Below are positions 1-64,000 of a DNA stretch of 64,000 bases, piece after piece. The stretch comes from Hydrolagus affinis. Taxonomy: Eukaryota. The DNA lies in contig JAAILG010001244.1 of NCBI GenBank assembly GCA_012026655.1, positions 1-64,000 of the forward strand, given 5' to 3'. The translations under genes were made by a program, and so were the position numbers. A model generated the notes under the pieces. The model had not been told where the DNA came from and did not search any database. It saw only the letters and a program-made list of their open reading frames with translations. Each line of letters opens with the position of its first letter. Positions within the stretch are counted from its first letter, which is position 1.

Positions 1-654
1 CCCCCCCCCCCCCCCCCCACCCCCGTCCTGAGTTCGGGTCTGAAGCAGTAACTGTCCAGCGCCTTGGGACGTGAAAGGACCTACACAAATGTAATTTTGT
101 TGTTGTTGTATGGTCTTTAGCAGTAATGTTTTCAAGAAATCCAAGAAGTCTATCACAGATGCTACCGGCAGTTATAGAATCTTCTAGCAGCTTGAGGCCA
201 TTCCACACCCACCAAATGTGTCTCATTCTTCTTGACAGATTTACAGTTCGCAACCTTATGACTGGAACAGCATCACAGGAATGGATGGCACTTAAATTAA
301 ACCTCAGTGCTTCAAGCAGGAAAGTATTAAATGCTGCAGCTACACCTCCTCATCCAGTATGAACACACTACTGTTTTTCTACAGCAGTATTTTTTTTCCA
401 AGTCTTTCTGTGCTCTAGGGAAAGCACAAGTCAATGAGATGCTTGTCCTAAACTTTGCAAGTTCGTTTGAGTAGATTGACTTCAAATTGGTCACAATGAC
501 CTCCTGATTGTATTGCCCACAAAATGCGCAGTCAATTCACTTCACCGCTTTCAGATGTCTTGAAGGCATGATAAGGCACTTTATCAAAGATTTTTTTTTT
601 TTTATTATTAATGCCCAATGAATAGAACGCATGGAAAATTAGGAGTTGACACAG

Positions 655-790
655 TCTCAACGAAAGGTCATCAACCCTGAAACGTTAGCTCACTTTCCTA
701 TCTCTTCATAGATGCTGCCTAACCTGCTGTGTACACCCAGCGACTTCTATTTTTATTTCAGGTTTCCAGCATATGCAGTATTTTGTTTTT
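655..790 (+). mobile_element. Short repeat with degenerate hammerhead-like core (probably derived from a Penelope-like element)
   Basis: cgaaaggtcatcaaccctgaaacgtt...gatgctgcctaacctgctg...ttccagcatatgcagtattttg; related copies at 32950-33125 and 53900-54041. Confidence 0.65.
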
Positions 791-985
791 GTTGTTGTAG
801 TCTGATGAGTTGTAAGTAAAACTGGTTTAGTTGAGGTCCTATCTTCGACATTTAGTTGTTACCAACCACACAAAGAAAAGAAAACATTGTATTTATCAGG
901 TTATACAATTTATAATTGATGTTAAACTATTCATAAAGGGGCTCTTCTGGCTCACCTGTTCTGTTACAATTAAACATCTTACCCA

Positions 986-1372
986 AAACAACAACAACAA
1001 CTTTGATTTATATAACTCCCTCCACGCCAGGCAGTGTCTCAGAGCGCTTCACAATAATGGATCCCAGGGCCGAGCCAGGGGCAGGGGCAAAAAGGTGACC
1101 AAAAGCGCGGTCGAAAAGAAAGGTCTTTAGCCGAGACCTGAAAATAGGAAGGGAGGGGGTGAGATGAAAGGAGTGAGGAAGGGAGTTCCAGAACCTCAGG
1201 GCATAGTGGCTGAAGGCACAGCCGCCGATGTTGGAATGCAGGATTCGGAGGACGAGGAGGAGGCCAGGCCTGGTAGAGTGAAGGCAGCAGGTACTGTGAG
1301 GAGAAAGGAGGTCAAAGAGATAGGGGTATGCAGAGGAGTGGAGGGATTTCAAAACAAGAGTGAGGATCTTGA
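986..1372 (-). mobile_element. L2 LINE 3' fragment (same family as 19381-20313)
   Basis: AFSHYALRFWNSLP...LKTFLFDRAF; (GTT)n tail. Confidence 0.88.
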
Positions 1373-3009
1373 AATGGTTAAAACATTAAGCTATTGTTCT
1401 TTAACCACATTTCCAAGATTTTCTGTTTTAATCTTGCACTTCCAGTATTCACAGTTTTTGTTTATTTTGAACTCTATTCATAAAAATTCATGGTTATGTC
1501 CTATCATCTATTTCTGTTAAAGAGATGAATAGAAAGCTAATAGATGGTTTTTCTAAATAGATGAAAGTTTGAAAGCCAATTCCAGGTTGTAAAATGTGTG
1601 GCTAAAAAACAATATTAATTAATTTGTCACTTCAATCCATGACTGTTTGTGGGATACTGCTTTTCTCAATTGGCTGCCTTGTTTCACCCACAATTATGCA
1701 GTCAATTCACTTGACAGTATATTCTGTGAAATTCTGTGAGGTGTCTCGAAGAAGTGGAAAGACGTTATAAAGGCAAGGATTATTATCATCACAATTCCCT
1801 CAGCTGTGACATTGCATGCAGCTCTCTATATCTGAGGTTGTGGATGTGACGCTCTGACGTAAATTACAGCTACAGATCACAGCATTTCTCATCTGAGGAA
1901 TTACAGCACATCTCAATGATGCAGATTTTTCTGGGCATTGTCCAGTCAGCTCTCCTCTCTGAAAACGCACTACAATAACAATTTGCATTTATATAGCATC
2001 CTTCATGAGTCCCAGACTAACCTAGTCCCGGAGGTTAGAATGCACAAAGCAATTTCTGATGTGATTGTTATTAGCAGCTCACATCCCCCATCAATTGCAG
2101 ATCACATTGCAAATTGAACAATTGTTTTGCCCACAAAATTTACAGTCAATTCACTTTAAGGTATATTCTGTGAAGTGCTTTGAGAGTCTTGATGACGTGA
2201 TAAGGCGCTATATCAAATGCAATAATAATAATCCTTGCATTTGATACAGCGCTTTCCACGTCTTCTAAACGTCTCAATGCTTCACAGCTTCACAGGATGA
2301 TGATGACTATTATTATCCTCCTGATGTAAAAGGCACTATACAGATGTAATTTGTTGCCTTCCCAGCAACAAATTGGTGTATTTGTAATAATTCTGCTGCA
2401 AATCAAGGACATTTTACAGCATTCATTCCCACAGAACAACAAATCTACCTTCTGATATTCGAAGGAAAAGATTTTGAATAAAAAAACAATGGACACAAAG
2501 AAAACACCACTTGTTAGCTTTCCCCGGCCCCAGCTCGGGTCTGAAACAGTCACTTTCCAGTGCCTTGGGACATTCTCCTGACGTGAAAGGCGCTATACAA
2601 GTGTAATTTTGTTGTTGTTGTTTGACATCATAGATCTTGTTGCTGGAGCCTCAATGTAAAAGCAGCAGCAACAACAACAACAACAGCAGCATTTATACAG
2701 TGCCCTCACGGAGAGTAGGGTCTCAGAGCACCTGAGCCATGAACCAGCCCTGAATGCTCATAATTGTAACTTTGTAGTTGCCTAAACAAAGGTGTGGATG
2801 ATTGTCCTGTAATGCCTTTAAATGATTACTAGATTAATAGCTCACCCATGTGGCACACGATATAACTGCAGAGAAGGGCACATGACAAACAACACTGTGT
2901 ACACTAAAGCCTTTGACGTCAATACAAAACTTGCTGATACAAAGTGAAAGCAATGCATAGTTGCCATTCAACATCAATCCTACCTTTCTCTTCACTCCCC
3001 ACGTGAATC

Positions 3010-3190
3010 CTTCCAGTCCAACTCCACTAAGACTGTCTTGTCAAAGGCCCAAACAATGTAGTCTCTCTTTGTCTCTCATCCTCCTAAACCTTTCTGCTGT
3101 TTTTGATACTGTTGAACCACTCTAGCCTCCTCGATCGCCATTCCTCACTCACCTTATCCATGGGACCACACTCTCCTAGTTGCCATACTA
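3010..3190 (+). mobile_element. Old degenerate L2 RT fragment
   Basis: Decayed HSTETALVK and LDLSAAFDTVDH-like codons (ctcctaaacctttctgctgtttttgatactgttga). Confidence 0.6.
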
Positions 3191-6100
3191 CTTGCAAATA
3201 CAAGGATTATTAGTTGCCTACCACCACTTTGCTTCCTCCAGAAGTTTCTCCTATCCTCACATGGGTGGAAGCCATTCGAATAAACAAACCAATTAATCAC
3301 CAATAATTAACTAAAACCTTGCTCTACTTTTATTCCACTCCATGGATTTATTGCAATCATCTGTTTTTAATTCTAGAGATGAAAAATGCATTTGAGAATA
3401 GAATCAATGTGAGAATTATCAAACGCTTCATTTTTCAACCCCCCCGCCCCCCTTCCCGCACCCCTCTACCCACTTCCACCCATACACGCTCACAAAGGAA
3501 CTGGAGAAAGATTATACTGAAAGAAAAACATTGATATATTTTCTTATGGCAAGACTTATACGTGGTGTTTGTGCAGAACTCACACAGAGGAGCTCTGTCC
3601 TGTGCAAACCCACAGATTATTGCAAAGCTATATTTTCACTTGTTCTTGGCAGCATGTTCCTGTGTTGGTTTAAACTGCAACTTTCTGCTACGTTAATTAC
3701 TTGGCTATATATTATTGAATGGGTTTGAATAATTCCACACTATTACTTGTGCCTGACTGAAGCCGATTAGTTTAAAAGGCCTCTTGAGATGGTTTAAATG
3801 GCCCTAATATTTTGCATGGCATCAAAATAATTTGATTTGGAACTGTTTATGAACTATTTAAGTTGGAAATTAATGAAATGTCATTATCTTATACGGTATT
3901 GTCGGAATACAAAATTGTGTGTACTGCAAGGAAAATTATTTGTTTTCATGCTGCTTATAGCATTAGTAAGTACTGATAGCACAGTACACTAGCACGTCTG
4001 ATTGTCTCTGAGGTTTTTAAAGAGCCTATTGTTCATATGCAGGATAAAACGAACTGTTCTGTGTGGCCTAAGTCAGCATGTCTGTACCAAGTCTTTGTAA
4101 AGTAAACACTGTTGGTTCCTATCAGGGTAGACAAGACTCTTTGTGTTAGTAAAACAGGACAGGGCAAGGAAGGGATCAAGCATTATACTGTATTCAGAAA
4201 TAAAAATCCCCTTGTGAATCTAGAGCATTCAAAGTCAACGCCACTGAAACTTTCAGGGCAAAAGGTCAGTTTATCGTTTCTATTTGTCCCAGGTACCATC
4301 TGTCTTTTAAAGTGACTTAGCTGGAATTCTGTGAATTGGTTGTGAAAGTTAGCATTCCAGAGGACAGCAGGTTCAAGGACAGTGTAGGGGAACTCTGAGG
4401 GTTAGGTGCCAACCGGGCTCAGTTGATAGCATTCTTGTCTCCGAGTCATAATGTTGGTGGTTTAAGCACCATGTTAGCACTTTGAACTTGAAAGGATAGA
4501 CTGATGCTCCAATGAATTGCTGGCTCTGTTTTGTTGGTGGTACAGTTCTTCAGATCAGGCATTGAACCTTGGTCCATCCGGCAATCCCTCCGCCTCGTCC
4601 TCTCCCTAGCCTCCTTCGAGTTCCCTCCTACTTCTCTGCCCTACCTCATCCCAACCCTGTCCCCACCTCATGCTCGGGTCCTGACCCCTGACTGTTCAGC
4701 ACCTTAGGACATCCTCCTAACGTGAAAGATGCTTATACAAATGTAATGTTGTTGTTGTATTCATAGTTGTTCCTACACTGTACAGTCAGCGTAATTTGTA
4801 ATGTAATGTAATTTATTATTGTTGTTGTTGTTGCTGTCGTTGCATATGGTAACAATCCCTATCACAGCAGAGTTTGGCAGAGTTTAGAATTTTGCCAGAG
4901 TGGAATTTAACAAAATTACATCAGATGTCCTCAATAACTTGTAGTAGTTTGTTTAATGATTACTTGCTATATCGCAAGAGTCTATTGTATATGCTTTCAC
5001 AACAGTGCATAGGGGAGCAATTCAGCACTGAACTTGACAAGCTATGACAGGAAAATGGTGAATTCTTACTTTAAAGAAGCTTTAAAGAACTACAGACCAT
5101 GTGGATGATACCTGAATTACAGATGAGGTGTGTGTGTGGGGGGGGTAGGGGTGTCTTTTTGGTTCAGTACACAAGCATCAACACAGATCATATCCTTACC
5201 TGCAGGTAGTAACATAAAGGAAGGGTTACCATGGATGGTCATTCACATTGCCCTACAGGCAGTTTCAGAGTTTTATCAGTAAAGGTAAGTGGACAGCTCT
5301 CAAAACAGAATGGGGAGACACAAGAAAGGCAAGAGACATTCATTTACAAAAATGCACAATACGGTCATTATATTTTACATTCACCCACAAATACACAGTC
5401 ACTCCACTTCATAGTAAATCCTGTGAAGCTCTTTGGGATCCTGACATGAAAGGTGCTATACAAAATGTATGCTGCAAAACATATTGGAAACGTCCTCCTG
5501 ATGTGAAAGGCACTGTATGTTATGTAAGGATCATTATTATTATTATTCAGAGGGAAAACAAACTTCAAAAGCGATGAAGCATTTGCATTCAAAATAGTCA
5601 ACTAAGAAGAATTAACATTTATTGTCCCATCACTGAGCACAACAGGATGTAGAATTGCCAGCAAAATGCATGCTCTTAACCGCGGTCACAATTATTGAGT
5701 GACATTACAGTGAGCTTCATGATGTATGGATCTCTTTCATGTTGAGTTTGAACAGGATGTTGTTTTACTGGGCACCAAATTGTCACAGGTTGCCAAAACT
5801 TCAGTGTGCTGTGCCAAAGAGCCTACATGTTGGTGTCAACAAATCTTCACACGTTCTCTTCACGATTATGCCACCAAGTGACTCCTTGCACTAACCAGAT
5901 GCCTTCAATAATAATCATAATTTGTACATTTGGATAAAGCCTTTCATGTTGGGAGGAAGTCCCAAAGTGTCACTATAACTCCCTGGGCAACAGGCACCAT
6001 TTGGAAACATCTGCTTTTCTAATTAAATCGCTGCAGGTAAGCTTGATAAGCATCCAATTCTCATTGGCGAGTCTCTGGAACTCTTCAGGATTTTCATGCA

Positions 6101-7079
6101 AAGATTTATAATTCCTAATATAAAACTTTAGGAAATGTATTAATACCAGGTCTCTCACACAGTCTGGAATCTGCCCTTGTTTGAAAACTGTGAACAATGC
6201 AGTAATCTAACACTGTATTGGGCAATTCATCTTAGCATAACATTTTATCTTGCACACAGGACACAAATCAGTGAGACAGAAATGAACGAGAAAATCCCTG
6301 TTGCTAAGCAGAACTTGTTCTTCAGGGTGGGGTGGGGGGGTGTGGGTCTGCCTTTTCTCTCACTTAAGTTCCACAAATCACCCCATGCCTGAATCTGGTT
6401 CATTTGCAAGAACTTGCACATTCTGTTTTCATTTATATCGATTTTGGAAGATGAAATGAAAACGGATGGATTCCTAAAACTTGGATCCTTAACCTGGCTG
6501 ATGAATGGAAACATTTCCAAGCCAGGAATGTTATCAAAGCTAAAACAACACTTAAAAGGCAAAACAAAGTAAAAGGTAGTTGGAATCTTTACCTATTCCT
6601 GCACTAGGAATGTTATACTTTTCTTAAGTAGGGGGCAACTTTAGTGATGCATATGTTGTATGAACTTTGCTTCAAAGACAACCACAACAACAAAATTACA
6701 TTTATAGAGCGCCTTTCACGTCAGGAGGACATCCCAAGATGCTCAACGGTCAGGGGTCGGGACCCAAGCACAGGGGAGGGGCAGGGTGGGGGGTGGGGAG
6801 AGAGAGAGGTGGGAGGCCGGCAGAAGGCATGATCGAAAAGGATATATATCCCAGGTTGAAAAGAGAATACAGTGAAGAGTTAAACCTTGCATTTGATATA
6901 GTGCCTTATTACATCGTCAAGATGTCTCAAAGTGCTTATTTGGTGGTCGCTGATTACCATGCTTATCACCAAACAATTTGTTGTTGTTGAGGAAGCAAGG
7001 GAAATAAAAGAGGTGCTGGGATTGCATTGATTCTCCCCTCTATTTTTTCTCACATTCAATAACTTACCATCATTGAGTG

Positions 7080-7390
7080 GAGTCCTGTAGCTCAGTGGTC
7101 AGAGCACTTGCCTTACAAGCGAGAGACCTGGGATCGATTCCAGGTAAGGCAAAACCTTGGGCAAGTTTTGTTACTCCACACACCTAATAATAATCCCTCG
7201 AAAAGGAAAACAATAATATATTGGTCATTTCAATCCACAACTGTTTGTGGGACACTGCTTTGTGCAATTGGCTGCTGCATTTCACCCACAAATATACAGT
7301 CAATTCACATTACAGTATATTCTGTGAAATGCTTTGAGACATCTAGAAGACACGAAAAGTGCTACATCAATTGCAAGGACTTTTATTATC
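7080..7390 (+). mobile_element. tRNA-headed SINE with L2-like tail, full length
   Basis: gtcctgtagctcagtgg head (box A/B), conserved body gtgggacactgctgtgcgcaattggctgcc, tail ending atcaaatgcaagga(tta)n. Confidence 0.88.
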
Positions 7391-10300
7391 ATTGAAGGTA
7401 AATATGGGTTTTCCCCATTATAGGCTTACGTCATGAAGAAAAAGAAATTGATAGGCCAGAAAAAGTCAAGCACACACTAACTTAAGATATGTAAAAGCAG
7501 ACTTTTCTATAGTGTCAACCAAACCAAGGAAGAATTACACTTAAAAACACTGAACCCTTCTTTCTTCAAAGATTGATTTGTCTGCACCAGCTACAAGTAA
7601 TTCTTAATTAACATCATCACTTTGGCTGCGTTTATCTTTTTTATTTCAAAAAGTAAATTAGCTTGGATCAGCTCCTGAGCCACTCAGTACGGAAGCGTTG
7701 AAGTAAGATCCGTAGATATTGTTGCAATTAACCCTAGCTTCGGGAATCCTGTCATTTCAGCTGCATCTGTGTTAATTAATCTGCCTTGTACAGTGAGGCT
7801 TAGAAGCTCTTCCAAACCACATCTATTGATGGGGTCATTAGTAGTCATGACTCAAACAGAAATCATTACTTTAAGAAGTCAGAAACTGACAGGAAAAAGA
7901 AAGAAAGGATGTTAAAATGAATAATCCTTTGTAATAGTTCGATTTTTTCAAAGAACAAAATTGGCTTTTCAACTATTCATCCGGACAACTTGATAACATG
8001 TTTAAATTCCATTTCCTCGCGCAGCTGGGGTCTCTTGTGTTCCCATCTTTGCCAAGGATTATTATTGTTTGGTTGGTGTTTTGGGTTGGTTGGTGCTCTG
8101 TAATTATTACCAGACTACGGGCAAAATTAAAGCAGCAACTGTTTTCATTGGCACAGTCACTGAAGCAGCTTTTCAGAAAAAAGCCACTTAGTTCTGCTTT
8201 TGCAAGAAACAAAATATCCAGAGCTGTGTTGCCTTTTCCAACTTAAACTCAGTCAATGAGCTGAGGGCATATTACTAATCCACCATTACTGCCAACACAC
8301 AAAATACACTTACTGAAAAACAAAATGACTTAATAACCCTTTCAGAATTTCGGAAACGCTTCCATTGTCAAGGCCCACATAATTTGACACCAGAAGACCG
8401 GCTAAGAAGGGGCTAAGGCTTTAACAGTTAGCAAAGCAAGGCACTGCCTTTTATTATGAGAACTATTTGTCCATGAAGAGGTCTGCTGCAGTTTTACTGC
8501 AAGAAACATGGTTCTCATCCATCCGCAAACCAAAAATGTTTTATTTCCAAACTACACAAACATCTTTGAAGAATCTCATAACTTGCCAAGGTCATTTAAC
8601 AGTGTTTAGATTTACTTGACAATCAATGTCCATGTGAAAACTTCAACATTTGCTATCTAGTTAAGAGAGCGTAACCAGGCACAACTAAAAATACACAAAA
8701 ATGCAATAAATGATACTCTCAATTTACCAGACTGCATAAAGTCTGAGATGCAGCTTTACATTTATTTGATTGTCCTCCAGTGTTGAATGTCAGGCAATTT
8801 GACTCTCAGACTTATTATTGATATGTTTGTGCATGTGTCTCTTAAAACTCCTTTTCAAATAAGCACATTGAAGCATTTATTTTATTTGGAAAGCACAACA
8901 TAAATACGTTAGTATTATTTGATGCATGATAAAATTAACTGTTGCTTCAGTGTTAGGTGATAACAATTGTTCATTTAAAAAACTGAAGTTGAATGTTCAT
9001 ATGTTAGTCAACAGACAATTGTACAATATCATACATCTAATAATATTAATGAATTTATATTGTGCTTTCCACATAAAATAAATATCTCCAATAGATGTCA
9101 CCAAGCAAGTGTGCTTCAAAATGTCAAACTGCTTCACCGCGCTGCTCAACAAAGAATTAAAATAGTTATTTGTACCTTGGAGACACGGAATTGTTATGGC
9201 GTTTTAGTAAAATCCCTTTTGCAGCAGTTTTATTGTGTTTGCTGATGAATACTCCATTTCCGTATTGGGAATTAAAATGGTTACTCTGTAAATATTGGTG
9301 ACAAGTGATGATTAACTCAGCTTCTGTTAATGTTTGCATCCTGTTGCGCAATCCGCTTCTACTTTAGGAAGATCCAACAGTTGGGGAACCAACAGTAACA
9401 AAGTGCTTCAGAAACATGCTTTTAAACGTTACGCATTCAGTTCAGGGGCAGAGTTCACAGTCAGTACAGACAGATTTCTTACTTGGATGTGAGATTTGTT
9501 AAGGATTGCTGAAGGAAAATAGTTTAATCTAGTTTCCAATAATGGGGGGAAAAAAGCTTTCCTGAATGTAACATTAATTCAATGTGTTTGCCATGCTCTA
9601 AGCCACTACAGAATAAAGAGAGAGAAAGTGGGGGTTATAATGTTATTATGTTACAATAGAGGTGCAATATTTGGGGTTCGGGTTTTGTTAGATTGTTAAA
9701 ATATTAAGATGTATTGAAGCATATGTGGGCAAGACTGATTGAATCTCTGAATTTCTACATTTGATTGTGAAATGATAAACTACAACAATACTTTAGGTTT
9801 GTGCTCTGTGTTCTCTGTGCCAATGAGGCTTTAGTTGGCATTCTTGCCTTTTGAGAGAAATTTCAGTCTGATGTAGACGATCCAGTCCAAAAACATTTAT
9901 CACAACTAACATCAAACTTGTGTAACAATAAGTGAAACTGAAAAAATATGGGCACAATTGGAGCATCAATAACCTTGTGATTCCCTTTACATTTTCAAAA
10001 TTCTAACCAGACGACACAAGCTGGAAATCCCAGTTCTAGTAAAAAACCCAGACTAATGCAGCCCTGCTGACTTAACTAGCAACGTGAACAGCTTCAGCAT
10101 TGTTCAAAAAAGATCAATCCAGATCCAAATCCCTTTAAAGGTCAGAATCAACGTAACAGAATAAATTGTTGGCCTCGCTCTATTGATGCAGTTGGTCCCA
10201 GAAACAACTGTCTCAATAAAGCAACTTGCCAATTTGGAAAGCAAAGGCAATGTTTTCTGGCACATATGATTGTCCTTTTAGAAGTCCTCCCTCATGGATG

Positions 10301-13300
10301 TGTGTCATGGATTTCAAAACACAACTAAAAGAAATTTTAACTTAATAATATGTTTCAGAGTGGAGCAAAGTCAATAATTAATTCAATGCTCAGTCGCACA
10401 AAAGGCAAACAATGTGCAGAGTATACAGGCTCAGTTTTAAACTGATTAATATTTAACAGCTCTACCTTGACTTCTCAAAAAAATCATTAAGCTGGTCACA
10501 TTAGAATGTTTGTTGCTAAGAGCGACATAATTTGTTTTGGAAATATGTTAGTTCCAAATAAAACCTATTTGCTAAACAAATATATTATTACAGTGGCAAG
10601 GAGCTGTGAAATAGATTACTTTTTTTTACATATGCAAGGTCAATAAATAATCTTAAAAAGAGCCAAAAAAAATCTTCAAAATTTAACTTTTGCGGGAAAA
10701 AAGCATTTTGTATTTGAGAGGGGTCAGATCACAAAATCCCCAGATTGATTTGGATGAAAAAGTCCCTTCGAACCCATCTGATCTCACTCCTACAGTATAC
10801 CCCAGCCTACCATTCCCCAAACACTGTATCATGCTGTTTTGTTAAGTGAGTCCAGTATCTGGACTGAACTACCCTTCCTGGCAACCTGTTTCACTTGTTA
10901 ATTATTTTCTGGAGAGTAAGAAAAAGTTCATAGTGTCAGTCCTGAAATTGCTCTTTGCAATTCTCAACCCCAGGCCTCGAGTGATTCTAAAGTATTGTGC
11001 TGGGATTACTTTTCAATCCCAATTAACATTTTATATACCTCTATGAGGTCTTTTCTGAGATATCCTCTCTCAAGACTGAAGTAATCCTTGCTCATATGGT
11101 TTATTCCTCAAAGTATTGTAACTGTGTAAACTTGTTTCAACTCTAAAAGGTGAGAGTATATTTGAAAGGGTAATTAGCTCTTTGGTGGGCAATTTTTTGT
11201 GGGTTGCCTGAGTAATGAGAACAGCTAGGGACAGAATGCTCAGAAACTTCAGTTGCCTCACTTCTGTATCCTTGGCAAGTTCATGAACCAACATACACCA
11301 CATCTTCTAGCACAAACTTATTTTTCCAACATGTTTTTCCATAACCTATTAAAAAAAATTGTAACAGCAGATGCACCATGTATGCCAAATACTGTCATTG
11401 TAACCTCTTCTGTTTATACAGAGCTTAAAGTCTCATTCAGGGAAATATTTCCTTTTGAAACAGACTTTATTTCAACTCAAATAAACCTGCTGACCTTACT
11501 CAAACCATCTTCAGTCCGTTTCCCATACTCGCTCCAAATTCCTTCCTAGTGCCATAATTCTGTTTAGCTGCCATTTATATCAGCAATATTAAACCAGCAG
11601 GAACTCCTTTGAAGTAGTTTGTGCAATTTGGTTGCTCATGCAGCAATGTTAATATACTAGAGCTACCTTAACCTTTGCAGAAGGCAAATCTAGAGGTGGA
11701 GGGCAGAACAAACTGTGCTTGATCTCGACTTACATGTTTTTCTTAGCATTTGTAGAGTGCACACTTTTGAAAACTATGTTTTCATTTTAAAGTAGGGTTT
11801 CTGTACTTCCTCTAGAAAAACAGCTTCAAAATTGAACCAGATTTTAAAAATTGGCCAAATTCTGTACACTCCAAAACACTAAAGGAAGAAGTCCAAGTCT
11901 AAACCAAGACATAATCTCTCTCCCCCACTCTCTCTCTCTCACCCCTCTCTCTCCCCTTTCTATCCTGTTCCCTTGTGGTGTGTCTGGTGATCCGCTGAAC
12001 TAAAGATATAGTTTACTCACAGGACATAAATACCAAGCCATACAAGAATACTCATCTTTCTATTATAGGACCCTTTAGGGGAGTCACTTCAGCCTCACTG
12101 TCTCGCATGTGTTAAGCAGAAAGCTGTGGATGTTGCTGACGACATATACTTTTTCAAGATCGCTGGGTTTCTATCTGAAAGAGGAGCAATGGCCAAGTTA
12201 TTTCAGCCAGATACAGAAAGAACCAGACAATAGTCAAAACAATGTTGCATTACCTTTACTGCAAATAAAATCGAGTCAGTAACCGGGTTACGAGTGATAG
12301 ACTGCACAATCGCTTTGATTGTGAGGGAGGAAGGAAAGGGAGAGAGACTCCACTTCACTATGCCCTCCAAAATGCAGATCTAGATTGATAGATAAGTCAT
12401 TAGTACTCCCAAAGAATGTATTAGGATACAGCTTAAACTGAACCATGTAAAGCCACAGAGCGTATTAGTGCAAGTCACTGTTAAAACCACTCAAGCCCCA
12501 GCGAGGACCGTTCTTCCCGTTAGGGCATTGATTAGGGTTATTTGGTTCTGATTAGAAAGAATCTCCACCTCCCTTAACATGTGCAAGCTTTATTTATTTG
12601 ACAGACAGGTTGGTCCATTATTAACAGGACCTGTCTGATTCAGTTATTCATCAGTTATTGAATTCACGCCAGAGAATTGACTCGTGCTCTCTAACCATCG
12701 CCAGTCAGTCAAGTCACCAGAGAGCCAGAGAAACCTCACTGCCTCAAACTAACTGTTAACCTGAAAATATACTGTACTATTAACCTGTTAAAAGAAACAT
12801 TTTCTTACTTCAGTTGACTTGTTATTTAACATGCACTTCTTTCTTAGGTACAGACCCAATAACCCTTTAGCAACACTTACACGTCTCAACACCCTGCTCT
12901 TTGACTATACATTTGGCCATTTTTCTACCCTCCCTGGTCTCCTCCCCTCCCCTCCCCCACCCAACACCCAACCCCCAGCTCGGCTCCAAATCCCTGACTA
13001 TTCAGCGCCTTGGGATATCTTCCCCACAAGAAAGGCTTTCTACAAATGTAATTTGTTGCTGCTGTTCTTGCTCCCATAAGAACCAGTGGAAAACACATGT
13101 CTTTACACTTGTATTACTGGGTTCCATGCACACATTTATCCTGCTGTAGAACAATACCTTCACATCAGGAGGACACCCCAGGTGCTGAAATGTCATTATG
13201 TTTCAGAGGGTTCAACTCACAGTCATTATTTCATGATTCTTTAATAAAGAACTTTTTCAGAATTCTTTGTTGACCTATGGGAGCTCCAGGAGGAGATCAT

Positions 13301-13457
13301 AGAATTATAGAATTATACAGCACAGAAGGAGGCCACTGCCCCGTGTCCTTTCCTCCCTACGTGAAAGGTGCTCTAAAAATGTAATTTTGTTGTTGTTTTG
13401 TTCTTATGCCTGTGCTGCATCTTTGAAAAGAGCTGTCCAAATCAATCCCAATCCCCC

Positions 13458-13872
13458 ACTCTTCAGGATCCTGGTCATCGCCTTCAAAGCCCTCCATGAT
13501 CTACTCCCACCCTACCTCTGCAACTTCTTAACCCCCTACCAACCTGACCGCTCCCTCCACTCAGTGGGCTCCAGCCTACTCCATGTCCCCCATCCCACCT
13601 GCCCCACCATCTGCAGACGAGCCTTCAGCCACTCTGCCCCAACCTCTGGAATTTCATCCTGCAACCCTTCAACTTGCCCCCTCCCTCGCCTCCTTCGAGT
13701 CCCACCTCAAGACCCTCTTCTTTGACGGTCCTATCGGTCACCCCCCATAACCCTTATTTCCTTCCCCCTTCCCCGATCCCGACCCCAGCTCGGGTCTGAA
13801 ACACTGACTGTCCAGTGCCTTGGGACATCCTCCCGACATGGCACTATACAAATGTAATTTTGTTGTTGCTGT
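13458..13872 (+). mobile_element. L2 LINE 3' fragment
   Basis: FRILVIAFKALHDLLPPYL...RAFSHSAP, followed by the L2 tail and (GTT)n. Confidence 0.85.
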
Positions 13873-14694
13873 TATCGAATCGGTTTCCATTACCCTTTCA
13901 TGCAATACTTTCCAGATCCTAACAATTTAGATCATATCAGTGTGGAGTTCCTCACTCCCAGTTACCATTTGAACAAGTTGGATTTCTTATTAAGAATTCC
14001 TTTTATAAAATAATTATTGCATTTGGCTGCATCTTATAATTATCCTTTCTTTTGAGTGCAACATTGTTAGCAACAAATCCTGTTGCACTTTCGACCTCAT
14101 CTCACACTCTTTACCCCCGAATGTAATTTTTGTTTTTTTCCTACATTTTGTAAAAATCTCACACTGAATGTACTGTCTGAACACCAATTCACAATTTTTG
14201 AAATTTAATAAACAAAGAATTATCTGTATTAGTGTAGATACTGTACCTATAAAACTGGAATGTTATAATACCGTACAGAGTGGATAGATGGCGATATTAG
14301 CATGTGGGAAATCAGAAGCACATTGCTTTAGAAACATAACATGTTTGATTTGAATTTCTAATGTATTATTGTAGTAACTAATGTGGTTTGGTGGCTGTTT
14401 GTAAGACATTGCTGTGCGCAAATTGGCTGCCATGTTTGCCCATAAACCACACAGTCACTGCACTTGATAGTATATCCAGTGAAGAGCTTTGGGTTTTCAT
14501 CCAAAAGTGAAAAGCGCAATACCAAATGGTAAGATTATGATTATTTTTTGCTCACTTTAGTTAGCTAAAGTGCTTCTAATGTATCTTTACCTTTACATTT
14601 CTAATATTTGCGTCTAGAATTTCTGTAGCTCAATTAAAACATCTCAGTAATTTTATCTCCTTACTCACAGTTTTAAAATTGTTTGATGTGTCAC

Positions 14695-15042
14695 CCTGAC
14701 AAGATTGGTAGCACTCACATCACTGAGTCAGAAGGTTGTGAGTTCATCTCAGGAGTTTGAATTCACAGCCTAGACTGAAACTGATAGTGTTAGAGTAGAG
14801 TGTACTGTTATGTTGGATGTGACGTCCTTTAAACCAAAGTCTCACTGCCTATTCAGGTGGCCATTCATGGCCAATTTCCTAAATAAAACCAAATGGTGAT
14901 TCACTTGATGGCTATTTATGGGACATTGCTATGTGCAAACTGCCTGTCATGTTTTCCTACAAACACAGTAAAAATTGTGAAGCACTTTTTGACGTTTTAA
15001 TGATGTGACCAGATTCCATGTAAAATTCAAGGATTATTATAT
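14695..15042 (+). mobile_element. Older DeuSINE-type SINE
   Basis: tRNA-like head (ggtagcactc...gagtcagaaggttgtgagttc), decayed Deu core, tail. Confidence 0.7.
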
Positions 15043-16482
15043 TCCAGAATTCCTGTAAAAGTCAAAGATTTGTTGGATTCCAGGGTTTGCCTGAGTCTCG
15101 ACAGGCTGTGTTTTTAAGGCCCTTTCATATTCGTATAACAGCTACATTATGTTTTCTTCCATGAACCTGTGTTTTGTCAAGTGCAAGGAGGATTAGTGGA
15201 ACTTGTCCATGTTATCACATAGAGGAACACAATCAGTGTCTGAAAAATGGTTGGCAAAGCTATCCTTTGAGGTTCGTAAATACCTGGCACGAAAATGCAA
15301 CTCACTTTAAAAAAGGTCATTACAGCACAAAATGACACTCTCGTGTTTGTCATTGCTCAGCATCAGCATATTTGTCATTGAGGTGTATCATTCCTTTGAA
15401 AAAAAAATCATGTTTGATATAGTGCCATTCACTTCTATAGGACATCTCTTAACTGGATTTGCTATATGGTGTGATTTATGGCTGTGTATTTTGTAGGTGA
15501 ACACGACATCTAATATAATAAAAATAATAATCCTTGCATTTGATATAGTGCTTTTTACATCTTCCAGATGTCTCAAAGCATTTCACAGAATATACTACAA
15601 AGTTAATTGACTGTATATTTGTGGGGGGAAACATGGCAGCCAATTGAGCACAGCAGTGTCCACAGAACAATGTCCCACAAACAGCTATGGAAGCGAATTA
15701 CCAATTTTACCTGGGGTGTTGCTGCTCAGGACACCATTCTCTTTTTGAAGAGTGCCATGGGACTGTTAATGTCCACTTGAACAGGCACAACAAGTCGCAA
15801 AAATTCTGATAGTTTTTCAGAAGGCGCTGTCATTTCACAAACCTCAGCTAAAAACTCAGCGAATTCCTTTTAATATTTGTGATTGAAGATAGTGCCAATG
15901 ATTCTGTCATCTGCAACTGAATTGGTCATTTCTTTTTTAAAATGATCTGCTGTCAACAGAGTAAAGTGCACTAAAATTACCTGTGATATTTCATTACGCA
16001 TTGCATGGATTATGAATTTAATGAACAGCTTGTGAAAACCACGAAAAGCGTACTTTCTGTCATTAACTTTATGGTTAATGGATATCTTAAGTGGAACAGA
16101 GTGTGTCTGTCTTTGTGCCTCTGTAGGACATAGACACTATTCATTATAGCAGAGGGCTTAAGTATATGTCTCGAAGAATTGAGCGAGGATTTAATATTGT
16201 GATTCATTTAAAGTAGTAACAAAGATTCCTGTTCATTTCTCAATATATGCTGGACCAATAATATTTTATACATGCCCCTGTAAAAATCATTATTTCTACT
16301 CACTTTTCTAACTAATCACAAGTGAAAATGCAGCTAGTATTTTAGTATTACAGCTAGTGATACTAGCCAGCTATAGTTAGAACAGCTAATATTGGTACCA
16401 TCATTCGACTCGCAAGTTAGAGTATCCCGGTTTGATTCCCAGGCTGGGTAAAATCTTAGGCAAGTTTCCTTACCCCTGTACA

Positions 16483-16798
16483 GGAGTCCTATAGCTCAGT
16501 GGTTAGAGCACTCGAATAACAAGCCTGAGACCGGTGTTTGAATCCAGCCAGGGCGAAACCTTGGGCAAGTTTCCTTACTCCACACGCCTAATAGTTATCC
16601 CTCAAAAAATAATAAAATTGGTCATTTCAATCCACAGCTGTTTGTGGGACACTGCTGTGCTCAATTGGCTGCCATGTTTTGCCCACAAAAAAAATACAGT
16701 GAATTCCCTTTACATTATATTCTGTAAAGCGCTTTGAGACATCTAGAAGACATGAAGAGTGCTTTATCAAATGCAAGGATTATTATTATTATTATTAT
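16483..16798 (+). mobile_element. tRNA-headed SINE, full length (preceded by a partial second head at ~16405-16475)
   Basis: Same family as 7080-7390. Confidence 0.88.
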
Positions 16799-18947
16799 CA
16801 CTCCTCACACCTTTTTTGTACACAGCAGTAAATACGAACCCAGTTTTAAGTCAATTGGCAGATTGCTTTCAGGGGGTAATCCTTCAAAATAAATAAAGAG
16901 TGATATTCTAGGTAACTCTGAACTTATGTAAAACACATTACACTTCATATATTGAGAAGATTGCTCACAATTCAGCTCAAACTGCCTTCTATGTAGACAA
17001 TAATAATGTTGTAAGATATAGAATGGCATTCCATTTGAAGTGGATTCTTGCCTACAGTGTCTTGGGACATCCTCCTGACATGAAAGGCGTTAAGCAAGTG
17101 TAATTTTGTTGTTGTACATAAGAATTCAGGAGTAAGTGTACATTGCCTTCTAGGAGCACAAAGGAGTAAAGGAGCTATCAGTAGAAATATCAGTATTTCA
17201 GCACAAAGCCAACAGAAGATCTAGTCGTAACTGAAATAACAACCAGAACAACTACAACAAACTAAAAGTAATAGACCGAATTCTATACTATCTTGTGGTA
17301 AATGTGTTTTAATGTTCAAATATTTAATAATACAATAATAATAATAACCTTTGCATTTGATAGAGTGCTTTTCACGCCTTCTAGACGTCTCAAAGCGCCT
17401 CACAGAATATACTGTAAAGTGAATTGACTGCATATGCGTGGGCAAAATAGCACTGACTATACCAGATATGCAATTAAAATGTTAGTTGTATTCACCCATT
17501 ACCCCAGACACAGGAATTTAATGCAATACAGTAATCGGAGGACTGTACAAAATGAGAGACTGTAAAAAATGAATAGAGTGCACATCTGCTATAGTCAGTG
17601 CTATTTTTCCCTCATGTTGACATTGCACCCACTAAGGCTCCCGTTAAGGTAAGTAAACAGTCATCATGTATCATTACTTGGATCTAATCAGTGAGAACAA
17701 ACCATATGTACAGATCTAAGTGAGGTATCTTCAAATGTGTTCCAACACAGGTGGCTTTCTCTTCTAGATGGATTTACCTCCTGAGAAAATACACGCCTGC
17801 TTGCTTTACTCCCAGATATTAAATATACTGCTGCCCTTGGACGGAATGGGAGTTCCCTTCACTAATATGCATTATTGGATAAATGGTTAACAAATCAAAC
17901 TTCATTCGAGAAATACACCCATAAAGGGAAAGGATGCCAGTCTTCTTCACTCAGACATGATATTCACAGATATTAGGTGAGGGCCTCCACCTTGCCCCCC
18001 TGCTCCGCCAATGGCTAGCGCTCTGGGACGCTCCCCTGCATGAGGGGCAAGTTGTTGTTGTCTTTATTGTTATCCAACACAAAATGTTTTTTTTCTTGAG
18101 CACCTGAATTAGGCTCTTACGCTCCCCTTCACAGATAGGAAATTGAGTTTGAATTTAATAGGAGATAATGCTATGAATTTATTTCACACACCACCACTTA
18201 ATTTTCAAGGGGACAGGAAAATAATAACAAATGCTTGACTAACACAAAGACCTGGAGCATATGAGAACATGAGACTACCCTTTGATTATGGAGGTAAAAT
18301 CCGAACTTCCCTCTAGGTTTCTCTTTGGAACATGTATCTTAAAGTCTGGGAAACACAAATTTGAAATAACAAGTGTAAATAAGTTATTTTGTGCATTAGG
18401 ATATGTGTGAGATATTTCAATAACATCTAATATGGATGCTGAATGCTTTATCAGCACTTGTTACATTTGGAATTAAAATACTTGGCATCTAAAGAGAAAG
18501 CAGTAAAACAAGATGATAAGTAGATTTTGTTTTAATTGTTTGAAAATGTCGTTCTGGAAGCCAAGTCACTCTTCCTTAATCAGTTGAACCATCTGCAAAA
18601 TGTAATTGGATATTGTGCAAGATGAAAAATAATTTCATACGTGAAGACAGACTCTGGGCTCAAACACAGCTGCACAGGAAGAAATTAATCAGATTATAGT
18701 GATGTTCTGATATAAATAGTAATGCATTCAATGATGAAATCATTTGAACCTGTGGTATCCAATGTGTTGCATTGTAGCTTGGGACTGAGTTGCTCTCCCA
18801 TGAGAGATTCAATTGCACTAATTAGTATCATTTGGGACAGAATTCATGGGTGAGATTACCAGGCAGTGAAGAGAATCTTTGTGGCAGCAGAACTGAATTT
18901 CCATGTACAATAGCAATCTTCTGTAAACTGAAAGCAACATTTAACTA

Positions 18948-19243
18948 ATAATAATAATCCTTGCATTTGATATAGTGCTTTTCACATCCTCCAGATGTCT
19001 CAAAGCGCTTCATAGAATACTGTATATTGTAAAGTGAATTGACGGTATATTTGTGGGCGAAACACGGCAGCCAATTGCGACCAGCAGTGTCTCACAAACA
19101 GTCGTGGATTGAAATGACCTTTTTTTTTGCAGGATTATTATCAGGCATGTGGAGTAAGGAAACTTAGTTTTATCCTACCTGGAATTGAACCCAGGTCTCT
19201 TCGCTTGTAGGGCAAGTGCTCTAGCCACTGAGCTACTGGACTC
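18948..19243 (-). mobile_element. tRNA-headed SINE, full length
   Basis: Reverse complement of the 7080-7390 family. Confidence 0.88.
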
Positions 19244-19380
19244 CAACTACTGCTTGTAATTACTTGTATAATAGCAAAGATGTCAATGTTCTACCGTGAA
19301 ATGAAACAACACATTTTAATAACTTTGAAAGAAACATATTTGCTTGATATTATGTTTCTTGACATGGTGTTTGAGGAGTG

Positions 19381-20313
19381 ACACGCAGATGACACCCAAC
19401 TCTATTTCTCCACTTCACTTTGCGACCCCCAGTCCCCTGATGTTCTGAAGCCTGCCTGTCAGACATCAGGAGCTGGATGAGCGCAAATTTCTTGCAGCTG
19501 AATGTTGACAAGATGGAGGCCATACTCTTTGGCTCTTGTCAACGTCTCCATTCACATGGCTCTCACCTCCTCCACCTTCCCGGTCTCCCCCTGAAACTCT
19601 CCGAACCTGTCCGCAACCTTGGTGTCAGGTTCGACCCCCAACTGTCCTTCCTCCCCCACATCCGGTCCCTCACCAGCACTGCCTTCTTCCACCTCCAACG
19701 GATCGCCCATCTCCGGCAATACCTTACCCCAAAAGCCACTGAAACCCTGGTCCACACTTTCGTCACCTCACGGCTGGACTATTCAAATGCCCTCCTTGCC
19801 GGTCTACCCTCCACCACAATCCATAAAATCCAACTCATCCAAAACTCTTCCGCCCACATACTCACCCGCACCAAACTTCGCACCCCCATTATCCCAGTCC
19901 TTGCCAGACTTCACTGGCTCCCTATCCCCGAGAGGATTGACTTCAAGATCCTCACTCTTGTTTTCAAATCCCTCCACTCCTCTGCAACCCCCTACCTCTC
20001 TCCTCAAACCAGCTCCCATTGCGTTCGTTCCATCGGGTCAGGCCTCCTCCATATCCCCCGAATCCTCCACTCCACCCTCGACGGCCGTGCCTTCAGCCAC
20101 TATGCCCCGAGGCTCTGGAATTCCCTACCTCGCTACCTTCATCTTGCCCCCTCTATTCTCAGTTTCAGGTCCCAGCTAAAGACCTTTCTCTTCGACCGCG
20201 CCTTTGGTCACCTTTCTACCCCTGCCCCTGGCTCGGTCCCGGGATCCGCTATTATGAAGCGCTCTGAGACGCCGTCTGGCATGGAGGCCGCTATATAAAC
20301 CGAAGTTGTTGTT
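19381..20313 (+). mobile_element. 5'-truncated L2-clade LINE (C-terminal RT/ORF2 and 3' end)
   Basis: ADDTQLY at the 5' end; ORF 19477-20298 has NFLQLN, RNLGV, SRLDYSN, LHWLP and RAFSHYAPRLWNSLP; (GTT)n tail. Confidence 0.92.
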
Positions 20314-22394
20314 GAGTGGTATTTGAGTGTGTTTGGTCAGCCTGGTGTCTGATACACTCAGGAACCTGTCTCCATGCTTAAACAGAACACATGTGTGTTC
20401 CTCAGATGCCCAATCAGGTAGGGAATTCAGTGGAAGCCTAAGTATGAATACCGATTTGAAATAGAATAAATATTTACTTATCAGAAATAGATAAATATTC
20501 ATTGGAGAACCAGGTTGAGGATATTTATCGAGTCAAAACTCAGAGTTCAGGCTGGGATATTAAATAGAATCTACATCTATTGAATGGAAGCCTTCGGTTA
20601 AGGACTCAGACACCAAATTAAATTAACATTTCATTCATTATGTAAAGCTGAGGGTTCCTCCAATTTTAATTCCATATTTTTAAAAAATACTCCTGATTGA
20701 CTGATTGCGGATTAATTACAATTTCCAGCAGTAATACTAAGCAGGAATAAATGTGTCTGTTATATCAAGTTTGATGTAAAAATAAGTGGGCAATTTTAAA
20801 GTAAATCAGTTTCATATTCCTTAGCTTTTTTATTGACTCATTTCGATACATCTAACTGTAGAGTATATATAAAAATATATACAGTTTATATAAAAAATAG
20901 AGTCATTATTGTAACCATGTGTGCAAAGTTTGGGGGTGTAATTCTGTCAATCGCTGTTTTTGTTTGACTGATAAATATAGGGATGGCACAAACACAACTT
21001 TATTGGCTTAGTTCCAACAATAAATAAATGGGAATGACTGAAATTCAGCATTGAGTTCCCGTCAGACACAGGGGCATTTGGAATCTGCTCTATTGGAGAT
21101 TCGCTACAACTATTTTATTGGTTACTTAATCATGTTCAAGACTGGCAGATACTCATCAAATTCAGAACCAGAATGAATTTCAGCAGTTGAAAAAGATTCC
21201 AGCCTGCAGTTTAGGGCCTTATGAAAAAGGACATTGGTACACGTCTAATAATTTATTTTTACATTTGGGAATGCAGCACTTCTATGAAAGTAGAATAGTT
21301 GGTAAACACAATCTGATTAGTTTGCGTAATCCCTCACAGAGATTCCACTTGGTGGAAATAATGAAGTGATCCTTGTATTTGATGTAGCGCCTCATCACAT
21401 TATTGAGACCTCTCAGAGTGCTTCATATGACTTACCGTAAAGTCAATTAACTGTGTATTTTATGCGCAAAAATGTTCGGGGTCAATTTAACTTTCTAACT
21501 CATTGCCTCTGGTCAGCGGTGCTTGAAAAGGGGAGATATATAAAGAGGGAAGGTGGTGTTTTGGTTTATTATAGACAGGTACCTACGAGTGGAGAGATGT
21601 GAAGGCTTTAATTTGATTACTGTGATCAAGACTAATGGAGTTTGAGGGCAGCACTAAGGTCACCACAGAAGCACAGCCTGAGTCTTGTCTCCAGAGGACA
21701 AGGGCTCACCCCACCAGTCAGTTTAATTATTGTATTCAACTGGAGGAAATGCAGCAAAGGTCGTGTTCTGTGTCTTCTGTTTATTTTTTTTAATTTAAAA
21801 ACATACTGAATACATCTATTCAATTCAAACGCTCAAAACCATTTCCCTTTGAACAATTTAAATTGCCACTTCCCATTTATTCAAGTGCAGAGCGACATCT
21901 GGTTGTTTGATTCTGCATTTCATGAAATTACCAAACCGCGAGACTGAGAGAGATAGCAAGAGTTTAAGCAGGATACATAAAGTAGAACAAAATGGAAAAT
22001 GTTAAATTAATGCACAAAAATGAATTTTTATTAACATTGGAACTGAATCAATGCCCAACATAGTAAAAAAAATCCCACCTGATTCAGGATTTACTTTATT
22101 TATGTGGCATTTTAGAGCGAATAGAATTTGATAAATTGCAGAATTCAGTCATAATTTTAATGTTAGTTTTCTGTACTTCTTAACAAACTTAAGAGAAAAC
22201 TGATTTCAAACTGTATTCAAGAATTTGCCATATTTGGATGATGGATAGTGGAGTAAATCTAGACCCAGATGGAATTTCTCTCCACTTGGCTCTTAACAAA
22301 TCTGGACAACTCACTCAAAGGAACATTTGCCACGTGAAAGGTATACAATATACCACAATAATGTGGCATAATCAGGAACCAGTCCTTGCCAGCA

Positions 22395-22421
22395 TTTATT
22401 AAACACACAAAGATATTTATT
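22395..22421 (-). terminator. Candidate polyadenylation signals of the TNNC1-like gene
   Basis: Two AATAAA on minus (22416-22421, 22395-22400), about 270-290 nt after the stop. Confidence 0.55.
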
Positions 22422-22687
22422 TCCAGTTAAGCTCTCACAAATTATATATTACAAGTTTATATTACAATAAAAGCAACTGGTACACTTTCTACATTTCATA
22501 TTTGATTATTTCATATATTGTTTGACACTTCTCTTTCATTAACCATCCATCCTTACCTTCCATCCATGTACAGTTACGTTTCAGAGTTCTCTGATTTTTC
22601 AGTCATCAAAGTATCTTGATTGCTTGTGATTCAATGAAAAGAAATCCATTGCTGAACCATTCCTAGTGCTCATTGATCTTGAAGCAA

Positions 22688-22719
22688 TTACTCAATGCCT
22701 TTCATGAACTCGAGGAACT
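22688..22719 (-). CDS. TNNC1: TNNC1-like exon 6 ([10 protein letters not shown])
   Basis: 32 coding nt ending in TAA. Confidence 0.94.
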
Positions 22720-25700
22720 CTGAAAACCACACAGCTCAGTTAATAAAGCGCACAGCTGTAGCGAGAGGTTAGTCATCTAGGTAACCACTGCAATGTTACA
22801 CAGAGATTTACCTTCATAATCAATTTTCCCATCTTTATTTTTGTCTCCATCAACAAAGAGCTCTTCCAAGTCATCTTCAGTGATTATTTCTCCTGTGGTT
22901 TCCAGCATATACTGCAGTTCTTCGACATCAATGTACCCGTCAGAATTTCTAAACAAATATCATGAGTAATAAGTCATAGCTATGGGAGTTGCTGACTGTA
23001 TAAGATTACATAAATTACATAACATGTGAATTGTGTTAAAGTGCAGGCTGGTTCCAGGCGTGTAATTATTGCAGCCTAGCATTTTTAGAAAGCAATGAGG
23101 ACATGGCAACCAGGCAAGAATAATAATACTAATAATCCTTGCATTTGATATCGCCTCTTCCAGATGTCTCAAAGCACTTCACAGAATATACTGTAAAATG
23201 AATTCACTGTATGTATGTGGGTGAAACACGACAGCCAATTGCGCAATTATGACAGCCAGTGTCCCACAAACAGTCGTGGATTTGAGTGACCAAATTAATA
23301 TTTTTCTTGAGCGATTATGTGGAGTAAGGGAACTTGCCTAAGGTTTCACCCTGCCTGGAATTGAACCAAAGTCTTTCACTGTGCTCTAAGCACTGAGCCA
23401 CATCGTATTCAGGTCTATAGACTCTCACCTGTCAAACATTCTGAACAGTTCCGCCAGCTCTTCCTCTGACTTTCCTTTGCTATCATCCTTCATACAGCGC
23501 ACCATCATGACTAGAAATTCATCCAAGTCAACAGTTCCACTCCCTGCAGAAAATAAATCACAGGAGATGTGAGGAAACGAGAGGTGAGAGAATAGGAGGA
23601 GTAGGAGCCAATGTGGAGTATAAATTATACCAACCAACAAAACAGATGTTTCTTTGTTGCATCTATGACAAAAAAAATACGCAGGAAGCATAAAGGTAAA
23701 TTTAATCTATGGTTAGTAGTACGTTCTTTATTATTTCCTCCTGATTTTGTTACCCATGGCTTACAATGTAGAATAGAAAGGGATTATTTGAAACTAATAT
23801 CTGATTAACGTATTACAATAGTTTCAACATCTTTTAGATGAGATGATTATTTCTTGCTTGATGTCTTCATTGTGTCCAACTTCCCATCCTGTGATGCAAA
23901 CAACAACATCAATAATAATAAATAATTGCTTTTGTATAGCGTCTTTTATGTTGGGAGGATGTCCCAAGGCTCTGATAAAATGTCCTCAGATACAGATCAC
24001 TCACTCGTTGGTATTGATTTCTGACTTGACCTGTAAGGTGGTACTAAACAATCAGATCAAATCACAGTCACCCAGCATCCAGCCATTAAAGTTGGAATGA
24101 AGTTTCTTCTCACCATCTTCATCCACTTCATCGATCATCTCCTGCAGTTCCTCAGCGCTGGGGTTCTGATCGAGCATTCTCATCACCTTCCCCAACTCTT
24201 TGGTGCTGATACAACCATCCTCAGCACCTTGGACAAAGATGTCAAAGGCAGCTTTGAATTCTGAGCAAAACAAAGGGAAAGACCTGGTCAGGAACCATGT
24301 ACTGTACATAGCCTGGCTCTCCACTGGTGAACCATCAGTAACTGTTAGTAGAATGTCAGAATGTTTTTCGGTCAGTTGTTAATTGGATAGGACTAACACT
24401 ACAAATACATATTTCAATTTAATTTGCTCAGAAATGCTAATAAAATCAACAATTGTAACCTACTTTTATTTTGTAATTCCCAAATAATTATTATTTCTTT
24501 TTCATTCACCCATCCCCACAGGACTCAGGTTTAATTTGGGATGTCCTCCCCATGCCTTTCACACCAGAAGAACATCCCAAAGTGTCCCAGCAGCTTGAGA
24601 CATCCTTCCAACATGAAAGGCGCTATGTAACTGCAATTTATGTTTGTGTTGGTGCCTCATCCTTAAGGGTGGCACACCAACAATTAAGTCCCAATCTGAG
24701 GTTTGAACCCACAACCTTTTGACTCAGAGGCAAGTGTCATACCAGTTTAGTATGAGTGTCAGCTTGTTATTGCACCGCAAGCACTCACCAGCCTTTTGTT
24801 CTTCTGTGAGCTGCTCAACCTGTAAGAGAAACACATTGTTAGGCTCCACAGAATAATAAAAATGTTAATGACTTTATATCTATTTGTTTTATTAGCTGTT
24901 GGACACTTATTCAGATAATTGGTTCAAAACCAGTAATGAATGAATTAAGGTATAAATGATCCTTGTTCCCCAAACTAATATTTTAAAACACATGTTTGCA
25001 AAAGCTTAATTCGAAACATAAAATGCATAATTAAAATAATTCATTCCAAATTTAATTTACACTCATTCTCTTCAAATAAATCTTGCTGTTTATTCCCCAG
25101 CGGCACTGGAGTCCTAAGGCTCAGTGGTTAAAGCACTCGCCTCACTAGCAAGAGATGTGGGTTCAATTCCAGGCAGGTCAGGGTGAAACACTGGGTACGT
25201 TTCCTTACTCCACACACCTAATAATAATCCCTAAAAGAAAAGTTTTAATTGGTCATTTCAATCCACAACTGTTTGTGGGGACATTGCTGTGCATAATTGG
25301 CTGCCGCATTTTGCCTACAATCTACAGTCAATTCACTTTACATTGAAGCACTTTGAAACATCTAGAACATGTGAAAATGTGCTACACTGTATATTAAATG
25401 CAAGGATTATTATTGTGGGGTTAGGGTTATAGGCAGTTCACAAACAAACAGACTGTGCAAAAAAATTCCAAACATACTATTCACTACTTCCTTGAATAAT
25501 TGTAAATAATAATCTTTGCATTTGATCTACAGCCTTTTACAATTCAATACAAATTTATTACATTTATGTACATAGTGCCTTGCATGTCAGCAAGACATCC
25601 TAAAATCACATTGTCTAGATGTTACAAGGCATTTCACAGGACTTACTGCAAAGTCTAGTGTCTGTGAATACAATAGCCAATTTGCACACAGTCATGTCAC

Positions 25701-26293
25701 GCAAATAGCCATGAAGTGAATGATTCATTTTGTCCGGGGGATTGTTAAGCAGGATTCCAGGAAAAATTCTCCTCGCTTTTCAAATAGTGACAATAGCGCC
25801 ATAGGATCTTTAATGTCAACTTGAACAGTCAGATGAGATCTTAGTTTTTTTTTCATCTGACGGACAGTGTTCTCTGAGCATCGCACCTGTACACACTCAA
25901 AATCCCAATATGGGGATTGAACCCACACCTCAGTGACAAGACTGCTACAGGTAAGTCACACTAATACTAATCATTTCTTGTAATGCCAATTAGGTATTAA
26001 GTTTCATTGCTTAATATTTAAATATCTCCAGAAACAAGTAATCGATCTGATAGCTGCTTAATATTAATTTTAGCGACAGAATTGTTCAATTTGTCAATAT
26101 CTATTTCAAATAGCATTTAATACTTCTATTATTCCTGTAAACTTTTAACAGCTCAACGATTAAGAATAACTTGCAAAGCAGTACATGCATGAGTCAGAAC
26201 CATGTCAGAATGCTAGTGTTTTCTAATGTGACCCGTTAAAGTATTAAAATGTGCTTTAAGGCTGCTCACCGCGGCTTTATAGATATCTGACAT
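22688..26293 (-). CDS. TNNC1: Troponin C, slow skeletal/cardiac type (TNNC1-like), 6 coding exons, 161 aa
   Basis: Exons 26270-26293, 24789-24819, 24114-24260, 23429-23543, 22812-22948, 22688-22719 (24/31/147/115/137/32 nt), all GT-AG and in phase. Protein: [161 protein letters not shown]. Defunct EF-hand I and Cys35/Cys84 are diagnostic of the cardiac/slow type. May be a paralog rather than the strict ortholog. Confidence 0.95.
22812..22948 (-). CDS. TNNC1: TNNC1-like exon 5
   Basis: 137 nt, NSDGYID...DGKIDYE (EF-hands III/IV). Confidence 0.95.
23120..23400 (-). mobile_element. tRNA-headed SINE in TNNC intron 4
   Basis: Same family. Confidence 0.85.
23429..23543 (-). CDS. TNNC1: TNNC1-like exon 4
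   Basis: 115 nt, [10 protein letters not shown]...FRMFD. Confidence 0.96.
24114..24260 (-). CDS. TNNC1: TNNC1-like exon 3
   Basis: 147 nt, EFKAAFDIF...EVDED. Confidence 0.96.
24789..24819 (-). CDS. TNNC1: TNNC1-like exon 2 ([10 protein letters not shown])
   Basis: 31 nt, TTACAG acceptor and GTGAGT donor. Confidence 0.93.
25109..25414 (+). mobile_element. tRNA-headed SINE in TNNC intron 1
   Basis: Same family. Confidence 0.85.
25560..25950 (-). mobile_element. DeuSINE-type SINE in TNNC intron 1
   Basis: Reverse complement of the Deu core (aaatagtg...ccataggatctttaatgtcaacttgaacag). Confidence 0.7.
26270..26293 (-). CDS. TNNC1: TNNC1-like exon 1 (MSDIYKAA)
   Basis: ATG at 26293, donor GTGAGC. 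Confidence 0.93.
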
Positions 26294-26348
26294 TGTTGCT
26301 GCCTTCCTCGCCTCGCTCTCTCCTGGCTCCTGTTCCCTGCGGTTATTC

Positions 26349-26731
26349 CTTTTATATATTTGAAGAATGAAAACGCTCGACCCACCCCTTTCCTTGCCCA
26401 GGTCACAGAATGGTCCTTGTAGCAGGACCCAAGACAGCCGGCCCTCAGCTGCTACTCTGCAGACACAAACCTCGGCTGCCTGGAATGTGTACATCTCATT
26501 GAAGCTTTTTATGTTGCAAAGAAGAATGTAGCATCTATAAATACCAAATTGATAAGGTAGAATGTACAACAGAAGCCCCTTAAAAGGAGCAATTACGAGA
26601 GAATGCAAATAGCCCTGATAAACAAACTGGACATCACTACAGGTCTTTGCAAGGTTTTGAGAGATAAGGAAAGTTTGGATAAAGTAAGATTGTACAGGCA
26701 TTTTATTGCTGAGGGTGGGGGGGAGGGGAAG
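26349..26731 (-). promoter_or_regulatory. Muscle-type proximal promoter of the TNNC1-like gene
   Basis: TATATAAAAG 26349-26358; E-box CAGCTG 26446-26451; M-CAT-like CATTCCA 26481-26487; perfect CArG CCTTAAAAGG 26578-26587; WGATAA at 26550, 26616, 26662; G-rich/CACC box ~26711-26731. Confidence 0.65.
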
Positions 26732-27589
26732 GAGGCAGTGTACTCCTGTGTTTTTTGCTCTGTTTCTTATTGAATGGCACACATTCTGCTGATACATCAC
26801 TTGGCATTGTACACCCAAATAGCTGCTTTTCATGTTTAGAACCAGACAATGATAGTCTTCAGGCTATGCAACCATGAAGGCATCTTCTCCAAAGTTCACA
26901 CGTGAGGTTTTCGAGCAAGGTTCACCTTAATAGTGACCAGGAACAATGATTGATGTTCACTTTCCATTACCGGGGCACTGAGATCGATGGACCACACCAC
27001 AGGTCAGACACTGTATCACATTTTTGATGGGATGAACTGATGCCTGTTAACCAGATATACATGAACTTAATAAAGCTCTCACCAAAACTCTATTGGAGGA
27101 AATTGGTGTCTGGCCTCCACTAACTGACCAGCCTGCTGTGCATATCCATTATGATGTTTTTATTCTGGTTACAGGACTGTCTGGGATTCAAGGAATAATT
27201 ATGAACTGTAACTCATTCCCACCAGTTGGTCTCACGCAGCTGCTCTGACAAGGAATGACTGAAACTATAAGCAGCCTGAACCATATAACAGTGTTTCAGA
27301 TTCACATGTTGAGCATGGGCACGAAGTACTCTTTATCTGCAGAAGGTAATGAACACATACGAACATAAGAACTTGCCAGGCCAACGAAGACCAAGGTCCA
27401 TCTAGTTCGCCTTCCATCATACTGGCAGTTGTTTGGACATGTCATGTCCCAAATCATATACTGTGTTCTGAAATATTATTTATATGGTTTAGATTTTATT
27501 CATGTATAAACTCCATCTGATTTATTTTGTGTGCGTTTGGTTTGAGGATGAAGTGGACAAATGTACACTATCACTATCCATAGTGCAGT

Positions 27590-28040
27590 TCTGAAGCTCG
27601 GTGGTTACAACACTCACCTCACAAGCAAGAGATCTGGGTTCAATTTACAGCAGGGGATGGGGGAAGGAAGTGAGTTGTGTCATCCTAGTTAAATATTCAT
27701 GGAAAACATTAGAAGAGTGAATACGGTGAAATATATCAATGAATAATGTTAACAGTGAAACGTGTGTATTTACTAACAATGTGCTGCATTGTTGAAATTG
27801 GTCTTTTTTGGATGAGATATAAACGAAACTCCTGTTTTGCAGTTTGTTTAGGTGGACATTAATGATTCCATGGCACTAGTTGAAAAGAGAATAGAGTTTC
27901 TCGTGGTGTTCTGGTTGATAGGACCTTCTGATAAAATTGGCTACTGTGTTAGACGACAAACACAATCAGTATACTTACAGTAAATCTTGTGAAGCACTTT
28001 GGAATGTTTCAAAGATGTGATAAGATACGATACCAAATAC
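27590..28040 (+). mobile_element. DeuSINE-type SINE upstream of TNNC
   Basis: ggatgagatataaac...ggtggacattaatgattccatggcacta core, plus tail. Confidence 0.65.
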
Positions 28041-29951
28041 AACAGCAAAATAAAATCTTGCTAAATACAGTTACCCTAACATCCTAGAATTCACATTTTC
28101 TGAATGTTCTACATTAACAACCATCATTACAGATACAAAGCTTATATGAATCAAAGTGTGATAGATCCATAATTCTTCTTGCGGGACAGAATTAGGGCTT
28201 AGACCAGTAACAATAACTTACTAAGATAGAATATTTTGTATCTATATCCAAAAAAACATACATTTTAAGCTTTAATGTCCAAAGATTGATCTGATGGATA
28301 TTTTAGAAGAGCACAATCCCTTGGCAGTACAAACACCACTCTGACAGTCAACTCAGTACATGTTGATACAGAAGGAAATCCACCGAACGGGCTGAAGAAT
28401 AATGCACTATAATCAATTGTTATTTAAAATAATTGGGTGGGAACAAAGGAACCTTTTGCTTCTATGTCACCATCTTTTTAAAGTGAATGGAACCCCAAGC
28501 AAAGTTGTCAGGCAAAATAATTTTCCTGTTTTGTTTCCTGTTTACCCTCCATCTGCTTCCAGTGAAGACAATGCTAATATTGTGTGTGCTTGTGCCTGGA
28601 ATGTTCTGAGCATTCTAGCAGGAGCCATATTGGATGTCCTTGCCTTTACCTAATGAAATATATATAATACAGTACAGGTATATAATAATTCTTGCATTTG
28701 ATATAGCAGCTCTCACATCGGATGTCTCAAAGCGTGTTACAGGATATGCTGTGAAGGTGGGGCGACTATGCATTTTGTGGCCGTGAATAAATAAAAGAAA
28801 ATCAGCATATGTTCATTATTTTACTCTTAGTACATCAGTACGTCAGCGCATATCGCAGTTGGTTCAAAACCGCTCATCTTTTTCTTGAAACCAACTAAAT
28901 TGTGTGTGATAAATTTCTTGTTGCAGATTATTTCATGATTGTTTCAACTACTTGGATTCTTTTTCACTTACATAGCGCCCCTCATGCAACGTAGCGACTC
29001 AGAGTACATTTTGCTTTCAAAGAACTGCTGCTTCTCTTCAACTATCTTCTCAGCTGGTCTTGAAATAGATGTTCCCTTATGATTTGATCCATTGTTGTGC
29101 ATCTGTGCATTGGTTTCACAGACAAGTTATGTTTCAGAGAAACCACAACCCTGTACTTTACTGTGGAGACTGGCTATGTGCCTCAGTGTTTCTGAAGATG
29201 GATAATAAGCCATGGACAAGCATATTGAGTAGTAAAATACATGCCAGTTTTATTTACAATTAATTCTATCAATAGACACAAATTACAAATGGTTCAATAC
29301 AAAAACCCTTAAAAGGTTCCAAATTGTCAGTCTTTTTTTTAACAAATAGTGTAAATAAAACTGTTAACAATCTTTATTTTATTCCCTAATGGAATCCAAT
29401 TCTTTCTTCCATTTGGTGATAATGACAATTTTCATAGCCAACATATCATAATATGGCAGATATCTCAACATTTGCCTGGTTCATAACAGACCCAAAGAAC
29501 TGTTGAATATTTCACATGCATAACAAGAACATGTATTTTGATCTTAAAATGAAGAGTAGCTATTAAACAGGATGACACACTGCATTGTTACCACATACTA
29601 ATCTCCCAGGAGTGATCAATGGGCAATTCAAGCCTTCTTTTATGGTGATACAATTGACACTATCTTCAGACTTCACTGTGGTACAAGAAGAGATTTGATT
29701 TATACCTCTGGCTTTAATAATCTGGCTCTTTGCAAAAAGATGTGAAAAGGATTTTTTATTACATTTAAATATTTCAGTAAATGGGAACACTTCATGTAAA
29801 GTGTGACTGTGATCAAAAGTTTTGGAATCTGTTAGTGCATTGTGGATTGGTACAGGAATAGGTGGTTTGGCCTGTTGAGTGAATTCGGCCACTTCATTAC
29901 ATCAAGGCATCATTATATATTATTACAATACAGTATATATAATTATATATT

Positions 29952-30232
29952 ATAATAATCCCTGCATTTGATATAGTGCTTTTCACATCTTCTGAGCATC
30001 TTAAGCACTTCACAGAATATACTGTAAAGTGAATTGACTATATATGTGGGCAAAACGCAGCAGCCAATTGTGCACAACAGTGTCCCACAAACAGTTGTGG
30101 ATTGAAATGATAAAAAAAAATCCCCAAAGATTATTATCAGGAGAAAGGAAACTTGCCCAAGGCTTCGCTCTGCCTGGAAGTGAACCCAGGTCTTGCAATG
30201 CAAGTGATCTGACCACTGAGCTAGAGGACCTC
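29952..30232 (-). mobile_element. tRNA-headed SINE
   Basis: Same family. Confidence 0.85.
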
Positions 30233-30545
30233 AATACTCAATTTCTCTTCATATCCTTGAAGCATTTACTTCTCAAATATCAGTGATTCACTTATAGTAA
30301 TTCACCCGAGCCATTGATTATTCAGGATTTTATTAATTTAATATTATTGTTTTATCTCATCTCAGATACACACAAAAATGATAATAAAACCAATACAAAT
30401 CTTAAATATGTACACTATATTAAAAAAATGATGCCTGCATGTTACCAGTGATTTTAACTACCTAAATATATAGGTTAATTAGATTTTAGTGATTTTTTTT
30501 CTAAAAGTATTCATGAACTGAGCACTTTAAAATGTCGAAACATAT

Positions 30546-30990
30546 TTATCTTTGCAAATTAATTTGCAAAGTCGCCCTGTCATTTTGGGGACTCCTGTTT
30601 GTCTTTGGCTTTCTTTTTATTTTCTCCTTAAGTTTTAAAGTGGAGTTTTTAATAATTCTGGCGAGGATCTGCTGCCTCCGGTGTGACTGTGGTGGAAATG
30701 CAGCAGATGTCTCTGTTGGCCTGGCTGCTTGTTTCAGCTGATAGAGTGACATGGCAGCATTCAGTTGTCTGCTAGCTGCTTCTTGTGCTCCATCTGCCCT
30801 GTAGTTAAAGGAACGAAATACTCCCTTTTCCACATCCCAGTCAAACCCACCAATTCGAATCAAATATTTATAACTGGTATATGACCATCCAGGGCATTCA
30901 ACATCAGTGCTATCCTTTCTAACGACCTTATATCCACATCCTATCCTGATCCTCTCACATTCCATGGGCCATGCAGAGGGACACAGTGGC
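30546..30990 (-). CDS. MSMB-like gene exon 3 (PLCPSAWPMECERIRIGCGYKVVRKDSTDVEC plus tail)
   Basis: Pyrimidine-rich acceptor; in frame with the 139-aa ORF 30546..30965; AATAAA at 30329-30334 downstream. Confidence 0.72.
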
Positions 30991-33423
30991 CTGCGAAGAA
31001 CACATGAAAGAAATTGTTATTACGTACACTGTAAAGAATGTACAAAACTACAGTATATGTTTTTTAGTTTTACATCATTCATGCTCATTTATCTCAATGA
31101 ATAAATACAATACTAATCTATGGCTAACCTAAGACTGAAATCATGGCCAGCTCAACGAGACATTATGAGATACGTTTAACTAAAATATTTGCAGACCTTT
31201 CAAGTAGATTAACAAATTAAGAGAATGCGTGCACTATGATTCTTAAGTATAGTGATAGTTTCTGCATAAGTCAGATATCTGGCCAACAAAACAATAGGAA
31301 ATAAGCGTAGGACTATAAATCATCTTGTGTGTTCAATTAAGGATCTTGTGGGTTAAAAGGCTCACCAGAAGACAAGTTTCAAATGCAAGGATTATCAATA
31401 ATAATCCTTGCATTTGATATAGCGCTTTTCATGTCTTCTGGACGTTTCAAAGTACTTCACAGAATATACCATAAAGTGAATTGATTGTATATATGTGGAC
31501 AAAACTAAAATTAATATTCTTGTCTTATGAGAAAGAGCTTCAGCTTGCAGGTTTGAAGACACCTTTACGTATTTACATGGATTCCTGTAGATCTTGCTTC
31601 AATAAATGATGATAATAATCCTTGCATTTGATGTAGCACTTTTCACATCTTCTAGAGGTCTCAAAGCGCTTCACAGAATATACTATGAAGTTAATTGACT
31701 GCACATTAGTGGGTGAAACACGGCAGTCAATTACGCACAGCAGTGTCCCACAACCAAATTATTATTGGGGGGGGCGGGAGGGGGGTATTATTATCAGGCG
31801 TGTGGAGTATGAAAACTTGCTCCAAGTTTCACCCGGCCGGGAAATGAACCCAAGTCTCTCACTTGCAAGGCAAGTGCTCTAACCACTAAGCTACAGAATT
31901 CCATATCTCTTCAGCATCACTTTAGCCCCAGGGGGATCTCACCCGTCACCCTCTTTCTTTGCTAATCCCCCCACCCCACTTCCACACACACACACACAAA
32001 AACACATGGAGGATAAATTTGGAGTTACCCCACCCACCAGCTCAATGACCCAGAACTTTCTGGTCCTAAGTCTAGAGTTGCCCAGGATGTTATACATCAT
32101 ACACTGTCTCATACAGATGACCTTGATAAAAATCACCCTGTAATTAATGTCTTGCAGGAAAATTGTTTAAACACACCAGAAGTCCATCGATATCCAGTAC
32201 GGTTAATTTACTTACGTCTCACATTCTTGAAAGACATCTCCACTCACTAAAATACAACGACAGAGCTTGCAGCCTTCCCTTGGGTTCTCCTGCCACTGGG
32301 TACCAACCAGCTCCTGAGAGCAGTGACCTAGATGTAGACATGAAACCACAATGACTAAGTCGGTGCCTTTTCATCGTATCAATGATGGAATGTATATAGA
32401 CCAATATCGAAATGTCTCGCAAGTTTGAACCGCATTCCTATCATTAGTCAACCAATTTCTTTCATTGCAGTTATTTTATGCATGACTCAATTTACACACA
32501 TTAACTTCTAGATGTTCATGTATGTTTAAACAATTCTGTAAACCTCTCACTTAGAAATTAGCTTACAGAACATGTCTCTTAATGGCAGTTCTGACGAAGG
32601 TTCGAGGACCCGAAATGTCCTGTGCATTTTGCATTACACAGCCTAAACTATAACCTGAGTCCAGGTTTGGTTGAATTATTTATAAAACCAGCAGGACTCT
32701 TTGCCATTAATTCCAACAAAGGTGCATTTCAATAGAACGATTTAACATCAAACATAATGTGTTCTATTTTAATATGTCTCAAAATCAGTTCAAAATGTAG
32801 ATTGAGCCTCATCAGACTTGTAACAATCTGAATGTCATTTCATACAAAATATCTCGCATGAAATTCAGAAATTCACCGGAGAATTCAATGGGTGTAAATG
32901 GATATGTCGACAGATCTATTGAACACACACAGTATTTAATGGTAAACAAAACACAAAATACTACAGATGCTGGGAATCTGAACCAAAAACAAAAGTTGTT
33001 GGGGAAACTCAGCAGGTCAAACAGCATCCATGGAGAAAGGAAAAGGAGTCAACGGTTCGGATCTACAACCGTTCTGACAAACGTTGTAGACGAAGGTTTG
33101 ATGAAGGTTGTAGACCCGAAACGTTTGTATTTAATGGTATTGCCTCCTTCCAAACCCAAACTGCTCTTGAAGTAGATGCAAAGTTGAGCTGTTTACCAAC
33201 TGAGAAGCTGCACTTGTTTTTACCAACTTTCTTTACCACCAGAACCATGTGGTATTACACACATAATTCCTACCTTTGTCTGCCTACACACAGAATGGGG
33301 GTGTTTTTTTTTAGAAAAATGAAAAGTTAGGCGAGTCTTACCCAGATCAGCACCAAGCAGCATTTGTGTGGTTTGAGGAACAGCCCAGGCGACCCACAGC
33401 AGGGTGGTATAGAGACCCATCAT
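30546..33423 (-). CDS. Putative secreted beta-microseminoprotein (MSMB/PSP94/MSMP)-like protein with long basic C-terminal extension, 3 exons, 212 aa
   Basis: Exons 33342-33423 (82 nt, signal-peptide-like, G|GTAAG), 32216-32327 (112 nt, CTAG| and |GTAAGT) and 30546-30990 (445 nt, TTCTTCGCAG|). Phases 1 and 2 join into one ORF: MMGLYTTLLWVAWAVPQTTQMLLGADLGHCSQELVGTQWQENPREGCKLCRCILVSGDVFQECETPLCPSAWPMECERIRIGCGYKVVRKDSTDVECPGW... The W..CxxCxC and CxYxVVxK...C motifs resemble MSMB. Confidence 0.7.
31610..31902 (-). mobile_element. tRNA-headed SINE in intron 2 of the MSMB-like gene
   Basis: Same family. Confidence 0.83.
32216..32327 (-). CDS. MSMB-like gene exon 2 (HCSQELVGTQWQENPREGCKLCRC...ECE)
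   Basis: Only one of three frames is open, and it fits both neighbouring exons; consensus GTAAGT donor. Confidence 0.72.
32950..33125. mobile_element. Same repeat: minus copy joined head-to-head to a plus hammerhead-like core
   Basis: caaaatactacagatgctgggaatctg...aacggttcggatctacaacc, then TTGATGAAGGTTGTAGACCCGAAACGTT. Confidence 0.65.
33342..33423 (-). CDS. MSMB-like gene exon 1 (signal peptide)
   Basis: In-frame stop upstream; ATGATGG; hydrophobic LYTTLLWVAWA with an A-X-A site; phase-1 donor GTAAGA. Confidence 0.6.
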
Positions 33424-33506
33424 CACCTGGTGTAACCAGTCTCAGGACAAATACTGCAGACGATGAATAATCTCCTCCCTTGAAGAGCCACACCTTAACT
33501 GGCCTC

Positions 33507-33514
33507 TTTAAATA
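33507..33514 (-). promoter_or_regulatory. TATA-like box of the MSMB-like gene
   Basis: TATTTAAA about 85-90 nt upstream of the ATG at 33423. Confidence 0.4.
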
Positions 33515-34779
33515 CAATATTGAGACAGCCAGACACCTCCCCTCAACCCTCCCAAACGTGCATCCTTCCTGAGCCTCTGGCTATGTGAGAGTCGTGTGTG
33601 TGTGAGACCAGGGCGCTCCTGTTTCGTGCTGGACGTGTCCACTTGCCCACATATTCCAGATGATTGATCCCAGTGGAAAATAACACCTGTAAACGGCAAA
33701 CCAGTGTCCACACCCCTGTCACTCACTGCCCTGTCTGCCTAGCCCTCTCCCACATGAACACATGTTAGTCAATGAATTTCCCTTCTGATGTACGTGGAGT
33801 CTCACACACAAGTCATGGTGATATCAACTACTGGGATATCAGAAGAACTTTGCCTTGTCATAAAAAGCCTGGGGTGGTGGGGGGGAAATGGGTTCTCAGT
33901 TGAATTAAAAACTAAAAGGGTTAAAGGCATTCAGTGCTGAGTGAGCCTGTGTCCATCCTATAATGTTTTAGTTTATAAAAATGCAAGATCCTCTTAGTTG
34001 TTTCCTGCTAAATTTATTGCTGTTTCTGAGCTTGACTTGCAGATAAATCAATCAACACAAAATGGACTTCAGTTTTAACATTGACCCAATAATATTGCAA
34101 GTAAATTGCTGTTAATTATGTTGTTAAAACCTTTATTATCTTCAAATCCACTTAAACTTTAAATATTTATTTTGATTATTAGCTAAAAGAAAAATAATGT
34201 ATTTCAGTACATTTATTGCTTAAATATATTGATCTTTAATTGGTCAAATGGATCAATTGGTCAAATACAGAAACGTATAATGAGAGGGGTTTCCGAACAG
34301 ATATGTCTTACTTTCTTCAGAAAATATACTGCAAAGATATCTCGAAGAACATTGAAACACACAAAGACATCAATAAGCGGTTTTGATGACTACAAAATCA
34401 ATGACAGAACATGTTGATAAAACATTTATTTCTTTAACATTTAATATATATGTTGCTATTTTGAAAAACAAATATTATCGAATATTACAAGAAACTGAAT
34501 GAATTGAAGGTTTGTAACAAATAATATAAAATGCCACAATTGAGCTCCTATCTAAGCGATCATCTGGAGAGAGTGTATTGTTTGTGGTATAAACTGTGAA
34601 AAATTCTGAATGACACAAAGCAATCTCCACAGCCCAGAAAGGCTCCAACTTTCAATTATTGGTTTTAATCCCATATAACCTTAATCCGATTCTGCATTCC
34701 TCAATTCCCAAAGGGAATTGTTCACTGGTTGAGTGACAAACTTGTCTGTGAAATATTTAGTATATTTTACAACAATTAT

Positions 34780-34879
34780 NNNNNNNNNNNNNNNNNNNNN
34801 NNNNNNNNNNNNNNNNNNNNNNNNNNNNNNNNNNNNNNNNNNNNNNNNNNNNNNNNNNNNNNNNNNNNNNNNNNNNNNN
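34780..34879. other. Assembly gap (100 N, probably of unknown size)
   Basis: Run of exactly 100 N followed by poly-C. Confidence 0.99.
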
Positions 34880-35917
34880 CCCCCCCCCCCCCACCACCCC
34901 CAAGAAAGATAGTCAGTTATTAGTCATTTGACCTCTAACAAGCATAACATTGAGCCCTTGCTTGGCACCATCTTCCTGTCCGCAGTTCAGAAGCGCATTC
35001 TAAGCATTGAATGACAATTCTACAAGTTGAAGGTGCTGATAAATCTTTGCAACTAAAACTAATTTTTAGCGTCAAAATCAGTCACATCTGACCTTAAAAA
35101 TCCCTAACCATCACCTATCCATTATTATTATAATATCACATGGATCTTATTATGCAAACCTACATTTTGTGAGTAATCTAATCACACAATCGGATGAATA
35201 AGGAAATGTGGCCCATTTTATTTCATCCTTTCACAATACCCATCCTACACGTCTTCACATTACAGCATAACACAGCTATGCACAACATCAACAAAATCAT
35301 ATTTATTTATAGAGTGCCTTTTACGTTGGGAGAAAGGGCAGAAACTTGGGCAAGTTTCTTTACTCCACACGCCTGAAAATAAACCCTCAAGAAAAAAAAA
35401 CAATTTGAAATTGGTCATTTCAATCCACAACTGTCTGTGGGAGACTGCTGTGCACAATTGGCTGCCGCATTTGGCTGAATGCGCTAAATCAAATGCAAGG
35501 ATTATTATTGTAGCATAAAGTGTTTATTATAGCCTTATTTTTATTGCATATAGTGTTTTTTAAATAATATGTTCTGGCTTGAACCACCCTGGCAAACATT
35601 CGTGGCCCAAACTCAAGTGTGGGCTGTGGGACAGCCTGAAAGCAGATAGTGCTGTTTATTTGAAGGTGGTCAATCGAGTGCAAACACCTCTCCTCAAAGG
35701 TGCAATCATGAGTAGGTCCCCTGTGCAGGGCAAGGAGGCTGTGAGGAAATCCGCTCATTTTCAGCACTCATGTTCACTTGCTTTGTTTTTTGCTTAAAAA
35801 AACAAAACACTCGAGGAAGACAAGATGCTGTCCTCGCAGTTTCTCTGGCTGATGACAGCTTTCAAGTGTCCTGTGATTCTAGATAGCGGTTTTTTGGTTT
35901 GTATGTGGACAGGAAAA

Positions 35918-35943
35918 GGGGGGGTGGGGGCGGAGGGGTGGGG
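35918..35943 (+). promoter_or_regulatory. G-rich element (GC box, G-quadruplex-capable) upstream of STAB2
   Basis: G7-T-G5-CGGA-G4-T-G4 including GGGCGG, about 130-157 nt before the ATG. Confidence 0.45.
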
Positions 35944-36074
35944 AGAGCAAACTGTAAAAGGCAGGAGATGGGAAGGAAGAAACTGCACAGGGCACTACAG
36001 AGGAAACCCAGAAGAATGCAGTCCTGCTGAAATTATTTTAAAATAGATTTAACAATCACAACCGAACCTTAGCA

Positions 36075-36158
36075 ATGAAAGAACAATTAAGTTACAAGCT
36101 CACACTAATTTTGCTTATGCTGACAAACTGCTTGCTGACCAATTCCATTGGAGGCCAG
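36075..36158 (+). CDS. STAB2: STAB2 exon 1 (signal peptide [28 protein letters not shown])
   Basis: 84 nt, CAG|GTATGT, phase 0. Confidence 0.8.
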
Positions 36159-39100
36159 GTATGTGTTTTTTTAATGTATTAAAATGTTGTGTTTTTACAC
36201 TGTAATCGTGAAAGGATCAGCCAAACTGTCTGTTTGGCTCTGCGTAAACTGTGGCAAATAGTTGTAACAATTTTTCAATGGGGAACAAAACCTGAAGTAT
36301 TGCAACAACAACAACAACAAAATTACATTTGTATAGCGCCTTTCACGTTGGGCACTGCATTGGATTAGACCTTAGCAGTTCCAAGTTTGTTAAATGTTGT
36401 GCTCAGCTGAAGAGTTGCAAGGCGGGCAATTTGCAGTTATTCATTGTGCTCTTATTTCTTTGATTTAGTTATTTTAATCAAATTGTAGCTAAATATCAAA
36501 TAATTTTCTCCACCTTGCATTGCTCTAATCTTTGCAAACACATAGTGCAGCGTCTGTGGCTGAAAACCATTCCTGCTCCTCGCCTTAAGACAACTGTCAC
36601 AGAATTAACCATTTTTTATGAGATGCCAGGAAACTCGCTTCTAAATTGGGAGTTACTTTAAGAATGTTCCAAAATGCATCACGACCGTAAGTTTTTAGGC
36701 TATGGTCTTAAGGCTAGGCCATTAGAAATGTTGGGCCTGTGATGTGATACTTTCCAAAGACAAAAGGCAAAGCATCCGCAGAAAAGCATTGGCAAAATGT
36801 GTGCATTTGTGAGACTCTAATGCGATGATGGAATCGTATTCAAATGCGCTTTTGCATCGACTGCATTGGTGCACCATTTGCCAGCAATGACATGCGTGAC
36901 GGTTAAAATGCTTTATTGCTGTGAGACCGCCTTCCATCCTAATAATAGAAGCAGCGCTTTAGCGATACGAAGCTTTGATACTTACGATTTGTATTGCTCC
37001 AACAGAAAAGCAATAGATGTGACAAAAGGACTATCATACAGACCAACACTCCATGCCGATCCTGCATTCTAAATGCCGAGATGCGCTGTGCCCCTGGTTA
37101 CCTTCAGATCACTAAGAATTTTGGCAAAAGGGACTGCAGGTAAAAAATACCATGATGAGAAAAATGTGATGTTTGCAAAAGATTTGCCTTGTAAATTGCT
37201 TGCGTGATTAATGTTCAGTAAACTTTATTTTTTTGTGAAAGGTATAACATTCCAATTAGGACGTACTCATTGGCTATCCCTGGCTGTCGCCATTTGTGCT
37301 CCAAGCTCTTCTCTGAACCTCAATGCTGCGCTGGTTATTGGGGAGTCGATTGTATGGGTAAGAAATTGTGCATCATTCCCATCACTTGTCAACTTGGTTA
37401 TTATTTCAGCACCTTGGGACGTCCTCCCGACGTGAAAGGTGCTTGAGAAATGTAATTTTGTGGTTGTTATTTCACAGATATTTCAAATGAAATTCCAAAC
37501 ATGTTCATATTTTCATTCCTTTGGGGCAAGGCGATCCTTGCTGGATAAGCAGCAGAAAGCTTGCCAAACAGTGCTTTCAATGGCAAACTGTGGGTATAGC
37601 GCCTTTCACGTTAGATGGTTAAACACAAACAATACTATGTCTGTGGCCCCACAAGCCTTTCCAATCAATGCATAATGCTCTCTGGGATTAGATAAACAGG
37701 GTGGGTCTCTCTGGGAAGAATGCTCATTCAATTGCAGAATTTACATTTAGGTTGGCATGCTAAGAACTGCAGTTTGGTTTGGATATTCTTAAGCGTTGTG
37801 ATGGATTTCCGTATGTGTCAGACATCCAAAACACCTTTAAAACACCTTTCATTCACCTATAATAGTAGGAACTTCAATACATTTGTACCATCCATTCAGG
37901 ACTTGGAATCGCATAGTCTAAGATGATATTCCAATGCAGTGTTGAGCATGTGTTGCATTGCCAGAGGTGCCGTCCTTTGGATGAGACAATAAACCAAGGT
38001 CCTGTCTGCCTGTTCAGGTGGACGTCAAAGATCCCGTGGCACTATTTAAAAACAGAAGGGAGTTTCTCCCTGTGTTCTGGCCATCAAATCCCCCAAATAA
38101 AATTGGTCACCCACCCCATGGTTGTTTGAGGGACATTGCTGTGTGCAAACTGGCTGCCACGTTTGGTCCACAAAATACACAGTCACTCCACAGTATATTA
38201 TGTGAAGCGCTTTGTGATGACTCGACATGATAAGGTTCTATACCGAAGGAATGATTATTACTATTACTATTATTATTATTGTCATTTGATGATGCCAGGA
38301 GAGATGCTACAAGTGCAATTAAGAAAGATTTCCTAAAAGGGTGCAAATGTTCAGGTGTTTTTAGTTACAATGTCCATATTTTAAACCAAACCAAATTTGT
38401 GTCCTGTAGCTCAGTGGGAACAGCACTAGCCTCGCAAGCATGAGGCTTGGGTTTGATTCCCAGCAGGATGAGACGTTGGGCAAGTTTCCTTAGTCCACAT
38501 GGCTGATAATAATCTCTCAAGAAAAAAACATTAAAATAAAATAATAATCCTATCACTTCTATCCACAACTGTTTGTGGGACACTGCTGTGCGCAATTGGC
38601 TACCCTTTTTCGCCTGCAAATATAGTCAATTCACTTCACAGTTGATTTTGTGAAGTGCTTTGCGATATGTGGAAGACATGAAAAGCACTATATCAAATGC
38701 AAGGGTGATTATTATTGTAAAATTAGGAGAATTATAAGTCATTGCAGACCATATTTGCTGGGTCTAAATTCCTTAAAACATAAGGAGTACATTGGCAGGA
38801 GCTACTAGTATTTTGGGGACTTTTACTAGTGATCGTATGGTGTTTGGTAAAAGTAGCCTCAGGGATGGTAATGATGATAACACTGAGGATGTAGAACAGC
38901 TTGGGAGCAGAAAAACAGTGAGCTGGGTGAGAATTAGACAAGAGAATGGGTCAAGATAACACACTCTAATGAGATAGAGTTGTATCTGTTGTACTGCATC
39001 TTGAGAGACACAGAAAGAAGCAGAATAGAATAATTGAGAGAAAGCTTTTCCACTAATTGATTGAAACTGATAGCTCAGAACTCAGAGAAATATCCAACAG

Positions 39101-42100
39101 CTTGGGGCATCCTCTAGGCATGAAAAGTACTGCACAAATGTAATCTGTTGTTGTTGCATGTTGCAAAAGTTAGATATTACGAAACCTCCCTTCTCTCATT
39201 GTGACAATGGGAACGCCTGCTTCTAATGCGTTCGAAACAAAATGAGAGTCACAGAGAGTTGCAGATGAATAGATTGAGAGAAAGGTTTTCTACCAATTGA
39301 TTGAAGCTGGTAGAACTCAGAGAAACACCCAGCACAGAAAGTAGCCCTTCGTCTCACATAAAACACCAGAGGTAGATAATTAAATATCACATTGTCTTGG
39401 TATTTAGTATTAGTTCTAGCATTTACAACATATAAATCTTCTATGTTTAATTGTTGATATCCAATGATTATGTGAACGTAAGAAGCAGGAATGAAGAAAA
39501 CTTACGAAGTGTCGCTACTGTCATTTCTTGATTCACCTTATTTAATCATATAATAATTTCTTGTCCATTATATAATCAGATCAGGCATAACTAATAACAA
39601 TATATATTACTATTATATTATTATATTATATTTTCTGCTTCAAATTGACATTTTTAATGCATTTATAAAGTATCTCAAGCTGTTTGAGATTTTATTATTT
39701 TGCTGTATATCCTACTTTCTCACACAACTTGGTATTTTAAGCATGTATCTACCATCCAGATTTGATAACTTTGTCAAGTTTATTTATAAATAGTATGAGT
39801 AGCTGAGGTTCACAGATAGAATGCTGTACTCTGCAGATCATCCCTCCCAATAAAGCCCCAATGCCTTTGATTACCACCCTTTGTTTCTTACTATTGCTCA
39901 GTTTACATTTTTTGTTAATCTCTTCAGTGCAAGAGTCTTATCAAATACCTTCTGACACTATATGTGAGTGTAACATCCACCAGCCCTCCTTATCAGCCAC
40001 ATTTGTAACATCCCCAGAACACTCTAAATGTAAAGGAAGACGTAAATTGTTTAAATGACTAATAATACATTTGAGGTCAACACATGTCCATGAAAGAAAG
40101 AAAGTCATATAATGATGAATATATTTGCAATGATGAATACATTTCATGTCTTGCCTTTCATAGACTTGTTTTGACCTGAAATTGTTGCTCATACTCTTGC
40201 TTGTATTAATGTAAAAACATGTTTTTCTGCAGAAGGGAATAATAGTCAAGCTGGATAAAAGTAACTATTGTAACTTGAGATGTGCATGTTTTAGTAGAAT
40301 GGATTTGCTATTGTCACATTGGTGAAATAGTGTTACTTGGGATGATATTAAATTGCTGTGTTACTTGCTTGTGTAATATTAAATTTAATCAGAACAATAT
40401 ACGGAGGAGTGACATTTGTGCCTATAATTAAAAATGCATAAAATAAGTATTATATTGTATTGTGTTTCACCAGTGCAGGCAAATGTGAAGATCACTTAGT
40501 GACTCCACATGAGGATTCATGAGTTAGGAAGTAAAAGCAGGGAAATAGTATTAAATGCTCTATCATAGTAGATTAAATAGTGTGACAGATTGAACAGGCA
40601 AAATGTTTTTGCCTGTTTCCTGGAATCCTAAACCATATTTGTGGTCTGTTAAAAGTAATGGAGCTAGTAGTGACTCAATGAAAATTTTCCAACATGATCT
40701 TAAAATTTGGTTTATCGGTGACTAAAACAATGGCAGAACTGAACTCCGGTATTTCTTGGTAAAAAGAAACTTAAGAAATCCTCCCTTGACTGATTGAACA
40801 TTGTTATTTACGAGTTTCACGTTGTGTTTCCTTATTAATAAGCAAACCCATTAATCTTTCAGTGGGTTCAATCTTCTAAGGGTTTTAAACATCCTGCTTA
40901 TACAAAGCATAATTATTAGAGTAAGGGTGATGAGTAAACAGAGGGTCATGGGAGGTACAGTACTCAAAGATCACTCTATTGCTCACTATTAGCAAATAAG
41001 TTCTAAAATACTATATTTCTATTCACAATGTTGACAGCCACAACAACAGTAAAATTATATTTGTAGAGTGCCTTTCATGTCGGGAGGACGTTCCAAGGCG
41101 CTGATAAGGAGTACAAGTAAGGAGTTGAATAACTTTAAGTTTCTATTGATCAAATTTTGAGAGGCAATCAAACTGCTGAATGGCTGAAATTTAACTTGTA
41201 CCTCTTGGTAAAATGGCCATCAAACATTGTTGGTGAACAATTGTACAAAATCGAGCAGAAAATGGATAAGGTATAAAAACTCAAATAATAATAATAATCC
41301 TTGCATTTGAAATAGCACTTTTCATGCCTTCCAGACATCTTAAAGCACTTCTCAGAATATACCATAAAGTGAATTGACTGTATATTTGTGGGTGAAAATG
41401 CAATTCCAGATAGAGACATAGAAATAGGAGAAGGCCATTCAGTCCCTTGAGCCTTGCCTGCCATTCTATCATATCATGGCCACTCCGTACATCAACTCCA
41501 ATTACCCGCTCTTGCTCCATATCCCTTGATACCCTGACCTAACAAATATATACCCTGACAACAAATATGCATTGGATACTAGGGGAAGGAGTGTCTCTCA
41601 TGCAGGTTTGGTTCAAATGGAGATTTCAAATGAAATTAAAGGGTTAAACCTAAAGTGGATGTCTACAGTTGGAAATCAAATTGATTGAAGATACGTCTCC
41701 ATTTGATTAATTAAGGTCAAATTACATGACCTTAAAGTCTGTAAAGTCAATTTTACTTGTTTTCTTTCATTCCTCCAATTGTTTTTCTTAGCCTGTTTGA
41801 AGGTAATAATTCATACTGACATACAGTCCAGAACCTTGGGCAACAGAAGGTGCGCCATAGCTTATTGAAGTCTTAATTAAGACTTAAGTCTCCAGTATCT
41901 TGTCCTCTCAATGTGAAAGATGCTAAATAAATATAAATTTCTATTGCACTGAACCATTGGAAGGAATTCTGTGTGTTTACTTTCAGATGTTTTCCTAGGC
42001 TATTATGTACAGATTTTGGGAAACTCCAATCCATCTATTGCTGAGATAGGACCATTATTAAAAAATGACAATGAGTTCCTATCTCTGCAGTCTTATCCTC

Positions 42101-45100
42101 GATGATGTTGATATTCAAGGCATTATAGGATCTGGCATCCTTCCTATCATCAGAAAAGCCTTAGCACTGTACTATATGACAGCTTAATTCATTGGCTTCA
42201 CAAATTATATTAATTTAGTGCTACTCGATGTTTCCTCAGTGATAAGGATATTCATAACTCCGTAGAGTTCAATCGTTAGAAAGTGAGGAATGCACTACGT
42301 TTACAAAACACACTTTCCTGAAGCCTTAATTTGATTAAATTCAAGAGTAAAGTGTTGCTTTCTGTTAGCTGTTCTCCTTATGCCTCTATTAAGACTTCCC
42401 AACAACCGCTGAGAAGATGGATAAGCATTCCTAGTCCTCTACCAGTGATCCTCTGAGACCTCAAAAGAATGTGGTGCAAGAAAGTGCTATGGAGCATGGG
42501 GTCCTCTCCCCCACCACCACCCCCAAGAGATTTTTTTTCCCTATGAAATAGGAGCTGGCCTCACACAACCCTTCCTCACTGTTGAAATGCAGGGCTCACT
42601 AAATGGAGAAATTGTGGTTGTGAAACATGAACTCAATCCCATCATGATGTTTTGCCCATCATGACTTGCTCTTTAGTTGTGTGAAAACACTGCAAAGTCA
42701 AAGAGGCAAACAGGAAGCCCAAACACTGATGGGTGTAATGATTTTTCTCCAAAGAGGTTCACAAGAAATGGCTGTTTTCCTCCCTGTGACAAATATGAAG
42801 CAAACAATGGCTCTGCAGTCATGGGATCTGCACATTCTTTGTGTGGAAATGGCAAGTCATTGATAAGGCTTCTTCCTTTCAACATAAACACTAAAAAGTG
42901 ACAACGAAAAAGGGAGAAATCATTACACAGGGAGAACAAACGAGTCCCGCTCAGAGTCAGCAGTTTGGATTTGTGCACGCTCTGCTTTGATAAGCAGTTT
43001 GCCTACTTTGAACAGAAACCTGGTCAAATGTAGTATCTGATCCAATAGTCTGAGTATCCAGCCAGTAAAACGTCATCTATCATTTCCTTTTTTTTAATAT
43101 AAGTTATATGTCCTTCTGTTGTCCCATTTTTCCCATTGTTCCATCAGCTCTTTTCAGACAAATTACCTAGGCTTTAAAGGAGGTGGAGTATATGGCACTC
43201 TGCAAAGATCTCTCTCATGATAACATCTGCTTGTCTCTCTCCAGGCTCCATTAACTCACTGCCTCTCAATGGATTGATTTCAAGGTTCTCATCTGTAATG
43301 CCCTTTACCGTAGCATCTTCCCCGTGAACTTCTACTCCGTTCTTCTGTTAGCTCACTGTTAGCTCACTTCTGCCGGGGGGCGCTGCGGCGGGTGGAGTCA
43401 GTCACCCAGTCACCCGCCTCGGCCCCCCCCGGCAGCCCCCCCCCTTCACTCGGTTAATTCAGTCATTAAAATACACAGTCAATTCACTTTACAGTATATT
43501 CTGTGAAGTGCTTTGAAATGTCTTGAAGACATGATAAGGCTCTATATCAACTGCAAAGATTATTCTTATTATTCTTATTATCCTACATGCAGGATACTGT
43601 ATAAATGCATAGAGTTTTGTGATTGTGCAAATAAGAATGATATTGCAGATTCACTTAGAGTGCTGAACGGTTTTGATCTAACACCGTGCCACTCGTCTAA
43701 TGCAAATTGGTGTGTTTAGAATGCCCAGGTGGAGCTGATTTACCTTGCAGTGACAAAGGAACTTGTTTTGACGGCATGGGAGGCAATGGTGTTTGCAACT
43801 GTAAGGTAGGTTATTTGCTAACCATGTATAGATCAGTAACAGTGCTAAGTATCAATGAAACAAGTTGAAGGATCGTCTCTAATAGTTAGTGATCCATATT
43901 GTAGCTTTACTTCAATTAAGACAATAACCAACCCAGGTTGCTAAGGACCTGAAGGGCTGGCAAAGGTCACTGAGTTTAGGGATCCTGTAAAAAATCAAAC
44001 TCTGCTTCCTGTTTTGACATTGGGCATTGAAAGGCTTTCAGCAACAAGCAATTTTGCCAGTTTTAAGTAAAATGTGTACCATAGATTTTTGATGACTTTA
44101 CTGTTTCCATTATTTGTGCAAGGGGATCAGTAACAAAGTTCAGAAGTTTACCCGTGGAAAATGCATCGATGGTAATTGTTTGGAATTGACATATATTGTC
44201 TATATTGTGTTCAGTGCTTGTACTCATTTATTTTAACACTGTGACTCATCCTATGGCTCATGATTTTAGCCATTATCCAACCCTTGTGCAATCTAATATT
44301 GGTGAGATAATGTATTCTATTCTTACACTTATTACAGGAAGGCTTTAGTGGAGTAGCCTGTGAGAATTGTGCGAAAGAAAATTTGTACGGACTTGACTGT
44401 GCTTCTGGTGAGACTTAACAGTAAACTAATTATCTAATACTTTGTATTTACTGTTATATATAGTGCATTTTGTATAATATATATATATATACACATATAG
44501 GCCAAAAATTACTTCAAATAGTTTACATATCTTAACCTATAATAGGTTAAACATAACTTGATTACATTTATTTCTGTCTATTCTGATAACAAATAGGAAG
44601 AATTTTCAATGGTAATTTCATTTTGTAGTTAAGCTAGTTAGCATTTCTTCTTGTTATTTTTCCAAATAACGACTTCAATTATTTCTCTTTTGCGTTAAAT
44701 TCGAAAGCTCAGGGATTGTTGTCAAAGATGGAGATCATTCTTTGATGGCCTGGGAGTAATGGTGTTTACTGACCTTGACTGGCATCTTATTGTCCAACGG
44801 TTTATTCAATTTAAAAGCTCACATTGCAGGGTCAAAACAATTGACATGTTCATCAACCAATGCTAATCAATATAGATCATGTTCTCATCACCTACACCTT
44901 GAGTCACTTAATCTATGAGATGCTAGAGGATAATAAAAAAAATTCCATCTTGTTTTGAGGACATTTTAGCTGTAATTCTTTTACAGGTTTTTTTTACGGA
45001 ATAAGAAAACTGGTCAACTGCAGAAGTTAGATGTCGGTTTGGCTCAGTTGGTAGCACTTCTGATTCCACGTTAGAAAGTCGTGGTTTCAATCTTGTTGAA

Positions 45101-48100
45101 AGATATTGAACTCACAGTCTGTGTTCATACTCCAGTGCAGTGTTGGGGGAAATTCACCTAGAAACGCACAATAATTACTGTGAGATGCTTCAAGGTTATG
45201 GAGGTTATATCAAATGCAAGCATTATATTTATTTTTGTCAACTAATCCTTTCTCGTTCTCTTGACTAAATGTAGAAATGTGACTGTGGCATCATTCTGTG
45301 TGATCTTAAAAGAGCACTGATCTCATTGCTTTGTAGAGTGTGAATGTGTTCATGGACAATGTAACAGCGGAATCACTGGCAATGGAACGTGCACATGTTA
45401 TTCAGGATACAAAGGAACAAAGTGCGATGAGCGTAAGTACTGGAATCAGGTTTCATCCTGGTTGAATATCTTGCCACGACTGACATCGGATAAAATATAA
45501 GGGATAAGAAATTTGAGGGAATATTTTGGGTAGTGGCAACATAACCGGTTTTGTTACTTTAGTGTTACACAATTTTTCTGTGCAATATCTTATGCCAACA
45601 TCTGGATATTCCACCATCCACAATGTGTGTAATTCATTTGACTTCTTTGTTGAATTCAAAATCCCTAATGTAGAATACAGTGTTGGGTTTGAAAGTATGG
45701 ATAGTAGTGGAATTAGTTGAAATTTGGAAGAACAGCTTATTCTGTTTGCCAGAATTTAGACAATGGAAACCTGTGAACAGAGGAACCAAAGTCATTTGTA
45801 TTTTATATTTAAAGGTTATTTACTTATTTATTCCTGTTCTATATATTTCTATATATGTGTTTGTGTTTGTTTGTTGTTAGTAAGCTGGAAAAGTTGCATT
45901 AGTTCAATAAATGTAGTTACAACCAACAACATTGGCTGTTATGCTCATGTATAGCAATATCACTGAAATGACAATTGTGCAGTAACACAAGCCAGTACCC
46001 AATGCCTGTTTAAGATGTTCATCCTACACAAGAATAGTTACACACAGAATTGCTATGGTATTTTAAATATGTGTTTTAAAACATTTTCGTGATACTTTCA
46101 AGCTATTCCTGCCTGTCGGGCATTGCAGTGTCCTGACAAAACTAGGTGTTCTGAAGAAATGGACACTGGGAAGCTTGTCTGCAAATGCCTGCCTAATTAC
46201 CAGAACAAGAATGGGAGCCTGTTGTGCGAACGTAAGTGTTGATCACCATTTAACTATCAGAATTCTTCAAATATTTTAACTCTACAGTTAATGCAGCGAA
46301 AAGTATAGCAGATCATTATAGCACAGCAGCGATTGAGTCCAGAGCAAGCTTGGTGTTTGATTTCCTGGATATTTATCCCTTTGTGTTGTTCTTGTTCCAG
46401 CAATTAATCCATGTCTTTCTAATGTGTGTGGCCCCAATGCTGAGTGTACCTATCTTGGACCAAACCAGCACAAATGCACCTGTCGAGGTGGTTATCGTGG
46501 TGATGGGCAGATTTGTCTCCCAATTGATCCTTGCCAGAACCGTTTTGGAGACTGTCCTACAAACTCAACTGTTTGCATATATGATGGTCCTGGAAAGGTT
46601 AGTTTCTATCCAGTGTTCTGACCTCGTTAATCCTCAATGTATATTGCAACATCAACAACAAAATTACATTTGTAGAGCGTCTTTCACGTCCGGTGGACGT
46701 CCCAAGGCGCTCCCAACACTATTAATTTACAACGGATATAATTTTAATGGTTTGCTAATTAAATACACAGACAATTCACATTACAGTATATTCTGTGAAG
46801 CGCTTTGAGACGTCTAGAAGACGTAAAAAGCGCTATATCAAATGCAAGGATTATTATTAATTCACTAAATCTGTTTGGATCTATTTCTAGGTTTTATATT
46901 CAAACACATAGATTGAAAGATGTGTGTATATATATATTATATATAAATCTATATATAGTTTGAAAAGGATGAAGATTTCCTTTTATATTCACTGAAGTGT
47001 ATATAATGACAATTCAACTGTATAAAAATCCTTATCTTGTAAGAATTGTGGCAAGAGAGCAATAGATAGAAAATGTTTATAAGATGCCTTGTAACAATTT
47101 GACAGTGTTGCTGTTTGGATGGAGGTCACATTGAAATAGTGGTAGCTATTCTGACTAAACTATGTTTAACTTAGATTTTCTTTCTTCATTCAGTCCCACT
47201 GTGAGTGTAAGGACGGTTATGAAAATCTATTAGCAGGAGCAGGATGCAGCATAGTCGATGTGTGCAAGACAAACAATACATGTGATAAAAATGCTAAATG
47301 TCTGACTATTTCTATGGGACAGATTGAGTAAGTACAGTATCTTCATTTACTATGGTTTACCAAATAATCTTAACTGTGAATAAATTAAAAAAGAAGCAAC
47401 TCGAGCTTTGGAAATCTTAAATGTAAACAATGTTAATAATAATAATCATCATAATCCTTGCATTTTATCTAGTGCTTTTCACGTCTTCTAGATGTCTCAA
47501 AGCGCTTCACAGAATATAGTGTAAATTTATAGTGTACATTTGTGGGCAAAATGCGGCAGCCAGTTGTGTACAGCAGCGTCCCACAAATAGTTGTGGATTA
47601 AAGTGACCAATTTTATTATTGTTTTATAAAGTGAATTAACATTTGATAGACAGAAAGATTGTTTCACTTTTCCGGGATTAAAACTTCACCAGAATGATCA
47701 AGTTTCAAGAAAGGTCACACCCATAATGTTACCCATTCCTCCTTCAGACGCTGTGGGATTTACTGTGGATGGATATATTACGCTTGTTTGTAAATATAAA
47801 TGCTTACTATTAGTTAATGGCTGTAGAAAACAAATTCAGAAGCCTGGTAATTAAAGGCTAATGTTACAATACAAATTAATTTACCTAATATAATATATAA
47901 TGAAAGTATTGATTGATTGATTGATTGATCGATTGATCGATTGATCGATATAGTACTTTTTATGTTGGGAGACATTTGAAAGTACTTGACAATGGTAGAT
48001 GGACACCTGAGTTGGGAGGGTGGGGAGGAGAAAGATGGCCAATGCACTGTTAAATAGGTTACATTTTGAAACGTGCTTAATATTCTATATGATCTAGTGG

Positions 48101-51100
48101 AAGTTGTGTATCTTCATACAAGATTTCTTTTTATCTGTAATTTGTAAGTCTTGTAAATTTGTACGTCTGTAAATCTTTTTACCATGGGAATTTTCCCCAA
48201 AATGTGATTCAGTGGCTTTTTCTAGGCATCAGAAATATTGCAAGACATATTTGTACATTGTAGTGTTATGTGATATATAATTTAACCTACTGGTAGACTA
48301 TAAGGAACTATTCTGTGGTTTATATGTTTTGTACTGTTAAGGAAACTCCATAATGTAATGTTATATGTAAATGTCCTATCAGATGCACTTGCAATAAGGG
48401 ATATACTGGCGATGGGTCTGTTTGCTATGGAAGTATTATGCAGAGAATCAAGGATCTGAACACTCAGCCTGGAGGACGATGGCAGGGGAGATTGACATCA
48501 GCGATGTTGCTTTTTGGTAATTTTTTTCAGTTGGTGTTTTGTGATTATGGATTTTACAATAATTGTGACAAAACAACTTGCTCAATAATTCATTATCAGT
48601 TGCTTTCCCATCTTAGCCAAGATCATGATTTGAAATTTCTTAAATCATAATCGCTGTTGAAATTTATCGATTTATAAATATTCAAGAGGTAACAGATCCT
48701 GCATTTGGCATTTTCAGTTGTGAATAAATAGTTTATTTGCACTAATTTTAATTGATGTTAGTTTGAACATATTGATGCATATTGATATAGTGATTTCTAT
48801 TTTTCTACCTGTATTAATAACATAAAAGTGTCAGATACTCATGATTTTATAATCTATGGTTAATTTTCTACAATTGTATCTCCCAGGTACCAGTTACTCC
48901 TGGCCACTGACCGATCTGGGACCTTTTACCTTATTTCTACCTATTGATAACGGCTTTAAAGGGATTAACGTAAGTGAGAAGGGAAATGTTTCAATCACAT
49001 ACAATTACATACTCCTGGTGAGATTCGAATATACTTTAAGCTGATGAAAAACATAACTGAAAACAGTTGATGCAACACACTAAGAAAGTATCCAATGAAC
49101 ATTTGGAAAGATGGGATTTTACTCCCCAAATGTCTTGTATTTTAAACCAGATAAATGCCATTATATCAGATAAGGAGAGGACCCAATACCTTGCAAAGCT
49201 GCACATCATTGCCGGCCAGATGAGCATTGAGGACTTAAATGCCACTTACGTGTTTTACACTTTAACAGGGAGGTCAGGAGAGATGACAAATAAAGACAAG
49301 GTGAGTTTTTCATACGCCACATCTTTCCTCTTGGTTTAGCAGCAGGTAACGGTGGAAAATCATTTAAACTACTTGTATTTCAAAGCACTTTGAGAGGTTA
49401 CCCTGTGCGAGCGTCATTTGAATGTACAAGTTGTTACATAGCATGTTACAAAAGACCACGAGACAAAGAGTACGTTCAGTACAATTTTTGTTTTGATGTT
49501 TTGTGGCACCGTAAGACAACTGCCAACAGCCAAAAATATTTCCTGTGTGTTTTTCTCTGGTAAAGCAGGAAAAGGAAGTTAACAATTCTGCCAGTTTGTG
49601 TCCGTCCTGTGAACTTAAGTACAATGCATCATCAGCATTCTGACTCGCAACCTGAAATAACAAGCACACTTTGGAAGCAACCTTTTGGGGATTATGAAGA
49701 ATGGAGTGTAAAAATTGTCCACCCAACCGTATCTCCACAACCCAGCAGACACATAGATAGCTTGCTTTACACTGTTTTCACATTATTGGTCTTGATATAT
49801 TGTCACAAACTGGATATACTTCATTGGTACACAGTAGGACTAATATACTGTATTTATATTGGACTTAAAAGGGATTATTGGGGAGAAATGCTACCTACCG
49901 GGTTGAAATTTATTCTAGTTTTATAGCATTTTCACCCCTTGGCAAATTTAATTCAACCTTATTTTTGAGGCATTATTTTTGTACGTCCTCCCGACGTGCA
50001 AGGTGCTCTATAAATGTTATTTAGCTGTTGGTGTTGTACCAAGAAATCTGGCTTCAAATTTAAGACTATTTTTTTAAATTCCCAACTACTGGGCCCTATG
50101 AAATACTATGCAAATAAGATCTATCTCTAAATCTAGATCTATGTCTAATTTAAACCCCATCATGAAATATATATCTAGAATTTTGTGTACATACCCATAC
50201 AGTACAATTTCTTTTCAAATGTGGTAAATGTGGTTTCTTTTCTATGTGTTTGTCTTGATTAGGGTAAGCAGTTAAGTCTGCGCATTTATGGAAGCAGGAA
50301 AAAAGGAACAATTCTTCAAGGCAATCTCATTGCTTCGAATGGCCTCATACATATTATTGATAAAGTAATAAATGGTGTTGAACCAACCATCAAGAGCAGT
50401 ACGGAGGTAAAATCATGCCTGTGAAACTAGTGTGTAAATAATGAAAGACCATTGAAATTATTTATTCAGAACATAAAATTCTGGGTATTTTTCGGGATCT
50501 ATTTTCAGGGGAAAGTATTTAACGCAATTTTTTTAAAAGAAAACTTTGGAAAAACGAGAATTATTTTGGAACATCTGTCTAACTTAAATCTGCAAATTGA
50601 AGCCCTTGCATTTTGAAATAAAGCATTTGCAGTGAGGCGTTTTTTGGTGGATACACACTCACAGTCATCACAGATACCAGAATAAAATAGACAAACTTGA
50701 GTGTTAGGAATTCCAGTGATAATAATATTATTATCTTTTCTAACTAATTGATTCTCACCCCAAAAAAAGTGAAAATCTATTAAAAAAAAACTTCAAGATT
50801 CCTTAGAAATAATTGTAATTCTCTGAAGAATTACACATAGTATTTACATTTACATTGTAATAGAGTGAATGCTTCCTTATTTGGTTGCTTAAAAAAATAT
50901 GACCTGTCACATTCAGAGCCTGTGTTTTTGAATGTTATTCTTTTAAATGTATATTTTATTGTCCTGCGATTTATGGTATTGCTGATCACTTTTACAAGTT
51001 TTGTGTTCTACTCGTAACGCACAGAACATTTCTTTCCCCCTCCCCACTTCCCAGAAAACATTGCTCACAATAATTTCTGAAAATGGAAAGTTCAACCAGT

Positions 51101-54100
51101 TTGAAACACTATTACAGGTAAGACAGAATTAGGTGAATTAATTACTGTTTGGGGTAGAAATAATGCTAATCTTTACATAGCACTGAAAAAAGTGGGGGTC
51201 GGGGTGATGGGTAGGGGGCAGAGGTATTCTGGTTATTGGCTGGTTAGCTTGATTCAGAACTATTTTAGCACATTTCTGCGACATTTTGAGATCTCGTAGA
51301 GGCACGCAGTGAAGAGAGTGGTGCCAATTAAAGTCAATATAAAGATAGTAAGAAGAAACTTTCGTACACCAGCAGTTTCTCAGTCCGTTCTCGTTAGGAA
51401 AAAAACAACGACAACAACAAAAATCACATTTATAGAGCGCCTTTCACGTGGGAGGACATCTCTGAAACAAGAGAACTGTTATGGTTTTTACCTTGCCTTT
51501 TTAGAAAATAGAAAGATCATAACAAATAAACAAGGAACCGTTTGATGCATGAAGATAATCCAGGTTCTAGCAATCCGTCAGTGAAAAATAATCATCTGAC
51601 CTCTTTCTTTTTTCTTCGGGTGATAGCATTATCTGCTGTTTTATTTGCCTTCCTGTCACTGCCTAACAGAAATGTGGACTTGCACAAATGCTGGCGAGTC
51701 CTGGCCCGTTTACAGTCTTCATTCCGAGCAATAGCGCTTTTGGAAGATTGAAAGATGAAACACTGGATTATTTACTCTTACCAGAGGTAATAAAATAGTC
51801 AATTTCAAGTAAGAAGGGTTTAATCTGCCAGTTTATCCCATAGCTGTAAATTTTCTCATTTCCACTGTTTTGTTTTGTTGTCGGAGTTGTATGTATTGCT
51901 TTGATTTTATTTGTATCTCTTTTATTCAGGGTGAACACAAGCTTAAGGAATTGCTGAGACATCACATCATTCCTTCTTCTAAGGTTTGTTGTTCATTTAT
52001 TATTGCTTCTAAACGCAAATATCAAATCTGAAAGTGGGAATATGCAAATAAAAAACCCTCGCTACTCACTCAGTGATGTTCCTCTGCTGTATCATGCAAT
52101 GCTAATAATAGCTCCCAAATTAATACAAGATAAAATTAAACATTGTCTGCAACTATGTAATAATTGGTGTGTGCATCTTTAAATAAACCTGAGAAAAGGG
52201 AACAACATCACACCAGTTTAATTGCATAAAAGAACATTATATTTTTTAATTCCCCAAACAAGAATGGGTGCTTTAGTTTTTGCCCAGTTAAAAGATTATC
52301 ACTTTGTTCCAAACCTAACAGAACTTTTTTTTGTTTCACCAGCTGGATGTTTCGAATCTCCTCACCTCTCCGCTGATCCTTAGCCTGGCAAATCAACTCT
52401 TGACTGTGAACCTAAGCCACAATGTAAGTACATCACTCATTACTGAGCTCACTTACTTTTTTGTGGCAGGTACTTTATATGGACATTGTTTTCAAATTGG
52501 GGGAAAAAAACTATTAAATGCATCAGCCTATCCGCTCCCTCCACTCAGCAAAGGCTCGGTCTTTGATGGTTGGGCCTTCAGCCTCTCTGCTCCCACCCTC
52601 TGGAACTCTATCCCATGTTCCCGTCGCCTCACTCCCTCCCTCGCCTCTTTGAAAGCACGCCTCAAGACCCCCCTCTTCCACTGATACCCTCCAATCTTCT
52701 CCCCTCCCTGACTGGTGTTCCAAGCCCCAAAGTGAATCCACAACCTTCTGACTCGGAGGCAAGAGTCAGATGTAGGGGAAATCCATCACAAGATTTACGG
52801 TAATGTGTACATACTGTATATTACGTAGGTGAACACCGTTTATCGTGACGAGAAGGTTGGGACTAAATTACACAATTAAATTGCAAATTGGATTGGTTTT
52901 TAAAAAATCTTGTTGATCATTCATTCACAGGGGCAGATTGTGCTGGGTGACCAGGACGCAGGTATTACTGACGCAAACGCAATTGGCAAGAATGGCCGTA
53001 TCTATGCACTGGATAGTGTCTTAATTCCGCATTCAATTCTCCCAATTCTACCCCAAAGATGCGATGAGAAATCATACAGAATCAGAAAGGTAACGCTGCT
53101 GTCTGATACACTGACAGAATATTATTGCTGCATGTTTTTATCAACAAAATCGTTACGCTTACTTAGAAAATAGTTTTCTTCAACTTAGTTCTGAATGTAT
53201 TGAGTGACTAATTACAATATAAAAATTCTCTCATGGTTTTTATCTCCCACATATACATGCACCCACACCCTCCCACACTCACACCCACTCACATATACAA
53301 GAAGGAAATAATATATGGAGTTTTTTTTGATAACATCCACCCCTCTAAAGCCTTTCAAATATAACTTCAAAGACTTTCAATACTGTGTAATTTGCATACA
53401 GGCTAAGCAATATTTGTAATTGTCTAGTTATTATACTAGACATTTATTGAAAACTATTTGAACTGATTTCAAGTATTTTGCCCACATATTATAACACATA
53501 GAGGCGCATCACTTTCCAGTATATACTGGTAAGCGCTTTGAGATGTCTCGTTGACATGATTAGGTGCTACATATATCAAATGAAAGGATTATTGTTAGAT
53601 CAACTTATGTGTTTAATTTGTAATTTCACTGCTGGTCACAGTTAATTTAGGGAGGGTTTTTCAGTGCTGTAGGGCTATCAGTGGCGGAATACTGAGTAGC
53701 TCCATCAATTCCCACAGTCTCCATAATGGGATAAACAGGAGATTTGCAAAAACTAGACTTTCAAACCAACAAAATGCTTTCGTATTTATTCAGGGTTCCT
53801 GTGTCAGTTGCACCAAAAGGTACTTCAGCTTTTGTCCTCCTGGGATGGCTTCCATGGTAAGTGTACATTTACTGATTAATAATATAAATAATTTGGAATA
53901 AAATGCAAAATACTGCAGATGCTGGAAATCTGAAACAAAAACTGAAATGGCTGGGAACACTCAGCAGGTCACGCAGCATTGATGGAGAAGGAAAGTGGGT
54001 GAACGTTTCAGGTTGAATGGTCGTGGACGCAAAATGTTGACATCATTTGGAATGATTTGTCGAGAGGTCCATGTCAGAGCAAAGTCAATTGGGACTTTTA

Positions 54101-64000: not shown

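What the first reader, a model, noticed from the sequence alone, without database searches (positions are those of the whole stretch)
22688..36158. TNNC1-type gene linked to STAB2, not STAB1: candidate retained whole-genome-duplication ohnolog (a third troponin C)
Seen: a complete cardiac/slow-type TnC lies ~10 kb (plus a gap) upstream of, and divergent from, a stabilin whose peptides match STAB2. Known: human TNNC1 sits in TNNC1-NISCH-STAB1-NT5DC2 (3p21), while the paralogous STAB2-NT5DC3 block (12q23) has no troponin C. Inference: this is the sister ohnolog of TNNC1, lost in mammals. That fits its roughly 25 substitutions relative to human cTnC, which is many for such a conserved protein.
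Basis: partly seen in the sequence, partly recalled or inferred. Interest (0 to 1): 0.7.

Follow-up and report, generated by a model that had tools for sequence, protein, structure and literature searches.

The report
Extra cardiac-type troponin C beside STAB2
This chimaera genome carries an intact extra copy of the heart-type muscle calcium switch troponin C next to the STAB2 gene; it is likely a leftover of the early vertebrate genome doublings and probably shared with the coelacanth, which would mean jawed vertebrates began with more troponin C genes than the textbook two.

Summary
Confirmed. A six-exon, 161-aa cardiac/slow-type troponin C (minus strand, 26293-22688) lies head-to-head with STAB2, 9.8 kb ATG to ATG. 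All five introns are spliced in RNA of a close relative. The 100-N gap is bridged by single contigs in two runs (about 170 bp), so it is no mis-join and hides no NISCH. The genome also holds canonical TNNC1 (25 aa different, beside ATRIP), TNNC2, STAB1, NISCH and one exon of a further TNNC1-type gene. This is therefore one of at least four troponin C loci, not a third. It is orthologous to elephant shark XP_007893497 (5 differences) and groups with a coelacanth 'TNNC1-like' protein (96/99), although an AU test does not reject a chimaera-only duplication (p=0.20). Best reading (about 0.78): a retained whole-genome-duplication ohnolog on the STAB2 block, acting as a site-II calcium trigger in some striated muscle, with most changes in the C-lobe. 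Ten paper searches found no description of the class; a 2016 paper apparently listed the elephant-shark gene as 'TnC1a'. The scan's earlier notes do not hold it. Tissue and chromosome-scale synteny are untested.

The parts
26294..26471 (-). 5' UTR of the TnC gene; RNA 5' ends pile up at 26470-26471; no upstream ATG
   Evidence: table 6 (18 molecules at each of two positions, run X14, a close relative)
26270..26293 (-). TnC coding exon 1 (residues 1-8)
   Evidence: intron of 1450 skipped in 242 reads
24789..24819 (-). TnC exon 2 (31 nt)
   Evidence: intron of 528 skipped in 281 reads
24114..24260 (-). TnC exon 3 (147 nt): inactive site I, B/C linker with D49, S53, A54, start of site II
   Evidence: intron of 570 skipped in 342 reads
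23429..23543 (-). TnC exon 4 (115 nt): rest of site II (L74), central linker
   Evidence: intron of 480 skipped in 364 reads
22812..22948 (-). TnC exon 5 (137 nt): sites III and IV, most divergent exon (F137, V138)
   Evidence: intron of 92 skipped in 356 reads
22688..22719 (-). TnC exon 6 coding part with stop codon
21500..22687 (-). 3' UTR: high RNA depth to about 22250, tailing off to at least 21500; AATAAA at 22421, 22400, 22100, 22032, 21881, 21785, 21570
34780..34879 (.). 100-N scaffold gap followed by a poly-C run; real size about 170 bp
   Evidence: table 8 (X2 record 20, X4 record 28)
36075..36158 (+). STAB2 coding exon 1 (signal-peptide-like, 28 codons, GT donor at 36159)
   Evidence: the sequence directly
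36979..64000 (+). STAB2 further exons (EGF and FAS1 repeats); continues to the contig end at 71113; 3' part on contig C12507

Best explanation
This is an intact cardiac/slow-type troponin C gene, spliced in a close relative, separate from canonical TNNC1 and linked head-to-head to STAB2; it is likely a copy retained from the early vertebrate whole-genome duplications, and it is predicted to act as the calcium trigger of the thin filament in some striated muscle. How it would work, by established cTnC knowledge (recalled): site I cannot bind calcium (V28 insertion, Q29, A31). Site II keeps its six ligand positions (D65, D67, S69, T71, D73, E76), binds calcium on activation and opens the N-lobe for the TnI switch peptide. 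Sites III and IV keep their ligands and anchor the protein on TnI. Shown: gene structure, splicing, ligand residues, linkage, paralogy. Inferred: ohnolog origin, muscle role, and a tuned rather than new function. 18 of the 25 differences from mouse lie in the C-lobe, so the divergence probably concerns anchoring to a particular TnI/TnT set. G49D, T53S/P54A and F74L in the N-lobe are the likely modifiers of calcium sensitivity.
For: Gene model. Five of five introns spliced, 242-364 reads each, depth about 500 in run X14 (my estimate about 350 reads per kb per million) and none listed in run X15, which suggests restricted expression. Canonical TNNC1 on C9569 has the same exon lengths, 25 aa differences, saturated synonymous sites (pS 0.87) and pN 0.09; it lies next to an ATRIP gene (human ATRIP at 3p21 is recalled). 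Two mirrored blocks: TnC-STAB2 (C1244) plus STAB2 3'-NT5DC (C12507), GC 37-39%; and TNNC1 (C9569), NISCH (C18121), STAB1 5' (C35320), STAB1-NT5DC (C5552), GC 47-49%. Gap bridged. Elephant shark orthologue has 5 differences. Window + elephant shark + coelacanth 'like' protein form a clade at SH-aLRT 96.4 / UFBoot 99 among 71 sequences, and only these carry all of S2, A18, A54, R106, F137 among 208 proteins. TnI and TnT are known to keep extra 2R copies in cartilaginous fish (PMC9825255, passages and section 8).
Against: The AU test on 36 sequences does not reject a chimaera-only duplication from C9569 (deltaL 12.4, p=0.20), grouping with canonical chondrichthyan TNNC1 (p=0.23) or grouping with the shark 'like' clade (p=0.088); only an all-chondrichthyan clade is rejected (p=0.015). 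The backbone of the TNNC1-type tree has no support. F137 occurs in 4 of 9 and R106 in 5 of 9 cyclostome sequences, so part of the coelacanth signal may be ancestral or convergent, and both branches are long. The coelacanth gene's neighbours were not seen. TNNC1, NISCH and STAB1 lie on separate contigs, so their linkage here is inferred from GC content and from poly-C/poly-G contig ends. In bony vertebrates TNNC1 is flanked by RPL29 (PMC12043008, passages), but here RPL29 is on another contig and ATRIP is the neighbour, so local order does change. The tissue of X14 is unknown; calcium binding and incorporation into troponin were not measured.
Confidence: 0.78

Rival explanations
1. A duplication confined to chimaeras (or cartilaginous fish) copied TNNC1 with its introns, the copy landed beside STAB2 by chance and diverged fast; the likeness to the coelacanth protein is convergence.
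For: AU test does not reject it (p=0.20 and 0.23); no shark, ray or ray-finned orthologue found; long branches.
Against: It needs a chance landing head-to-head with the one paralogue of TNNC1's usual neighbour STAB1 in a 1.1-Gb genome; synonymous sites are saturated; the coelacanth clade has 96/99 support and is 12 log-likelihood units better.
Confidence: 0.09
2. The TNNC-STAB-NT5DC block was duplicated as a segment before jawed vertebrates radiated, independently of the whole-genome duplications.
For: All evidence here is local: three gene families on fragmentary contigs.
Against: Human 3 and 12 are named as members of one 2R quartet with 1 and X (PMC8851675, one passage); a BTG1/2-type gene beside ATRIP on C9569 fits the same paralogon (the human locations of BTG1/2 are recalled).
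Confidence: 0.08
3. The gene is the misplaced orthologue of a known class (teleost tnnc1a or tnnc1b), not a class of its own.
For: In the 71-sequence tree the clade sits among teleost tnnc1a; Genge et al. 2016 seem to list the elephant-shark gene as TnC1a.
Against: That placement has support 0/26 and 74/34; of the tnnc1b signature (D2, V4, N11, E14, E87/E88, G108; PMC5471341) only E14 is present; the genome has a more conserved TNNC1 on C9569.
Confidence: 0.05

Closest known systems
Elephant shark 'troponin C, slow skeletal and cardiac muscles-like' XP_007893497.1 / XP_007893496.1
   Same: 156 of 161 residues; shares D49, S53, A54, L74, F137, V138; clade support 99.7/100. This is the orthologue.
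   Different: It is an automatic annotation only. Genge et al. 2016 list an elephant-shark 'TnC1a' as GI 632955498, one below the GI of XP_007893496.1 (632955499), so by my inference they used this gene without recognising it as a separate paralogue.
Coelacanth 'troponin C ... -like' XP_006005735.1 (H3APB9)
   Same: Shares S2, A18, A54, R106, F137; clade 96.4/99.
   Different: 23 differences; keeps G49 and F74; its gene neighbours were not seen.
Vertebrate TNNC1 (cardiac/slow TnC; PDB 1J1E, 6KN8 and others)
   Same: Length, six-exon layout, dead site I, ligand sets of sites II-IV.
   Different: 25 differences from mouse, 18 in the C-lobe; replaces residues that are near-invariant in other gnathostome TNNC1-type proteins (G49 172 of 174, F74 174 of 174, M137 172 of 172); linked to STAB2 without NISCH instead of NISCH-STAB1.
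Ray-finned tnnc1a/tnnc1b pair (Genge et al. 2013 PMC5471341; 2016 PMC4860682)
   Same: A second cardiac/slow-type TnC gene beside the first, with differing expression.
   Different: Those were explained as a ray-finned tandem duplication; this gene lacks the tnnc1b signature and occurs in a cartilaginous fish.
TNNI4, TNNI5 and TNNT4 (Joyce et al. PMC9825255)
   Same: Troponin subunit genes kept from 2R in cartilaginous fish and lost in amniotes.
   Different: That study covers TnI and TnT only and still states two TnC groups plus a ray-finned duplicate.

Membership tests
TNNC1-type (cardiac/slow) troponin C | 161 aa with N-helix, six coding exons of 24/31/147/115/137/32 nt | tested here: met
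   same lengths in C9569
TNNC1-type (cardiac/slow) troponin C | Site I inactive: one-residue insertion at 28 and loss of two Asp ligands | tested here: met
   site I loop aligns without gap to cTnC and with a gap to TNNC2
TNNC1-type (cardiac/slow) troponin C | Ligand residues of sites II, III and IV intact | tested here: met
   only non-ligand positions differ (ligand numbering recalled)
TNNC1-type (cardiac/slow) troponin C | Separated from TNNC2 in a tree | tested here: met
   TNNC2 clade 100/100 excludes it
TNNC1-type (cardiac/slow) troponin C | Expression in heart or slow muscle; calcium-dependent regulation in the troponin complex | not testable with these tools
   spliced RNA in 1 of 2 RNA runs, tissue not given
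Orthologue of mammalian TNNC1 | Linked to NISCH and STAB1 | tested here: not met
   neighbour is STAB2; gap only about 170 bp; NISCH on C18121; only repeat-type matches between NISCH contig and the intergenic region
Orthologue of mammalian TNNC1 | Closest TNNC1-type gene of its genome to mammalian cTnC | tested here: not met
   C9569 has 12 differences from mouse, this gene 25
tnnc1b / ssTnC class | Signature D2, V4, N11, E14, E87/E88, G108 (PMC5471341) | tested here: not met
   only E14 present
2R ohnolog of TNNC1 | Lies in a paralogous block with other duplicated families | tested here: met
   TnC-STAB2 direct; STAB2-NT5DC and STAB1-NT5DC each on one contig; NT5DC2 versus NT5DC3 identity not tested; TNNC1-NISCH-STAB1 link only inferred
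2R ohnolog of TNNC1 | Duplication older than the split of cartilaginous and bony vertebrates | tested here: inconclusive
   coelacanth clade 96.4/99 but AU p=0.20 for a chimaera-only origin
2R ohnolog of TNNC1 | Both blocks map to 2R copies of one ancestral chromosome | not testable with these tools
   assembly has 245,464 contigs; no other vertebrate genome searchable; the ohnolog database paper's one readable supplement had no TNNC1 or STAB2 entry

The most novel reading that the evidence does not exclude
Jawed vertebrates inherited a full quartet of cardiac/slow troponin C ohnologs: the STAB1-linked TNNC1; this STAB2-linked class (chimaeras, coelacanth); the tnnc1b class (which also appears in lungfish, so is not ray-finned-specific); and a fourth class on small GC-rich shark, ray and chimaera contigs (C110167 here). 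The STAB2-linked protein, with G49D, F74L and M137F at otherwise near-invariant sites, is a specialised calcium switch paired with one of the extra TnI/TnT genes in a defined muscle type.
Probability: 0.3. Interest if true: 0.68.

Novelty: new member of a known kind. Interest (0 to 1): 0.5.

Why it matters
Reviews still count two vertebrate troponin C classes plus a ray-finned duplicate (PMC9825255). An expressed, STAB2-linked cardiac-type TnC in chimaeras, probably shared with coelacanth, would push the diversification of TNNC1-type genes back to the early genome duplications, as was recently shown for TnI and TnT. It would reopen the 'tandem, ray-finned only' account of tnnc1b and correct at least one probable mis-assignment in the literature. 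It also offers a natural, long-conserved cTnC variant with substitutions at positions that are almost invariant elsewhere (G49, F74, M137), useful for structure-function work on calcium sensitivity. It is not a new mechanism: retained ohnologs are common in cartilaginous fish.

Tried and rejected
Mis-join at the gap: rejected. Pseudogene or retrocopy: rejected. STAB1 instead of STAB2: rejected; raw identity alone is biased because amphioxus stabilin is also closer to the window gene (11 of 12 exon pairs), so trees were built. A flanking gene on the TnC 3' side: Pfam scans of 138 and 12 further open frames from 1-22,300 gave nothing at E 0.005 or better, so that side gives no synteny; short exons would be missed. 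The TATA box at 26358 is probably not the main start, as reads reach 26470. A first AU run with fast searches was under-optimised (no hypothesis rejected by AU) and was replaced. Four fragmentary rows (P0192, P0205, P0147, P0191) were dropped before the tree and non-homologous ends of gene models were masked; the tree used 67 of the 208 database proteins, chosen by hand for taxon spread, plus 4 genome sequences. Single-sequence AlphaFold of the elephant-shark orthologue gave pLDDT 55 and was not used. PDB could not tell NT5DC2 from NT5DC3. No coelacanth or elephant-shark STAB2 record came up whose accession or scaffold could be compared. No indexed RNA holder was listed; the two RNA runs were additions from the same study as X1. 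Runs X1 and X12 had no listed contig across the gap (no evidence either way). Ten paper searches found no description of this class; the library lacks most subscription journals. Supplement file 1 of PMC4860682 and the supplements of PMC8851675 could not be read and may bear on prior description.
Full report
1. The observation. The window is G000:C1244:1-64000 of a 1.11-Gb assembly in 245,464 contigs. On the minus strand six exons (26293-26270, 24819-24789, 24260-24114, 23543-23429, 22948-22812, 22719-22688), all bounded GT-AG, give 486 nt and a 161-aa protein. Exon 3 matches cardiac/slow TnC best in the PDB. The protein differs from mouse cTnC at 25 positions, 7 in residues 1-89 and 18 in the C-lobe; human cTnC was not fetched. 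A stabilin starts on the plus strand at 36075, 9,782 bases from the TnC start codon. The closest database protein is elephant shark XP_007893497.1, with 5 differences, so the source is inferred to be a chimaera.

2. The gene is expressed. Raw poly-A RNA reads of a close relative (run X14, about 27% of the run read) skip all five introns exactly, with 242-364 reads each, almost all in one orientation; exon depth is about 500 and 5' ends pile up at 26470-26471. The second RNA run, X15, under the same sample code, shows none of these joints and no depth on the exons. The two fixed exon differences displayed for X14 are synonymous (only 40 of 210 differences were displayed). The tissue is not given, so 'restricted expression' rests on 1 of 2 runs.

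3. The link to the stabilin is real. The only gap in the window (34780-34879) is crossed by a single contig in each of runs X2 and X4 (one organism, two studies, about 98% like the window), with 172 letters between the aligned parts; X1 and X12 list no crossing contig. The gap is thus about 170 bp and cannot hold NISCH. No single contig spans TnC to STAB2.

4. The stabilin is STAB2. All five named hits of one exon are bird STAB2 (5 of 10 hits named). Mammalian STAB2 (P0219, named) matches the window better in 9 of 10 exon pairs; caecilian STAB1 (P0222) matches the other stabilin, C5552/C35320, better in 9 of 13. Because amphioxus stabilin is also closer to the window gene, trees were built on 347-405 shared columns with three guides. 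C5552/C35320 falls in the STAB1 clade at 98/99, 99/99 and 100/100. The window gene is outside it every time and joins STAB2 in 2 of 3 trees at 87/64 and 92/75.

5. The genome has at least four TnC loci. C9569 holds a complete TNNC1 with the same exon lengths, 25 aa different from the window protein and 12 from mouse; synonymous sites between the two are saturated (pS 0.87, pN 0.09; GC3 also differs, 0.50 against 0.75). C15594 holds TNNC2. C110167, a 1.4-kb repeat-rich contig, holds one intact exon 5 of a further TNNC1-type gene, which groups with shark and ray 'like' proteins at 96.6/97; its other exons were not found.

6. Two mirrored blocks. Block A: TnC head-to-head with STAB2 (C1244); the STAB2 3' part (residues 1758-2458 of the guide) lies tail-to-tail with an NT5DC-family gene on C12507. 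Block B: TNNC1 with ATRIP and a BTG1/2-type gene on C9569, NISCH on C18121, STAB1 5' on C35320, STAB1 tail-to-tail with an NT5DC-family gene on C5552. Block A contigs are 37-39% GC and block B contigs 47-49%; C9569 ends upstream of TNNC1 in a C run and C18121 ends upstream of NISCH in a G run, which fits but does not prove adjacency. RPL29, which flanks TNNC1 in bony vertebrates including coelacanth (PMC12043008, passages), lies on C1643 here. The human gene orders in the finding (3p21, 12q23) are recalled, not tested.

7. Age and distribution. In a 71-sequence LG+G4 tree the window and elephant-shark proteins group at 99.7/100 and are joined by coelacanth XP_006005735.1 at 96.4/99; deeper TNNC1-type branches are unsupported. 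Among 208 proteins only the two elephant-shark isoforms and the coelacanth protein carry all of S2, A18, A54, R106 and F137. Against this, F137 is in 4 of 9 and R106 in 5 of 9 cyclostome sequences, and the AU test on 36 sequences does not reject a chimaera-only duplication (deltaL 12.4, p=0.20); only an all-chondrichthyan clade is rejected (p=0.015). No orthologue appeared among sharks, rays, ray-finned fish, lungfish or tetrapods. One search listed the best 120 of 311 clusters and only up to 15 members per cluster were read, so this is not proof of absence; but a protein this divergent would be expected to form its own 90% cluster near the top of the list.

8. How it likely works. Site I has the cardiac pattern and sites II-IV keep their ligands, so by established cTnC biochemistry (recalled; outlined in PMC4860682 and PMC5471341, passages) it should act as a single-site calcium trigger. 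Chimaera-specific changes hit near-invariant positions: G49D (G in 172 of 174 other gnathostome TNNC1-type proteins), T53S, P54A (167 of 174 P), F74L (174 of 174 F), M137F (172 of 172 M) and V138 (0 of 172). That they are kept in two chimaera lineages with only 5 differences overall points to selection on a changed function rather than decay (inference). The C-lobe bias suggests co-adaptation to a TnI/TnT partner; cartilaginous fish keep extra TNNI4, TNNI5 and TNNT4 from 2R (PMC9825255, passages and section 8). None of this was measured.

9. What is in print. Joyce et al. state two TnC groups plus a ray-finned duplicate; their supplement has no TNNC entry. Genge et al. 2013 and 2016 explain tnnc1a/1b as a ray-finned tandem duplication and say lobe-finned vertebrates have a single TnC1 (passages). 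The 2016 supplement lists elephant-shark 'TnC1a' as GI 632955498, adjacent to the GI of this gene's isoform X1, so the gene was probably used but mis-assigned (inference). PMC13450315 (outline and one supplement), PMC8851675 (two passages) and PMC12043008 (four passages) do not describe it in what I saw. Ten searches (listings only unless named above) found no account of a STAB2-linked TnC. The scan's own notes hold other chimaera ohnologs but not this one.

10. Verdict. Distinct, intact, STAB2-linked paralogue: near certain. Whole-genome-duplication origin with a muscle calcium-trigger role: about 0.78. It is a new member of a known kind, annotated only as '-like' in databases. Interest 0.5; up to about 0.68 if the four-class picture holds.

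Noticed in passing
L015:266-402 (G000:C110167): Lone intact exon 5 of a further TNNC1-type gene in tandem-repeat-rich, GC-rich DNA; groups with shark and ray 'TNNC1-like' proteins (96.6/97), a possible fourth class.
   Followed up: partly
protein P0019 (lungfish XP_043936338.1): Carries D2, V4, N11, E14, E87 and G108 of the 'teleost-specific' tnnc1b signature and lies on a scaffold of different length from lungfish STAB1; suggests tnnc1b is older than ray-finned fish (tree support only 72.6/72).
   Followed up: partly
L008:6570-8183 (G000:C9569): Two-exon BTG1/2-type gene head-to-head with ATRIP near canonical TNNC1; possibly a third BTG1/2 ohnolog.
   Followed up: partly
G000:C9569 and L059 (G000:C1643:51554-51640): Canonical TNNC1 is followed by ATRIP, while RPL29, its neighbour in bony vertebrates, is on another contig: a local rearrangement in one lineage.
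   Followed up: partly
L011:159-599 (G000:C11268): Intronless calmodulin-like reading frame on the minus strand.
   Followed up: no
L079 (G000:C1900:7129-7497): Second, weaker match to the nischarin C-terminal PH family (E 7e-11) in a 616-codon open frame; identity unknown.
   Followed up: no
window 24158: A DNA contig of run X1 encodes T53 (the usual vertebrate residue) where the window and the RNA reads of X14 have S53: possible polymorphism.
   Followed up: no
proteins P0001 and P0121: The elephant-shark orthologue has I103 (M103I is a human cardiomyopathy-associated variant, recalled) and a predicted isoform with a 12-residue insert between exons 2 and 3 that did not appear among the joints shown for X14.
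   Followed up: no
window 1-22300: No protein-coding gene detected by Pfam; fragments resembling LINE reverse-transcriptase ends (label recalled) at 19441-20295, 13303-13722, 1011-1385 and 63249-63998, and many copies of a short interspersed repeat.
   Followed up: partly

What the first reader, a model, noticed from the sequence alone, without database searches (positions are those of the whole stretch)
30546..33423. Cryptic 3-exon gene for a beta-microseminoprotein-like secreted protein with a 115-aa basic tail, between troponin C and stabilin-2
Seen: three minus-strand exons with canonical splice sites and matching phases give one 212-aa ORF. It has a signal-peptide-like N-terminus, 9 Cys within residues 30-97 (C30,47,50,52,63,68,76,83,97), a TATA-like box upstream and AATAAA downstream. 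The ORF track shows only pieces. Known: MSMB/PSP94-family proteins (also MSMP and snake small serum proteins) have W...CxxCxC...CC...P...C...CxYxVVxKxD...C, and GCGYKVVRKDSTDVEC matches that spacing. From my recall of MSMB, its introns also fall just before the second Cys and just after the CC. Inference: this is a divergent, possibly lineage-restricted member. It lacks both partners of the C2-C50 disulfide, has one extra Cys (possible dimer or partner bond), and carries a long Lys/Arg-rich tail not typical of MSMB, which could be antimicrobial or glycan-binding.
Basis: partly seen in the sequence, partly recalled or inferred. Interest (0 to 1): 0.85.

Follow-up and report, generated by a model that had tools for sequence, protein, structure and literature searches.

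The report
Tailed microseminoprotein-like secreted protein gene
This is a real three-exon gene for a small cysteine-rich protein distantly related to beta-microseminoprotein, with an extra beta-hairpin and a long basic tail; cartilaginous fishes, sturgeons and sea squirts share it, and no database names it.

Summary
Three minus-strand exons (33423-33342, 32327-32216, 30990-30546) have GT/AG sites and compatible phases. Each matches, without gaps, consecutive parts of one 211-aa Callorhinchus milii protein, "uncharacterized LOC103179914".

Pfam PSP94 does not hit the exons, the C. milii orthologue or any of 8 tailed relatives. Homology still shows in three ways:
- phmmer links the orthologue to bony-fish proteins that pass the PSP94 cut-off.
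- Profile-profile comparison gives 98.1% probability.
- A profile of the subfamily finds only beta-microseminoprotein in the PDB, and the AlphaFold model's best structural matches are MSMB structures, at modest scores.

The subfamily keeps 8 of the 10 family cysteines. It adds a conserved 20-residue extension and a basic tail (net +7 to +26) in chimaera, sharks, sturgeon and Ciona. The ninth Cys is specific to this window. The gene is unnamed rather than cryptic.

RNA evidence is minimal: about four reads on exon 3 and no splice junctions. Function is inferred: a secreted binding protein held on polyanions by its tail.

The parts
33342..33423 (-). Coding exon 1. Holds the start codon (ATG at 33423-33421, or the second ATG at 33420-33418, where the C. 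milii model starts) and a hydrophobic, signal-peptide-like N-terminus. The donor GT is at 33341-33340.
   Evidence: 23/26 identical to P0001 residues 1-26
32328..33341 (-). Intron 1 (GT...AG, phase 1). It contains a high-copy repeat at about 32852-33099.
32216..32327 (-). Coding exon 2. Encodes the N-terminal domain with five Cys, including the C-x-x-C-x-C motif.
   Evidence: 32/36 identical to P0001 residues 28-63
30991..32215 (-). Intron 2 (GTAAGT...CAG, phase 2). It contains SINE-like repeat copies at about 31395-31983.
30834..30990 (-). First part of exon 3. Encodes the C-terminal domain (three conserved Cys plus the window-specific Cys68) and the conserved 20-residue beta extension that ends in W-D.
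30549..30833 (-). Rest of exon 3. Encodes the 95-residue basic tail: net charge +14, pI 11.4, 20 Lys+Arg.
30546..30548 (-). Stop codon TAA.
30329..30334 (-). Candidate polyadenylation hexamer AATAAA, 212 nt after the stop. Weak evidence, because the hexamer is common in this window.
33506..33514 (-). TATA-like TATTTAAAG about 90 nt upstream of the start codon. It has not been tested.

Best explanation
The window holds an intact protein-coding gene, the orthologue of Callorhinchus milii LOC103179914.

Shown:
- Its product belongs to an unnamed, ancient subfamily of the beta-microseminoprotein (PSP94/MSMB/MSMP) superfamily.
- Exon 1 gives a signal-like N-terminus, exon 2 the N-terminal domain, and exon 3 the C-terminal domain plus additions.
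- The subfamily keeps 8 of the 10 family cysteines.
- It adds a conserved 20-residue beta extension after the last Cys, then a poorly conserved tail that is always strongly basic.

Inferred:
- The four disulfides would be, in window numbering, C30-C52, C50-C63, C47-C83 and C76-C97. This is read by homology from the pairings published for MSMB.
- The protein is secreted. Its folded domain binds a protein partner, as other family members do: MSMP is described as a CCR2 ligand.
- The basic tail holds the protein on polyanions such as heparan sulphate, mucus, egg or matrix glycans, or microbial surfaces.

I put the gene and its family relationship at about 0.9, and the tail-as-polyanion-anchor mechanism at about 0.35.
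For: Gene:
- Canonical splice sites and phases.
- One 211-aa C. milii protein covers all three exons in order without gaps, at 86-89% identity.
- Shark, sturgeon, coelacanth-group and Ciona relatives map to the same exons by tblastn.
- In unique sequence, RNA reads occur only on exon 3, the 3' flank and about 18 nt of intron 2 next to the acceptor. There are none on 11 unique bins elsewhere.

Family:
- phmmer of P0001 against 1.84 billion representatives gave 11 hits. They include bony-fish proteins at E 5.8e-6 to 1.6e-4.
- Three of the four full-length ones pass the Pfam PSP94 cut-off of 22 bits, at 28.9, 26.2 and 22.8 bits.
- 24 of 31 aligned relatives hit PSP94 at E<=0.1.
- hhalign of the tailed clade against the fish clade gives 98.1% probability, E 6.5e-14.
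- The subfamily profile A2 has only 4 PDB hits at E<=10. All four are beta-microseminoprotein, at E 0.003-0.006. The mixed profile A1 reaches 2.5e-6.
- The AlphaFold2 model built from 31 sequences has block pLDDT of 91-98 over residues 31-110.
- The Foldseek top 3 of 350,542 chains are MSMB structures: probability 1.00, TM by target 0.54-0.64.
- VIA-align rank 1 of 48,161 chains is chicken MSMB3, Z 5.2, the only Z>=5. The second look gives human PSP94 Z 5.1, MSMB3 5.0 and human MSMB 4.8.
- The ESM Atlas's nearest clusters are MSMP/MSMB.
- The gene has three coding exons, with the last encoding the C-terminal domain. This agrees with what PMC3268785 states for MSMP and for exon 4 of the family (passages).

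Tail:
- All 9 tailed sequences examined have tails with net charge +7 to +26 and pI 10.6-11.8. They are the window, C. milii, 2 sturgeon, 3 shark-type and 2 Ciona.
- The tail is 80% identical between the window and C. milii, with no indel. The domain is 93% identical.
- Precedent: chicken MSMB3 is purified on heparin, and its heparin-binding region is linked to antibacterial activity (PMC8167871, passages).
- MSMP/PSMP is described as a CCR2 ligand (PMC13142124, passages).
Against: - Pfam PSP94 gives no hit at E<=10 for any exon, for P0001, or for any of the 8 tailed proteins.
- phmmer of P0001 against PDB sequences finds nothing.
- The tailed clade's own profile reaches MSMB only at E about 0.3.
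- Structural scores are modest. Foldseek E is 6e-3 to 2e-2, none below 0.001. Z is about 5, only about 1 above unrelated rows.
- The model was built from an alignment that includes PSP94-positive fish proteins.
- Expression is barely supported. There are about four reads on exon 3 in one of three RNA runs, one of them running into intron 2. Depth is zero on exons 1 and 2, and no splice joint is listed.
- The chimaera N-terminus is only weakly signal-like, and no signal-peptide predictor was available.
- The window has Cys where all relatives have an invariant Arg/Lys. This could be a damaging change.
- Nothing here tests binding of anything.
Confidence: 0.8

Rival explanations
1. It is simply the chondrichthyan orthologue of the known gene MSMP (prostate-associated microseminoprotein), with a lineage-grown C-terminus. 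On this reading it is not a separate subfamily.
For: - The ESM Atlas's two best feature hits are MSMP clusters, at 0.87 and 0.86.
- The gene has three coding exons, as stated for MSMP (PMC3268785).
- The nearest non-tailed vertebrate relatives are a well-conserved fish group. That paper says MSMP is the best-conserved branch.
Against: - The family, MSMP included, is described as having ten Cys (PMC3268785). This protein has eight conserved Cys.
- The tailed clade plus tunicates is split from the fish group with 100/100 support.
- The tail and the 20-residue extension are shared with Ciona. They are therefore old, not lineage-grown.
- I could not obtain bona fide MSMP or MSMB sequences as stored proteins, so no tree with them was built.
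Confidence: 0.15
2. The protein is a cationic antimicrobial effector, and the basic tail kills or agglutinates microbes directly.
For: - Tail pI is 10.6-11.8 in all 9 tailed sequences.
- Chicken MSMB3 is reported as an egg antibacterial protein whose heparin-binding region is implicated (PMC8167871).
Against: - The best 18-residue hydrophobic moment of the tail does not exceed shuffles. Shuffles reach the observed value in 84/500 (window), 170/500, 334/500, 355/500 and 418/500 cases. There is therefore no sign of an amphipathic lytic helix.
- No expression site is known.
Confidence: 0.2
3. The tail is a pro-region cut at its dibasic sites. Cutting would release either the folded domain or a peptide.
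For: Dibasic or multibasic runs occur in every tail: RR and KRK in the window, and KRR and KKRK in sharks.
Against: - The sites are not positionally conserved between chimaera, shark, sturgeon and Ciona.
- No conserved peptide lies between them.
- Basic runs are expected in any Lys/Arg-rich segment.
Confidence: 0.1
4. In this species the gene is a decaying or silent copy, even though the reading frame is still intact.
For: - An otherwise invariant Arg is replaced by Cys, giving an odd Cys count.
- There is almost no RNA coverage and no junction reads in three poly(A) single-cell runs.
Against: - There is no stop, frameshift or broken splice site over 212 codons.
- There is no indel against C. 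milii.
- Of 6 differences to the second DNA source X1 inside the coding sequence, 4 are synonymous by my reading. The counts are too small for a test.
- The RNA runs sample one unknown cell source, and only 27-30% of each run was read.
Confidence: 0.07
5. The three ORF pieces join by chance and there is no gene.
For: A 148-codon open frame at 38.5% G+C is expected about 0.4 times per 64 kb over six frames. This is my own arithmetic from the composition.
Against: Orthologues and homologues in at least 11 other species cover all three exons in order.
Confidence: 0.01

Closest known systems
Beta-microseminoprotein (MSMB/PSP94; Pfam PF05825; structures 3ix0, 2iz3, 1xhh, 6rwc)
   Same: - The Cys framework over the C-x-x-C-x-C motif, the inter-domain Cys and the C-terminal domain Cys pair.
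- The predicted two-domain beta fold.
- The last exon encodes the C-terminal domain.
- It is probably secreted.
   Different: - It has eight rather than ten conserved Cys. The N-terminal Cys and one Cys of the CC pair are absent.
- The stretch before the first Cys is shorter.
- It adds a 20-residue conserved beta extension and a 53-122-residue basic tail, so it is about twice the size.
- It has no Pfam PSP94 hit.
- It has three coding exons, whereas MSMB has four exons with the ATG at the end of exon 1 (PMC3268785).
MSMP / PSMP (prostate-associated microseminoprotein), a CCR2 ligand
   Same: - Three coding exons (PMC3268785).
- It is the nearest named cluster in the ESM Atlas.
- It is more conserved than MSMB-type genes: the domain is 93% identical between two holocephalans.
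   Different: - The family is described as having ten Cys. Here there are eight.
- Orthology is untested.
- No evidence here bears on receptor binding.
Unnamed bony-fish 8-Cys group ending in AYSWIG (coelacanth P0032, bichir P0035 'beta-microseminoprotein-like', many teleosts)
   Same: - The same eight-Cys framework.
- Closely similar P-[ST]-[SA]-W-P...C...C-G-Y-x-V-V core.
- hhalign probability 98.1%.
   Different: - The fish group has a 4-residue shorter N-domain loop.
- It ends 7 residues after the last Cys, with no extension and no tail.
- It is separated from the tailed clade with 100/100 support.
- It passes or nearly passes Pfam PSP94.
Chicken MSMB3 (egg-white heparin-binding antibacterial MSMB)
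   Same: - It is the best structural match by VIA-align, Z 5.2.
- It is a cationic, polyanion-binding family member (PMC8167871).
   Different: In MSMB3 the positive charge sits on the folded domain. Here the C. milii domain is acidic (net -3, pI 5.0), and the charge is concentrated in a separate tail.

Membership tests
PSP94 / beta-microseminoprotein superfamily (Pfam PF05825) | Significant sequence similarity to accepted members | tested here: met
   - phmmer of P0001 against fish proteins gives E 5.8e-6 to 1.6e-4. Three of the four full-length fish hits pass the PSP94 cut-off.
- hhalign gives 98.1% probability.
- Profile A2 hits 4 PDB sequences at E<=10, all MSMB, at E 0.003-0.006.
PSP94 / beta-microseminoprotein superfamily (Pfam PF05825) | Pfam PF05825 score at or above the gathering cut-off (22 bits) | tested here: not met
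   There is no PSP94 hit at E<=10 for the three exon products, for P0001, or for the other tailed proteins: 0 of 8.
PSP94 / beta-microseminoprotein superfamily (Pfam PF05825) | Ten conserved Cys forming five disulfides (PMC3268785 and PMC8167871, passages) | tested here: not met
   - Eight of the ten positions are kept in the alignments.
- The window has a ninth, non-homologous Cys.
- Disulfide pairing itself was not tested.
PSP94 / beta-microseminoprotein superfamily (Pfam PF05825) | Two-domain all-beta fold (N-terminal Greek key, C-terminal beta-sheets) | tested here: met
   - The AlphaFold2 model of orthologue P0001 has pLDDT 91-98 over the domain.
- The Foldseek top 3 are MSMB, probability 1.00.
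- VIA-align gives Z 4.8-5.2 over 65-74 residues, ranks 1-3.
- The scores are modest, and the model is of the orthologue, not of the window product.
PSP94 / beta-microseminoprotein superfamily (Pfam PF05825) | Signal peptide and secretion | not testable with these tools
   - The window and C. milii have hydrophobic N-termini.
- The shark orthologue P0022 has a clearer one.
- No signal-peptide predictor was available.
PSP94 / beta-microseminoprotein superfamily (Pfam PF05825) | Microprotein size of about 10 kDa (PMC8167871) | tested here: not met
   - The product has 211-212 residues.
- 115 of them lie after the last Cys.
MSMP orthologous group | Three coding exons, with the last encoding the C-terminal domain | tested here: met
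   The window's exon structure agrees with the statements in PMC3268785. Exact intron positions in MSMP or MSMB were not compared.
MSMP orthologous group | Groups with named MSMP in a tree, or shares its synteny | not tested

The most novel reading that the evidence does not exclude
The tailed proteins are a fourth, unnamed vertebrate branch of the MSMB/MSMP/USM superfamily that dates back to the common ancestor of tunicates and vertebrates. It survives only in slowly evolving lineages (chimaeras, sharks, sturgeons, sea squirts) and was lost in teleosts and tetrapods. It would work as a tethered ligand: an MSMP-like signalling or binding domain held on heparan sulphate or mucus by a basic tail, in the way that tailed chemokines are held.
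Probability: 0.3. Interest if true: 0.6.

Novelty: new variant of a known kind. Interest (0 to 1): 0.45.

Why it matters
The MSMB/MSMP family is medically studied (prostate cancer risk, CCR2 signalling, egg and mucosal defence). Its members' basic functions and its deep history are still unclear.

A well-conserved, Pfam-invisible branch shows what the ancestral chordate gene may have looked like. That branch has one disulfide fewer, an added beta-hairpin and a charged tail, and is shared by tunicates, cartilaginous fishes and sturgeons. It also gives a natural domain-plus-anchor architecture to test.

Practically, at least eight database entries now labelled uncharacterized or hypothetical can be given a family. 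The PSP94 model could also be widened to catch them.

Tried and rejected
- **Pfam and PDB sequence searches of each exon alone**. They gave only chance-level hits: TSP_NTD at E 0.034, and CBL RING fingers at E 0.15 from a shared W-Q-E...C-x-x-C-R-C string. I rejected these as noise.
- **Pfam and PDB phmmer on the full-length orthologue**. Nothing was found.
- **Single-sequence AlphaFold2 of P0001**. Mean pLDDT was 35.5, so the model was unusable. It was replaced by the alignment-based model.
- **Amphipathic-helix test on the tail**. The result was not above shuffles, so I dropped the lytic-peptide idea as the main reading.
- **Cardin-Weintraub heparin motifs**. They are present in only some tails (C. 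milii, one sturgeon copy, Ciona) and absent in the window. I do not use them as evidence.
- **Search for a second copy in the window**. None was found.
- **tRNA scan of the SINE-like repeats**. No tRNA gene was called.
- **Literature.**
  - The five LOC identifiers occur in no held paper.
  - 'microseminoprotein' with 'shark' returned 11 papers. By their titles and abstract starts in the listing, none of the 10 listed is about a chondrichthyan gene.
  - One search was badly built. Its minimum of 2 of 5 terms did not force 'microseminoprotein', so it says nothing.
  - PMC3268785 reports Ciona homologues of the family. Its sequence list, tree and alignment are supplementary files, which were closed. 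They may already include the Ciona members found here.
- **Tree.**
  - It has no outgroup and cannot be rooted.
  - The place of the Ciona tailed protein is unresolved. The tailed group is one side of a branch in 48% of bootstrap trees.
  - 26 stored proteins went in.
  - Left out were near-duplicates (P0005, P0012, P0016, P0020, P0021), four further fish-group rows (P0007, P0009, P0027, P0031), fragments (P0011, P0015), the read-through model P0040 and the chimeric P0041.
Full report
**What is in the sequence**

On the minus strand there are three open pieces with canonical splice signals:
- Exon 1, 33423-33342: 82 nt, donor GTAAGA.
- Exon 2, 32327-32216: 112 nt, acceptor AG, donor GTAAGT.
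- Exon 3, 30990-30546: acceptor CAG, stop TAA.

The in-frame pieces translate to 27, 36 and 147 residues. With the two split codons the total is 212 codons.

Every search on the window product was made exon by exon. The full-length tests were made on the natural orthologue that a search returned.

**Is it a gene?**

A search with the exon 3 product found one protein, P0001. It has 211 aa, is 86% identical, and is named "uncharacterized protein LOC103179914 [Callorhinchus milii]".

BLASTP shows that the three window pieces match P0001 in order and without gaps:

| Window piece | P0001 residues | Identities |
|---|---|---|
| Exon 1 | 1-26 | 23/26 |
| Exon 2 | 28-63 | 32/36 |
| Exon 3 | 65-211 | 126/147 |

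The missing residues 27 and 64 are the two split codons. An independent gene model in another holocephalan therefore uses the same exons. It starts at the window's second ATG.

tblastn of P0001 and of shark, sturgeon, coelacanth and two Ciona relatives hits these exons and nothing else in the window. There is no tandem copy.

By my count, the folded part is 82/88 identical (93%) and the tail 76/95 (80%).

**RNA**

One DNA-like data set (X1) and three poly(A) single-cell RNA runs (X2-X4) were laid on 30000-33700.
- X2 gives depth 1.01, 0.77, 0.66, 0.66 and 0.15 in the five bins from 30496 to 31115. That is about four reads.
- One of these reads covers the acceptor and the intron base 30995, so it is unspliced or from DNA.
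- X3 and X4 give traces (0.15 to 0.7) in the 3' flank, 30248-30495.
- The bins holding exons 1 and 2 have zero depth in all three RNA runs.
- No joint at the two predicted junctions is among the 15 listed. A further 2982 joints were not shown, and they lie in the repeats, judging by the ones listed.
- Eleven other unique bins are empty. This makes the reads on the terminal exon mildly suggestive of a 3'-biased, rare transcript.

Expression and splicing in this species remain unproven.

The protein P0024 comes from a Logan assembly whose longest contig is 984 nt. It carries signal, domain and tail in one frame. This would be expected of a spliced transcript in a shark-like species. It is an inference, because I could not fetch the contig.

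**What family?**

Direct tests fail:
- Pfam gives no PSP94 hit for the exons, for P0001, or for the other tailed proteins. That is 0 of 8 in all.
- phmmer of P0001 finds no PDB chain.

Indirect tests succeed:
- phmmer of P0001 against 1.84 billion cluster representatives gave 11 hits at E<=0.001:

| Hit | E-value |
|---|---|
| Sturgeon protein | 5e-44 |
| Tunicate proteins from Ciona, Clavelina and Oikopleura | 5.6e-13 to 3.5e-8 |
| Five bony-fish proteins | 5.8e-6 to 3.7e-4 |

- Of nine of these hits scanned, three fish proteins pass the PSP94 gathering score of 22 bits (28.9, 26.2, 22.8). Two tunicate proteins miss it narrowly (21.5, 21.3).
- Over the 31-sequence alignment A4, 24 members hit PSP94 at E<=0.1.
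- Profile-profile comparison of the tailed clade (A5, 7 sequences) with the fish clade (A6, 17 sequences) gives 98.1% probability, E 6.5e-14, over 58 columns.
- A profile of the tailed and tunicate proteins alone (A2) finds four PDB sequences at E<=10. All four are beta-microseminoprotein, at E 0.0033-0.006.
- The mixed profile A1 reaches 2.5e-6.
- The tailed clade alone reaches only E about 0.3, though again only MSMB is hit.

**Fold**

- AlphaFold2 on P0001 without an alignment failed, with mean pLDDT 35.5.
- With A4 the mean is 72.5. Block means are 91-98 over residues 31-110 and 79 over 111-120. The model is all-beta to residue 123. The tail holds two low-confidence helices.
- Foldseek against 350,542 PDB chains ranks chicken MSMB3 (6rwc), human MSMB (2iz3) and human PSP94 (3ix0) first. 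Probability is 1.00, TM by target is 0.63, 0.54 and 0.64, and E is 6e-3 to 2e-2.
- VIA-align against 48,161 representatives ranks 6rwc first, at Z 5.2, rmsd 2.7 and 65 residues aligned. It is the only Z>=5.
- The second look gives 3ix0 Z 5.1 (73 aligned), 6rwc 5.0 and 2iz3 4.8. The next row is 4.3.
- Each score is modest. Their agreement with the sequence evidence is what counts.

**What is different**

- The literature describes ten conserved Cys in five disulfides (PMC3268785, passages; PMC8167871, passages).
- The alignments keep eight. No Cys precedes the one that aligns with the family's second Cys, and one Cys stands where MSMB has two adjacent ones.
- The window's ninth Cys (C68) replaces an Arg that is invariant in alignment A2 and is Lys in most of the fish group. 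It is specific to this genome or species.
- After the last Cys comes a 20-residue stretch with many invariant columns. It is modelled as extra strands.
- Then comes a tail of 53 to 122 residues. Its sequence drifts, but its charge does not: net +7 to +26 and pI 10.6-11.8 in all nine tailed sequences. The window's tail is 95 residues with net +14.
- The C. milii folded part is acidic, with net -3 and pI 5.0.

**Distribution**

- Tailed members: the window, C. milii, three named sharks (basking shark, whale shark, bamboo shark) plus one unnamed shark-like Logan protein (P0024), the sturgeon Huso huso (two copies) plus Acipenser, and Ciona.
- Short tunicate relatives: Ciona, Clavelina and Oikopleura.
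- A separate 8-Cys group without extension or tail occurs in coelacanth, bichir and many teleosts.
- In an unrooted maximum-likelihood tree of 26 proteins, this fish group is split from the tailed and tunicate proteins with 100/100 support.
- No tailed member was found in teleosts or tetrapods. The searches were word-indexed or clustered at 50%, so absence is not shown.

**How it probably works**

- Shown: a homologue of MSMB/MSMP with a conserved added hairpin and a conserved basic tail.
- Inferred: it is secreted. The domain binds a protein partner, as family members do; MSMP is described as a CCR2 ligand (PMC13142124, passages).
- Inferred: the tail anchors it to polyanions. Chicken MSMB3 binds heparin through positive clusters, which are linked to antibacterial activity (PMC8167871).
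- A lytic amphipathic helix is not supported.

**Surroundings**

- A troponin-C-like EF-hand exon lies at 22959-22780 on the minus strand.
- EGF-rich exons of a stabilin-like gene run on the plus strand from about 37.2 to 58.7 kb, head to head with this gene.
- I did not test stabilin-2 against stabilin-1.
- An N run at 34780-34879 was left untouched.

**Novelty**

- The gene models exist in databases but are unnamed and carry no Pfam domain.
- Their LOC identifiers appear in no held paper.
- PMC3268785 found Ciona relatives of the family in 2011 and defined three vertebrate branches.
- I rate this as a new variant of a known kind, of moderate interest.

Noticed in passing
window 29949-30247, 31395-31505, 31609-31983, 32852-33099: High-copy interspersed repeats, with SINE-like units in three copies around the gene. 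Reads pile up hundreds to thousands deep on them in both the DNA-like and the RNA runs, and produce thousands of false joints. ARAGORN calls no tRNA there.
   Followed up: partly
window 22780-22959 (-) and about 26213-26300 (-): A troponin-C-like gene lies downstream on the same strand. It has an EF-hand pair exon (Pfam EF-hand_7, E 4.2e-10). An ORF carrying a troponin-C-like start lies near 26.2 kb; that resemblance is from recall.
   Followed up: partly
window about 37200-58700 (+): A long series of Cys-rich EGF-like exons, consistent with a stabilin-type gene, lies head to head with the gene studied (weak EGF_3 hit). Stabilin-1 versus stabilin-2 was not tested.
   Followed up: partly
window 30983-30981 (-), codon 68: Cys stands where the 8 other rows of alignment A2 have an invariant Arg and most of the fish group has Lys. 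This could be a fixed lineage change, a polymorphism or an error. No difference is listed there for the second DNA source, but 147 rows of that table were not shown.
   Followed up: partly
window 30612, 30812, 30935, 30960, 30990, 33409: The DNA-like run X1 differs from the window at these coding positions. By my reading, four are synonymous and two change the protein: Gly to Arg at codon 84, and Ser to Ala at codon 125. The second change matches the C. milii residue.
   Followed up: partly
proteins P0026-P0039, P0007-P0010 (not in the window): A well-conserved 8-Cys PSP94-like group ending in AYSWIG occurs in coelacanth, bichir and teleosts. Most entries are labelled hypothetical. Only some carry a precomputed PSP94 domain.
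   Followed up: partly
protein P0024 (Logan assembly, not in the window): This shark-like tailed member has Tyr in place of the middle Cys of the C-x-x-C-x-C motif and a shortened tail. It could be an error, an allele or a decaying copy.
   Followed up: no
window 1008-1352, 13387-13725, 19477-20298, 52331-52684, 63594-63938: Several long ORFs share motifs and look like fragments of one retroelement family: reverse-transcriptase-tail-like sequences ending in similar Ser/Pro-rich strings. They were not classified.
   Followed up: no
window 34780-34879: A run of 100 N (assembly gap or mask) lies 1.36 kb upstream of the start codon. It was left untouched.
   Followed up: no
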